Part shown: piece by piece, positions 1 through 64,000 of the stretch
Numbering within the stretch: the stretch's first letter is position 1
Layout: every line of letters begins with the position of its first letter
NCBI RefSeq assembly: GCF_039654945.1
Contig: NW_027361722.1
Location: 4,712,001 to 4,776,000, forward strand
Length of the DNA: 64,000 bases
Direction: 5' to 3'
DNA from: Dendrobates tinctorius
Taxonomy: Eukaryota
The notes under the pieces: model-generated
Told to the model about the DNA's origin: nothing
Databases searched by the model: none
The model's input: the letters and a program-made list of their open reading frames with translations, nothing else
Made by a program: the position numbers and the translations under genes

Positions 1-968
1 ATGTCCTGTATTATACTCCAGAGCTGCACTCACTATTCTGCTGGTGCAGTCACTGTGTACATACATTACATTACTGATCCTGAGTTGCATCCTGTATTAT
101 ACTCCAGAGCTGCACTCACTATTCTGCTGGTGCAGTCACTGTGTACATACATTACTGATCCTGAATGATGTCCTGTATTATAACCCAGAGCTGCACTCAC
201 TATTCTGCTGGTGCAGTCACAGTGTACATACATTACTGATCCTGAATGATGTCCTGTATTATACTCCAGAGCTGCACTCACTATTCTGCTGGTGCTGTCA
301 CTGTGTACATACATTACATTACTGATCCAGAATGACGTCCTGTATTCTACTCCAGAGCTGCACTCACTATTCTGTGGTGCAGTCACTGTGTACATACATT
401 ACTGATCCTGAATGATATCCTGTGTTATAACCCAGAGCTGCACTCACTATTCTGCTGGTGCAGTCACTGTGTACATACATTACTGATCCTGAGTTACATC
501 CTGTATTCTACTCCAGAGCTGCACTCACTGTTCTGCTGGTGCAGTCACTGTGTACATACATTACATTACTGATCCTGAGTTACATCCTGTATTATACTCC
601 AGAGCTGCACTCACTATTCTGCTGGTGCAGTCACTGTGTACATACATTACATTACTGATCCTGAGTTACATCCGGTATTATAACCCAGAGCAGCACTCAC
701 TATTCTGCTGGTGCAGTCACTGTGTACATACATTACATTACTGATCCTGAGTTACATCCTGTATTATACTCCAGAGCTGCACTCACTCTTCTGCTGGTGC
801 AGTCACTGTGTACATACATTACATTACTGATCCTGAGTTACATTCTGTATTATACTCCAGAGCTGCACTCACTATTCTGCTGGTGCAGTCACTGTGTACA
901 TACATTACATTACTGATCCTGAGTTACATCCTGTATTATACCCCAGAGCTGCACTCACTATTCTGCTG
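1..968. repeat. 81/86-bp tandem repeat, truncated by the window edge
   Basis: Unit ttactgatcctgagttacatcctgtattatactccagagctgcactcactattctgctggtgcagtcactgtgtacatacattaca, about 11 copies. Confidence 0.95.
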
Positions 969-1084
969 GAGGAGCCACTGCACAGTGAATAATTAGGGAT
1001 CGTTTACAGAAACGTTCTTTATGTGAAGCTTCTTTTTCTAGTAAAGTCTCGTTAGTTTTACAGTCGGCTGCTTCCCGCTCCTGA

Positions 1085-1215
1085 GTGCGGAGCTCCTGCT
1101 GCAGATGATGGAGGTTGTGCGGAGCTCCTGCTGCAGATGATGGCGGTTATGTGGAGCTCCTGCTGCAGATGATGGCGGCTGTGCGGAGCTCCTGCTGCAG
1201 ATGATGGAGGTTGTG
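1085..1215. repeat. Approximately 32-bp tandem repeat in the CCDC191 3'UTR
   Basis: gcggagctcctgctgcagatgatggaggttgt x4. Confidence 0.85.
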
Positions 1216-1240
1216 CTCCGCCAGGTCGGTTGCTTCCTCC

Positions 1241-1385
1241 TCACATTTCTCTCTTCATAGTGAAGTCGGGGAGGAGTTCGGCCACCCTCTTCCTCAGCGC
1301 GTCTCTTCGCTCCTCCTGTAATCTCAGCGCTCTCATCTCCTCTGGGAACCGTCTCCACGTTCTGAGCGCGCTCAGTAGGATTCTC
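1241..1385 (-). CDS. CCDC191: CCDC191 last coding exon
   Basis: RILLSALRTWRRF...RKRVAELLPDFTMKREM*. Confidence 0.88.
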
Positions 1386-4300
1386 CTGGAGGACAGTGTG
1401 GTGCAGTAATGAAGATTTGTCTATACCCCGCTGTGGCGCCCCCTGCTGCGTACACAGTGCAGCTTCTGTCATCTGCACCCACCTTTGGTTGTGCTCTGCT
1501 GCCATCCTCTGCTTCTCCCACATGGCCATCTTCTCCTCCTGCGCCACGTTCAGCCAGGAGAGGAACGTCCGTCTCTGGAGATTCGCCTTGTGGCGCCGCG
1601 CTGCTCTCTCCTCCTGGATGGACAGGTAGTCCTTATACTGGAAGATGGAGGCATGCATTACTATGGTCCCTATGACAGTGATGCCGGGCCGGGGCTGCGA
1701 CATAAAACTCTGCTACATCTGTAACAGAACCGAGCAGGAGCTTCTGAATCGCAGTCATTTTTGCTAGGAGTTAAAGGGACAGTCCACTGTTCAGGAGGTC
1801 TGCATTAACCAGCGTCCCTTCCTGCTTGGTTGCTCGGGGTCCTCTCCCTTAGTGTTGGATGTCCAGGAGATCCTCGTGGAGCCATGAGCGACGGGGCACA
1901 ACTCACCTTCAGCCAGTGCCGGAAGATTCTCCGTAAGAGTAAGGTGGTGCACAGCTGCTCTGCCCGCCGGACCTTCTTGGACATGAGCTCCCTCGCTGCT
2001 TGTGACCAGCAGAGGAGGCCGCGTCTCAGGTGGGCACGACGGTGATGAGACTCTGCCCGCTGCACAGGAGGAAGGTGGAAAGATGGCAGAAGATTAGGTT
2101 GGGATTGGAAACAGTGAGTAAGCTTGTGAACAGCCGAGCTCCTATAATGCAGGGTCTGTACAGTAAATACATCATTAATCTCCATGGGGACACTGAACAA
2201 GTAACACATCCTGGGGGATTGCAGCTCTGAAGCCATTAATGCAGCATGTATACTGTACATAGAGGGTTCATCATGCTGGATATTATACTATGATGTCTGA
2301 GGTGGAGCTGCAGCCTCCAAACCGTAGAAAAAGATGACGTGTCCGCCTGTGACACCACCGGCGCTCTGTCGTTACCTCCACGTTCTGACTGCGTTGCACC
2401 AGCAGCTTCTTCCAGGGCGCCAGGCCGCAGGACCTCAGCAGCCGCTGCTCATTGTGCCGCTCCGCTCTCCGCAGCAGCTCCTCTTCTTTCTGCAAACGCC
2501 TTTGCTTCTCCTCTTCTTTCTGGCAAATCAAGTGACCAGGATGAGCGGTCAGCAACATGGCGGCTGTGCGGGTCGTCTTACGATCAGGCGGTGGGCCCGG
2601 TGCGGTGTGGGGGGGGGAACACTACCTGTCTCTGCAGCCTCTTCTCCTCCCTCTTCTTCTCCAGCTGCGCCTCCTTCTCCGCCAACTCCAACTGCAGCCT
2701 CTGCTCCTCTGCCGCCCGCAGCTCCGCCTGTAGGTGAGGAGGGAGACGTAGCGTCATCTAGGGCCACAGTCACACATCCGTCTACAAAGGATCTGTCAAA
2801 TATGGACGACACGCAGATGGACGCTGCAGCACAATGTCCGCTGTCTGCGTGTCAACCGAGGCTCACGGATCCCCAATCACATATCTGGAGTGTGACCGGC
2901 TCTGTGACCTCTGGGGGTCGTGCGCTGTCCCCCACAGCTGTGTGAATGGCGCCTTACAGATATATGTGGAGACCCGGTAATTGTAAGATTCCTCACCAGC
3001 CTCTCCTCCTCCCGCCTCTTCCTCATCTCCTCCAGTAATCGCCTCCTTTCTGCTCGCTGTGCCGCTCTCTCCTCCATGGCTGCAATGAGAAAGTAGGAAA
3101 AAAAAAAATCAATGGAAATGATAATCACAAGAAAGCCGCTTCTGAAAGTTGTCAGCATTGCCCCCCCGCTGTGAGCAACCGTGACATCGTGCATTCTCCC
3201 TCCTCGTCATCAACCGTGACACCACGAGTCCTCCCTCCGTCATCAACAGTGACATCGCGCATCCTCCCTCCCCACATCAGCAACCACAACAATGCATGTC
3301 CTCCCAGTAAGCAACTGCAACACCATGCATCCTCCCTCCCAGTCATCAACCGCAACACAGCGAGTCCTCCCTCGCCGTCATCGACTGCGACTCCATGAGT
3401 CCTCCCTCCCATCAACTGCGACACCGCGAGTCCTCCCGTCATCAACCGTGACATTGCGCATCCTTCCTCCCCGTCATTAACCGCGACACCACGAGTCCTC
3501 CCTCTCCGTCATCAACCATGACATCGCGCATCCTCTCTCCCCATCATCAACCGCAACAGCACGAGTCCTCCCTCTCCATCATTAACCATGACATCGCGCA
3601 TCCTCTCTCCCCGTCATCAACCGCAACACAGCGAGTCCTCCCTCTCCGTCATCAACCATGACATCGCGCATCCTCTCTCCCCATCATCAACCGCAACAGC
3701 ACGAGTCCTCCCTCTCCGTCATCAACCATGACATCGCGCATCCTCTCTCCCCGTCATCAACCGCAACACAGCGAGTCCTCCCTCTCCGTCATCGACTGCG
3801 ACACCATGAGTCCTCCCTCCCATTAACTGCGACACCGCGAGTCCTCCCTCCCGTCATCAACCATGACATCGCGCATCCTCTCTCCCCATCATCAACCGCA
3901 ACAGCACGAGTCCTCCCTCTCCGTCATCAACCATGACATCGCGCATCCTCCCTCCCCATCATCAACCGCAACAGCACGAGTCCTCCCTCTCCGTCATCAA
4001 CCATGACATCGCGCATCCTCTCTCCCCGTCATCAACCGCAACACAGCGAGTCCTCCCTCTCCATCATCGACTGCGACACCATGAGTCCTCCCTCCCATCA
4101 ACTGCGACACCGCGAGTCCTCCCTCCCGTCATCAACCATGACATCGCGCATCCTCTCTCCCCATCATCAACCGCAACAGCACGAGTCCTCCCTCTCCGTC
4201 ATCAACCATGACATCGCGCATCCTCCCTCCCCGTCATCAACCGCAACACAGCGAGTCCTCCCTCTCCGTCATCGACTGCGACACCATGAGTCCTCCCTCC

Positions 4301-7300
4301 CATCAACTGCGACACCGCGAGTCCTCCCTCCCGTCATCAACCATGACATCGCGCATCCTCTCTCCCCATCATCAACCGCAACAGCACGAGTCCTCCCTCT
4401 CCGTCATCAACCATGACATCGCGCATCCTCCCTCCCCGTCATCAACCGCAACACAGCGAGTCCTCCCTCTCCGTCATCGACTGCGACACCATGAGTCCTC
4501 CCTCCCATCAACTGCGACACCGCGAGTCCTCCCTCCCGTCATCAACCGTGACATTGCGCATCCTTCCTCCCCGTCATTAACCGCGACACTGCGAGTCCTC
4601 CCGCTCTGTCAACCGTGACATCACGCATCCTCCCTCCCCATCAGCAACCGCAACACCACGAGTCCTCCCTCTCCGTCAACCATGACATCGCGCATCCTCT
4701 CTCCCCGTCAACAACCGCAACAGCACGAGTCCTCGCTCTCCGTCATCAACCATGACATCGCGCATTTCCCTCCCCATCAGCAACAGCAACACCATGAGTA
4801 CTCCCTCCCGGTCAACCGCGACACCGAGAGTCCTCCCTCTCCGTCATCAACCGTGACATCGCGCTTCCTCTCTCCCCGTCATCAACCACAACAGCACAAG
4901 TCCTCCCTCTCCGTCATCAACCATGACATTGCGCATCCTCCCTCATCAGCAACAACAAAGCGCGTCCTCCTCGTGAGTAACCGCAACAATGCATGTCCTC
5001 CCAGTGAGCAACTGCAACACCGTGCAGCCTCCCTCCCCGTCATCAACCGCGACACCGCGAGTCCTCCCTCCCTGTGAATTTGCCCCGTTCAGGTCCCTCC
5101 AGCCTCTGGTTCCTACCAGTCACTGCAGGATGGGGGGTGGAGGATCCGCCATTTCTCCAGGGTGCGGTGCTGTGCGGGGGGCTTGTACTGGGCCGTTCCG
5201 ATGGTTTAGATGATAGCGGCAATCTATGAAGACACAACCCAGACAGGACACATGGGCAGCAGTGATGTCCACACTGGAGGCGACACCCAGCTTTCCTGGA
5301 GTCCTGAAGGACACATCATCTAGTTATGAACATATTCTACATATTGGCAGCAGACGTGGCCGCCGTTTACTGTCTCCCAGCCGTGCCTGATCAGATATAA
5401 AACCACGGCTTGTTTATAAAGCAGCGCTGAATATGAGAGGTTTGGTACCTGGGAGGCGCCTCACGTGCCGGGCGGCTCGGGGTAGGAGGCGCACTGCCCG
5501 TCCTCTGGGTGACCCTGGGCCCAGACAGCTCTGCAGTCACAGCGGTGGCGTTTTTGGCTTCCCGCTTGGCGATCATCAGTCTCTGGTTCTCCATTAGTCC
5601 CAGGATCATCTCTTTCTGCTCCTGCAGCTGCCGCCTTTGCTCCTCGATCAGCTTCTGCTGGAAAGTGTGACGGTTCTCAAAGTTTTCCCCGTACGGGGGG
5701 ACCTTCCTGTGGTGGGGAGACCCCTGGGGGGCGCTGCGATGCTGCTGCAGCTCTTCGGGAGTGAGGGACGCATGCTGCAGGGTGACCTGCCAGGCGTGCC
5801 GGGGACCAGCCTTTGGCTTCTCTGCGCTCGTCTTGTGGGATGTGACGGGAGCCTCGGTCTTGGAGCTTCTGCTCGTGTCCACCTACAAAGAGACAAAGTC
5901 TTTCTATGAGATCAAAAGATTTCAGCTCTGAGGGAAGTCAACGCTGACCTGAAATAACGCAGCTGCAGTGTGAATCCAGTGCGATTAGTCTCAGCACCTG
6001 CAGTCCGGCTCCATATGAACTGACCCCATTACTAAGCTTTCTGGTGATAGGAGGAGTTACCCGAGTCTCGGTGGCCTCGTGGCTGCGGACAGTCGCCTCC
6101 GTCTGCTCTGCGTTGCTCTGTCTCCACCCCCCGACCGATGAGGCTGCATCCAGGAGAGCCGCCATCTTCCTCTTAGTCTCCTCTTTCTGCGCTTCCAGCT
6201 CTCGCTTCTCCTTCTCGCCTCGACACCAGAGCTGCCATTCAATCAGGCAGCGGCGCAGGAGGCGATAGCTGTAGCACTCCGCGGCGGCCTGCAGTTTCCT
6301 GCGGTCAGTGAGTAAGAGCACCCAGGACATAGATGGGAACAGTGATACAAGTATGTGCAACCATTCACACGTGTCCTCCTAGGATCACGCACCGTTTCTG
6401 ATCCCTCAGGTTCTTCTCCATCTGTCGGGTCTCCCGCTCCATCTTTCCTGACCACACGTGGTCCCTCCAGGCCCGGAACGTCCTCAGCTGAAGCCTCCAG
6501 TCGGCCAGGGCCCGTGCCTTCCCCATCTTCACCCTGCGCTCCAGGACCAGCTTGTACCAGGCTGAGAAGTGATTCTGAAGACACTGCCGAGACGTGAGCA
6601 CAAGAATCAGGAATAATGACCCCACTAATGTGTTTAGGGGGCGCCAGGGTCCGGGGAGAGCCGCCTGTAATCAGCACAATAATTAGAAATGTTCCCAAGC
6701 CCCTTCCTGTTCCGTCACTGAAGTGGCTGATAACAGGGAGCACTAGGCAGTCTCCCCCCAGCATGAAGTGGCAGATAGCAGGGAGCACTAGGCAGTCTCC
6801 CCCCAGCATGAAGTGGCAGATAGCAGGAAACACTAGGAAGTCTCCCCCCCAGCATGAAGTGGCAGATAGCAGGGAACACCAGGCAGTCTCTCCCCCCAGC
6901 ATGAAGTGGCAGATAGCAGGGAACACTAGGCAGTCTCCCCCCAGCATGAAGTGGCAGATAGCAGGGAACACTAGGCAGTCTCCCCCCAGCATGAATTGGC
7001 AGATAGCAGGAAACACTAGGCAGTCACCCCCCAGCATGAATTGGCAGATAGCAGGGAACACTAGGCAGGCTCCCCCCAGCATGAAGTGGCAGATAGCAGG
7101 GAACACTAGGCAGTCTCCCCCCCCAGCATGAAGTGGCAGATAGCAGGGAACACTAGGCAGTCTCCCCCCAGCATGAAGTGGCAGATAGCAGGGAACACTA
7201 GGCAGTCTCCCCCCAGCATGAATTGGCAGATAGCAGGAAACACTAGGCAGTCACCCCCCAGCATGAAGTGGCAGATAGCAGGGAACACAAGGCAGTCTCC

Positions 7301-10300
7301 CCCAGCATGAAGTGGCAGATAGCAGGGAACACTAGGCAGTCTCCCCCCAGCATGACGAGGCAGATAGCAGGGAGCAATAGATTACTTGCTGTGGCCCTCT
7401 CACCCTGTGGTTTTCAGCGTAGATCTGATGGAGCAGCTCCTGGATCTTCTCCCGTTTCGCCAGTCTCCTCTCCGGCTCCTGAGACGCTGGCTGTGCCGGC
7501 TCCTTCTTCTTCTGCAGCTCCTGCCTCTTCACCTCTCTACAAAGACAAGAAACCTCCAGTAAGGAGAACAGAATGGATCTGAGAGTCTTTGGAAAGTTGA
7601 GTGACAGCTAATACAGCCGCCATTATGGCAGTCACCCAACTTTCCCAGGTCCTTGAATGACTGCCATAAACATGCATGGACTCAGATACGTATCTAATGT
7701 GCCACTCAGGTGTCTGGGAGAGCTGGGTGAAGCCTGTGGATAGATGTCATGTATGGCGGCTGTCAGTACGGAGTAGTGTCATGGGGGTCACACTCTTACG
7801 CTCACCTCGCCTCCTCCATCACTCTCCGACGCGCGCCCATCTCTTTGCGCAGTTTCACCATCTCTCTCTGGATCTCCTCCTCCTCCTTCTTGGCCTTCAG
7901 CGCTTTCTGCTTGTTCTCCTCCTGCAGCAGCAGCTGCGCCTCTGACAGAACAGACTTCTTCAGCGCCAGCTCCTGCCTCCGCCGCTCCATCTCCCTCTGC
8001 CGTTGAGCCCGGTTCTCCTTCACCTGCGCAAATCACGCGACATCTCGTTATGATCCTGTATGTGGGACGGCTGATTATCGCATAAACAATTCATTGATGG
8101 ACTGAACCTCTACAATTATTACACTAGAATTGTCCAATAAATAGTTAGGATCTGGCACTTCCAAGATACATATAATCAGAGAAATTTCCGGACTTACATA
8201 ACAGCATTTGCCGAAAAAAATGAAGAGATCCAGAAAAAATTATATTAAAATGACATATTTATTAGTTAGACATAAAAATTAGAAAAATAAGAGAAAATGC
8301 CCAGTAGGAGGCGCACATATGCCCTCACAGTACTAATAATGAGGCATGTGTAGGTAATAGAAGTCAGATATGGAAAACAATTAAAGAGCCATAATTAACT
8401 CCATAAATCCTCACAACCATGAAAAAGGCCAATGTATTTAATAAATAAGGTACAGCGGCAACATGACCACTAAGTCTAAGTCCCTATACCAATAAAAGTA
8501 TATAACAAAGTATAACGGCAACATGACCACTAAGTCTAAGTCGTTATACCAATATAAGCGAACAACTAATAACCCAGTGAGCCAAATGAGGATAAATAAG
8601 CCATAAGTAACATTACCTAGACGCTGTGAGCACAAATAGCGGTGGGCGCTGCAGCCTCCTCCACCACACGCCCCCGGAAGAAGCTTGTTGCGAAACGCAC
8701 GTTGGGGTGGAGGAGGCTGCAGCGCCCACCGCTATTTGTGCTCACAGCGTCTAGGTAATGTTACTTATGGCTTATTTATCCTCATTTGGCTCACTGGGTT
8801 ATTAGTTGTTCGCTTATATTGGTATAACGACTTAGACTTAGTGGTCATGTTGCCGCTGTACCTTATTTATTAAATACATTGGCCTTTTTCATGGTTGTGA
8901 GGATTTATGGAGTTAATTATAGCTCTTTAATTGTTTTCCATATCTGACTTCCATTACCTACACATGCCTCATTATTATTACTGTGAGGGCATATGTGCGC
9001 CTCCTACTGGGCATTTTCTCTTATTTTTCTAATTTTTATGTCTAATTAATAAATATGTCATTTTAATATAATTTTTTCTGGATCTCTTCATTTTTTTCGG
9101 CAAATGCTGTTATGCAAGTCCGGAAATTTCTCTGATTATATGAACCTCTACAATGCAAGATTTACCGAGCAGTGCTGCAGTGTAAAGCATAGAGGAGGGA
9201 CAGAGATAGAGCTTAGATCCAAATGGGAGGTGGATTTTAGACTTACTTAAACTCCCAACAGACAACGCATCCAAGCTAGAGTCACTTAATTATAAAGCAA
9301 AGCTGCAGTGTACAGCATGGGTCAGAGGAACGTCCGCTACTCAATGGGGTAGAAGCCAATAATATAAAGGGGGAAATTTGGGGAAGTAATTTGTGTGATT
9401 TTTCACCGCACCTGTTGGTGTCTCAATTCCATGGTGACTCGCAGGTCTTTTTGTGTTGTGTTCTTTATTTTCTCACTCTTGAGACTTTCCAATATCCCAG
9501 AATCCGCCACTTCCTTCTCTAAAAGTGTCTGCAGGAAGTCCTGAGTGTTTGCGCTCTCTGTTTCTTTCTCCAGATAATTATAGAGATCTGCAAGATGCAT
9601 GAAATAAATTGTGTAATGCTTATTTCTAGGCCTAAAGGTCTCTGACCGTGAGCAGCTAGCCAAAACAGAGGACTATGGCGGATGCGCTAGAACGTGGATG
9701 GCAGCAGTGTGTCTCTCCCCTGATCAGGCCCACATAAAAAATTACATTAATACTGTATACATGGAAGCTGTGATTAAAGGGAGGATGTCAGACCCCATTA
9801 TAGTGCCCAAAAATACTACATGGCCTTGTATTGTGCAGCTAGCCAACATAGGGAAAGACTGTAGCCGACAATGGTACTAAGCTGAGGATGGATTCCATGT
9901 GCTGCTATGTGGTTCCCTTACACAGCCCCAAACACAAACACACACAAAAAAATCACTGTATAGAAGACATTAAGGGGTGAGGTTAGACCCCCTTACAGTC
10001 CATAATATACATAGTGCATCACATTGTCTAGCTAGGCACAAGACAGCCTGTGGGTTGTTGAGGTTAGGTTAGGCCCCATTACGGTACCCCAATAATTTCC
10101 CTCATCATCTTACCGTCAAATCTGCTATACTTGATGAACTCTGGAGGGGACGGTCTTGCTGGCTCCATAATGTCCACTTCGGGATCATTGTCATCATCGC
10201 TCGCAAGCTCTACTTTCAGCTTATTGCTCAACCACCCGCTCAGCAGATCCTGGGCTGAAGAGTTAAATATTAAAGTCACCAAAGTACATCCCCACCATCC

Positions 10301-13300
10301 ATAGTTATATGATCCTCCTTTCTTGTACAGTGTAGAAAGAAACTGTGCTGCTGCCTGGAAACCTCCATGAAGCTGCTGTCGGTGGAGATTATAAATTAAT
10401 AATTACTCTAACAATGGCAGGTAAGACCACCAGGATAAGTGACCCCCATGAACAACGGCCAAACATTCTGATTGTACCGTATCTCCATTGGATATTTCTC
10501 TGCTCATTCACAGCAGGACAATAATACATCATAAAAGGACTAATAGAAACACAAAATAAAACCAAAAGATGCATCAACAGCAGCAGCATGCTGATGGTTT
10601 CCAAACCAAGGAAAAGAAACAGAAACCTAGCAACAAGCTGTAATGTCCATACAGCTCTGATCCTTCAGTCTCCTCCCGGGACGTTACCTTCAGTATAAGC
10701 ATCGTCATGGTCGTGCAGCTGATCCACAGACTGCAGGGTCAGCGCTGGGTGCGGGGGTTTCTGGGCACGCTGGGTGGGCTTCTTGGGTGAAAACACTTCA
10801 GATACAGCAAATTCTGATGCCTGCTCCACGCGCTATACAGGAGAAGTGAGAATTAGCAAAGGACGAGCTTCAGCACATCAGACACAGGCGATACAAGATG
10901 GGGAGGGGACACGATAGGGTTCTCATGCGGGCATCACATGGGGAGGCAACAGGGCCTTGGGAGGGGTTGTTAATAAACGCAACACAGAGGGTTGAAGGGA
11001 CAGTAACAAACGTAACACAGGGCAGTAATAAATGTGACACAAGGGGCAGTAATAAACAACAAAGTTACAGGGATACTGTGTGGTGTAGTGAGCCTGTGTG
11101 TCAAGCAGGTGGCGCTCACCAGGTTATTTTCTCACCTGCTGTAACTATCCGCATACACAACAATAATCCGTTATGATTGCGGCATTTTTGCTTTTTTTGT
11201 GTTTTCCTCTTTTTTTATTATGTTTCTTTGGTGCAGATTTCATATAATTTTGTTGTTTGGGGTTTTTTTTGCGTCACCACACATCTCCCCCATAGAAGCC
11301 TCGGGAGAAAACCGTCCCAGAGCCGCACAGTTCAGCCTCTCCGCACACTGAGGACACAAGTGAAATCACATCCACTTTACTGAGCTGTCAATCACAGAGA
11401 ATAGTTCAGCGTCTGCGCGATGTGAGAACAGTGTCTGGATGAGAATCTATAAGTCTCTGTGCCGCGTTCAGCAGTAGATAGAAAAATCTTCAGAGTTAAG
11501 AATCCTCAGTGGTTGATTAATGGCTGCTAGTATCAACCACGGAGGATTCTTAATTCTGAATATTTCTGGATGAGAACCTGGAAGCCGTTATGTGGCCCCG
11601 AGGAGCCGGCCCCAGATCAGCGGCTGCAGCGCTCCCATTATGTGGCGACTATATACACGGAGCAGCCAGGAGTATACAGCACCACGGTCTATATACACAG
11701 GGGACAGAGAGAAAAGATGGAAGTGTAGCATCTGCATCCGAGCCTCTGCTGACATCTGAAGCCTGCAGGGTCCGTACCTTAATCCAATGCTCCACGTTGT
11801 CATAGTCAAAGGCCGCCTGCAGAAACAACAAGATCAGATCATAACAGTGTATCTAATCCTATCCTGTGTGATACTGACTGCTGATCCGTGTATCTAATCC
11901 TCTCCTGTGTGATACTGACTGCTGAGCCGTGTATCTAATCCTCTCCTGTGTGATACTGACTGCTGAGCCGTGTATCTAATCCTCTCCTGTGTGATACTGA
12001 CTGCTGAGCCGTGTATCTAATCCTCTCCTGTGTGATACTGACTGCTGATCCGTGTATCTAATCCTCTCCTGTGTGATACTGACTGCTGATCCGTGTATCT
12101 AATCCTCTCCTGTGTGATACTGACTGCTGATCCGTGTATCTAATCCTCTCCTGTGTGATACTGACTGCTGAGCCGTGTATCTAATCCTCTCCTGTGTGAT
12201 ACTGACTGCTGAGCCGTGTATCTAATCCTCTCCTGTGTGATACTGACTGCTGAGCCGTGTATCTAATCCTATCCTGTGTGATACTGACTGCTGATCCGTG
12301 TATCTAATCCTCTCCTGTGTGATACTGACTGCTGATCCGTGTATCTAATCCTCTCCTGTGTGATACTGACTGCTGAGCCGTGTATCTAATCCTCTCCTGT
12401 GTGATACTGACTGCTGAGCCGTGTATCTAATCCTCTCCTGTGTGATACTGACTGCTGAGCCGTATATCTAATCCTATCCTGTGTGATACTGACTGCTGAG
12501 CCGTGTATCTAATCCTCTCCTGTGTGATACTGACTGCTGATCCGTGTATCTAATCCTCTCCTGTGATACTGACTGCTGAGCCGTGTATCTCATCCTGTCC
12601 TGTGTGATACTGGGCCGTGTATCTAATTCTATCCTGTGTGATGCTGAGCCGTGTATCTAATACTCTCCTGTGTGATACTGACTGCTGAGCCGTGTATCTA
12701 ATCCTCTCCTGTGTGATACTGACTGCTGATCCGTGTATCTAATCCTATCCTATGTGATACTGTCTGCTGAGCCGTGTATCTAATCCTCTCCTGTGTGATA
12801 CTGACTGCTGAGCCGTGTATCTAATCCTCTCCTGTGTAATACTGACTGCTGAGCCGTGTATCTAATCCTCTCCTGTGTGATACTGACTGCTGAGCCGTGT
12901 ATCTAATCCTCTCCTGTGTGATACTGACTGCTCATCCGTGTATCTAATCCTCTCCTGTGTGATACTGACTGCTGATCCGTGTATCTAATCCTCTCCTGTG
13001 TGATACTGACTGCTGATCCGTGTATCTAATCCTCTCCTGTGTGATACTGACTGCTGATCCGTGTATCTAATCCTCTCCTGTGTGATACTGACTGCTGAGC
13101 CGTGTAGCTAATCCTCTCCTGTGTGATACTGACTGCTGATCCGTGTATCTAATCCTATCCTGTGTGATACTGACTGCTGAGCCGTGTATCTAATCCTCTC
13201 CTGTGTGATACTGACTGCTGATCCGTGTATCTAATCCTCTCCTGTGTGATACTGACTGCTGAGCTGTGTATCTAATCCTCTCCTGTGTGATACTGACTGC

Positions 13301-13882
13301 TGATCCGTGTATCTAATCCTCTCCTGTGTGATACTGACTGCTGATCCGTGTATCTAATCCTCTCCTGTGTGATACTGACTGCTGAGCTGTGTATCTAATC
13401 CTCTCCTGTGTGATACTGACTGCTGATCCGTGTATCTAATCCTATCCTGTGTGATACTGTCTGCTGAGCCGTGTATCTAATCCTATCCTGTGTGATACTG
13501 ACTGCTGATCCGTGTATCTAATCCTATCCTGTGTGATACTGACTGCTGATCCGTGTACCTAATCCTCTCCTGTGATACTGACTGCTGAGCCGTGTATCTC
13601 ATCCTGTCCTGTGTGATACTGGGCCGTGTATCTAATCCTCTCCTGTGTGATACTGACTGCTGAGCCGTGTATCTAATCCTCTCCTGTGTGATACTGGGCC
13701 GTGTATCTAATTCTGTCACGTGTGCTGTATCTCAGCTCGCTGCAGCACGTGGATAACGCTGGTGTCAGTACTCGGCTTTAGTCCCAGGCTCTGACCTTCG
13801 TCTTGGGTTCGGTGCTCTGCCGCCTCCACCGGTACAGCTCCGGCTTGAGGTGCAGCTGCCGCTCGTGGTTCCCGGCTCTCAT
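1241..13882 (-). CDS. CCDC191: Coiled-coil domain-containing protein 191 (KIAA1407 ortholog), 17 coding exons, about 896 aa
   Basis: complement(join(1241..1385,1483..1637,1907..2059,2376..2519,2626..2727,2997..3079,5117..5223,5449..5882,6061..6298,6393..6583,7404..7536,7806..8023,9412..9587,10114..10254,10688..10832,11778..11816,13796..13882)). All introns are GT-AG and phase-consistent; total 2691 nt. Peptides match human CCDC191 as recalled (VEHWIKRVEQASEFAVS, TMELRHQQVKENR, KKEEEEIQREMVKLR, AMEERAAQRAE, VAELLPDF). An alternative in-frame ATG lies at 13921. Confidence 0.93.
1483..1637 (-). CDS. CCDC191: CCDC191 coding exon 16
   Basis: YKDYLSIQEE...AAEHNQR. Confidence 0.88.
1907..2059 (-). 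CDS. CCDC191: CCDC191 coding exon 15
   Basis: RAESHHRR...LLLRRIFRHWLK. Confidence 0.88.
2376..2519 (-). CDS. CCDC191: CCDC191 coding exon 14
   Basis: KEEEKQRR...GLAPWKKLLVQRSQNVE. Confidence 0.9.
2626..2727 (-). CDS. CCDC191: CCDC191 coding exon 13
   Basis: AELRAAEEQRLQLELAEKEAQLEKKREEKRLQRQ. Confidence 0.9.
2997..3079 (-). CDS. CCDC191: CCDC191 coding exon 12
   Basis: AMEERAAQRAERRRLLEEMRKRREEERL. Confidence 0.9.
3170..5070. repeat. Complex C-rich minisatellite (about 35-bp subunits with higher-order blocks)
   Basis: Alternating ...gtcatcaaccatgacatcgcgcatcctc... and ...caaccgcaacagcacgagtcctccctctcc... units in CCDC191 intron 11. Confidence 0.9.
5117..5223 (-). CDS. CCDC191: CCDC191 coding exon 11
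   Basis: LPLSSKP...STPHPAVT (human TPHPILK); phases 2 and 1 fit the neighbouring exons. Confidence 0.8.
5449..5882 (-). CDS. CCDC191: CCDC191 coding exon 10
   Basis: FENRHTFQQKLIEEQRRQLQEQKEMIL. Confidence 0.88.
6061..6298 (-). CDS. CCDC191: CCDC191 coding exon 9
   Basis: KLQAAAE...CLIEWQLW...KEETKRKMAALLDAAS. Confidence 0.88.
6393..6583 (-). CDS. CCDC191: CCDC191 coding exon 8
   Basis: CLQNHFSAWYKLVLERRVKMGKARALADWRLQLRTFRAWRD. Confidence 0.9.
6720..7375. repeat. 45-bp minisatellite
   Basis: gcatgaagtggcagatagcagggaacactaggcagtctcccccca, about 14 copies. Confidence 0.95.
7404..7536 (-). CDS. CCDC191: CCDC191 coding exon 7
   Basis: EVKRQELQ...QIYAENHR. Confidence 0.85.
7806..8023 (-). 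CDS. CCDC191: CCDC191 coding exon 6
   Basis: VKENRAQRQRE...EIQREMVKLRKEM. Confidence 0.9.
8117..9140. mobile_element. Foldback insertion, probably a Penelope-like non-autonomous element, with a 14-bp TSD
   Basis: Inverted arms at 8169-8665 and 8706-9142. Direct repeat TGAACCTCTACAAT at 8103-8116 and 9141-9154. Hammerhead-like motif in the loop. Confidence 0.75.
8672..8707 (+). ncRNA. Minimal type I hammerhead ribozyme-like motif (U4 variant)
   Basis: CCC-CGGAAGA-A-GC(TTGTT)GC-GAAA-CG(CA)CG-TT-GGGG: helix I, CNGANGA core, 2-bp helix II, GAAA, short helix III and a GUH site. Confidence 0.55.
9412..9587 (-). CDS. CCDC191: CCDC191 coding exon 5
   Basis: DLYNYLEKE...VTMELRHQQ. Confidence 0.9.
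10114..10254 (-). CDS. CCDC191: CCDC191 coding exon 4
   Basis: AQDLLSGWLSNKLKVELASD...KYSRFD. Confidence 0.9.
10688..10832 (-). CDS. CCDC191: CCDC191 coding exon 3
   Basis: RVEQASEFAVSEVF...DHDDAYTE; not in the ORF track. Confidence 0.9.
11778..11816 (-). CDS. CCDC191: CCDC191 coding exon 2
   Basis: AAFDYDNVEHWIK, bounded by AG and GT. Confidence 0.9.
11846..13715. repeat. 41-bp minisatellite filling CCDC191 intron 1
   Basis: gtgtatctaatcctctcctgtgtgatactgactgctgagcc, about 45 copies. Confidence 0.96.
13796..13882 (-). CDS. CCDC191: CCDC191 coding exon 1
   Basis: gacgccATG...MRAGNHERQLHLKPELYRWRRQSTEPKTK|gtcag. Confidence 0.75.
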
Positions 13883-13929
13883 GGCGTCCCCGGTCCCTTT
13901 GAGCATCCTCCAGTCCCCCATCGGGCTCA

Positions 13930-14340
13930 CCTGCAGGCAGAGGTGCAAAGACGCAGATGCATGCTGGGAGTTGTAGTTCTTCACATCCACCCCCTACTTC
14001 TCTCAGATAGACGGCAGCGCCTGACTGGACTACAAATCCCGAAAAGCTTCACTTGTAACGGAAGCGTCCAGCTGTTCCCATAGTTACAGTACACAGAGAA
14101 CGCAGAGTCACATGACTTGTGAACACTCGGCGATGAGTGATGACGTCGCGAGAGCTGATTGGCCCGATGGAGTTACGTAGAAGGCCGCGTCTTGCTTCCT
14201 TCCTGCACAGCACATGATCCCGTGTGTGTGTGGCGATCAGTGGTCATTGACGTCTGCTCGCGTTAACCCCCGCTGCACCAGTGTGTTGTGTTAACCCTTT
14301 ATTAGCCCGGATTTTTCTCTGGATGGTCGCGGTGAGTAGT
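13930..14340. promoter_or_regulatory. Bidirectional CCDC191/QTRT2 promoter
   Basis: Head-to-head start codons about 700 bp apart; CpG-rich. ZNF143/Staf-type motifs in opposite orientation (ACTACAACTCCCAGCATGC on - at 13959-13977; ACTACAAATCCC on + at 14029-14040). Palindromic E-box GTCACATGAC at 14107-14116; TGACGTC, TCGCGAGA and a reverse CCAAT (CTGATTGG) at about 14141-14163. Confidence 0.75.
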
Positions 14341-14575
14341 TGCTGCGTCAGTAGCGCTGCCCTGTGTGCACAGGACCCACATGTGAGAGGGTTGAGCCTA
14401 GACTGTATGGGCTCCTTCCAGGTCCTAACTGCAGCCCATACTGTCTAGCATCTACCCATGCGAGAGCCTCCAGCAGGAGCAGACGGCCGCGGATCTCCAG
14501 GACTACAGCTACCAGCATGCCCTCGTCATGATTCTCACCAATGTGTCTTTTCTCCTGACAGTCGCCCGTGGTGGG

Positions 14576-14778
14576 ATGATGAAGCTGACGATCGGTGCTG
14601 TGACGGGCCGCGCTCGCCTCGGGGTGATCAGCAGCCGGGGCCAGACCGGAGAGAAGAGGCTGGAAGTCCCGGGCTGCCTGCTGTACACGCGGACGGCGTC
14701 TCCCCCACATCTCACCCACGACACCCTGCGGAGCATCGACAGCGTCCCACCCGTGACCCACGTCACCCTGTCCACGCT
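14576..14778 (+). CDS. QTRT2: QTRT2 coding exon 1
   Basis: MMKLTIG...[20 protein letters not shown]...TLSTL. Confidence 0.92.
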
Positions 14779-17700
14779 GTAAGAGAAGGCTGCGAGACAG
14801 AGGAGCTGCATAGAGGATGTCAGGAGAGGGCACCCAGCGGCACAGAGGATGTCAGGAGAGGGCACCCAGCGGCACAGAGGATGTCAGGAGAGGGCACCCA
14901 GCGGCACAGAGGATTTCAGGAGAGGGCACCCAGCGGCACAGAGGATGTCAGGAGAGGGGGCCCCAGCGGCACAGAGGATGTCAGGAGAGGGGGCCCCAGC
15001 GGCACAGAGGATGTCAGGAGAGGGGGCCCCAGCGGCACAGAGGATGTCAGGAGAGGGGGCCCCAGCGGCACAGAGGATGTCAGGAGAGGGGGCCCCAGCG
15101 GCACAGAGGATGTCAGGAGAGGGGGCCCCAGCGGCACAGAGGATGTCAGGAGAGGGGGCCCCAGCGGCACAGAGGATGTCAGGAGAGGGGGCCCCAGCGG
15201 CACAGAGGATGTCAGGAGAGGGGGCCCCAGCGGCACAGAGGATGTCAGGAGAGGGGGCCCCAGCGGCACAGAGGATGTCAGGAGAGGGGGCCCCAGCGGC
15301 ACAGAGGATGTCAGGAGAGGGGGCCCCAGCGGCACAGAGGATGTCAGGAGAGGGGGCCCCAGCGGCACAGAGGATGTCAGGAGAGGGGGCCCCAGCGGCA
15401 CAGAGGATGTCAGGAGAGGGGGCCCCAGCGGCACAGAGGATGTCAGGAGAGGGGGCCCCAGCGGCACAGAGGATGTCAGGAGAGGGGGCCCCAGCGGCAC
15501 AGAGGATGTCAGGAGAGGGGGCCCCAGCGGCACAGAGGATGTCAGGAGAGGGGGCCCCAGCGGCACAGAGGATGTCAGGAGAGGGGGCCCCAGCGGCACA
15601 GAGGATGTCAGGAGAGGGGGCCCCAGCGGCACAGAGGATGTCAGGAGAGGGGGCCCCAGCGGCACAGAGGATGTCAGGAGAGGGGGCCCCAGCGGCACAG
15701 AGGATGTCAGGAGAGGGGGCCCCAGCGGCACAGAGGATGTCAGGAGAGGGGGCCCCAGCGGCACAGAGGATGTCAGGAGAGGAGGCCCCAGCGGCACAGA
15801 GGATGTCAGGAGAGGGGGCCCCAGCGGCACAGAGGATGTCAGGAGAGGGGGCCCCAGCGGCACAGAGGATGTCAGGAGAGGGCACCCAGCGGCACAGAGG
15901 ATGTCAGGAGAGGGCACCCAGCGGCACAGAGGATGTCAGGAGAGGGCGCCCCAGCAGCACAGAGGATGTCAGGAGAGTGCAGAGGGGGTCCCAGCAGCAC
16001 CGAGGATGTCAGGAGAGGGCGCCGAGCAGCACAGAGGATGTCAGGAGAGGGCGCCCCAGCAGCACAGAGGATGTCAGGAGAGGGGGCCCAGCAGCACAGA
16101 GGATGTCAGGAGAGGGGGCCCCAGCGGCACAGAGGATGTCAGGAGAGGGAGCCCCAGCGGCACAGAGGATGTCAGGAGAGGGAGCCCCAGCGGCACAGAG
16201 GATGTCAGGAGAGGGGGCCCCAGCGGCACAGAGGATGTCAGGAGAGGGGGCCCCAGCGGCACAGAGGATGTCAGGAGAGGGGGCCCCAGCGGCACAGAGG
16301 ATGTCAGGAGAGGGGGCCCCAGCGGCACAGAGGATGTCAGGAGAGGGGGCCCCAGCGGCACAGAGGATGTCAGGAGAGGGGGCCCCAGCGGCACAGAGGA
16401 TGTCAGGAGAGGGGGCCCCAGCGGCACAGAGGATGTCAGGAGAGGGGGCCCCAGCGGCACAGAGGATGTCAGGAGAGGGGGCCCCAGCGGCACAGAGGAT
16501 GTCAGGAGAGGGGGCCCCAGCGGCACAGAGGATGTCAGGAGAGGGGGCCCCAGCGGCACAGAGGATGTCAGGAGAGGAGGCCCCAGCGGCACAGAGGATG
16601 TCAGGAGAGGGGGCCCCAGCGGCACAGAGGATGTCAGGAGAGGGGGCCCCAGCGGCACAGAGGATGTCAGGAGAGGGCTCCCCAGCAGCACAGAGGATGT
16701 CAGGAGAGGGCTCCCCAGCAGCACAGAGGATGTCAGGAGAGGGCTCCCCAGCAGCACAGAGGATGTCAGGAGAGGGCTCCCCAGCAGCACAGAGGATGTC
16801 AGGAGAGGGCTCCCCAGCAGCACAGAGGATGTCAGGAGAGGGCTCCCCAGCAGCACAGAGGATGTCAGGAGAGGGCTCCCCAGCAGCACAGAGGATGTCA
16901 GGAGAGGGCTCCCCAGCAGCACAGAGGATGTCAGGAGAGTGCAGAGGGCGCCCCAGCAGCGCCGAGGATGTCAGGAGAGTGCAGCGGGCACCTCAGCAGC
17001 ACAGAGGATGTCAGGAGAGTGCAGCGGGCACCCCAGCAGCACAGAGGATGTCAGGAGAGTGCAGCGGGCACCCGAGCAGCACAGAGGATGTCAGGAGAGT
17101 GCAGCGGGCACCCGAGCAGCACAGAGGATGTCAGGAGAGTGCAGCGGGCACCCGAGCAGCACAGAGGATGTCAGGAGAGTGCAGCGGGCACCCCAGCAGC
17201 ACAGAGGATGTCAGGAGAGGGCGACCCAGCAGCACAGAGGATGTCAGGAGAGGGCGACCCAGCAGCACAGAGGATGTCAGGAGAGTGCAGCGGGCACCCC
17301 AGCAGCACAGAGGATGTCAGGAGAGTGCAGCGGGCACCCCAGCAGCACAGAGGATGTCAGGAGAGTGCAGTGGGCACCCCAGCAGCACAGAGGTTGTCAG
17401 GAGAGGGCGACCCAGCAGCACAGAGGATGTCGGGAGAGTGCAGCGGGCACCCCAGCAGCACAGAGGATGTCGGGAGAGTGCAGCGGGCACCCCAGCAGCA
17501 CAGAGGATGTCGGGAGAGTGCAGCGGGCACCCAAGCAGCACAGAGGATGTCGGGAGAGTGCAGCGGGCACCCCAGCAGCACAGAGGATGTCGGGAGAGTG
17601 CAGCGGGCACCCCAGCAGCACAGAGGATGTCGGGAGAGTGCAGCGGGCACCCCAGCAGCACAGAGGATGTCGGGAGAGTGCAGCGGGCACCCCAGCAGCA

Positions 17701-20700
17701 CAGAGGATGTCGGGAGAGTGCAGCGGGCACCCCAGCAGCACAGAGGATGTCGGGAGAGTGCAGCGGGCACCCCAGCAGCACAGAGGATGTCGGGAGAGTG
17801 CAGCGGGCACCCCAGCAGTACAGAGGATGTCGGGAGAGGACAAACTAGTGCAGCAGGGTCCCCCAGAGTATCTCAGGGGAAGATCGATAAGTGCAGCGGG
17901 ATCTACAGCAGCACAGAGTGTTTCAGGAGATGACAGGTTACATGGCAGTAATATAAGCAGCAGATCCTCAGGCTGTGACTTCTTCGCAGGGCAGAACATC
18001 AAGAAGTCCTGGAGGAATATAAGGAGGGGATCGGGAAGTTTGCAGGTGAGCTGCCATCTACCTGACGTGCCCCAGTCGGGATCATCTCCCCCAAACCTGC
18101 CTGTGGTTGTATATCTGGATTTTGTGCCTTTCCTCCCTTCAGATGTTTCTGTTCATCCATATTTCTGCAGTGTCTCCGGGTCGCCCATTCTTATTGATTT
18201 GCCTTGTTCCATCACCTGATGCCTCTTCATCTCGAGGTGATGGACGCTGTGATTACATCCTACTGAATGTTCATAAATATCCCCACTGTGTGCGGTCCTC
18301 TCATTCCTCTTCCCTGAGCATCCTCCGCTGAGACCCTTCCCCCTCTGTCTTCAGGTCTGTGTCTCTTTACTCGTTTTCTGAAAGTTCTTTGCTTTGGGAA
18401 ATTGCTGACACCAACAAGTGTTTCCTGAGGAGAACATGGTGGTCAGTAACGAGGTTTTGTGTGCCTTTATTTAACGGGTCAGTCATCGATGAATTCCGCA
18501 CTGCCAATCCCATCTCCTTGAAATACTTGGAGAACTTCTGAACTGGACGTGGATTCTAACCGTCCGGGCTCCACAGTTTACTCTGCACTGATGTTTTAAA
18601 ATGTCAATGCAGAGTAAGCAGCTTATATGAGATTGACAGCCGCTCCGCACCTCCCCAGACACAGCCAGACTCCTCACAGAGCAGAGATATATGGCTGAAC
18701 CAGCGCCTCATCAGGAGCTCCGGCTCCCTCCATCCACCCAGTGATCACATGACTGCGGGGTCCTCGGAGACATACAGGGGTTGGACAAAATAATGGAAAC
18801 ACCTCACGTTTTGGCATCATAATCTTCGAACATGTTATAAACATGTCACGGTTTGCATGTGGTAATGTTTTGTAGTTGATTATTTGTGTGATGTGATATG
18901 TGTATGTAAATTAACTGTTTGTTTTGCAGAATTGTAAGAACATTGATGAGAACCTGATACCAATGGCAGACCTCTCGGATTTTCAAAGAGGCCAAATTGT
19001 TGGTGCTCGTATGGCAGGCGCTAGTGTGACAGAAAGTGCCCGAATGCTTGGCGTGTCAAGAGGTACTGTCTCCAAAGTAATGACTGCGTTAGAAAGAGAA
19101 GGAAAAACGTCCGCAGCAAAGCACAGGTCCGGCCGAAAGTCGAAGTTGACTGAGAGAGACCGTCGGACTCTAAAGCGAATTGTGAGAGAGGATCGCAACA
19201 CCACGGCTCCGAAAATCACTGCTGAGCTCAATGATCACCTACAGAACCCAGTGTCCACGAAAACTGTCCGTCGGGAGCTGCACAAATCTGGATTCCACGG
19301 AAGAGCTGCAATTAGAAAACCTCTGCTCTCAATGACAAATGTTTCCAAGCGTTTAGCGTGGTGTAGAAACCTCCAGAGTTGGTCCCTCGAGCAGTGGAAA
19401 CGTGATATTCTCAGACGAATCATCGTTTACCCTATTTCCGACCTCCGGCCGAGTGTACCTTTGGAGAAAGCCGAAAGAAGCATTCCATCCAGACTGCCTT
19501 CTCCCAACCGTAAAACATGGCGGAGGTTCTGTGATGATCTGGGGTGCTATTTCATGGAGCTCCGCCGGGCCAATGATATCCCTTCATGGAAGAATTAACA
19601 GCCGCGATTATTTAGGCATTTTGGGCGACCAAGTGCATCCTATGGTTCAAGCACTGTTCCCGGAGGGGAATGCCATCTTTCAGGAAGATAATGCACCAAT
19701 TCATACAGCTAGAATCGTTAAAGCATGGCACGAGGAATATTGTAATGAAGTGGAGCATCTCATCTGGCCCCCACAATCCCCAGACCTCAACATTATTGAG
19801 CATTTATGGCCGATTTTAGAGATTCAAGTTAGACGTCGATTTCCACCGCCATAGTCGCTCAAAGAACTGGAGCGTGTTTTACCTGAAGAATGGGCGACAA
19901 TTCCTTTGGAAACCATTCACACCTTGTATGAATCCATACCTCGGAGAACTGAGGCTGTAATCGCCGCAAAAGGTGGACCTACAACACATTAAGCTAAGTT
20001 TGGTTGATGTTTCCATTATTTTGTCCAACCCCTGTTTGAGCCTCAGCTACAGGGGAAATAAGAAGAAAGTATTACTGCGTGAAAATGCCCCAAAGGCTTT
20101 TTAAGTTAAATAATTAGTAAAAAAAAGAATCTCTGTTTCTAGCCCGGCCCCTGTGGGATAACGTCATATAGTTTTACATTGTTTAGTGTCAGAGATTCAC
20201 AGAGCGGCAGAAATGTCAAATCTTAGACCAGACCGTCCTAAACGTGCAGGATTTAGAACCGACTGGTCTAAGCTATTGGATGCTTTACATTGTGCCAGGA
20301 ATGTGGGTCAGAGTTTTGGCACATTGTGTCGCGCATTAAAGAGCGCCGCTTTTCAGCATGATCCTGCCCTCTAACCTGAAAAGTCATAAAAATGTCTAAA
20401 ACACATCATCGATCTGGTGCAAGTCATGAAAGATGGCGCAAATTACTCCACAAGACTCTGTTCATCCATCCCTTTATTTCCCTTTCTTTCCCTTCCCCTT
20501 TCTTTTTTGCTTTTCATTCATTTCCTTTCCCATCTTTCCTTCTTCCCTACCTTCATTTTCCTCCTTTTCTTTTTTTCCTTTTATTCACTCCCTTCCCTTT
20601 CCCATGGCCAGTATATAAGGGCTGTATCTGTGGTCATGTGTCACTTATGATCTATCTTTCCATCTATCTATGATCTATCTTGTGACCTGCGGCCTGTCGT

Positions 20701-23700
20701 CGTCCTGCAGTGATGACACTTGGCGTCTCCGGTGTTTTCCGCCTCGCGTGTCTGGTGACACCACTGTGCCTGCAGTTACATCCTGTGTGGTCAGGGTGAG
20801 GATGTGACCCCAATAACGGTTCTCGTGGTCTTGTGTTTCTCTTGCAGGTTTATCAGACACTTTACTCTATTGCTCAATACATGACCCCGTTGCTCCGGCC
20901 GCCCCTGGATTTAACACCAATAAGGTAAGGTGGCCCCGGAGTACGCCTTAGGTTCATCCGGAGGTTTGATCTCGTCCTGATTCCGCTGAGGGTCTGCTGC
21001 AGTTGTGTCCAGCCTCGACTGTCCACTGTAGGGCGAATGTGACAGCTCGGAGCCTCGGCAGCAGCATAGAAGATTGTGTGGACTGGACGCAATTGTAACA
21101 AATCCACAGCTGTGAGAAGTAACCTATATTTTCAGCCTTCAAATGTAAAGAAAAAGCTGCCATCACTGACTGCTAGCAGAAATATTGAAAATGTTACGAC
21201 ATTGACCTTCTCTTGGAGTGACTGTTCATCCTGAGCCCCCTGTTTCTTCATCTTCTCACCCCTCCATAGACTGTGTCAGTCTGGGGTTCAGGGGGGCGAT
21301 TGGAGCTGACGCCCCAGAAGTTCATCTCCTTGCAGAGCGCCCTGAGGGTGGACTGGATCCAGTGCTTGTCTGACGGGGAGGTGACGGCCGACGGCTGCTC
21401 CAGGAAGAGAGCAAAGAAGTCCGTGGACCGATCGCTGGCGTTTCTGGATGAATGTCTGAAGCTGATGTCGGAGAACGAGGTGAGCATAAGGGGAGCGGAG
21501 AATCAGGTGCGGGAGACACGCAGTCAGTGAGTCCTTCTTAAAGGGATCATCTGTAACCTGCTGCTTCTTCCTCCAGGCTCTGAAGCAGAAGGTTGTGATT
21601 GGAGCCATCGAGGGAGGAGACCTCCAGGAGGAGAGGCTGAGATCCGCACGAGAGACGGCCAAGAGACCCGTGAGCGGCTTCCTGCTGGACGGATTCCATG
21701 GGCCCAGTGCGAACCTCGAGGCCAAGCTGAACCTTATCTCCGCTGTCACGGCGGAGTTACCAGAGGACAAGCCGCGGTGAGCAGTCTGCAGCAAACCCTC
21801 CGCTCTTTGTGCCCTCAGTCTCTGATAACCACATTCAGTGACAACAGGCAGAGATCTTGAAAACAAATCTTAATACATTTCTTCATATTTGCGATACAGA
21901 ACTCTGAATCCCCCTTCTGGTGTCAAGTCTTCTAGGACTGTGCCTGCAGCGACCACCAGGGGGAGTTCAGGGCCAGCGCACACAGTATGCAGTAGGCTCC
22001 TGAGCTCCCCCTAGTGGTGGCTGCAGGTGGAATTGTGTTATGTAACGTTCGGGAGACGGAGCTCCGTATCAGATATCCGCCTGACAATCTGGAACAATGA
22101 GGCTTCTGGTTTCCTCCATCGTTTCCTTTTAGTTATTATTGCTCTCCTCTTTCTTCCACCTTCTCCAGGGTGATCCATGGCATGGGGCGGCCAGATCAGG
22201 TTATGGACTGCATTGAGCGCGGCGTGGATCTGTTTGACAGCACTTTCCCGTACGAAGTGACAGAGAGAGGCTGCGCCCTGTGCTTCACCCACCAATACCA
22301 GCCAGACCCAGAGACCGCAGGTGAACCGCAGCACCCTGGTAAATGTGCTCGCACTTCATATCTCTCCATGTTACATGCCAGCGGGGGATTACTCCATCAT
22401 TAAGGGGGGATTCACTCTCAAGTTAAAATTTGCTGTAACTTCTAAAAGAGACGGTCGACCGTACTGAAAACTTGTCCATGAGAAGCGAGAGTGCAGTGAA
22501 CCTCAGCGACGAGAAACACTCTCCCCGAGTGGTCTCACTGACTTGTCGCCAGCCGGTCGTCTCCATTCCTAGAGAGACTTGCTGCTTGCCTTCCTGCGTG
22601 TCAGCGGTCTGTGTGCGCTGCTTGCCTTCCTGCATGTCAGCGGTCTGTGCGCTGCTCGCCTTCCAGCGTGTCTGAGGTCTATGCGTGCTGCTCGCCTTCC
22701 TGCGCATCGGCGGTCTGTGCGCTGCTTGCCTTCCTGCGTGTCTGAGGTCTATGTGTGCTGCTCGCCTTCCTGCGCGTGGGCGGTCTGTGCGCTGCTTGCC
22801 TTCCTGCGTGTCTGAGGTCTATGCCTTCCTGCGCGTGGGCGGTCTGTGCGCTGCTCGCCTTCCTGCGCGTCGGTGGTCTGTGTGCGCTGCTCGCCTTCCT
22901 GCGCGTTGGCGGTCTATATGTGCTGCTCGCCTTCCTGCGCGTGGGCGGTCTGTGCGCTGCTCGCCTTCCTGCGCGTGGGCGGTCTGTGCGCTGCTCGCCT
23001 TCCTGCGCGTGGGCGGTCTGTGCGCTGCTCGCCTTCCTGCGCGTGGGCGGTCTGTGCGCTGCTCGCCTTCCTGCGCGTGGGCGGTCTGTGCGCTGCTCGC
23101 CTTCCTGCGCGTGGGCGGTCTGTGCGCTGCTCGCCTTCCTGCGCGTGGGCGGTCTGTGCGCTGCTCGCCTTCCTGCGCGTGGGCGGTCTGTGCGCTGCTC
23201 GCCTTCCTGCGCGTGGGCGGTCTGTGCGCTGCTCGCCTTCCTGCGCGTGGGCGGTCTGTGCGCTGCTCGCCTTCCTGCGCGTGGGCGGTCTGTGCGCTGC
23301 TCGCCTTCCTGCGCGTGGGCGGTCTGTGCGCTGCTCGCCTTCCTGCGCGTGGGCGGTCTGTGCGCTGCTTGCCTTCCTGCGTGTCTGAGGTCTATATGTG
23401 CTGCTTGCCTTCCTGCGCGTGGGCGATCTGTGCGCTGCTTGCCTTCCTGCGTGTCTGAGGTCTATGTGCGCTGCTTGCCTTCCTGCATGTCTGAGGTTTA
23501 TGTGCGCTGCTTGTCTTCCTGCGCATGGGCGGTCTGCGCTGCTCGCCTTCCTGCGCGTCGGTGGTCTGTGCGCTGCTTGCCTTCCTGCGCGTCGGTGGTC
23601 TATGTGCTGCTCGCCTTCCTGCGCGTGGGCGGTCTGTGCGCTGCTTGCCTTCCTGCACGTCGGCGGTCTATATGTGCTGCTTGCCTTCCTGCGCGTCGGC

Positions 23701-26312
23701 GGTCTGTGTGCTGCTCGCCTTCCTGCGTGTCTGAGGTCTATGCGCGCTGCTCGCCTTCCTGCGCGTGGGCGGTCTATATGTGCTGCTCGCCTTCTTACGC
23801 GTCGGCGGTCTATATGCGCTGCTCGCCTTCCAGCGTTTCGGTGGTCTATGTGCGCTGCTCGCCTTCCTGCGCGTCGGCGATCGGGTGCACAGTAACAAGC
23901 CGCGATCGTTACTGGCGCTCCGAGAGAACATACAGCAAGACATTCAGGCTACGACCCCAGACCTCCTGCATATGGAGCGGCCGTGCTGGTGTGATTGGCT
24001 GAGGATAGTGGACATTTACCACACCGGCTTTATAATGTCCGTTTCTCATGGACCAAGTTATCTACAGTCCAATTTTCAGTACGATAAATCGTCCCTTTTA
24101 GACGATACAGTAATGTTTTCGGGTAAAGTAGCGAGTGAATTGCCCTGGAGTATTTGTGCAATGAGAAAACCAATTCACATGAGACTAAGCATAAAGAAGA
24201 GGGGAAGAAGTCTCCGCGGCCCCCAGTAACCCCGGAGTATGGTGTCTGCGGGGGCTGCACCATAAACGTCTCTCCCTAATAAGAACCCCAGTAATAGGTG
24301 AAGGCTCGTCACAGATTAATATAATTACCATGGAGACAAAGTAACAGATCAAGTAAAAAAAGAAAAAAACGTGTCGCCAGTCCGCACATTGTCACTACTC
24401 GCATTTCCCTTCCATGGGGGGTTTTGTCAGGAGGCCGAGGACCCTGGATAACTCTATACGAGCTAACGCCAGTGCGGTACTGTACAGAGCGGCCCAAAAT
24501 GACGATATGCCCCAACATCACACGCTCCACACTTGTCCGATTCCGGATCACATTGTTCTCCCTGAGATGAGCCGCCGGCAGACATTCCGGCAGAGGCTTT
24601 GTCATAGAAGACACGGGAGCACTAGGCCGGGTAAGAGACAGACAAGATGGCTGCCGGCTGAATGATCTGCCAAAGTCTGGAGGTGGACAAATTGGAGGCT
24701 GTGGTGTCAGCAGGATGACCTTCCTGTACATGACACCAGATGGGGGTCACCAAAGTGTTCTCTAATGCACCTGCTGAGCTTACACCACTGGCAGCACGGA
24801 GGACCCCTCTGGTCTTAGTGTCCCTCAGAGGACTGTCCCCCAATAGACGCATAGTCCCCTCCATGTGCCACCACTAGGGTTGATCGAATAGCTTCGGATA
24901 AGAGGTTATTTAAATAGCTGCCTTGGTGACCCGGATATCTGGAGCGCTCCTAATAATCAGCTGTTCGGCGTCGCGGCTGTGTGACAGTCACAACACATGT
25001 ATGGAGAGACTGCTTGTTGTGACGTCACACAGCCGCGACACATGCAGCTGCGGTGCCGGACAGCTGATCATCAGGAGCGCTCCAGCTATCCGGGTTCCCG
25101 ATGCAGCTATTCGGATAACCTCTAATCCACAGCTATTGGATTAGTCCTAGCCACCACCATGACAGGTCTCACCACGTACCGCGCCGCGCTGATTTCTAGT
25201 GAATGAGATGATTTTTGGAGGAATTATGTCCCTCAAATCCGGGCCCTCCGGGAGGCTTCTCCACTGTTTTCTTCCAATGTGGTGTACATGACTCCCCGGA
25301 TTATCAGCGGTGCCAGAGAACCTTATCGGCCCCCGATCTCATGGTCGTTGTGTGTCCGCCAGGGTTGTCTGTGATGTACGCTCTGTCTGTAAGAATCCTG
25401 ACTGCTGGGAAATCATCCACGGTAAAATAACGGCCCAGCCTCCACTCCACCATTACAGTAATATAACAGCCCGGCCTCCACTCTGCCCTTATGATAACGT
25501 AACGGCCCGGCCTCCGCTCCGCCGTTACAGTAACGTAACGGCCCGGCCTCCGCTCCGCCGTTACAGTAACGTAACGGCCCGGCCTCCGCTCCGCCGTTAC
25601 AGTAACGTAACGGCCCGGCCTCCACCACTGTAGTATAACAGCGCCTCATTATATGATTATGGCGCGGCGTTTCTCTGCCGTTCTTGACATTTGCAGTACT
25701 TGCTCTGTGACCACGATTTGTTTTCTTCTAGTCTTAGATCAGGAGGAGCCGAGTAATGGGGAGAAGAACGAGGAGAACTCTGAGGCTCCAGAGATGGACG
25801 GCTCCGATGTCACCTCCTACGAGATCTGTCTGAAGGAGAAACGGTGCGTGGCTCCTCGCACACATGACACCACCGCGCCACACATGACGCCGGCGTCTAT
25901 TCAGCGCACAGTGACGTCGCAGGCCGTCTGCACCTGATAATACACTTTACACAATCTCCGGTTGCTGTCAGTGAATCATCACTGGAAACCCAACTGTTCA
26001 TATTCAGTGACAGCAAGCGGCGATAATAGAGAACTGCAGACCCTGGATGAAATAAATCTAAGCGTTTCCTTGTCTCGCAGGTTTCGTGACGACTTCGGGC
26101 CGCTGCTCGAGGGCTGCACGTGTTACTGCTGCCGCAACCACAGCCGCGCCTACGTCCATCACCTCCTGACCGCCAAGGAGTTACTGGCCGGGATCCTCCT
26201 CATGATGCACAACTTCCAGCAATACTTCAGCTTCTTCCGATCGGTGCGTCAGGCGATGCGTGACGGGAAGTTCTCCGACCTAAAGCAGATGATCCAGAGA
26301 CAATCGTCCTGA
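14576..26312 (+). CDS. QTRT2: Queuine tRNA-ribosyltransferase accessory subunit 2, 8 coding exons, 413 aa
   Basis: join(14576..14778,17990..18045,20848..20924,21270..21479,21577..21776,22169..22320,25732..25843,26081..26312). GT-AG introns, phases consistent, 1242 nt. Motifs: [48 protein letters not shown], and the Zn site CTCYCC...MMHN. AATAAA at 26344-26349. A probable non-coding exon donor lies at 14332. Confidence 0.96.
14810..17935. repeat. 32/33/40-bp purine-rich minisatellite filling the first coding intron of QTRT2
   Basis: Core cacagaggatgtcaggagag; blocks of variant units. Confidence 0.96.
17990..18045 (+). CDS. QTRT2: QTRT2 coding exon 2
   Basis: [18 protein letters not shown]. 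Confidence 0.92.
18775..20034 (+). mobile_element. Tc1-like DD36E (Incomer-type) transposon, defective
   Basis: 27-bp TIRs CAGGGGTTGGACAAAATAATGGAAACA; TA on the left. Transposase runs from 18963 to about 19992 with a frameshift near 19400 and a TAG at 19852. FSDES...EDN-36aa-IIE. Confidence 0.9.
20848..20924 (+). CDS. QTRT2: QTRT2 coding exon 3
   Basis: [26 protein letters not shown]. Confidence 0.92.
21270..21479 (+). CDS. QTRT2: QTRT2 coding exon 4
   Basis: [12 protein letters not shown]...QCLSDGEV...[13 protein letters not shown]. Confidence 0.93.
21577..21776 (+). CDS. QTRT2: QTRT2 coding exon 5
   Basis: [14 protein letters not shown]...AELPEDKPR. Confidence 0.93.
22169..22320 (+). 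CDS. QTRT2: QTRT2 coding exon 6
   Basis: [37 protein letters not shown]. Confidence 0.93.
22580..23880. repeat. 34-bp CpG-rich minisatellite
   Basis: gcgctgctcgccttcctgcgcgtgggcggtctgt; homogeneous core with diverged edges. Confidence 0.95.
24875..25149. mobile_element. hAT-type palindromic MITE
   Basis: Ends TAGGGTTGATCGAATAGC...GCTATTGGATTAGTCCTA; perfect 8-bp TSD GCCACCAC at 24867-24874 and 25150-25157. Confidence 0.85.
25428..25640. repeat. 36-bp tandem repeat
   Basis: taacggcccggcctccgctccgccgttacagtaacg, about 5.5 copies. Confidence 0.9.
25732..25843 (+). CDS. QTRT2: QTRT2 coding exon 7
   Basis: VLDQEE...[11 protein letters not shown]. Confidence 0.88.
26081..26312 (+). CDS. QTRT2: QTRT2 last coding exon
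   Basis: [29 protein letters not shown]...IQRQSS*. Confidence 0.94.
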
Positions 26313-27089
26313 GATGCGGGTTATTACGCTACTCTACCATTATAATAAAACGGACTCCAACAGGAGATTTTCTAACTGCTGCTCCCCAGGTGTGAATATT
26401 TCTGCACTGGTCGGGTCTAAAGGAGGACTCTCTGCTGCCAGGGGTGTAGATCTCACCGTTCTTTATCCTGTCATTAAGGGAGCCAACCCCACATCTGCTG
26501 GTGACGGGCTTCATGTGGATTTCCGCTGCTCCATTTCGCCATATTTTATGGATATGATTGCGTCTGTCCCGTTACATCATTATGCTACTTCTTACTTATC
26601 TCTACTGCTTTCGGGATGTTCCTCCTTATCAGATCTGTTGCCTTCGGCTCCTCTACACCTGATCATCGCCTTCTTTCCCAGCTGATGCCACATCTGACAC
26701 GTTCATCCCTAGTACTTCGGACAAGCCCAGCTCTGCTACATCAGCTCTTCCCAATCACCTTCTCGTGCATGACTGGGATGAAAAGGATTGAAACTGACTA
26801 TGCGGAACCGTGGCCGAGAAACAGCAAAGAGGAACCAACACCCAGTTCTGGCGGCCGGAGCTTCTCTGTCATTCTAAAATATTCATTTAAAATTAGAAAT
26901 GGTTTAATTTCCATCTGCATCTCAGCCATACTGGATTCTTGGTGCAGCGAAGGATTGAGGAGACCATGGGCCCTGAGAAAAAGTTTCCCTGCCGCCTTTT
27001 CACACCCTTGTCCTGCCCCCATGTCTGTAGCTGACATCCCCTTGCATTAATTTCTCTGAATATGAAAATAAATTCTTCTGAGCATTGGC

Positions 27090-28180
27090 CTCACGACTTT
27101 TAATATTATCCTCCGAGACGTCACCACACTTATCCCACTTTGCCTCCATTGATCGGATTCCCTCCAAATAGGAGACTTCTCGCCGCTGTAAGATCCCTGT
27201 TACTGCCTCTTTAAATTGTCATTGAATTTCCCCCACAGAAATGTCTTCAAGTTGTGAAATAAAGTGATCACTGGCAGCCCGGTCTGGACTGTTGGGTGGG
27301 TGGTGAAGCTCCATGGAGCCGCATTCCCTGATAAGCAGCTTGTGATTTGCGAGATTTGTGGGCTGGGGCATTGTCGTGAAGCAGCGACGCACCGGCCGAC
27401 AACTTTCCCTGGCCTTTCTCTGTGATTGCCTCACGTAACGCCGTCATTGCTGAAGCAGAGGTGTCTCCAGTAATTGTTGTCTTCTGTGGCATGACTTCTA
27501 GACCTGTATCTGAAAGTCACCAAGCTACAACTTACCTACTGTGGACTCCTCACACAGAGCAATCACTGGAGAAGGACATCATGGTCAGAAGAACAGAAGG
27601 AACACGGCGAAGAGGAAGACCAGCAGCATGATTGCTTGATACTGACACGATATGGCTGAGAAAACCCTGGTGACCTATCTAGGCTTGGACATGATCCATC
27701 TTCCTACAGAGCGTTCATCATCCATTAAGTCGCCACGGCTCGAGATCAAGCTGAAGGCCATTAAAGAAGTATCACAAAAATCTGTTGCCATGATCTTTCC
27801 AGTTGACTGCTGGAAATAAAATGTCTCTGGAGTTGGTGACCCCTTGTGCCTCCATTGTTTGGTCTCAGGATCATGGTGGAGGAGCCATGTTTCTAGAATT
27901 CTGGAATAGAAGCCTCCTGAGTTTTCCCTATGCATGTCTAAATTTCCTTGGCTAAATTGCTGGTGACAGGTTTTTTGCTCAGTTGTCAACATTCGTGGCA
28001 TCAACGGGGAACTGAACGTCATCAAGACATCATGAGTGATACTGGAAATTGCACCAACTGAGATGCCTAATTCATGAGTTTTGACTTTGACCTGACAATC
28101 TTCCAAAATCATGGCCTCCACTTTAAGGCACATTTCCTTAGAAGCTGACCCCCGTTCAGGGCAACCTGTTGAAGCATCTT
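27090..28180 (-). mobile_element. Degenerate mariner (DD34D-type) transposase remnant
   Basis: WLLHHDPETKQ, KIMAT.F, LLHDNAPAHKS and HPPNSPDRAASDHF in broken frames; boundaries approximate. Confidence 0.75.
27500..27770 (+). mobile_element. RTE-clade LINE 3' fragment inserted in the mariner remnant
   Basis: SLEKDIMV..TEGTRRRGRP C-terminal motif typical of RTE ORF2. Confidence 0.6.
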
Positions 28181-28457
28181 CAATTGAATTCTTGAAGTCT
28201 TCCTGCAGGTCTTAATCCAATAAGTGACCACGTGTCGTCCTGCAGGTCCTAAAGAAATAAGTACCAAGAATCAACAAAGTCACAATGTACATAAAATCTG
28301 TGGCTGATCGTGGGCCACTCTGACGTTTTGCATGGTGTAAAGCCTGTGGTGTAATCTGCTGCTGGTTGGGGGACAAGACATATGGCCGCCATTACTGCCC
28401 CTGCGATGCTCCACTGCATTATAACCACAGAGTGAGTGTGAAGCATCATGACAGCTA

Positions 28458-28650
28458 CAGCGGGTGAAATAATTATTGAACACGTCTAAAGTTACTTATA
28501 ACTTAATTTATGGACAGCTATAGATGATTTCTTTCCTGTGTGGATTGGACGGGTTGTCACCGACATCTGGGGAGAATTTCATGGCAATAGCAGCTTTAGA
28601 AATAGATTTACTTAGATTGGTGACGTGTTTAATACTTATTTCGCTCGCTG
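28458..28650. mobile_element. Tc1-derived MITE
   Basis: TA|CAGCGGGTGAAATAATTATTGAACACGTC...GACGTGTTTAATACTTATTTCGCTCGCTG|TA. Confidence 0.75.
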
Positions 28651-29339
28651 TATATTGGCAGCCATAATGGATATTTCCCGACTTATCTAGATTCAGACAG
28701 GACTGAGAAACGCTTAACCATCCATAGAACAGGTAGAGATGACCTCCTAGAATTGACTTGATGGTGTGGGGGCCGTGCTGTAACCCCTGGCATAACGTGG
28801 TTTTATTAATAGCATGGATCGGCTGTGATCATAACAACCAGCAGAGAAGCGGCGTTCCTGGCAGGGAGCTCCCGAGGTCACCCCGCAGCCCCCGGGGACA
28901 CGGTGTCTGAAAGCCGCAATTATATCAGCGTCTCTCGCAGAGATGCAATTGTGCTATTGCAATGATTTCTACAATTGGAGATCCATCTCCTGTGCCAAGT
29001 AATCCAGCTGGGAAAGACAGCGCACAGCAGAGCCGAGCATGTAGCAGAGCGCAGCCGGTAACACTACATCATGTGCCTGGGATCGGGCCAGGTTATAGAA
29101 ATGTGCCCAAAAAGGGGCCGATGGGTGAAGCCGATCTGGTCAGAGAGAAAATTAGTTTATAGAAGACAATCAGTGACCGTCACATAACACCGAGACACGG
29201 GATACAGATACCAGCCTCATATCCGGGCCCTGAGCCATAGGGGCCTCATCTGATGTGCTGAATGTACAGACGAGGGGTCGACAAGTGCACAACTACAACC
29301 CCCAATGTGTCAACCAAAAGGTGCATTAGGACAGATGTG

Positions 29340-29620
29340 AGATATATAGATGAGCATCATCACCCCAATCCTCCTGTACGGCAGTGAAGTCCGGAGTCCT
29401 CACACATTCCCAAGGTGGGATTCCAGCCCAACAAAAATATTCCACCAGGAATTCTGTAAGACCCCGCTCCAAGTCCATCGGAGCACCTCCAACAGTGTCT
29501 GCTGGGCTGAATGAGGCAGGTTACCCAAAACCTCAGTATCCAGAAGAGGGCACTGTCCTTCCATGGTCACCAACGTAGGAGCAGTTCAAGCTTGCATTAC
29601 CATAAAGCCCTGCTACATGT
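29340..29620 (+). mobile_element. Degenerate non-LTR retrotransposon ORF2 fragment
   Basis: IITPILLYGSEV motif from the region C-terminal to RT. Confidence 0.45.
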
Positions 29621-29704
29621 AGGTGGTCGACCCAAACCAGGACCCCAGAACAGCCCAACCAAACCAGGACCACCAGAACAGCCCAACCAAACCCGTCCCA
29701 TGAG

Positions 29705-31445
29705 GAAGAGAGCAGTGCAGTATGTGAGCACATGGGAGAAAGCAGCACAGTATATGAGCGCTGGGGAGAGAGCAGTGCAGTATGTGAGCACGTGGGAGAG
29801 CAGCGCAGTATGTGAGTGTGAGGGAGAGAGCAGCGCAGTATGTGAGTGCAGGGGAGAGCGCAGCGCAGTATGTGAGCATGGGGGAGAGCGCAGCGCAGTA
29901 TGTGAGTGCAGGGGAGAGCGCAGCGCAGTATGTGAGTGCAGGGGAGAGCGCAGCGCAGTATGTGAGTGCAGGGGAGAGCGCAGCATGTGAGTGCAGGGGA
30001 GAGCGCAGCGCAGTATGTGAGTGCAGGGGAGAGCGCAGCGCAGTATGTGAGCATGGGGGAGAGAGCAGCGCAGTATGTGAGCATGGGGGAGAGCGCAGCG
30101 CAGTATGTGAGTGCTGGGGAGAGCGCAGCGCAGTATGTGAGCATGGGGGAGAGAGCAGCGCAGTATGTGAGTGCTGGGGAGAGCGCAGCGCAGTATGTGA
30201 GTGCTGGGGAGAGCGCAGCGCAGTATGTGAGTGCAGGGGAGAGCGCAGCGCAGTATGTGAGTGCTGGGGAGAGCGCAGCGCAGTATGTGAGCATGGGGGA
30301 GAGAGCAGCGCAGTATGTGAGTGCTGGGGAGAGCGCAGCGCAGTATGTGAGTGCAGGGGAGAGCGCAGTGCAGTATGTGAGTGCAGGGGAGAGCGCAGCG
30401 CAGTATGTGAGTGCAGGGGAGAGCACAGCGCAGTATGTGAGTGCAGGGGAGAGCGCAGCGCAGTATGTGAGTGCAGGGGAGAGCGCAGCGCAGTATGTGA
30501 GCATGGGGGAGAGAGCAGCGCAGTATGTGAGCATGGGGGAGAGCGCAGCGCAGTATGTGAGTGCTGGGGAGAGAGCAGCGCAGTATTTGAGCGTGGGGGA
30601 GAGAGCAGCACGGTATGTGAGCGCGGGGGAGAGTGCAGCGCGGTATGTGAGCACGGGGGAGAGAGCAGCGCGATATGTGAGCGTGGGGGAGAGAGCAGCG
30701 CAGTATGTGAGCGCAGTATTTGAGAGCGTGGGGGAGAGAGCAGCGCAGTATGTGAGCGTGGGGGAGAGAGCAGCGCAGTATTTGAGCGTGGGGGAGAGAT
30801 CATCGCAGTATATGAGCGCGGGGGAGAGAGCAGCGGAGTATGTGAGCGCGGGGAAGAGAGCAGCACAGTATGTGAGCGCGGGGGAGAGAGCAGCGCAGTA
30901 TGTGAGCGCGGGGGAGAGAGCAGCGCGGTATGTGAGCTCGGGGGAGAGAGCAGCGCGGTATGTGATTGTGGAGGAGAGAGTAGCGTAGTATGTGAGCGTG
31001 GGGGAGAGCAGCGCAGTATGTGAGCGCGGGGAGAGTGCAGTGCAGTATGTGAGCGTGGGGGAGAGTGCAGTATGTGAGCGTGGGGGAGAGTGCTGCGCAG
31101 TATGCGAGTGCTGGGGGAGAGTGGGGGAGAGAGCAGCGCAGTATATGAGTGTGGGGGAGAGAGCAGCGCAGTATATGAGTGTGGGGGAGAGAGCAGTGCA
31201 GTATGTGAGTGGAGGAGAGAACAGCGCTGTATGTGAGCGCGGGGGAGCAGCGCAGTATTTGAGAGCGTGGGGGAGAGAGCAGTGCAGTATGTGAGCGTGG
31301 GGGAGAGAGCAGCGCAGTATGTGAGCGTGGGGGAGAGAGCAGCGCAAAATGTGAGCGTGGGGGAGAGAGCAGCGCATTATGTGAGCGCGGGGGAGAGTGC
31401 AGTGCAGTATGTGAGCGTGGGGGAGAGTGCAGCGCAGTATGTGAC
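29705..31445. repeat. 30-bp minisatellite
   Basis: gagcgcagcgcagtatgtgagtgcagggga and variants. Confidence 0.95.
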
Positions 31446-31879
31446 CTGCCACCCCAACTCTCCTTGTCCACCATAGCAACCAATCACACTGCACCTTTCA
31501 TTTTACCAGCGAAAAAAAAAAAAAAAAAGCTGCGTTCTCATTGGTTGCTGTCGTAAACTGAAAGCTGAGCTCTGATTGGTCCCTGAGGAGCTGGTATATT
31601 TTACAGGTCTTGTAATATTGCCATATTGGGTAATGCATTGTGTGTATATAGATATTCTTGTGTTGAATAGATATAGGGAAAGTGTAGGGTTTAGATTTAG
31701 CCCACTAGGGGGGGGCACAATAGAGTAAGATAGGATTTAGCTCGCTAGCAGGGGCCGGCTGAGGGCGCTTCCTGGGAGTCTGGAGAAGGAGTGTGAGCCG
31801 GGAGCTCAAATATGAAAAAAAAAAAAATTATCGAACCTCCCCCTTTTTTACCCCATAAGGCTGGTCCTTAAGGGGTTAA

Positions 31880-32153
31880 GGCTAGTTCCACACTAGCGTT
31901 TATTCCACGCAGCGCACGGTGCCGCTAAGCCCCGCCCCCTGCCGGCTCCCTGCCCGCCCCATCCGGTCATCACTGTCGCACATGGACGCTTGCGATCTGC
32001 GCACCCTATCTTTAGCATGTTGCATTTCGGCGCACCTTCAAAAATGTGCAGCGCACGCCAAAATCCTACTAGCGCACGGGCAGGGAGCCGGCAGGGGGCG
32101 GGGCTTAGCGGCGCTGTGCACTGCGTGGAATAAACGCTAGTGTGAAACTAGCC
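31880..32153. mobile_element. PIF/Harbinger-type palindromic MITE
   Basis: TIR GGCTAGTTCCACACTAGCG / CGCTAGTGTGAAACTAGCC, flanked by TTAA on both sides. Confidence 0.8.
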
Positions 32154-32157
32154 TTAA

Positions 32158-33376
32158 CCCCTTAAGGACCAGCCTTATGGGGTATTTTGTTTGTGAATTT
32201 CTATTTTTCCCTCCCAGAGCCATAACTTTGTTATTTTTCCGTTAATATGGCCAAGTGAGGGCTTTTATTTGCGGGATGCGTTTAACCTTTGAATGACACC
32301 ATTGGTTTTACCATGCTGTGTACTGGAAAACGGGGAAAAAAAATTCAGTCAGGTGAAATTTTTTAAAAAAGTGCAAACCCATAAAAGTTTTTTTTTTTTT
32401 TTTTTTTTACCATGTTCACTAAATGCTAAGACTGCCACCTGCCAGTCTGATTCTCCAGGTGATTACGAGTTCACAGACACCAAACATGTCTAGCTTCATT
32501 TTTATTTAATCGGTGAAAAAAAATTTAAAACTTCGCTAAATAAAAAAATAAATTGCGTCATTTTCGAGACCCGCAGCGTCTCCATTTTCCGTGATCTCAG
32601 GTTGGGTGGGGGCTTATTTTTTGCGCACCGAGCTGACGTTTTTATTGATAGGATTTTTGATCGCCCATTATTGCATTTTGTTGCAATGTTGCAGCGATCA
32701 AAAAAATGTAATTCTGGCGTTTTGATTTTTTTCTCGTTACACCATTTACCAGTCGGAGTCATTATTTTTATATATTGATAGATTGGGCGATTTCGAACAT
32801 GGCGATACCAAATATGTCCATTTTTTTCTTGTTTTATTTTGAATGGGGCAAATGGGGGATGGTTTAAACTTTTATATTTTTTATTTTTTTAAAAACTTTT
32901 TTTTTTTTTTTACTTTCTACATTCTTCAATAGTCTCCATGGGAGACTAGAACTTGCAATCATCCGATCGTCTATGCTACACTTAGGGCTGCAGCCCTGCT
33001 CTATGTAGTAGAAATAGTCACTTGCTATGAGTGATGACCGCCGGGCGGCGCTCATAGTGATCCAGCAATGACAACCACAGGGGTCTCCTGCATTCCCCGG
33101 GTTGTCGTGACAATCCATTGGCGACCCATGATCATGTGACACAGGTGCCGATGGGCAGGAGACACTCGTGGTTGTCATTGCAGAGATTGACAGCGGCATG
33201 TAACATGTTAACAGCTGCGGGTGGAATGCAATTCCACCCGTGGCTGTTAGGGGGACATGAGAGCTGATCAGATCAGCTGTCATGTGCCGGAAAAGGTGCA
33301 GGCTCATGGCCGGAGCCCGCAGCAGACAGGAGGAGGCGTCCAATGTAGGGTATAGCCGGCATTGGAGGTTAAAGGG
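32158..33376. mobile_element. TTAA-flanked non-autonomous DNA element (piggyBac-like)
   Basis: TTAA|CCCCTTAAGGACC ... GGAGGTTAAAGGG|TTAA; non-coding interior. Confidence 0.5.
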
Positions 33377-35194
33377 TTAATAATAAAGAAAATAAATGAG
33401 CATATTTGTTATCGCCTCGTCCGTCAAAGTTGGATCTATCAATATACAATATTAATTAACCCAAACAGTAAATACTGTAAAGGGAAAAATAAACAAAAAG
33501 CCACAATAAAAAACATGTTAAATCTAACATAGGAAGGAACCAATAAAGCCGTTAGCTCACCACACGAGAAAATCCCTCAGCTCCATCGACGGAAAAGTAA
33601 GAAAGTTACTGATCTCAGAAAATGGCGACAATAACATTTTTTATTTTTCATTTACAAAATTCCAATTTCTTTTTTCATCCTTTAAATTAAAAAAAAAAAA
33701 GTAAAACTTTGGTATCGTAATGGCTCCAACCCGGAGAATCCTGCTTCCAGGTCATTTTTACGGCACAATAAGCGGAGTAAGAACAAATCCCCCAAACTTT
33801 GCTGGAACGGAGGATTGTTTTCGCTATTTCCCCCCATTTTTTCTTTTTTTCAGTCCATTTATATAATAAAGTGAATGGCGGCATCCAAAACCACAACTCG
33901 TCCCACAATAAACAATCCTCATGTATCCGTGGGGACCGAAAAATGAAAAAAGTTACAGCTCTTGAAAGGAGGAGAGGAAAAAAATGGAAGAGGAAAAACT
34001 AAAAATTGACTCTAGGGGTTGTCCAAGCATGTGATCATCTCAGTATCTGCCATACTCGGCAGCGGTCTCCCCGGTGGATCCAGCACAGGCTGATCCAGGC
34101 TTCACTGAAAGTGATGGCGTTCACGGGAAAGTGGAAGCCTGTGGTCAAGAGAAGTGACCATGGAGGGAGGGTAGTCTATTCCACCATCTGTATGGATGGG
34201 GGGCTCCTGCACTGATCACCTACTCACCTTAGGTGACGATCATAGCGCCTTGTCTCATATATGGGGGCACACTGACACTGCTCCAGTTCTGCGGTGATGG
34301 TGGGAGGAAAAGGCAAGGTTCCCAATTTTTGGTGTCTCATCACCTTGCAATCCTCATATAGAAGACATACGACATCCTAGATGATAGATCTGGAGGCACG
34401 GATGCTCTGGAGACCACGACCAGTGCAAAGATGATGCCCATATCTTGTGGTCCCCTAATCTGGAGTACCGTACAACAGAGCCCCAAACCTGAGGTGTGAA
34501 ATACTGAAGAGTGCCCCCAACAACCAGTCACATCAGTATGAGCAATGCTGCCCCCGATTAGTCCTTATACCCTAACGGGGGACAGGAGGCTCCAACCAGA
34601 ACCTTTGACATCATCACACTTAATTTAGGGGTGGTACTCCTCATAGATCTTCCTGAGATTGTGCACCCCCTGCTCCAGCAGTCTCCTCTTCATTTTTGCA
34701 TATGTATTGAACGTGGACCCATCATTCTAGACCTTTTTGATTAGTGGGGGTCCAACTGCTAGGACTCTTATCACATCCCCACTAGAAGGAAACTGCAGAG
34801 CGCATGCTCAACCGTTATTCACTACGGGCCTCACTTTCTCCAGTGGCCCCGCAGGGAATTGTGATCAGTGGGGGTCTGACTGTAAGATACATGATAGCTT
34901 CTACATTCTTGAATACCCCTTTAAACATTGTTCTGAGCTGTGGCCCCATCTTTTCCTTTGTTTTCTATAGTTGGAGCTCCAGAACTGACCCCTGAATGGA
35001 GATTGGATCTGTCCAAGGAGAGTGTCAGACCCCGAAAAAAGCCTGGCAGTATGGCGGACTCTTTTAAATCTATACCTTGTGTAAATATTCACACCTGTGT
35101 AGACTAACTTGTAAGTATCAGTCTCGTCTCCCCCACAGATGTTCTCGTGTGGTTTATACGTTTCCTCCTCTATAGATTCTGTACACAGTAACTT

Positions 35195-35316
35195 CCTCTG
35201 CTCACTTCTCTGGTATCTGATGGTGAGGACCCCGGACCTCTGCTCACTTCTCTGGTATCTGATGGTGAGGACCCCGGACCTCTGCTCACTTCTCTGGTAT
35301 CTGATGGTGAGGACCC
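35195..35316 (+). repeat. Triplicated 42-bp unit upstream of the TIGIT ATG
   Basis: cctctgctcacttctctggtatctgatggtgaggaccccgga at 35195, 35237 and 35279. Confidence 0.9.
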
Positions 35317-35338
35317 TGGGCCCCTGCGCTACCCCACA

Positions 35339-35399
35339 ATGACTCCACATTCCAGGGACTGGGCTCTGCAGATGATTGTCTTCCTCCTCCCCACCATCG
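35339..35399 (+). CDS. TIGIT: TIGIT exon 1 (signal peptide)
   Basis: MTPHSRDWALQMIVFLLPTI, then a phase-1 donor G|GTGAGT; joins exon 2 to give ...PTIVVAVAETF. Confidence 0.72.
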
Positions 35400-38300
35400 G
35401 TGAGTCCCAATGTTACCAGGCTTTATCGAAATTAATTCTCACCTACTCTTTCAAGAGCTCTGCTTGCTGGCAGTGAATGTTTGCATAGTTTCGGGTCCTC
35501 CGATGTTCACGTCTTACAGAAGGCACCAATGTCTGGCACTACGTAGGTACACAAGGTATGACGTCCACATGCAGGACCGGCTCCAGGTTTCTACGGCCAT
35601 TGGTCGACCCAGTGGGCTCCTCTTTTTTATTTTTCTCTCCTCTTCTCCTGAGATCCAGAACTTTTTTTTATTTTTCTGGTGATAGAGTTCTATAAGGGAT
35701 TATTTTACGGTACAAACTGTAGTTTTTATCACTTCCATTTTGGGGTCCATGCAACTTATCTGAACTCCGCAAAATAAATTGAGGTGTTGCAGTCTGGAAA
35801 GACACGCCGCATGTGTGTCTCCGCAGGGAAGCCGCGGGTGTCGGAGCACGCATAGTGGACATGGGATTTCTTGAAATCCCATCCACTATGCTGAAACATC
35901 TGGCTGCTGTGGGTTGGATGCTGTGGATGTACGCAGCGTCCAACCCACAGCATTTACTGACCGTGGGAACATACCCGTATAGTATGTGCACACGATCAGG
36001 AATTGCTCAGGATTTGACGCAGGTGAAATCTGCATCTGAGGTCACTGGCAGGTCACCTGCGTTTTTGATGCGTTGTTTCATTGCATGCGTTTTTTTTTGC
36101 CACTTGAAATAAAGCTAATTGAAAGTTAGCTTCTGGGAAGTAAAAAAAAGTGATTTCCTGTATTCAGATATATTGGGGTATGTGCACACGGTCAGTAAAC
36201 GCTGCGGGTTGGATGCAGCGTACATCCGAAATGTCCAACCTACAGCGTCCAGCTGTTACAGTGTAGTGGATGGGAATTCAAGAAATCCCATGCCCAATAT
36301 GTGTGCACTGATGCCCGCGGCTCACCCGTAGAGAAGGACATGAGGCGCATCTCTCCAGACCGCAGCATGTCAATTTATGTAGTGGAGACGCTCCATCTCC
36401 GCTGTGTAAATTACACATTCTCTATCATTAGATGCGGTAAAACTGCATTATCTTCCTAATCACATGTGTGTTACAGTGGGTACGGAAAGTATTCTGACCC
36501 CTTTAAATTTTTCACTCTTTGTTTCATTGCAGCCATTTGGTAAATTCAGAAAAGTTCATTTTTTCCTCATTAATGTACACTCTGCACCCCATCTTCACTG
36601 AAAAAAACAGAAATGTAGAAATATTTGCAAATTTATTAAAAAAGAAAACCTGAAATCCCACATGGTCATAAGTATTCAGCCCCTTTGCTCAGACACTCAT
36701 ATGTAAGTCACATGCTGACCCTTTCCTTGTGATCCTCCTTGAGATGGTTCTTCTCCTTCATTGGAGTCCAGCTGTGTGTAATTCAACTGATAGGACTTGA
36801 TTTGTAAAGGCGCACACCTGTCTATATAAGACCTCACAGCTCACAGTGCATGTCAGACCAAATGAGAATCATGAGGTCAAAGAAACTGGCCAAGGAGCTC
36901 AGAGGCAGAATTGTGGCAAGGCACAGATCTGGCCAAGGGTACAAAAGAATTTCTGCAGAGCACAGTGGCCTCCATAATCCTTAAATGGAAGAAGTTTGGG
37001 ACCACCAGAAGTCTTCCTAGACCTGGCCGTCCAGCCAGAGCAATCGTGGGAGAAGAGCCTTGGTGAGAGAGGTAAAGAAGAACCCCAAGATCACTGTGGC
37101 TGAGCTCCACAGATGCAGTAGGGAGATGGGAGAAAGTTCCACAAAGTCAACTATCACTGGAGCCCTCCACCGATCGGGCCTTTATGGCAGAGTGGCCCGC
37201 CGGAAGCCTCTCCTCAGTGCCAGATATATGAAAGCCCGCAGAGAGTTTGCTTAAAAACCACATGAAGGACTCCCAGACTATGAGAAATAAGATTCTGCGG
37301 TCTGATGAGGCGAAGATAGAACTTTTTGGTGATGATTCTAAGCGGTATATGTGGAGAAAACCAGGCACTGCTCATCACCTGCCCAATACAATCCCAACAG
37401 TGAAACATGGTGGCAGCATCATGCTATGGGGGTGTTTTTCAGCTGCAGGGACAGGACTGGTTGCAAATGAAGGAAACTTGAATGAGGCCAAGTACAGAGA
37501 TATCCTGGATGAAAACCTCTTCCAGAGTGCTCTGGACCTCAGACTTGGCCAAAGGTTCACCTTCCAACAAGACAATGACCCTAAGCACACAGCTAAAATA
37601 ACAAAGGAGTGGCTTCAGAACAACTCTGTGACCATTCCTGACTGGCCCAGCCAGAGCCCTGACCTAAACCCAATGGAGCATCTCTGGAGAGACCTGAAAA
37701 TGGCTGTCCACCAACGTTCACCATCCAACCTGACGGAACTGGAGAGACTCTGCAAGGAAGAATGGCAGAGGATCCCCAAATCCAGGGGTGAAAAACTTGT
37801 GGCATCATTCCCAAGACGACTCATGGCTGTACTAGCTCAAAGGGGCTGAATACTTATGACCATGTGATATTTCAGTTTTTCTTTTTTAATAAATTTGCAA
37901 AAATTTCTACATTTCTGTTTTTTTCAGTGAAGATGGGGTGCAGAGTGTACATTAATGAGGAAAAAATGAACTTTTGTGAATTTACCAAATGGCTGCAATG
38001 AAAGAGTGAAAAATTTAAAGGGGTCTGAATACTTTCCATACCCACTGTATATATGTTCCATGCACTGGAATCAGAGGTGTATATACCATACACTCATGGT
38101 TAGTTCCCCTGTAACCGGCCTAGTAGTGGACCCACCCGCAGCCGCGTCCATCATTTGTCAGTCACTTACGTAATTGTCCTGACAATTTGAGGAAGCAAAG
38201 TTGTGTCTCTGTGACAAACTGGTTTCAGCGATGGGATCTGTGTGACCCCCCTCCCCCTGGCTATTCCCTTGACAAACACCTGCAGAAAAATATGCACTGC

Positions 38301-41300
38301 ACAATTAATAAATAATTACGTCAACATTGTCAGGAAAATATGAAGTATTTCCTATTGCCCTAAGGTACACATACAGAGCTCCTGCTGCCCCACCCCCATT
38401 TGGTTTGTGCAGTGTAACACTGAGCTTCACAATGCAGCCACTCTATCTATTCTATCCCCTCTCCCACCTTCCTTCAGCAGTATGGTCAATTTTACTACCC
38501 AGACCAGTGTAGAGCAGTTTATCCCTCCAAGATTTATATTTCCTTTGTCTATTCCAGGTCGAATTTAATAAAACACAATAATCCGAGAGACAGAAAAAAT
38601 ATATTTTCAGAATCGGTATAAGTAAAGCTACACACAGCAGCGTTTTGTGGCTTACAGGGTCCTCAGAAATTGGAGAAATAGTTTCAGCGCCGCAGTAGCC
38701 CGCAGACATGGCATATTTGGTCTCAAAAGAAAGACAATTTCATAAGAGAAAATATAATGCCCCTGCTGTCACTCTGTGAGCCCCCCAGCCAGAGGTATGG
38801 CAAGTAGAAGTTTTTAATAACTTTCCAAAAGGGGTGTACATCCTCTAACACAGCCCACCAAGTGAGGTCAGCAATGGAGGAGTCCCTAAGTTTATGGGCA
38901 AACTGTAAAACAGGAACAGCCATTTTGTAGGGTTTTCAGACCTGGGGATGACAGCGAACATCCATGCTGTGGACTGAATCCTTCTGTTTGGAAACCCCCC
39001 CTCCCCTCATCGACACGCCATACCAGTGACTGAGATGTAGTAAGTTTCTTATTTTAATCCCTTTTATTTCTTACTGTCTGTACATACTGTATTTTGTCTC
39101 CATGTGTAATATCTTTTGTATTTTTGTAAACACTGCCTATATTTTCTGGCGTAAACTTATAAATTTACTAGTTTCGTTCTTTTGCGCTATGATCGAACCG
39201 ACACATACTCCGTGCCAAAACACGCCACCTTTTGGGTTGGTTCCTGGCCCAATATAGGTTTTGATATCAAAAGAGGAACTGGTGGCAGCATTGCATCCTG
39301 GTAGTATTAGGGAACCCTGGCTGCGACGGATCGGAGGATATGTGTGTATTCCCTGCCTGGGACTGGTGATCTACATACCGCCCTCACTGCAGAGTGCCTG
39401 ATAGCCAGTACGCGACAAGGCAGCCTTTCCGGCAACTACTTAGCCTAGGTGCAGTTCCCTGACTGACCTGAGGGGATAAGGGGGTTATCTTCCCCCTAAC
39501 CTTGACAAATATAAATTAATTAGCTATTCCTCTCTCTTCCTGAATTCATTACCCTGCCAATTCACAGGTCATTGTCCTGTGTGTGTCCCCCCATAAATGG
39601 TCTGTAATCACATTGTGATTTCCCCCCAAGTTCTCTCTCCCATGCCAAGAAAACAGAAAAACATTCACCAATTGACGAACCCGCATGGCGCCGCTTTCCT
39701 GATCGCTATTGGTTTCTTGTAGCATGATTCTTGCTGAATGACACAGGATGGGTGACAACAACACTGTGCCACCTACGTCATATAGAAGGCGCTGAGCAAG
39801 AAGCCAAGGATGGCGCTCTGCAGCTTTCCTTCTATTATCATGGAGTGGCGCTGAGGGAAGGTGTTCTTCGCTCCCTGCCCAATGCTGCGCTAACAGTGAA
39901 GAAGTCACGTTTAATGAGGGCAGTCTGACTGTGGACCCCTGTACATCCACCCCAGGTGGTAGCCCAGATTGCCCTTATTATAATCCTCCCCTGGTCACTA
40001 CTTTCTCTAATAGTAGGAAGGACAATGAGAACTCACAGGCTTTCTCTACTAGTAGGTAGGGACGCTTTAGTCTCACCCCTGATCCTGCCTGGAATTGACC
40101 CACTTGAGACCAGAATTTATGCGATTTTTACACCTGAGCAGTCATGCATGCCATAGAATACTAGAATGTTAGAGTTGGATGGGACCCCCGGGTCATCAGG
40201 ACCTCCAGGGTCATCGTGTACAACCCCCTGCTCAATGCTGGATTCACTAAACCATCTCAGACAGATGTCTGTCCAGCCTCTGAAGATTTCCATGGAAGGA
40301 GAACTCACCACCTATTGTGGCTGCCTGTTCCACTCATTGATCACCCTCACTGTCAAAAAGTTTTTCTAAGGCTATGTGCACACGGTGCGTATTCTGCGTA
40401 GGAATTTTCAGCGCAGAATTTACTAAAGCCGCAGGTCAAATGACCTGCATTTTTTCTGCGGATTTAGTGCTTTTTTGGTGCAGTTTCACTGCATGTTTTG
40501 TGCGGTTTTCCACCTGCGGATTTCTAGAATGGAGCAGGTGGAAAACTGCAGCAAAAGCGCACAAAAGAAGTGACATACTGCTTTTTTCATTCTGCACCAA
40601 ATCCACGCGGAAAAAAAGCAGCATGTGCACAGCGGATTTTGTTTCACATAGGCTTTAATGCTACTGTACATCACATGCAGTTCCGCTGCATATATGCAGG
40701 GCCAAATCCGCTGCGTATATGCAGCAGAATCCGCACTGTGTGCACATAGCCTCATATCCAATTTGCATCTTCTCCCTTTTCAGTTTCATTCCATTGCTTC
40801 TCGTATTTCCATGTGCGAATGAGAATAATGATGATCCCTCTACACTGTGACAGCCCTTCAGATGTTAGTAGACAGCTCTTAGGGTATGTGCACACGCTGC
40901 GGTTTCTGCTGCGTTTCTGCAGCGTTTTTGGCTCTGCAGAAACGCAGCAGATTTTGCTGCGTTGTACAGTACCTTTATTTCCTATGGAAATAAAAAAAAG
41001 CTGTGAACATGCTGCGTTTTTTTCCGCGCGGTTTTGCTGCGGTTTACAATCCGCAGCATCTCAATTGTTTGGTGCAGAAACGCTGCAGTTTTACACCTCA
41101 TCCATTATGAGGTGTAAAACCGCAGGGCAAAACCGCAGAAAAAACGCAGATAATCCGCAGAAAAACCGCAGCACTTTGTCCTGCGGATTTCCTGCGGTTT
41201 TCTCTACAAAATCCGCAGAGACTAAAAACTACGTGTGCACATACCCTTAGTCTCCTTATTTCCAAGCTAAACATTCCCAGACCCTTTATATGTTTCTCGT

Positions 41301-44300
41301 AGGACATACTTTGCAGTCCGCTCACCATCCTTGTAGCTCTTCTCTGAACTTGCTCCAGTTTTTTCAATGTCTTTTTTAAAATGTGGTGCCCAGAACTGGA
41401 CCCAGTATTCCAGATGTGGCCTGACCAAGGAGGAGTAGAGGAGGATAAGGACTTCACATGATCTAGACTCTATGCTTCTCTTAATATATCCTAGAACTGT
41501 GTTTGATTTTTTTGCTGCTGCATCACACTGTTGACTCATGTACAGCCTGTGATCTATTAGTATACCCAAGTCTTTTTCACACCTGCTGTTGCTTAGTTCT
41601 ATTCCTCCCATTCTATAGATGCAATTTTAGTTTTTCTTGCCCAGATATAGAATCTCACATTTCTCCCTCTTAAATACCATTCTACTAGTCACTGCCTATC
41701 GTTCAAGCTTATCTAGATCCTTCTGAATCCTTTCTCTGTCTTCTCTAGTGTTAGCTATCTCTCCAAGCTTTACATTGTCTGCAAATTAGATTAGTTTATC
41801 TTCAGTTCCCAATTCCCAGAGTTGCCCAGACCAATTTTCACAACCACCGTCAGTACAGAGTCCTGTGCAGTACAGAGAGGAAGTCTCCAGTGCAGCAGCT
41901 TCGACTTCCTGTACTCAGTGTTGGCTTTACATCCTTTTATTGATTAGTTGATGCTATTCTGTAGGACAGTGGTGGGAGTTGAGGGGGCCATGGATCATTC
42001 TGGAATATTCTGCTGACAGAGGGTCTTTAATATTTACAGTAGTTGCTGTGGCGGAAACGTTCCTCAGAACGCAGAATATTACAGCTACAGACGGCAGTAG
42101 TGTCACCCTGAGGTGTCAGCTCCTCATACAGGACACCAAAGTTGTCCAAGTCAACTGGAACTTCTGCAACGATCTGCACATCGCGTATCATGTGAATGAC
42201 CATGAGACTGAGGGAATGGTGATGTCGGCATTCTCAGACCGGGTGACCCTGGCAAACGATTATGGGATTGTCATCTCAGACGTCAGCAGGAACGATACCG
42301 GCCAGTACTGCTGCGTCTTCAACACCTTCCCACATGGAGTATATACCGGGAGGATTTACCTACAGGTTGTATGTACGTATCACATAGGATCAATTTAGAT
42401 ACATGGCTCAGGAGTCAATATCACACGTGAAGGGCTTAGATACACCAGAACCGAGATTACACTCTATGACTTGGTGTTTTACTCTTTTTTTCTCCAGCAG
42501 AGGACTCTTGGACACGTGGACCTTATCTTTGGATCGGATCAGGACTTGGGATCCTTCTTGTGGTCACAGTTATCGTCACCGGGAGTTTCTATTACAAGGT
42601 GAAGCGCAAATAGAGTGAGTTGTGTCTACAGCCAGACGGGGCAGGAAGGAGTCATGTGGGGTCACTACTTTTATCCAATGTCACCCCCCCAGATATGAAG
42701 TCTAGAGATGGGCAGACACCTGGATGCTCGGGTCTGGTGGGTTCGGCCGAACAGTTACAAAAAGGTTGGGTTCGGGTACCAGAACAGTACTTGAATGAGG
42801 GGCTTGAACATCCAGTGTTTGCCACGCTGTCATTACTGCCGATCAGAGAGCCGCGGATCTCGCGCTGTCAAAAGACCGCGTGAGCCAGCAGCTGTGATCG
42901 GCGGTATAAAGTTTACCTCTGGTCACTGGTGTCAGCTGATGGGACTACCACTCCCATCAGCCTACTCCTACTAATAACAGCAAGAGCAGGAGCGGCTGAT
43001 GAGTGTATTCATTAGACGGCTCCAGAGCTGTAAATAATCATTTAAAAAAAAAAAAACGGTGTGGGTTCCCCCAGTATTTTTGATAACCAGCCAGGCAAAA
43101 CTCACAGCTGGGGGCTGCAACCCTCTGCTGTCAGCAGGCCCGAATTGGTAATATGCCCAACCGGGCCGCTGTCATGTGGGCCACGGGCGGCAGCACCTGC
43201 TCATCTGGCCGCTTGCCAGCTGATGCGGCCACTGGCCTGGCTGTTGTCCCTGCCGCCGGCCCTCTCTGCAGGCACGGCGGTTATAGTTTACAATCCTTCT
43301 GGGATTTTTCTATCCCTCACTGCAGGAGGGAGATAAGCCGCCACGCCTCCCCCAACGCACCCCATCCTCGCCCTAGCATGAGACCTCCCCCCCACCCCCG
43401 CAGCCACTCACAGCGCCGCTTGCCTGCTCTCTTCTCTGTACACAGGACCTGTGATGAGGTCACAGGAGGGGAGGAGTCAGGGGGTCACATGATCAGGAGT
43501 CTTTGTCCAGACCCCTGACTCCGCCCCTCCTGTGACCTCATCACAGGTCCTGTGCGCACAGCTCTGCCTCTTGGTGTCTGCAGGACTCTGCTGTGCTGGT
43601 TGTCATGTTGCTGGATGAGGGAAGTATGTGTGGGGTCAGGAAGGGTTTACAGGGTAGATGTAGCCGAGCCGTGTGTGTACGAGGTGTACGGAGCGGAGCC
43701 ATGTGTGCACGAGGTGTACGGAGCGGAGCCGTGTGTGTACGAGGTGTACGGAGCGGAGCCGTGTGTACGAGGTGTACGGAGCGGAGCCGCGTGTGTACGA
43801 GGTGTACGGAGCAGAGCGTGTGTGTACGAGGTGTACGGAGCGGAGCCGTGTGTGTACGAGGTGTACGGAGAGGAGCCGTGTGTACGAGGTGTACGGAGCG
43901 GAGATGTGTGTGTACGCGGTGTACGGAACGGAGCCGTGTGTGTACGAGGTGTACGGAGCGGAGCTGTGTGTGTACGAGGTGTACAGAGCGGAGCCGTGTC
44001 TACAAGGTGTACGGAGTGGAGCCGTGTGTACAAGGTGTACGGAGCGGAGCCGTGTGTACAAGGTGTACCGAGAGGAGCCGTGTGTGTACGGAGTGGAGCC
44101 ACATGTGTACGGGATGTACGAAGCATACAAAGCGGGCTTTTCCCACGGACACAGGAGTACACGGCGGAGCCCCGAGGAGCATTTTAAAACTCACACATGA
44201 CGTTCCACCGGAAATGATGTGCTGGAAGCTGACCAGAAATGAGGTAATTTCATGAGGAAATTGTGTCGGAACTAGGAATGCTTCAGATCCATCACCATGT

Positions 44301-45614
44301 CCTCCTCTGACAGCGCAGACAGCAGGATCGCCTTGGAATCGGGGTTGCCGGCCATGTGAGCGGATCATATGTCCTGCATCGGGAGGCTCAGGTGGGCACT
44401 ACAATAGGAGCCGGGCTGCTATAGTATCTTTGTAGAATCTTTCTTTCTCATTCTCTTTTCTGTCTTTCCCTCATTTTCTTTCTATCTCTCTGTTCTTTCT
44501 TTCCCCTCTTTCTTTCTTTTTCTTTCCTCTCTTTCTCTCTGTTCTTTTTCTTTACTTCTTTCTTTCTCTCTTTGATCTTTCGTCTTTCTCTCTCTGTTCT
44601 TTCTTTCTCTCTCGCTCTCCTTTCTTTCTCTCTCTCTGTTTTCTCTCTTCCTCAGTACCAGTCAGTGTGATCAGCAGTGCTAAATGGGTGCGGTTGGGCG
44701 TGGACATGGTTGTAACTAGTTCCGAAATGGATGTGGCTGGGGAGTGGCCTAAAATGCGCAGCGCGCCGCAGTCTTTGTCCCTCTTTCCCTTCTTCAAAAC
44801 TTGATAGGTATGATAGGGGCGGCTATGACCAGGGGGGTCTGGTTGCCCAATGGATAGCAGTTCTGCCAGGAATTCTGTCACCGTGCGTACAAAAGGGGAC
44901 AGAGCTTTGGGAGGAGTACTATACCTAAAAGCAATAAATAGGACTGAGCTGAAATACTGGGCACAGCTGTGACTACATGTTATATAGTCGTGTTAATCTC
45001 CTCTCACTTCTTGTAACCTACAAGTGTACAAAAATATTGTATAGTCACCATATGACTAGTGGGCCTGTGTAACTTCAAATGCCAGGGCTGAATTTTAGTC
45101 CCAGTCCGGCCCTGGCTGTCAGCTTCAGCAAGGCTGGTCATCAAGAAAATTTTACCACCAATCAGAAGCACTGTTTGCTGCGCTGTCATGCACATGACTG
45201 CGTGACAAACACTCGGTGTTCGGGCAGCCGAACCCAAACAGTAACATGGACTTCCTGGTGAAGTCCATGTTTGGTGTCTGAGCCTGAACAACATGTGTTC
45301 GGTACGGATGCTGAACTTTACTGTTCAGGTTCGCCCAACTCTAATGAAGACGATTGCATAGACCCCCAACCTGGTCACTGTAGGTCCCAGATGGGTTTTA
45401 TTGTTACGGGGATGATGGCAGCCATTATATTGTGTAATTTTTTTTTTAGAAAAAGAAATCCGGTGCCTTCTACTCCAATGTCATGGCTAAGACACGAAGA
45501 GTTGGTCCCATAAGTGCGAATATCCCAAATTCAGCCCAGGTCATACCCACAGATGAAGACTCAGAGAGGGAAGTGAGCAATGAATACTTTAATGTCATCC
45601 TGTACAACATGTAA
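35339..45614 (+). CDS. TIGIT: TIGIT-like single-IgV type I membrane receptor (PVR/nectin-binding family), 4 exons, 219 aa
   Basis: join(35339..35399,42040..42372,42498..42598,45450..45614) = 660 nt. Encodes a signal peptide, an IgV domain (VVQVNW...DTGQYCCVFNTFPHGVYTGRIYLQV; human VTQVNW...DTGEYFCIYHTYPDGTYTGRIFLEV), a TM segment and a tail ending EYFNVILYNM*. AATAAA at 45672. Position and orientation next to QTRT2 match human synteny. Confidence 0.85.
36474..38047 (+). mobile_element. Tc1 DD34E transposon (Passport-like, long TIRs), defective
   Basis: TA TSD on both sides; about 200-bp TIRs starting CAGTGGGTACGGAAAGTATT. Transposase from 36871 with indels; SDEAKIELFG...QQDNDPKH-34aa-E. Confidence 0.92.
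40370..40751. mobile_element. Harbinger-type MITE within the CR1
   Basis: TIR GGCTATGTGCACAC; TAA/TCA flanks. Confidence 0.8.
40882..41246. mobile_element. Harbinger-type MITE within the CR1
   Basis: TIR GGGTATGTGCACACG; TTA TSD. Confidence 0.85.
42040..42372 (+). CDS. TIGIT: TIGIT exon 2 (IgV domain)
   Basis: Phase 1-1 Ig exon with VTLRC, W, DxGxYxC and the TFP key motif. Confidence 0.88.
42498..42598 (+). CDS. TIGIT: TIGIT exon 3 (transmembrane)
   Basis: EDSWTRGPYLWIGSGLGILLVVTVIVTGSFYYK|gt. Confidence 0.85.
43135..45114. mobile_element. Second hAT element nested in the first
   Basis: Ends CAGGCCCGAATTGG / CCAGTCCGGCCCTG; perfect 8-bp TSD GCTGTCAG. Carries a hairpin (about 43438-43558), a 30-bp minisatellite and a CT-rich tract. 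Confidence 0.8.
43665..44110. repeat. 28-30-bp minisatellite
   Basis: gagccgtgtgtgtacgaggtgtacggagcg. Confidence 0.92.
45450..45614 (+). CDS. TIGIT: TIGIT exon 4 (cytoplasmic tail)
   Basis: Poly-T acceptor; KKKSGAFYSNV...EVSNEYFNVILYNM*. Confidence 0.85.
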   Translation, partial: KKKSGAFYSNVMAKTRRVGPISANIPNSAQVIPTDEDSEREVSNEYFNVILYNM

Positions 45615-47427
45615 GACGCTGGAAATGCACAGACGTGTGCGCTCAGTGTCAGGAGGCTGCTGTCAGCTGTAAATAAAATATGGTCTTTCAGAAATAAATC
45701 ACATTTCCTAATTTTGTAAGACATCACCACAATATGCAGTGGTAACCTATACATGGATCTACAGAGAATGGAAACTACAGCCCCCAAACTTCTGCCAAGA
45801 CATGCTGGGAGTTGTGGTATTGAATAATAATTTATCACGTTGAGTCTGAATTCACCCTTGTGTCCAACAGAAAGTCTACTCATCTTCCAAACACAATGCA
45901 GCTTTTATTTTTCCAAAACTTTTGAAGAAATTAAAGCTGCCCTGTAATTGGTTGCTTTGGGTAACACGGAGAGAAATATTATCACTTTTAAAAAATATCC
46001 CCCTTTGGATAAGACCACCTCTTCTTCACACCAGATTTCTTGTGACAGATTTTTAGTTCCACCATACATTATACATGGTGGCCATGTTTTAACCTATTGA
46101 TGCAACTGATGGATTTTTGTGTGGTCATCTCAAAGTACATTACATATTAGCCAAGTGTGGGGGAGTAGTCATGCCTCCCAACCGTCCTGGATCTAGCGGG
46201 ACAGTCCAGAAGTTGGGGAACTGTACTGGGAGGTTGGAGGACTCAGATGAAGTAAAATATAATAGTGAAACCTACAGATCCTTCCGTCACCATTCTGTCT
46301 GGGTAAAGATGGAGGAGAGACCTGCATCTCAGGAGGAAATGGTGGAAAGACCTGTGGGGGTGTCATCCTGTTTGGAAAAATAAACAATAAGTATAAACTA
46401 GGGGAAATATATTGTGTGGAGGAGACCGTCGAGGAATCATGTGCGGGAACTGTGAGCGCAGCATGCTGTGTGTGGTAGACATTGGTGTATGGTAAATTTC
46501 CCCACATAGTATAGTGCCTCCACAGTTGTGTGTGGTAATCAATGTGCCATAATGGAGGGAAGAGTAAATACAAATATGCAGTTTGCATCTTAACATATTA
46601 TGGGGACATCATACTGTGTGTGGGGGAATGTACTGTGGGGACATCATACTGTGTGTGGGGGAATGTACTGTGGGGACATCATACTGTGTGTGGGGGAATG
46701 TACTGTGGGGACATCATACTGTGTGTGTGGGGGAATGTACTGTGGGGACATCATACTGTGTGTGTGGGGGAATGTACTGTGGTTACATCATACTGTGTGT
46801 GGGGGGGAATGTACTGTGGGACATCATACTGTGTGTGGGGGGGAATGTACTGTGGGACATCATACTATGTGTGGGGATAATGTACTGTGGGACATCATAC
46901 TGTGTGTGTGGGGGAATGTACTGTGGGACATCATACTGTGTGTGTGGGGGAATGTACTGTGGTTACATCATACTGTGTGTGGGGGGGAATGTACTGTGGG
47001 GACATCATACTGTGTGGGGGGGAATGTACTGTGGGGACATCATACTGTGTGTGGGGGAATGTACTGTGGGGACATCATACTGTGTGTGTGGGGGAATGTA
47101 CTGTGGTTACATCATACTGTGTGTGGGGGGGAATGTACTGTGGGACATCATACTGTGTGTGGGGGGGAATGTACTGTGGTTACATCATACTGTGTGTGGG
47201 GGGGAATGTACTGTGGGACATCATACTGTGTGTGGGGGAATGTACTGTGGGGACATCATACTGTGTGTGGGGATAATGTACTGTGGGACATCATACTGTG
47301 TGTGGGGGAATGTACTGTGGGGACATTATATACTGTGTGTGGAGGAATGTACTGTGGGGACATCATACTGTGTGTGGGGGAATGTACTGTGGGGACATCA
47401 TACTGTGTGTGTGGGGGAATGTACTGT

Positions 47428-50400
47428 TGTCATGATCACGTGTGTCAGGACGCAGATGATGTCGCAAGGCGAACCCATAACACACGTGACCCTGGATACA
47501 CCGCCTCCAGTGGGGCGAATTTAAATAATAAAGCGTGCAGGTGGATACGCCGCCTCCACCTGGCGGATTTAGGTATTACACGCCATGCATACATATATCT
47601 GGAAACACCGCCTCCAGTAAGGCGCATTTAAATAATAAATGGGGGAACCTGGGTAACTTTAACAATGGTGGGCCCTGCGATAGGGAATGGGGGACGTGGA
47701 GACCTCCTAAGCTCCCCTGAGCCAGTGTCCCTGCACTCCTTACATCCCCTAAACAGGCTCCGCACCTGTCGCCGCACGCGTACCTTAACGCCCTTGCTCA
47801 CCCTGACCCTAAACCCTCACTAGGGAATGGGTCGGTGCGGAGACTAATCCCACCACTGCACTAATAACACACATGAGGAAAGAGACAATACAGGGGAAAC
47901 ACCACTTAGCTTTGCTCTGTTGCGTGCGCTCCTAGCAACAGAGCCCTCCACCTGAGTGCATCTTCTCCTCCACCTGGATCCATCACCATAACGGGATCCT
48001 TCACCTTAGTGCAGCCTTGGAGCAGAGTCCAACACCAGTTGCAGCTGCTTAGTACCAGAGTCCCAAGGAAGTGTTCAGCTTCTGCCACGAAGTCAAGCAT
48101 GCTTGAGTCCAGCTCAGCGGCCAAGTCCCACATGGTGAGTGCCACTCTCCATAGTAGCCACTCCACCAGGCCATGCAGACACTTCCCGCTGACTCCATCA
48201 CTGCGACCCCACCACGCCATGCGAGCCCTTCGTCCAGACACCATAGCTGCAACACGTCCCCCCTGGCTAAGCTGCGCAGGACTCCTCACCAGCTCCATAC
48301 TTCCTCCAGGCTCTCCCACACAAAGTGAAAGCAATCTCACAATATCACAGGCAGTGATTGAACACCCTGAGCACACCTTTATAGGGTGTCACACCTGATC
48401 CATAATTAAGTGAACATTAACCTAAACCTAAGGTGCGATACCATTCCCCACCACCGGGCAACTTAGAATGAACGACACCACGTGATAATTCTAATGGCCA
48501 CCGAGGGCAATCACGACACACTTTGGAACCAAAGGAAAAAAAGTTCACTTAATGCATTTAATACCGCCAGATCCAACACAGGATCATGACAGTACCCCCT
48601 CCTTAATGAGGGGCCTCTGGACCCTCAAGACCACCCCTCATTAGGGAAACACCCACAGCGGGGACACCCAGACCCTGAGTTCACCCCACCATTACCTGAC
48701 ACTTCAGATTTATGACAAACGCACCGCTGATATTGGCAATAAAGTTCCTTTTGGAGGCACCACTCATCTCCACAGCGCCGACCTGGGGAACGAGTTAATG
48801 TATGTGTATGTTTGCTCAGAGCTGATCAGACTCCACAACACATTTCCACAAGATGTTTTTTGGTGGCACACATACACGCTCGTTCACACACAGGTCCGGA
48901 CCTGAACGTTTATTGCACACATACATTTGTCATTTTTTGGTGAACTCACTCTGAACTAGACAGCAGAGGCGTCCCCCTGTGTCACCACACTCACACCCCC
49001 GCTATTCACCAAGGGACACCACCCTCCAACCCTTTCACCATGAGGACTGCGCCTCCTAGGGTTGGTTAATGGCGAGGGTAGAGATTTGTCCCTACTCCCC
49101 CGCAGCACACCTGCTGCACACACCAGGAGGAGAAGGGGACGGGAAATGGAGGAAATATACACTCGCTGGTCACCTCCACACGACCAGGAGGGCGGCTTCT
49201 TCGATGGTATGAAGATTTGGCGTAAAACCCCGCGGACTATCACACCAGTCAGCTCACCACAGGGGCGTACCCCTTCACCTCAGGGAATACCAGGCAGCTC
49301 CGTGGGGCACCATTCCTCCCACCTGCCTGGGTGCGCCCGCCTGCATGAACCAGTCCTGCTCCCCAGCAGCGACTCTAGGGGGTTTTAGTACCATAGCCGC
49401 AGGAATATGGAGGAAAATATATATATACTCGCTGGTCGCCTCCACACGACCAGGAGGGGCGGCATCGAAGATTTGGCATGAGCCCCGCGGACTATTCACC
49501 AATCTGCTCACTACAGGGACGTACCCCTTCACCTCAGGGAATACCAGGCAGCTCCATGGGGCACCATTCCTCCCACCTGCCTGGGTGCGTCCCCTGTAAG
49601 AGCAAGTCCCGCTCCCCAGCAGCGACTACACACCTAGTCTGCTCACCACAGGGATGTACCCCTTCACCTCGGGGAATACCAGGCAGCTCCGTGGGGCACC
49701 ATTCCTCCCACCTGCCTGGGTACCTCCCCGTGCGAGAGCAAGTCCCGCTCCCCAGCAGCGACTCTAAGGGCTTTTGCCAGACCGCAGCCGCCATTTTTTT
49801 TTTTCTCTGGTTATCTAAGCAGAGGCCCCAGACTGTGATAACTGCTGCTGCAGCGGCTCTAAACACCTTGCCGCTCCCCACTCACATCAGTGAGGCCCGG
49901 CAGCAATTACTCAGCGGTCTCCACATGGCCAAAGCTCACCAGAAAAAAAAAACTGTAGGGCCTGTGATAATGTCATGATCACGTGTGTCAGGACGCAGAT
50001 GATGTCGCAAGGCGAACCCATAACACACGTGACCCTGGATACACCGCCTCCAGTGGGGCAAATTTAAATAATAAAGCGTGCAGGTGGATACGCCGCCTCC
50101 ACCTGGCGGATTTAGGTATTACACACCATGCATACATATATCTGGAAACACCGCCTCCAGTAAGGCGCATTTAAATAATAAAGGGGGGAACCTGGGTAAC
50201 TTTAACAATGGTGGGCCCTGCGATAGGGAATGGGGGACGTGGAGACCTCCTAAGCTCCCCTGAGCCAGTGTCCCTGCACTCCTTACATTCCCTAAACAGG
50301 CTCCGCACCTGTCGCCGCACGCGTACCTTAACGCCCTTGCTCACCCTGACCCTAAACCCTCACTAGGGAATGGGTCGGTGCGGAGACTAATCCCACCACT

Positions 50401-51134
50401 GCACTAATAACACACATGAGGAAAGAGACAATACAGGGGAAACACCACTTAGCTTTGCTCTGTTGCGTGCGCTCCTAGCAACAGAGCCCTCCACCTGAGT
50501 GCATCTTCTCCTCCACCTGGATCCATCACCATAACGGGATCCTTCACCCTAGTGCAGCCTTGGAGCAGAGTCCAACACCAGTTGCAGCTGCTTAGTACCA
50601 GAGTCCCAAGGAAGTGTTCAGCTTCTGCCACGAAGTCAAGCATGCTTGAGTCCAGCTCAGCGGCCAAGTCCCACATGGTGAGTGCCACTCTCCATAGTAG
50701 CCACTCCACCAGCCCATGCAGACACTTCCCGCTGACTCCATCACTGCGACCCCACCACGCCATGCGAGCCCTTTGTCCAGACACCATAGCTGCAACACGT
50801 CCCCCCTGGCTAAGCTGCGCAGGACTCCTCACCAGCTCCATCCTTCCTCCAGGCTCTCCCACACAAAGTGAAAGCAATCTCACAATATCACAGGCAGTGA
50901 TTGAACACCCTGAGCACACCTTTATAGGGTGTCACACCTGATCCATAATTAAGTGAACATTAACCTAAACCTAAGGTGCGATACCATTCCCCACCACCGG
51001 GCAACTTAGAATGAACGACACCACGTGATAATTCTAATGGCCACCGGGGGCAATCACGACACACTTTGGAACCAAAGGAAAAAAAGTTCACTTAATGCAT
51101 TTAATACCGCCAGATCCAACACAGGATCATGACA
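47428..51134 (-). mobile_element. Non-autonomous Ty3/Gypsy (sushi/chromovirus-like) LTR retrotransposon
   Basis: Two 1164-bp LTRs (47428-48591 and 49971-51134), TGTCATGATC...GATCATGACA, 5-bp TSD ACTGT. PPT AAGGAGGGGGTAC on - at 48592-48604; self-priming PBS at 49960-49969. The 1.38-kb interior has no recognisable pol. Confidence 0.92.
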
Positions 51135-53416
51135 ACTGTGGGGACATCATACTGTGTGTGTGGGGGAATGTACTGTGGGACATCATACTGTGTGTGGGGG
51201 AATGTACTGTGGAGACATCATACTGTGTGTGGGGGAATGTACTGTGGGGACATCATACTGTGTGTGGGGGAATGTACTGTGGGGACATCATACTGTGTGT
51301 GGGGGAATGTACTGTGGGGACATCATACTGTGTGTGGGGGAATGTACTGTGGGGACATCATACTCTGTGTGGGGGAATGTACTGTGGAGACATCATACTG
51401 TGTGTGGGGGAATGTACTGTGGGGACATCATACTGTGTGTGGGGGAATGTACTGTGAGGACATAATACTGTGTGTGGAGGAATGTACTGTGGGGACATCA
51501 CACTGTGTGGGGGGAATGTGCTGTGGAGACATCGTACTGTGTGTGGGGGAATGTACTGTGGGAGATCATACTCTGTGTGGGGGAATGTACTGTGGGGACA
51601 TCATACTGTGTGTGGGGGAATGTACTGTGGGGACATCATACTGTGTGTGTGGGGGAATGTACTGTGGGGACATCATACTGTGTGTGGGGGAATGTACTGT
51701 GGGGACATCATACTGTGTGTGGGGGAATGTACTGTGGGACAACATACTGTGTGTGGGGGAATGTACTTTGGGGACATCATACTGTGTGTGGGGGAATGTA
51801 CTGTGGGAACATCATACTGTGTGTGGAGGAATGTACTGTGGGGACATCATACTGTGTGTGGAGGAATGTACTGTGGGGACATCATACTGTGTGTGGAGGA
51901 ATGTACTGTGGGGACATCATACTGTGTGGGGGGAATGTACTGTGGGGACATCATACTGTGTGTGGGGAATGTACTGTGGGACATCATACTGTGTGTGGGG
52001 GAATGTACTGTGGGGACATCATACTGTGTGTGGGGGAATGTACTGTGGGGACATCATACTGTGTGTGTGGGGGAATGTACTGTGGGGACATCATACTCTG
52101 TGTGGGGGAATGTACTGTGGAGACATCATACTGTGTGTGTGGGGGAATGTACTGTGGGACATCATACTGTGTGGGGGGGAATGTACTGTGGGGACATCAT
52201 ACTCTTTGTGGGGGAATGTACTGTGGAGACATCATACTGTGTGTGGGGGAATGTACTGTGGGGACATCATACTGTGTGTGGGGGAATGTACTGTGAGGAC
52301 ATAATACTGTGTGTGGGGGAATGTACGGTGGGAACATCATACTGTGTGTGGAGGAATGTACTGTGGGGACATCACACTGTGTGGGGGGAATGTACTGTGG
52401 AGACATCGTACTGTGTGTGGGGGAATGTACAGTGGGACATCATACTCTGTGTGGGGGAATGTACTGTGGGGACATCATACTGTGTGTGGGGGAATGTACT
52501 GTGGGGATATCATACTGTGTGTGGGGGAATGTACTGTGGGACATCATACTGTGTGTGGGGGAATGTACTGTGGGGACATCATACTGTGTGTGGGGGGAAT
52601 GTACTGTGAGGACATCATACTGTGTGTGGGGGAATGTACTGTGAGGACATCATACTGTGTGGGGGGGAATGTACTGTGGGAGAATCATACTGTGTGGGGG
52701 GAATGTACTGTGGGGACATCATACTGTGTGTGGAGGGAATGTACTGTGGGGACATCATACTGTGTGTGAGGGAGAATGTACTGTGAGGACATCATACTGT
52801 GTGTGTGGGGGAATGTACTGTGGGGACATCATACTGTGTGTGTGGGGGAATGTACACTGTATGCAGAATTATTAGGCAAGTTGTATTTGAGAGGATTTTT
52901 TTTATTATTGAACAACAACTATGTTCTCAATCAACCCAAAAGACTCAAATATCAAAGCTTAATATTTTTGGAAGTTGGAGTGGGTTGTTTTTAGATTTGG
53001 CTATCTTAGGAGGATATCTGTTTGTGCAGGTAACTATTACTGTGCAGATTTATTAGGCAACTTAATAAAAACCAAATATATACCTATCTCACTTGTTTAT
53101 TTTCACCAGGTAAACCAATATAACACAAAATTTAGAAATAAACATTTCTGACATTCAAAAGCAAAACGAAAAAAAAAATCGGTGACCAATATAGCCACCT
53201 TTCTTTACAATGACACTCACCTTCCATCCATCCATAGATTCTGTCAGTTGCTTGATCTGTTTACGATCAACATTGCGTGCAGCAGCCTCCACAGCCTCCC
53301 AGACACTGTTCCGAGAGGTGTACTGTTTTCCCTCCCTGTAGATCTCACATTTTATGAGGGAACACAGGTTCTCTATGGAGTTCAGATCAGGTGAACAAGG
53401 GGGCCATGTCATTATT

Positions 53417-56400
53417 TTTCTCTAGTCACTTTCCACGACAGCCACCTTGGAGGTTGTCTCCCCGCCCTAATAGGGGACAGGAACACAAAGAGGTTAAATA
53501 ACCCTCCCCTTCCTGCTACCTTAGTGTTTTTCCTGTCCCCTATCGGGGCATGAAGAGGTTACAAGGGGCTGCCGTAGCCAGTGAGCGGAGCCCCTATGTA
53601 CTCACAGCTGGGCAGCCAAGGTCGGGGGGTTTGCCTCTCCTCCTCCAAGCGCTGCTCCCGCTTCCACCGCTGGTGTGACTCGGGACGTCGGCCGCTCCTC
53701 CCGCGCCCTCCGGGGTAAAGCGGGGCGGTATGGTGCCTGCCGGGGTCCTGCAGCAGCTCCCCGGCTTCCTCCTTCCTCCCACGCTGTAATGGAGGCCGCG
53801 CACGTCTGAGGGGGCGGGCAGTAGATCGGAAGGGACGGTGGCGCGCACTTCCAGTTTGCGTTCCCCGGGCGTTCCTGTGATGGGAAACGCGCGCCGGCAC
53901 CTGGGAAAGGGATCCGAGCACAGCGGGGGTCGAGCGATGGTTCCTCCCCAGGGACAAGGGGAAGGAGGAGCACCCAGCAACGAACGCAGCAACACCCAAA
54001 TAAGGGTGCCACGGCTCCAAGGTAAGCGCAGTGTATCTGTGGTGTGTACAGACACGGATGGTGAGAAGCCCTCGACTGCAGCATCTGCGGAGCCCAGCGT
54101 TCCCCCTCCTACAGTTAGTAGCAGGGCCGGTCCCTTGTCTGTCAAAATTGGTGGCACAGGTCTGAGTAAGCCTTCTCTTGCTTCTTACAGGAAGACAAGG
54201 CCTCTGCCCCTAGAAACCCCCGCAAATGTGGTATATGTGGTGCCAGGTTTCCTTCTGACTATAAGAAGAAGTTATGCCAACCTTGTACGCAGAATATCCT
54301 GCGTACCGAGCAACCCTCCCTATTTGACAGCATAAAGACTCTCATTAGACAGAAGGTTCAGACCTTCATGGCAGCCCAGACCCCGGTGGCTCAGGGCCCT
54401 CCCCCAAAAAAGAGGAAAAGGGCACCTACGGAAGCCGACTCAGATTCAGGAGAAGTCCGTTCCTCAGGATCGGAGGATATTTGGGTGGAGGAGTTGGTCT
54501 CCATGGTAAGAAATACCATGGGAGTGGAGGAGGAGGTCAAGCTCTCAGTCCAGGATGAGATGTTTGGGGGGTTGAAACCCAGGGGTAGAAAGGGTTTCCC
54601 GGTTCATGAAGTTATACAGGACCTAATAGCTCAGGAGTGGTCCTCCCCCGAGAAGGCACTCACTGTGCCCTCTGAGCTAAAAAATCGGTTTCCCCTAGAA
54701 GGTGACAATTCTGTTTGGGAGATCCCTAAGATAGACGTTCAAGTCTCTAAAGAAAACTAAGAAAACGTCCCTGCCCTTTGAGGATGCTTCCCAATTGAAG
54801 GATCCTATGGATCGCAAAATAGAAAGTCACCTCAAAAAGTCCTGGGGAGCTTATATGAACCTGCTCAAAGCAAATATTGCATCCACCTGCGTAGCCAGAT
54901 CTTTGTTCTTCTGGCTGCGTACGTTGGAAGACCACCTATCAGGGGGTACCCCCAGAGATGAAATCTTAGACTCCCTGTCAATCCTCCAAAAGGCAACAGG
55001 TTATTTAGCCGATGCTTCAGGAGAAACGGTACGGGTAGCAGCAAGGTCCCTAGTCCCTCGTCGCTCCATCGGTAACCCGACTGAACCAGGACGTATCGAA
55101 AGCCCTACGGATACTCGAGACCCTAGGGTGGATTCTGAATCTCCAGAAATCGGCCCTCTATCCTTCCCCGAAGAAAAAATTCCTGGGGATCCTCTTAGAT
55201 TCAGAGAAGAGGACGTCCTTTCTTCCCGAGGATCGTCAGGCAGACCTTCGGCAGAGAATAATTCGGTTCAGGGACCAAAGGGCACCGACGCTGAGGGACG
55301 CCATGTCTATCCTGGGTTCCCTGACATCGTGCATTCAGGCGGTATCCTGGGCACAAGCTCACACGCAAGTCCTCCAGTCATACGTCCTGGTAAACGCAAG
55401 TGTGGCGACCCCAGGGGTATGGTCGCCACACTGGCTTTGCCTTCCTCCAGGGGAGGGTAATGCCAGGCTTGGAAGCAGTGATGGGTCTCTCCAGCAGTTA
55501 ACCTAATGCATGCAACACAGTTCCACTCCGGGCCAGCAGGGGGAACTCTGAACCAGGATTCTGGAAAGGGGTGTCCTCTGAGGGCCAGGAGGGAAAGAGT
55601 TCAGATAGTCTGCGGAGGGTGAAGTGTGCAAACGGGAGGTGCGAAGCTGAGAGGTTGAGCTGCGGAAGGCGAGCTCCCTCAGCTTGAGAGCGCACAGAAC
55701 TGGAGCCTGGTCTCCACGGTGGTACGGATACTGACGGTCCTACCACAGATACCAGAGGAGTAGGAGACTGTAAATGCCCTGCTCCCAGCAAAGACTTGGG
55801 ACACAACAGCAATTGACTAGTGAGCCAGGACTCAGGAGAGGAGTCCCCGAGAGAGGCTACAGCTGTCTGTCATACAAGTAAAGTTCTAGGAACATCTGAA
55901 GAGAGGCATTTCAGAGTAACTAAGTACTGGAGTGCTTCACACTACAAAGCCCTAGGAAGGATACTGCACAGCCCTTCTGCTGAGAGAGAATCCTGATCTG
56001 CTTCCAGGCTAACCTGCTCCAATACCATCTGTAATCAGGACTCTGGACTGCATATACTCAGTAAAGGTACAGAAACTACAACCGCTGTGTCTTGTCTGTT
56101 CACTACGCTTTCGGCACTGCTACATCCCCATGCCAGCTACATCTACACTGCCCTGGGACTACAGCTCCACCTGTGGGGAGCTTTACCATCTAAGCTGCAC
56201 ATACCATCAGTCCCAGTGGATCTGTATGCAGCGTTGGCCTAACACCATATTTTCCAAACACCACGGGTGGCATCACGAACTATCTTACCATTAACTACAT
56301 CTCCCCATTGCTTGGGCGCCCAGGGCCACGGACCGGGTCACCGCTGCTGTGACACATCCCCCTGACACCGGCCTGGTACCGAGTACCCCACAGCCCTGGG

Positions 56401-58662
56401 AGGGCAAACTACAAGGAAGTACCCAAACAACCTATCAAGAAAGGTTCCACTTCCAGGACACGTAAAATCGGCCCTCTTGTGGCTGAACTACCGGAACTTG
56501 AGACGAGGAGTAAGCTGGGATCAGTTGCCTCTGAAGATATTATGTACCGATGCCAGTCTGAGAGGCTGGGGAGCCGTGGTCGAGGATTCATACTTCCAGG
56601 GACGGTGGCCCCAGGACATAAGATCCAGATCCTCAAACCTAAGGGAATTGATGGCAGTGGAAGAATCACTGAAAGCCGCATCTGCCCTTATCAGGAACCA
56701 TCACGTTCGGATATACTCCGACAACGTGACCACGGTGGCATATCTCACACCAGGGGGGCACGAAGTACGCCAGTCTAAAGAGGGTGGCAACAAGAATCTT
56801 CCTCTGGGCAGAGAAACACCTGTTATCTATTTCCACGCGGGGTCAGAAAACATTCAGGCGGACTTCCTGAGCAGGAAGGACGTCCATCCAGGAGAATGGT
56901 GTCTGAACCTGGAAGTCTTACAGGCTATAGCCTTGAGATGCGGAAACCCAGAGGTCGACCTATTTGCAAGTGCGCAAAATGCAAAAGCGACAACCTGTTT
57001 CTCCCTCAGTCACACGCACGGAGCTCGGGGGACGGATGCATTCGCCCATCCATGGGCCTTCAGACTGGCCTACGCTTTTCCCCCAATCCCTATGCTGGCA
57101 AGAACGTTACAAAAGATCAGAGCAGACAAGGTCACGACAATCCTGGTGGCTCCTATGTGGCCGGGACGAAGCTGATACAGCGCTCTGTTAGACATGGCCC
57201 AGGAAGGTCCCTTGCTCTTACCCAAAAAGACCGACCTCCTCTTTCAAGGTCCCTTACTGGAACCCAAACCCCACCAAGTTATGTCTAGCAGCTTGGTTAT
57301 TGAGGCCGACATTCTAAAGGCCAAAGGGCTATCGGATGAAGTTATCCGAACCCTTCAAAAAAGTAGAAAGCCGGTAACAAAACGCAATTTATAGCAAAAT
57401 ATGGAAAAAATTTTGCTCCTGGTGCCTTCCGGGGGGCCCTGACCCCACCCATCCCAATATTGCCCAGGTACTAGATTTCCTACAAAAAGGGTTAGATCTA
57501 GGACTCACCCCAAGCACATTAAGTGTGCAGGTATCTGCCCTTTGCTCCTTTTTTGACCAAGACCTAGCCAAACACCGCTGGGTAAAGCGATTCATGACCG
57601 CGGCAGGCAGAATTCGCCCTTTGCTCCCTAATCGGGTTTCCCCTGGGATCCTAATTTAGTACTCAATAGCCTAACACAGGCTCCGTTTGAGCCCCTGTCA
57701 GAAATTCCATTAAAAATTCTCACACTCAAAACAGTGTTTCTTGTGGCAATCACATCGGCTAGGCGGGTGGGGGAGCTACAGGCCCTGTCAGTACAGGAAC
57801 CATACCTCCTACTCAACTCGGACAGTATAGTGCTGCGCCTACATTAGACCCCGCCTTTATGCCCAAAGTGGTGTCAGACTTTCATAGAAGTCAGGATATC
57901 GTGTTGCCCTCATTTTTCCCAAATCCTTCTAATACGAAGGAAGGAAAATTCCATTCCTTGGATGTCCGCAGAGTGGTTCTCCATTACCTCGAATCAACCA
58001 GGGATTAGAGAATCAATCAGAACTTGTTCCTTCAATATTCAGGAAGGAATAAAGGGAAGAAAGTGGCAAAGAACAAGATAGCAGGTTGGATCAAGCAGTC
58101 CATCTCCCTGGCATATTCTTCAAGACATCTCTCTCCTCCCGAGTCGCTAAAAGCCCACTCCACTCGATCAGTCGCTACATCCTGGGCAGCAAGAGGAAAC
58201 GCGTCTTCGGAGCAGATAGGCAGAGCTGCCACCTGGTCCTCGAACACACCTTTACCAAACACTATAGACTGAATTTCAATAAGGATCTGACATTCGGCAG
58301 ACGCGTCCTGCAAGCCGTAGTCCCTCCGTAAAAAATTAACGTTGGCATGACTCCAAGGTGGCTGTCGTGGAAGGTGACTAGAGAAAATAGAATTAGACTT
58401 ACCGGTAATTCGGTTTCTAGGAACCTTCCACGACAGCACTAATTTCCCTCCCTGTATGATGTTTTTACCTGATGATTCCTGCTCTACTGGCGGTAACGGT
58501 TCATGCTAGTACATTCAGAAAAAACACTGAGGTAGCAGGAAGGGGAGGGTTATTTAACCTCTTTGTGTTACTGTCCCTTATTAGGGCGGGGAAACAACCT
58601 CCAAGGTGGCTGTCGTGGAAGGTTCCTAGAAACCGAATTACCGGTAAGTCTAATTCTATTTT
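53417..58662 (+). mobile_element. DIRS1-type tyrosine-recombinase retrotransposon, degenerate
   Basis: Left ITR about 53417-53532, right ITR plus extension about 58519-58662, ICR about 58352-58437. Gag-like 54170-55040, partial RT, RNase H (TDASLRGWG, SDNVT, ADFLSR), MT-like domain (DLFAS, YAFPP) and YR (SARRVGEL, HSTR, FTKHY). Inserted in a T-run with no TSD. Confidence 0.92.
55401..56413. mobile_element. Solo-LTR-like insertion inside the DIRS RT/RNase H region
   Basis: TGTGGCGACCCC...GGGCAAACTACA. DIRS coding sequence resumes afterwards (RKYPNNLSRKVPLP). A CAAG TSD is ambiguous. Confidence 0.6.
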
Positions 58663-59040
58663 TCTTCTTTTAGACCTTTACTGGCCAGCCACTCTGTGGA
58701 GTATTTGGATGCATGTGATGGAGCATTGTCCTGCATGAAAATCATGTTTTTCTTGAACTATATCAACTTCTTTCTGTACCACTGCTTGAAGAAGGTGTCT
58801 TCCAGAAACTGGCAGTAGGTTCGGGAGTTGAGCTTCACTCCATCCTCAACCCGAAAAGGTCCCACAAGTTCATCTTTGATGATACCAGCCCATACCAGTA
58901 CCCCACCTCCACCTTGCTGGTGTCTGAGTTGGAATGGAGCTCTCTGCCCTTTACTGATCCAGCCTCGGGCCCATCCATCTGGCCCATCAAGAGTCACTCT
59001 CATTTCATCAGTCCATAAAACCTTAGAAAAATCAGTCTTA

Positions 59041-59277
59041 GGGTGTGTGCACATGCTGCGGATTTTGCTGCGGATTGATCCGCGCGGATTTTGCAAAAAG
59101 ACCTGCGGTTTATCTGCGGATTAGCCTGCGGTTTTGCCCTGCGGTTTATCATCTCTACAATACAGGAGATGGTAAACCGCTGCAGAATCCGCAGAAAGAA
59201 TTGACAGCAAATCCGCGTGGAAAAATCTGCACCGTCTGCACTGCGGTTTTTGATTTCCATCCTATGTGCACACACCC
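59041..59277. mobile_element. Harbinger-type MITE inside the TRT transposase
   Basis: TIR GGGTGTGTGCACAT with TTA TSD; splits KKYLK|TDFSKVLW. Confidence 0.85.
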
Positions 59278-61671
59278 TTAAGATATTTCTTGGCCCAGTC
59301 TTGACGTTTTATGTTATGTTTCTTGTTCAAAGGTGGTCGTTTTTTATCCTTCCTTACCTTGCCCATGTCCCTGAGTATGGCACACCTTGTGCTTTTTGAT
59401 ACTCCAGTAACGTTGCAGCTATGAAATATGGCAAAACTGGTGGCAAATGGCATCTTGGCAGCTTCACGCTTAATTTTCCTCAATTCATGGACAGCTATTT
59501 TGCGCCTTTTTTTTATCAACACGCTTCTTGTGACCCTGTTGGATATTTGCTTGATTGTTCAGTGATCACGCTTCAAAAGTCTGGCAATTTCAAGACTGCT
59601 GCATCCCTCTGCAAGACATCTCACAATTTTTGACTTTTCAGAGTCCGTCAAATCTCTTTTCTGACCCATTTTGCCAAAGGAAAGAAAATTGCCTAATAAT
59701 TAAGCACACCTTATAAAGGGTGTTGATGTCATTAGACCACACCCCTCCTCATTACAGAGATGCAAATCACCTGATTTACATAATTGGTAGTTGGCTTTCA
59801 AGCCTATACAGCTTGGAGTAGGACAACATGTATAAAAAGGATGACGTGATCAAAATACTCATTTTCCTAATAATTCTGCACACGGTGTATTGTGAGACTA
59901 TCACTGTGTGTGTGGGAATGTACTGTGAGGACATCATACTGTGTGTGGGGGGAATGTACTGTGGGGACATCATACTGTGTGGGGGGATGTACTGTGAGGA
60001 CATCATACTGTGTGGGGGGATGTACTGTGAGGAAATCATACTGTGTGTGGGGAATGTACTGTGGGGACATCATACTATGTGTGGAGGGAATGTACTGTGA
60101 GGACATCATACTGTGTGAGGGAATGTACTGTGGGGACATCATACTGTGTGTGGGGGGAATGTACTGTGGGAACATCATACTGTGTGTGGGGGGAATGTAC
60201 TGTGGGGACATCATACTGTGTGTGGGGGAATGTACTGTGGAGACATCATACTGTGTGTGGGGGGAATGTACTGTGGGGACATCATACTATGTGTGGAGGC
60301 AATGTACTGTGTGGACATCATACTGTGTGGGGGAATGTACTGTGAGGACATCATACTGTGTGTGGGGGAATGTACTGTGAGGACATCATACTGTGTGTGG
60401 GGGAATGTACTGTGGGGACATCTTACTGTGTGTGGGGGGAATGTACTGTGGGGACATCATACTATGTGTGGAGGGAATGTACTGTGGGGACGTAATACTG
60501 AGTGTGTGGGAATGTACTGTGAGGACATCATACTGTGTGGGGGGGAATGTACTGTGGGGACATCATACTGTGTGTGGGGGGAATGTACTGTGGGGACATC
60601 AAACTATGTGTGGAGGGAATGTACTGTGAGGACATCATACTGTCTGTGGGGGAATGTACTGTGGGGATATCATACTGTGTGTAGGGGAATGTACTGTGGG
60701 AACATCATACTGTGTGTGGGGGAATGTACGGTGAGGACATCATACTGTGTGTGGAGGAATGTACTGTGGGGATATCATACTGTGTGTAGGGGAATGTACT
60801 GTGGGAACATCATACTGTGTGTGTGGGGAATGTACTGTGGAGACATCATACTGTGTGTGGGGGGAATGTACTCTGGGACCATCATACTGTGTGTGGGGGA
60901 ATGTACTGTGGGGACATCATACTGTGTGTGGGGGAATGTACTGTGTGGACATCATACTGTGTGTGTGGGAATGTACTGTGAGGACATCATACTGTGTGCG
61001 GGAGGAATGTACTGTAAGGACATCATACTGTGTGTGGGGGGAATGTACTGTAAGGACATCATACTGTGTGTGGGGGAATGTACTGTGAGGACATCATACT
61101 GTGTGTGGGAGGAATGTACTGTGGGGACATCATATTGTGTGTGGGGGAATGTACTGTGAGGACATCATACTGTGTGTAGGGGAATGTACTGTGGGACATC
61201 ATACTGTGTGTGGGGGAATGTACTGTGAGGACATCATACTGTGTGCGGGGAAATGTGCTGTGGAAACATCATACTGTGTGTGGAGGAATGTACTGTGAGG
61301 ACATCATACTGTGTGTGGGGGGAATGTACAGTGAGGACATCATACTGTGTGTGGGGGAATGTACTGTGAGGACATCATACTGTGTGTAGGGGAATGTACT
61401 GTGGGGACATCATACTGTGTGTGGGGGAATGTGCTGTGGAAACATCATACTGTGTGTGGGGGTGTGAAGGGTTAATACTAAAATCAGAGCTGAAGTTTCA
61501 CTTTTCCATTTTTCCTGAAGGTTTCATTTCTCCGATTTTATTGCTATAAGATAAATTTTGTAATTAGGTAAAAGTTCAAACAGTCATGAAAGCAGACTGT
61601 TCCCATCAGGTGCAAGATAAGGGAGGCGGGGGTGTAGAACTCTTAAGAATATGCCATTTGGATACGGACAT

Positions 61672-64000
61672 TGTAACGGGGTCTACCAAGCTGGAGTACC
61701 TCTTTCAGTACCACCCCGTGTTTTCGGAGGTCCGCTCTGCGTTGGCTGGAGTCTGAATGAATGACGCTAGCTGGAATTCCTTGGTTACATTGGCACATAT
61801 AAAAGATCACTGCTTCTCCACGTATTTCCAGTCTGACAACACTTTACTCACAGGACACAGAATATATCACACGGATACAGAGGGCCGGCCAATAGAAAAG
61901 CGGCAGGCCAGACATGCATTACAAAAGCCGCAGGTGGCCGGAGCTTGCCGATGTTTACTGTGGGAATTACAAAGGTGGGGGGAGGGCGGACAAAAGGAGA
62001 ATATCGTGTCCCCTCTGCCCAGGGGCGCAGCGTGTGGGCTGATGCATTAGGGACATGCATCTCACATAGAACCTATTATACATACATATAACTGCACAAC
62101 ATATTCTGGGTGCTGAGTGGTTCTGTAGTACGTAACAGACATATATGCATTTTCCGGTTTTCTTGCAATATTATTGGCTTATAAAGTGAAATGATGTTAT
62201 TGGCAGTTGAGAACTTTGCATAATTAAGCAAAATGTTATAAAAGAAGTGACTAAAATAAAGGGGCTTGGTGATCTGTCTCGATCCTCCCATACAGAGACC
62301 CCCGTCTCCGTGTGGTCATTTGAGTTGCTAGCAACACTCTGTGGAATAATTTGGACATCACTGGCTCAACCGTGAAGGGTTAATTTAGCCCTCCCTCAAT
62401 AGCTACCCCGACAGCTGGCCTCCCAACGTGGGGCCCCCGAATAGGGACGCCTCTGCCCCCAGAGGACAACAAGACAAAGGACCCTCAGAGTGGACACAGG
62501 TGCTGGAAAATTGGGACTGATCATCCCCCACAACAACCACGGTAAGTTGGCAGTTATACAGACTGACCGTTGGTGTGGTTTTCCTGTGCTTGTTGCTGCA
62601 AAGAGGATCTGAGGTTTGTCCCTGTGGTGGGGTGATTCATGGGTGGAATCATATAGAGGTGTAGTCCCGTTGGGGGCCCAGTGCTCGAACCGTACCTCAT
62701 AAGGGATGGACACCCCGGATTGACCAGTGATTGTGGCTCTCTTTATAGTCAAAATATCCTGAAATCCTGTTAGTCAGGCATGGTGACGTGATCGAAGACT
62801 GGGTAGGATACGTAACTCAGGTATATATAGATAGATATATATAACCAGAGGTGTCCAGAGGGATAGTCTGAGACATCCTCCTCCTTTCACTGAGTACCGC
62901 GTTGAATTTTAGGCAATCCCAGAGGGGGATTATTGACCCTGTGGAACAGACTGATATGGCCGCTCCAGATCTGTGCACAACTGAAGTAAGGATATTTAGG
63001 TCTAAATGAGAGAATCCGTGGAAGGAAAATAATTTTGTGACATGGCACATGAATTGTGTGACAAAACTGTTAGCAAGAACAGAGAAAGTGAATTCTGATT
63101 GTTTCTGTTACTGCTATGTTGAAGAAGGAAAAATTGTCTATTATTATGGCAAGGACTGGATGTATTGTGGTTCAAGAAAGTGACTGTGGTGTGAGAAAGT
63201 GATTAAAGAAGGAACCGAGATAGAGACTAATGTGTCAGGCAGATAAATAGTTAAAAGTGATTATTTGAAAGAAGAGGTCTCCCTGCTAGATGACAATTGT
63301 ACAAGGAGACCGGGAGTAGCAGCCCCCACCTTTGCTGACGGTACCTATTATCATCAGCCGCCAGCCTTAGTAGTGGTTCACCAGATCCAGAGGAAAAAAA
63401 AGAAACAAGTTTTCAGAAGACTTTAACCAGCTCTGTATCAGCAGGGAAAGAAAAAAAAAGCCAGCTAGCAACTGCAGCTGCTCCAGTTCTCACTCCAATC
63501 CCAGCTCCCCCTCCCACATCGCCCCCACCACAGCTCGTTCACACACAGCAAACCCCAGCCCCTCCCTGCTAATTCTCGTCAGCAATACTAGCGCTGTGCC
63601 CGATTCGGACACTTTCAGAGAGATTGTCATACAGGCCGCTGTTTTAATCGGAGTAGATGGCAGACTCAATTAATATACTTTTATAAACCCCATAAAACCC
63701 TTCCCCGAGGTTACTATTCAGTTTGTAATCTCTCCCACATGTCCAGTAAATTTACTAGGGGCAGATTTATTATCACAGTTCCGCTCCAGAATATAAATCC
63801 AAGATGATGGTCAGATGGCTCTTACGTTATATAATCCCTATGTAGATGAAGACAGTGAGGAAATCTGTATTTTTCATGCCTTTCCCACAGATGCCACAAG
63901 GGGCCCAAAACAGTCCCAACCAGTTTGCAAGAAAAAAAAAAAAATATGAACGAGTGTCTTTTGCCATTGCTGCCATTGTTAGCCTCCTCAAGCATCTGAC
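61672..64000 (+). mobile_element. Probable endogenous retrovirus 5' end (LTR, tRNA-Lys-like PBS, leader, decayed gag-like region)
   Basis: TGTAACGGGG...CCCCGACA (ends at 62413); TATAAAA about 62237 and AATAAA about 62255. PBS at 62416-62447; splice donor ACG|GTAAGT about 62541. The left boundary could be 61463. Confidence 0.5.

Follow-up and report, generated by a model that had tools for sequence, protein, structure and literature searches.

What kind of element displays a ribozyme-like motif in the loop of a long foldback, and may a hammerhead with G at core position 4 still cut? Both questions are raised by an insert of 1,024 bp (8117-9140) lying between two 14-bp target duplications in the window, that is, the whole 64,000-nt stretch of Dendrobates tinctorius contig NW_027361722.1 analyzed here (4,712,001 to 4,776,000). 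A first-pass annotation, made from the sequence alone, had described near-perfect inverted arms, a 14-bp flanking direct repeat and a hammerhead-like motif with a U4G core between the arms, and had proposed a non-coding Penelope or retrozyme-like element. The parts are largely as described (Table 1). The flanking repeat is TGAACCTCTACAAT on both sides, the motif letters lie at 8672-8707 on the + strand, and the two arms can be aligned over about 437 nt, with mismatches at 5 internal positions and 1 at the inner junction and with one 60-nt gap; a repeat search recovers the same inverted pair. Three of the 5 mismatches are of A/G type, on mixed strands, and are not interpretable as an A-to-I signature. 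The left arm had been drawn as 8169-8665, and 8118-8168 also belongs to the element. What had been taken for an extra duplication of about 60 bp in the left arm proved to be the reverse: the unit is double in most other copies, which match the right arm as two overlapping pieces (1-205 and 134/150-472), and it is the right arm that has lost one.

The insert sits in a host intron, presumably intron 5 of CCDC191, and starts 79 nt from its 3' splice site. The motif is on the + strand and the host gene on the - strand, so it is antisense to that gene as first proposed, and the suggestion that the arms fold the intron into long dsRNA is borne out by a predicted fold of the host-sense strand in which 93% of bases are paired. 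Contigs of three runs (their RNA status is guessed) are uninformative either way, with none spanning the insert and none spanning the element's intron. We note that one contig of run X3, of the same guessed status, skips the next host intron (7537-7805).

Table 1. Coordinates in the window of the insert, its motif and its surroundings
Feature	Position	Strand	Description
Host intron GT..AG	8024-9411	-	1,388 nt with insert, ~350 without
Left target-site duplication TGAACCTCTACAAT	8103-8116		14 bp; from sequence
Left arm	8118-8665	-	pLTR fragment, from +3 (2 nt past predicted cut) to long (tail) 3' end
PLE tail	8118-8168	-	left arm only; 51-53 nt between two preferred 3' ends
Two 60-bp tandem units	8429-8548		left arm; family state; right arm keeps one hybrid unit
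Right arm	8666-9140	+	pLTR fragment, from predicted transcription start (-38 from cut) to short 3' end (GATTATA)
Minimal type I hammerhead-like motif	8669-8709	+	from sequence layout and stem II covariation
Stem I	8671-8674/8704-8707	+
Core	C3 8675, G4 8676, A7 8679, G8 8680; extra A 8682	+
Stem II	8683-84/8690-91	+	2 bp
GAAA	8692-95	+
Stem III	8695-96/8701-02	+	loop GCAC; family loop GCGC
H17 (U8703)	predicted cut 8703/8704	+
Predicted 5' splice site AG/GTAATG of the element's own 5'-UTR intron	8755-8760	+	donor-like site in related families
Right target-site duplication TGAACCTCTACAAT	9141-9154		14 bp; from sequence

We are confident that the insert consists of two head-to-head, 5'-truncated pLTR (pseudo-LTR) copies of a coding, Neptune-type Penelope-like element (PLE), and that its motif is the family's predicted minimal hammerhead, with G4 throughout the clade and decayed here; on this reading the insert likely arose when reverse transcription was primed from the two strands of a single staggered cut. 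That the locus is an ordinary, young PLE insertion we regard as almost certain. The right arm has at least 89 matches in its own genome, in the 40 scored of 565 candidates, and in other copies the upstream sequence goes on to show a promoter-like region with CCAAT and TATTTAAA, an AT-rich 3' UTR and broken frames for RT and GIY-YIG. One of them, L426, is a nearly whole sister element: direct pLTRs about 5.0 kb apart, both 76-84% like the insert, flank a coding frame of about 1,030 codons (141 + 887 aa, with one stop between). RVT_1 is recognized in L426 at E=1.3e-6, just under the curated cut-off, and GIY-YIG in the L032 copy at E=0.0015, likewise under its cut-off; the pLTR is linked to an RT plus C-terminal GIY-YIG ORF in L426, L032 and L035, with Pfam scores just under the curated cut-offs. 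The link between arm and PLE ORF that the first-pass annotation had asked for is thus found, and with it the Penelope-like origin that it had proposed.

The frame carries DKG and, before the GIY-YIG-like motif, the CX2CX2C linker CGMCKGC, which agrees with the Zn-finger-like linker pattern CX2-5CxxC of the Neptune clade. The RT has 27 relatives, of which the named ones are frog proteins and several carry PF00078 or PF01541, and it is on these motifs and relatives, rather than on a tree with reference PLEs, that we assign the family to the Neptune clade. A sequence search of the PDB with the RT piece returned no meaningful match. One frog protein, P0002, whose annotation is that of a receptor activity-modifying protein 1 isoform, includes a stretch 73% identical to the RT region of the element; it may be either an artefact of the gene model or an exonized PLE.

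The insert is pLTR material, with a putative first exon, a retained element intron, which is predicted to make up the rest of each arm downstream of the donor, and the tail. The donor-like site after the short exon recurs across families. Three copies (L035, L076, L426) run past the tail downstream into an acceptor and ATG whose positions are conserved among them, the tail ending about 25 nt before the element's predicted acceptor and the ATG lying about 15 nt beyond it. The arrangement resembles that of the Neptune-clade EN+ PLEs in the parts of PMC8557442 drawn on here, with pLTR-ORF-pLTR order, RT with C-terminal GIY-YIG and a Cys linker, and the predicted 5'-UTR intron would have counterparts in Penelope and Chlamys-3 described there. 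The tail, however, is longer than the 30-40 nt given for Neptune-clade PLEs in those parts, and the G4 core is unlike theirs.

Alternatively, the insert might stand on its own as a non-coding foldback, MITE or retrozyme that depends for its function on a hammerhead displayed on a hairpin. It is without an ORF, and its arms (8169-9142) are about 99% alike as against 90-93% for the nearest other copies found. We consider this reading very improbable, and indeed largely refuted, for the arm ends are asymmetric, the inner junction varies from copy to copy, the pLTR is linked to a coding frame, and the hammerhead fold is disfavored in the insert. Animal non-LTR retrozymes, as far as described in the portion consulted of bioRxiv 10.64898/2026.07.22.740005, share a type I hammerhead, a PLE relationship and an occurrence in frog genomes, but they are tandem non-coding monomers, each with its hammerhead, while this insert has no tandem monomers, the window holds one motif, and the insert, non-coding in itself, is a fragment from a coding family for which the link to an ORF is seen. 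The non-coding or retrozyme-like element of the first proposal is therefore given up. The identity gap between arms and copies could be due to a source RNA that is unsampled or has decayed, or to conversion of one arm by the other.

How, then, would two pLTR copies come to stand head to head? Copies of the family have two preferred 3' ends about 52 nt apart, and 31 of its 33 head-to-head pair rows combine one long and one short arm; target duplications of 11-17 bp accompany 14 of the 33, with 14-15 bp in 10. Inverted 5'-truncated copies, a tail at one end and a pLTR hammerhead, all seen here, are described for Neptune-clade EN+ PLEs (PMC8557442, in part), and the Anolis Poseidon element PAc, according to the sections used of Frangieh 2024 (PMC11167929), likewise inserts with nicking and extension of both strands, has two start sites of RT that define the tail, and uses uncut RNA as its main template. 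Together with the pair rows and target duplications, these published features make two-strand priming, followed by joining of the cDNAs, the likely route. The endonuclease would nick both strands 14 nt apart; one cDNA would begin at the tail end and the other about 52 nt inside; the right-arm cDNA would run to the capped start of an uncut RNA and the left-arm cDNA would stop 2 nt past the predicted cut, on a template that was likely cut; and the two ends would then be joined to give the head-to-head insert. A canonical U4 family is likewise rich in tight head-to-head pairs, which makes it routine for a motif to lie in the loop. The motif does sit in the loop, as first described, but its display there appears to be incidental, a consequence of the head-to-head meeting of two cDNAs.

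The motif itself has the layout of a minimal type I hammerhead, as had been claimed: a three-way arrangement with C3-G8, GAAA, A15.1-U16.1, H17, an extra nucleotide after A9 and G10.1-C11.1, the departure being at position 4, where the canonical core has U (or C). The motif pattern has 355 genomic matches against 0 for the reversed control and is therefore not a matter of chance. A scan with the Rfam models, the check that the first-pass annotation had recommended, gave no hammerhead family at E<=10, only hairpin look-alikes. The minimal PLE hammerheads of Cervera and de la Pena 2014 (PMC4209133, in the parts available to us) are alike in being of type I, in the extra nucleotide after A9, in G10.1-C11.1, in a palindromic stem III region, in an H17 that is often U or C, and in a predicted dimer. 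Their descriptor, however, asks for cuganga, for 3 bp or more in stem II and for the absence of loop III, as opposed to the G4, 2-bp stem II and GCGC loop found here; its cuganga requirement excludes G4, and in the supplement text that accompanies the paper CGGA appears only in a loop.

The copy in the window is predicted to be inactive as a ribozyme. The left arm has no hammerhead core and the insert copy has no TATA region. A8699 is private to this copy (the family has G at L3c in 58/62) and breaks the stem III palindrome through which the family could dimerize, the computed self-duplex of the 10-nt palindrome being -4.9 kcal/mol here versus -15.1 kcal/mol in the family. When a short RNA beginning at the start site is folded, stem I reaches >0.9 but stem III 0.02. 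Within the foldback RNA the hammerhead fold is less stable than the MFE by 6.3 kcal/mol, and stem I drops to about 1%. Taken singly, the locus is ordinary; it is the family that is of interest.

The U4G variant is no accident of one copy but the family state: of 62 clade copies, 52 have G at position 4, 9 have A and 1 has T, and the 9 with A fit CpG decay. Genome-wide, 1,362 pattern sites have the G4 core (CGGAAGA), with A7 in 1,319 (96.8%) and C/G/U7 at 43; restricted to A/U7, G4 has 1,333 sites (control 35) and U4 1,319 (control 4). C4 has 1,835 sites (control 28) and A4 has 389. All are counts of sites, not families, from one descriptor whose controls span 4 to 36. Position 7 is near-fixed as A with G4 and variable with the other two, with 31 A7 and 69 U7 in the first 100 U4 rows counted by hand among the matches listed, and 55 G7, 19 U7, 15 A7 and 11 C7 in the first 100 C4 rows counted likewise; most of the 43 non-A7 G4 sites have loops that also occur in G4-A7 families, each such loop turning up once or twice. 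The most numerous cores that this descriptor finds are those with C4 (CCGANGA), mostly with G7, and some of their groups have A at H17.

The G4 families share the TATA, motif, short exon and donor layout with U4 families. The second pair of stem II is paired in 62/62 groups (C-G 47, G-C 13, A-U 1, G-U 1) against a mean of 39 in shuffles, 0/2000 of which reach 62, and in 40/40 G4 groups; for 30 loci of this set the search pattern itself prescribed GC/GC in stem II. Covariation in stem I was not above shuffles, and the patterns had fixed part of that stem. Several independent origins of G4 were also considered and did not find support: an endonuclease tree of 32 rows, with a weak backbone, needs only one for the G4 families placed on it, which have 63-94% identity to the query as compared with 49-56% for C4 and U4 families. 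The tree leaves out G4 families with a 3-bp stem II or a CCCAC loop, and its row L135 carries an unrelated endonuclease. With one origin sufficient, the G4-A7 combination may be one event long kept rather than repeated covariation. Some G4 copies may be transcribed; an L070-type G4 motif and its upstream flank are matched by a contig of run X1, whose RNA status is guessed.

Whether such a core cuts might be read from the 5' ends of genomic copies, and mapping these offers a cheap fossil readout of cutting. In vivo cutting by PLE hammerheads, and its purpose, are described as an open question in the sections used of PMC8557442 and PMC11167929. We called 5' junctions with patterns starting 9 nt after the predicted cut, in 94 window-clade sites (95 matches), two GUC families (38/41 and 38/38 sites) and a third of 13. 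The majority of truncated copies have their 5' ends at -26 to -39, some 30 nt downstream of a TATA-like box, a cluster that we predict to be the start of the uncut RNA, and uncut templates dominate among family copies. Within the window clade, 36 junctions of the 94 sites fall at -28..-39, 6 at +1 and 2 at -1. The pooled 183 G4 sites have 26 junctions in +8..-22, after removal of L153, L158, L034 and L351 as indel miscalls or non-family: 12 lie at +1/-1/-2, which are 3 of the 30 positions, 9 at +2..+8 and 5 at -3..-22, among them that of L152 at -5 with a 4-nt microhomology. If junctions were uniform the clustering at the cut site would have P ~3e-6, a value to be read with the sites not fully independent (two arms per insert, duplicated loci). 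The GUC families contribute +1 four times, -1 once, -2 twice and -3 once. In the canonical U4 family 3 of 8 nearby junctions are at the cut (56 sites among the matches listed and one collapsed arm), including an insert in which both arms start exactly at +1 where they are joined.

Copies that start exactly at the predicted cut suggest that the G4 variant may still cut in vivo. All eight copies exactly at +1 (L050, L060, L127, L139, L141, L172, L240, L407) are preceded by an A, possibly through untemplated addition or a modified 5' end. The position of the motif in a non-coding first exon, with copy ends piling up at the cut, is unlike PAc, where the text used of PMC11167929 places the cut 26 nt inside the ORF and reports no reads ending at it.

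The junction peak can be explained by cleavage and also by stalling of the reverse transcriptase at a palindromic duplex. In the GUU families -1 is exactly the last position of the palindrome AACGCGCGUU, and stalling at the dimer duplex would therefore give the same +1 peak; the GUC data are too few to decide. We give a little less than an even chance to the reading in which the element is the same but the G4 motif does not cut, being kept as a folded or dimerizing RNA signal, with the peak due to pausing at stem I and the palindromic duplex. It accords with the palindrome edge at +1 in GUU families, with junctions at +3..+7 within or adjoining the 3' strand of stem I, with a position 4 that is relaxed across the genome (U, C, G), with the low activity of core mutants (PMC9901934) and with the lack of effect of HHR mutants on insertion in vitro in the parts used of PMC11167929. 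It does not readily account for the retention of the remaining core letters and H17 in families with a rewritten loop II, for +1 as still the commonest single position in GUC families (4/8), or for a profile that resembles a template end, with a sharp 5' edge and a tail toward the 3' side.

How might a G4 core work? C3-G8 closing GGAA forms a GNRA tetraloop, and GNRA loops are listed together with the hammerhead U4/G5 turn as U-turn motifs (PMC1874588, in part). We infer, at roughly balanced chances, that in the family C3-G8 closes GGAA as a GNRA-type turn that replaces the U-turn, and that the motif slowly cleaves a minority of transcripts; it would probably do so as a palindrome-paired dimer, or else with the help of protein. 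Published mutagenesis of the core in its canonical context (PMC9901934) found low activity of core mutants, which counts against the GNRA turn as a catalytic rescue and leads us to predict weak activity for G4. The more specific scenario, in which the GNRA-type C3(GGAA)G8 hammerhead of a frog Neptune clade cleaves a fraction of transcripts in the germline and reverse transcription of the cut RNAs yields genomic copies beginning at the scissile bond, strikes us as possible and rather unlikely; under it the present locus would hold one arm from uncut RNA and one from cut RNA.

Alternatively, G4-A7 might be selected as DNA, CCGGAA just past the start site serving as an ETS-type promoter element that the hammerhead tolerates. 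GGAA requires both G4 and A7, the motif lies about 30 nt downstream of the TATA-like box, and the pLTR upstream also has CCAAT and a CCGGAAGTGACGT element, which we take to be an ETS-CRE composite. The site is, however, GGAAGA and not GGAAGT, the preferred form; U4 and C4 families keep the promoter-exon-donor layout without CCGGAA, and the junction peak would be left unexplained. We consider selection as DNA improbable. Upstream of the motif, at L015:1130-1150 and in sister pLTRs, CCGGAAGTGACGT, CCAAT and TATTTAAA occur together and suggest that the pLTR carries a strong Pol II promoter.

Natural core variants of hammerheads have precedents. In the main text of Perreault 2011 (PMC3088659; Figure 5 lies outside that scope) position 4 is variable as it is here, U4C is known, slower in vitro and viable, and G4 does not appear; core variants are rare in that survey, whereas G4 marks a whole clade here. 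The CYGANGA descriptor (PMC13481778, as far as covered) also allows variation at position 4, namely C. In the parts of the literature covered here, we found neither a G4 PLE hammerhead nor copy ends at the cut. We would give an even chance to the view that the G4 core is a variant for which no published description was found and for which the genome offers suggestive evidence of cutting. It is missed by the CUGANGA and CYGANGA descriptors, and its sites are about as numerous as the counted U4 sites. If G4-A7 cleaves, the consensus of the hammerhead core and the descriptors used in censuses need widening; if it does not, a conserved non-catalytic role of the fold is implied. The genome of D. 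tinctorius offers G4, C4 and U4 clades side by side.

Other repeats surround the locus. The window holds a transposase in two broken frames at 18915-19854, presumably Tc1/mariner-like, and further inverted-repeat elements at 36472-38049 (with Tc1-like ends), 53421-58662, 31849-32184 and 35765-36387. Large tandem or minisatellite arrays lie at 14800-17900, 3150-5080, 6700-7390 and 11807-12500, the last under very deep contig cover in runs X1-X3.

What the first reader, a model, noticed from the sequence alone, without database searches (positions are those of the whole stretch)
35339..45614. Amphibian TIGIT ortholog with a rewired tail: two YxN motifs and a truncated ITIM
A complete 4-exon receptor, mostly missed by the ORF track. 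The tail keeps the ITT-like EYFNV (human DYFNV, a Grb2/SHIP1 recruitment site). Where human has the ITIM LSYRSL it ends ILYNM*, so the Y+3 hydrophobic residue is missing. It also has a second, membrane-proximal FYSNV. Inference: signalling relies on Grb2-type YxN motifs rather than a canonical ITIM, which bears on how this checkpoint evolved and on amphibian immunity.
Basis: partly seen in the sequence, partly recalled or inferred. Interest (0 to 1): 0.7.

Follow-up and report, generated by a model that had tools for sequence, protein, structure and literature searches.

The report
Poison-frog TIGIT with truncated ITIM tail
This is the dyeing poison frog's copy of the immune checkpoint receptor TIGIT, already annotated in RefSeq; its expressed tail keeps the key YFNV signalling motif, has lost the classical ITIM by ending two residues after the tyrosine and has gained a second YxN motif, a pattern shared by hyloid frogs but not by ranid or myobatrachid frogs.

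Summary
Window 35339-45614 (+) encodes a 219-aa type I receptor in four GT-AG exons: 35339-35399, 42040-42372, 42498-42598 and 45450-45614. The spliced translation is identical to RefSeq TIGIT isoform X1 of Dendrobates tinctorius (XP_073433181).

- **Expression:** cDNA contigs from four runs in three studies join exon 3 to exon 4 and read through to the stop. The tail FYSNV ... EYFNVILYNM* is therefore expressed.
- **Identity:** the IgV exon matches human TIGIT structures at E 4e-18. The next family scores 7e-7, and CD96, CD226 and PVR score 1e-3 or worse.
- **A decoy:** a transmembrane-like ORF at 45329-45433, directly before exon 4, is not an exon.

The interpretation needs narrowing, because the rewired tail is not amphibian-wide. 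Ten of eleven hyloid tails from six families end in ...LY[NSH]M* or ...LNNM*, and most hyloids carry the extra proximal YxN. Myobatrachoid frogs (ILYKDI), ranids (IPYGSL) and mammals (LSYRSL) keep a canonical ITIM at the same spacing. The ITIM loss is therefore derived in Hyloidea.

The Y-F-N of the ITT-like motif is invariant from frog to mouse. This agrees with human data that the ITT-like motif, not the ITIM, carries inhibition. Grb2-type signalling remains an inference. Interest is moderate: an annotated gene with an undescribed lineage-specific tail variant.

The parts
35339..35399 (+). Exon 1: start codon and signal peptide (MTPHSRDWALQMIVFLLPTI + first base of the next codon), donor gtgagt
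   Evidence: Sequence; splice sites; identical to the N-terminus of RefSeq X1 P0133
42040..42372 (+). Exon 2: IgV (V-set) ligand-binding domain. It carries the conserved Q57, the T-F-P motif, two N-glycosylation sequons (NIT, NDT) and the Cys46/Cys112 pair.
   Evidence: Pfam V-set E 3.8e-10. phmmer to nine human TIGIT PDB sequences E 4e-18 to 1.4e-17 over 104 residues. RNA-type runs hold about 0.48 of the sampled words of 41900-42500, roughly the exon's share of that stretch.
42498..42598 (+). Exon 3: stalk and transmembrane segment (SEDSWTRGPYLWIGSGLGILLVVTVIVTGSFYYK), acceptor ttctccag, donor gtgaag
   Evidence: tblastn of P0001 and P0004; sequence. Its last 30 letters sit directly before exon 4 in cDNA contigs of three runs. 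Conserved in all frog orthologs.
45450..45614 (+). Exon 4, coding part: cytoplasmic tail KKKSGAFYSNV...EYFNVILYNM and the TAA stop (45612-45614); acceptor T10-AG
   Evidence: Sequence; cDNA contigs without mismatch from 45448/45450 onward in 4 runs; equals the RefSeq X1 tail
45468..45482 (+). Membrane-proximal FYSNV, a second YxN (ITT-like) motif found only in hyloid frogs
   Evidence: Present as [FS]Y[STA]N[VITS] in 11 of 13 hyloid sequences. The Asn is kept even in the two that lack the Tyr. Absent from myobatrachoids, ranids, Hyperolius and mammals.
45582..45596 (+). ITT-like motif EYFNV (human DYFNV, Y225)
   Evidence: Y-F-N are invariant columns in the frog-plus-mammal alignments
45597..45614 (+). 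ILYNM plus stop: the ITIM position, with Y-2 = I and the Tyr kept but no Y+3 because the protein ends at Y+2
   Evidence: Sequence. The same TAA at the same place in a cDNA contig of another hyloid frog, L002. Canonical ILYKDI and IPYGSL at this position in myobatrachoids and ranids.
45573..45580 (+). Internal donor (GAA|gtgagc) used by RefSeq isoform X2. It splices to a terminal exon at window-equivalent 65655-65687, outside the window, which encodes IQQKPTPVIT*.
   Evidence: P0001 sequence; the exon located in L001 at 33317-33349; donor sequence. Not seen in the four runs laid.
45615..45698 (+). Short 3' UTR with AATAAA at 45672 and 45693; cDNA contigs end at 45683-45698

Best explanation
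This is the single-copy TIGIT gene of Dendrobates tinctorius. It encodes a type I receptor with one PVR-family IgV domain, a transmembrane helix and a 55-residue tail, and it is expressed as RefSeq isoform X1.

The tail architecture is a derived state of hyloid frogs:
- The ITT-like motif (E-Y-F-N-V) is untouched.
- The ancestral ITIM six residues downstream has lost its Y+3 position, because the reading frame stops after Y-N-M.
- A second Y-x-N motif has appeared next to the membrane.

The most likely mechanism is inferred, not shown. Ligand-induced clustering would lead to phosphorylation of the ITT-like tyrosine, and probably of the proximal YxN tyrosine. These would dock Grb2-type SH2 adaptors and, through them, SHIP-1-like effectors. 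There would be no canonical ITIM/SHP-1/2 docking at the C-terminus.
For: Shown:
- The exon structure and translation are identical to XP_073433181.
- cDNA contigs from 4 runs in 3 studies join exon 3 to exon 4 and read to the stop.
- The IgV matches human TIGIT at E 4e-18, with an 11-order gap to the next family.
- A frog-only profile finds mammalian TIGIT next.
- Y-F-N is invariant across frogs and mammals, and the Y-to-Y spacing is 6 as in human.
- Ten of 11 hyloid tails from 6 families end at ...LY[NSH]M* or LNNM*. The stop sits at the same codon in an independent hyloid transcript.
- Canonical ITIMs occur at the homologous site in Mixophyes, Pseudophryne, Aquarana, Lithobates and mammals. 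The loss is therefore derived.

From the literature:
- In human T cells, Y225A and N227Q (ITT-like) reduce TIGIT inhibition and Y231A (ITIM) does not. Y225 is the main phosphosite (PMC10439114).
- Grb2 is a ligation- and phosphotyrosine-dependent TIGIT neighbour (bioRxiv 10.1101/2025.05.08.652881).
Against: - No biochemical or functional data exist for any frog TIGIT.
- The last 12 residues are the most conserved part of hyloid tails (0.86 mean column identity against 0.54 for the middle). The terminal L-Y-x-M may therefore still do something rather than being a dead ITIM.
- In some hyloids the proximal motif also fits the ITIM consensus (VFYSNI, SFYTNI).
- Orthology rests on similarity and architecture. 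No synteny could be checked, because the window holds only transposon ORFs besides this gene. No tree with frog CD96, CD226 or PVRIG was built.
They rest on the RefSeq model, on the contig-length arithmetic (543 nt upstream of exon 4 = 495 coding + 48 UTR) and on ortholog conservation.
Confidence: 0.8

Rival explanations
1. The C-terminal L-Y-N-M-COOH is not a decayed ITIM but a repurposed, selected docking site. It could be a non-canonical SH2 site or a class II PDZ-type Phi-x-Phi C-terminus. On this reading the tail was switched rather than simply reduced.
For: The terminal 12 residues are the best conserved part of the hyloid tail (0.86 against 0.54). The stop codon position is conserved between D. 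tinctorius and an independent hyloid transcript. The PDZ protein SdcBP/syntenin is a phosphotyrosine-dependent neighbour of human TIGIT.
Against: Ranitomeya has ILNNM, with the tyrosine lost. Rhinoderma reads on past the M. Much of the conservation may belong to the adjacent ITT-like motif. No PDZ or SH2 binding to such a terminus was tested, and the PDZ idea comes from general motif knowledge only.
Confidence: 0.2
2. The membrane-proximal F-Y-S-N-V/I is a relocated ITIM (hydrophobic Y+3) rather than a Grb2-type site. Phosphatase recruitment would then persist from a new position.
For: Y+3 is V or I in 7 of the 11 hyloids that carry the Tyr. Dendropsophus (VFYSNI) and Engystomops (SFYTNI) match the full ITIM consensus.
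Against: Three of the four dendrobatoid sequences have T at Y+3 (FYSNT, FYANT, FYTNT). D. tinctorius has A at Y-2. The position conserved in every hyloid, even those without the Tyr, is the Asn at +2, which is the Grb2 determinant.
Confidence: 0.15
3. It is not TIGIT proper but another single-IgV member of the PVR-like family, or a frog-specific paralog, that shares an ITT-like motif as CD226 does.
For: CD226 also has an ITT-like motif that binds Grb2 (PMC4647266). The AX6G 'lock' motif is not kept to the letter: frogs have three extra residues in that loop. No synteny or paralog tree was obtained.
Against: PDB matches are TIGIT at 4e-18, against CD96 1.3e-3, CD226 1.7e-3 and PVR 7e-3. The gene has a single IgV and four coding exons. 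[DE]YFNV is followed by x-x-Y at the TIGIT spacing, and canonical ITIMs occur in the ranid and myobatrachoid orthologs that cluster with it. RefSeq names all of them TIGIT.
Confidence: 0.04

Closest known systems
Mammalian TIGIT (human, chimpanzee P0060, mouse P0111; PDB 3UCR, 3UDW, 5V52)
   Same: - Single PVR-family IgV: 28-31 % full-length identity, and E 4e-18 for the IgV.
- Conserved Q57 (human Q56) and T-F/Y-P.
- Both N-glycosylation sequons line up with human N32 and N101.
- Type I transmembrane protein.
- [DE]YFNV ITT-like motif, with a second Tyr 6 residues later.
   Different: - The tail is 55 residues against about 80.
- There is no Y+3 residue after the second Tyr because the protein ends (ILYNM* against LSYRSL...).
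- There is an extra membrane-proximal YxN.
- The loop holding the AX6G motif has a 3-residue insertion.
- The key motif has F instead of Y (TFP against TYP).
TIGIT of non-hyloid frogs (Mixophyes, Pseudophryne, Aquarana, Lithobates)
   Same: Same gene and architecture, 44-49 % identity, and the same EYFNVI core.
   Different: They keep a canonical ITIM (ILYKDI or IPYGSL) with 3-4 further residues after it, and they have no proximal YxN. Hyperolius independently lost the ITIM tyrosine.
CD226/DNAM-1 (PMC4647266)
   Same: A PVR-family receptor whose signalling depends on a Grb2-binding ITT-like YxN motif and which has no ITIM. In motif content, the hyloid TIGIT tail resembles this more than mammalian TIGIT does.
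   Different: CD226 has two Ig domains, is activating, and its IgV is only distantly similar (E 1.7e-3).

Membership tests
TIGIT | Single V-set Ig domain most similar to TIGIT rather than to CD96, CD226, PVRIG, PVR or nectins | tested here: met
   Pfam V-set. PDB phmmer gives TIGIT 4e-18, IgLON 7e-7, nectin-3 4e-4, CD96 1.3e-3, CD226 1.7e-3 and PVR 7e-3. The first non-frog hits of the frog profile are mammalian TIGITs.
TIGIT | PVR-family signature motifs in the IgV: (V/I)(S/T)Q, AX6G, T(F/Y)P (motif definitions from general knowledge) | tested here: inconclusive
   TFP is present and P118 is invariant. The Q of the first motif is invariant, but D. tinctorius reads VVQ where other frogs read VTQ or VIQ. 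The A...G loop is 3 residues longer than in human, so AX6G is not kept to the letter.
TIGIT | Type I membrane protein with signal peptide, one transmembrane helix and a short cytoplasmic tail | tested here: met
   Hydrophobic N-terminus in exon 1. Exon 3 encodes LWIGSGLGILLVVTVIVTGSFYY followed by KKKK. The tail is 55 residues. Judged by eye; no predictor was run.
TIGIT | ITT-like motif Y-x-N-V in the tail (human Y225/N227) | tested here: met
   EYFNV at 45582-45596; Y, F and N are invariant in frogs and mammals.
TIGIT | ITIM (I/V/L/S)-x-Y-x-x-(I/V/L), human LSYRSL, which gives the protein its name | tested here: not met
   ILYNM then stop, so there is no Y+3 residue. No ITIM match anywhere in the D. 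tinctorius tail. The motif is present in ranid and myobatrachoid orthologs, so this is a secondary loss within the family, not evidence against orthology.
TIGIT | Conserved chromosomal neighbourhood (synteny) | not testable with these tools
   The 64-kb window holds only this gene and repeat or transposon ORFs.
TIGIT | Binds PVR/CD155-type ligands and inhibits lymphocytes; expressed on T and NK cells | not testable with these tools
   Only the presence of spliced transcripts in coded runs is shown. Tissue and cell type are unknown.

The most novel reading that the evidence does not exclude
Hyloid frogs, more than half of all frog species (species share from general knowledge), carry a natural 'ITIM-less, double ITT-like' TIGIT. 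Its motif content is closer to the activating paralog CD226 than to mammalian TIGIT.

Its signalling output could therefore differ in kind: Grb2-only, weaker inhibition, or even ambivalent or co-stimulatory. The conserved L-Y-x-M C-terminus could be a new docking site.
Probability: 0.1. Interest if true: 0.65.

Novelty: new variant of a known kind. Interest (0 to 1): 0.35.

Why it matters
TIGIT is a clinical checkpoint target, and which tail motif carries its signal is still debated. Human mutagenesis points to the ITT-like motif rather than the ITIM.

The frog comparison gives an independent, evolutionary reading of the same question. Y-F-N is invariant from frogs to mammals. The ITIM has been truncated in Hyloidea, and its tyrosine was lost outright in Ranitomeya and Hyperolius.

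That supplies natural tail variants for chimeric-receptor tests. It also cautions against assuming ITIM-type inhibition when interpreting amphibian immune transcriptomes, for example in chytrid studies.

The gene itself is ordinary and already annotated.

Tried and rejected
1. **The transmembrane-like ORF at 45329-45433 as exon 3: rejected.**
   - It abuts the exon-4 acceptor.
   - Reaching the tail frame from it needs a 16-22 nt intron and gives TAA at the join.
   - Changing the T10 run by plus or minus 1-2 bases also runs into a stop.
   - No cDNA contig covers it.
   - The real exon 3 is at 42498-42598.

2. **A three-exon model that reads the TM frame through to ...RHEELVP\*: rejected** for the same reasons.

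4. **The third word-based protein search was swamped by mammalian TIGITs.** Among the 120 of 162 hits listed there was no Xenopus, pelobatoid, salamander, caecilian, reptile or bird sequence. That says nothing about their absence.

6. **Five full-text searches found no paper on amphibian TIGIT tails.** The one comparative checkpoint paper I opened (PMC5413580) does not treat them.

7. **A Pfam scan of the other long ORFs in the window found only Tc1/mariner pieces.** No synteny evidence could be had.

8. **No structure prediction was run**, because the sequence match to solved TIGIT IgV domains is already decisive.
Full report
**What is in the sequence**

Reading the DNA and splicing in a script gives four exons with GT-AG introns of 6640, 125 and 2851 nt:
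- 35339-35399: signal peptide, phase 1.
- 42040-42372: IgV.
- 42498-42598: stalk and transmembrane helix, ending in phase 0.
- 45450-45614: cytoplasmic tail.

The 219-aa product is identical to P0133. [quoted passage not shown] The locus fetched for that protein (GCA_039654945.1, JAYMGB010000124.1) has the same sequence as the window over the stretch the two share. The window therefore comes from the dyeing poison frog, and the gene is already annotated.

**A trap next to exon 4**

Directly upstream of exon 4 there is an ORF (45329-45433) with a convincing hydrophobic stretch followed by a run of ten T and AG. It looks like a transmembrane exon but cannot be one.
- The tail frame is closed by TAG at 45447-45449.
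- Any donor in that ORF would leave a 16-22 nt intron, and a phase-1 join gives TAA.
- Altering the homopolymer length also hits a stop.

The T10-AG is simply the acceptor of exon 4. The true transmembrane exon was found by tblastn with the orthologs.

**Expression**

Both run searches returned runs of one organism that hold about half of the sampled words of stretches that are about half exon. I laid four of them, from three studies, on 44700-46500. That stretch was chosen to stay clear of the minisatellite in intron 3. In one search:
- Contigs of 778, 778 and 731 nt (X2, X3, X29) match 45448-45683/45698 without a mismatch.
- Each carries, directly before that, the 30 letters that end exon 3. 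This string is unique in the window, at 42567.
- A 246-nt contig in X30 starts at 45450.
- All four read through the internal donor at 45572|45573 to the stop and end near the two AATAAA signals.
- None covers 45310-45431.
- In the 778-nt contigs (X2, X3), the 543 nt upstream of exon 4 equal 495 nt of exons 1-3 plus 48 nt of 5' UTR.

The runs are labelled RNA only as a guess. The spliced join and the empty intron show that they are cDNA. They rest on the RefSeq model and on ortholog conservation.

**Identity**

- The IgV exon is a V-set domain.
- Against all PDB chains, the nine best matches are human TIGIT (E 4e-18 to 1.4e-17, 104 aligned residues).
- The next family is IgLON at 7e-7. Nectin-3 scores 4e-4, CD96 1.3e-3, CD226 1.7e-3 and PVR 7e-3.
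- A profile made only of frog sequences retrieves mammalian TIGITs as its first non-frog hits.
- In the alignment with chimpanzee and mouse TIGIT, several features are kept: Q57 (human Q56), the T-F/Y-P motif, the disulphide cysteines and both glycosylation sequons.
- The loop carrying the AX6G motif is three residues longer in frogs.
- The tail has [DE]YFNV followed six residues later by a second tyrosine, exactly as in human (Y225 and Y231).
- Synteny could not be checked. The other long ORFs in the window are Tc1/mariner remnants or repeats.

**The tail in context**

They do not describe amphibians in general. The tails compare as follows.

| Group | Species sampled | C-terminal end | Membrane-proximal YxN |
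|---|---|---|---|
| Hyloidea, typical | Dendrobates, Phyllobates, Anomaloglossus, Dendropsophus, Hyla, Bufo, Engystomops, Leptodactylus, one unnamed Logan transcript | ...EYFN[VI][IV]LY[NSH]M, then stop | present in all nine |
| Hyloidea, variants | Ranitomeya; Rhinoderma | ILNNM (tyrosine lost); reads on as LYNNMSDGK... | present; absent (SSNI) |
| Myobatrachoidea | Mixophyes, Pseudophryne | EYFNVILYKDIYTI (full ITIM) | absent |
| Ranidae | Aquarana, Lithobates | EYFNVIPYGSLRAH (full ITIM) | absent |
| Hyperoliidae | Hyperolius | EYFNVIINN... (ITIM tyrosine lost) | absent |
| Mammals | chimpanzee, mouse, cow, armadillo | [DE]YFNVLSYRSL... (full ITIM) | absent |

- Two further hyloid sequences have incomplete or doubtful C-termini. 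Eleutherodactylus carries the proximal YxN; Pristimantis has QSNI there, keeping the Asn but not the Tyr.
- The proximal motif reads [FS]Y[STA]N[VITS] in 11 of the 13 hyloid sequences. The Asn is kept in all 13.
- The superfamily assignments of Dendrobates, Rhinoderma, Mixophyes and Hyperolius were checked in the NCBI taxonomy.
- In the independent hyloid transcript L002, the TAA sits at the same codon, and the 3' UTR behind it is alignable by eye with that of D. tinctorius.

Three outgroups share a canonical ITIM at the homologous position. The truncation and the extra YxN are therefore derived states of Hyloidea. The Y-F-N of the ITT-like motif is the only tail element invariant across all sequences.

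**How it probably works**

Shown here: the motif content of the expressed protein and its phylogenetic distribution.

From the literature:
- In human T cells, mutating the ITT-like motif (Y225A, N227Q) reduces TIGIT inhibition and Y231A does not. Y225 is the main phosphosite (PMC10439114).
- Grb2 is a ligation-, phosphotyrosine- and TCR-dependent TIGIT neighbour (bioRxiv 10.1101/2025.05.08.652881).
- The same motif type in CD226 drives activation through Grb2 (PMC4647266).

Inferred: hyloid TIGIT signals through its two YxN tyrosines and cannot dock tandem-SH2 phosphatases at its C-terminus in the canonical way. SH2 recognition of an ITIM uses the Y+3 residue (general knowledge).

Two observations keep alternatives open:
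- The last 12 residues are the most conserved part of hyloid tails (0.86 mean column identity against 0.54 in the middle).
- In some hyloids the proximal motif also fits the ITIM consensus.

**The second isoform**

RefSeq X2 (P0001) leaves exon 4 at the internal donor GAA|gtgagc (45572|45573). It joins a terminal exon about 20 kb downstream at window-equivalent 65655-65687, outside the window, which encodes IQQKPTPVIT*.
- X2 removes both C-terminal tyrosines and adds none.
- X2 was not seen in the four runs laid. Contigs cannot exclude it.

**Novelty and score**

The gene is known to annotation. The five full-text searches I ran found no description of amphibian TIGIT tails. The one comparative checkpoint paper I opened does not treat them.

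What is new is modest: a lineage-wide, expressed TIGIT variant that lacks the motif the protein is named after, plus independent evolutionary support for the primacy of the ITT-like motif. I rate interest at 0.35. The earlier notes of this scan near this place concern other features and did not bear on this one.

Noticed in passing
window 45329-45433 (+): A transmembrane-like ORF (...GFIVTGMMAAIILC) directly before the T10-AG acceptor of exon 4. It mimics a TM exon but cannot be spliced in frame and has no cDNA cover.
   Followed up: yes
window 36464-38093: A Tc1/mariner remnant in intron 1. The DDE_3 transposase ORF is at 37247-37849. It is flanked by inverted copies: the same peptide is encoded on opposite strands at 36464-36601 and 37924-38061. 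A second Tc1 HTH ORF lies at 18924-19598.
   Followed up: partly
window 43662-44090, 44438-44649 and 46601-47427: A 30-bp minisatellite (about 15 copies) and a (TCTT)n tract in intron 3, and a 35-37-bp satellite (23 copies) downstream of the gene. All produce long spurious ORFs in several frames.
   Followed up: partly
window 44760-45150: A dispersed repeat inside intron 3. All four cDNA runs cover it at high depth, with the same four differences from the window. The transcripts therefore come from other copies, not from this intron.
   Followed up: no
window 35190-35342: Tandem copies of about 45 bp just 5' of the start codon, each with ATGGTGAGG. The last copy gives a 12-codon upstream ORF (MVRTLGPCATPQ*) whose TGA overlaps the main ATG. 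In Ranitomeya isoform X2 the equivalent ATG is in frame.
   Followed up: no
L001 33317-33349 (window-equivalent 65655-65687, outside the window): The alternative terminal exon of RefSeq isoform X2, encoding IQQKPTPVIT*. This isoform would keep only the membrane-proximal YxN.
   Followed up: partly
P0006 (Rhinoderma darwinii) and P0003 (Ranitomeya imitator) tails: Rhinoderma reads past the hyloid stop (LYNNMSDGK...), and its Y-N-N-M resembles the CD28 YMNM motif. Ranitomeya has lost the terminal tyrosine (ILNNM). Either could be an annotation or assembly effect; neither was checked at DNA level.
   Followed up: no
window 14458-18219, 22685-24229 and 29511-31494: G+C-rich, strongly skewed repeat blocks with ORFs of up to 1253 aa open in several frames and no credible Pfam match. 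They look like satellite arrays.
   Followed up: no
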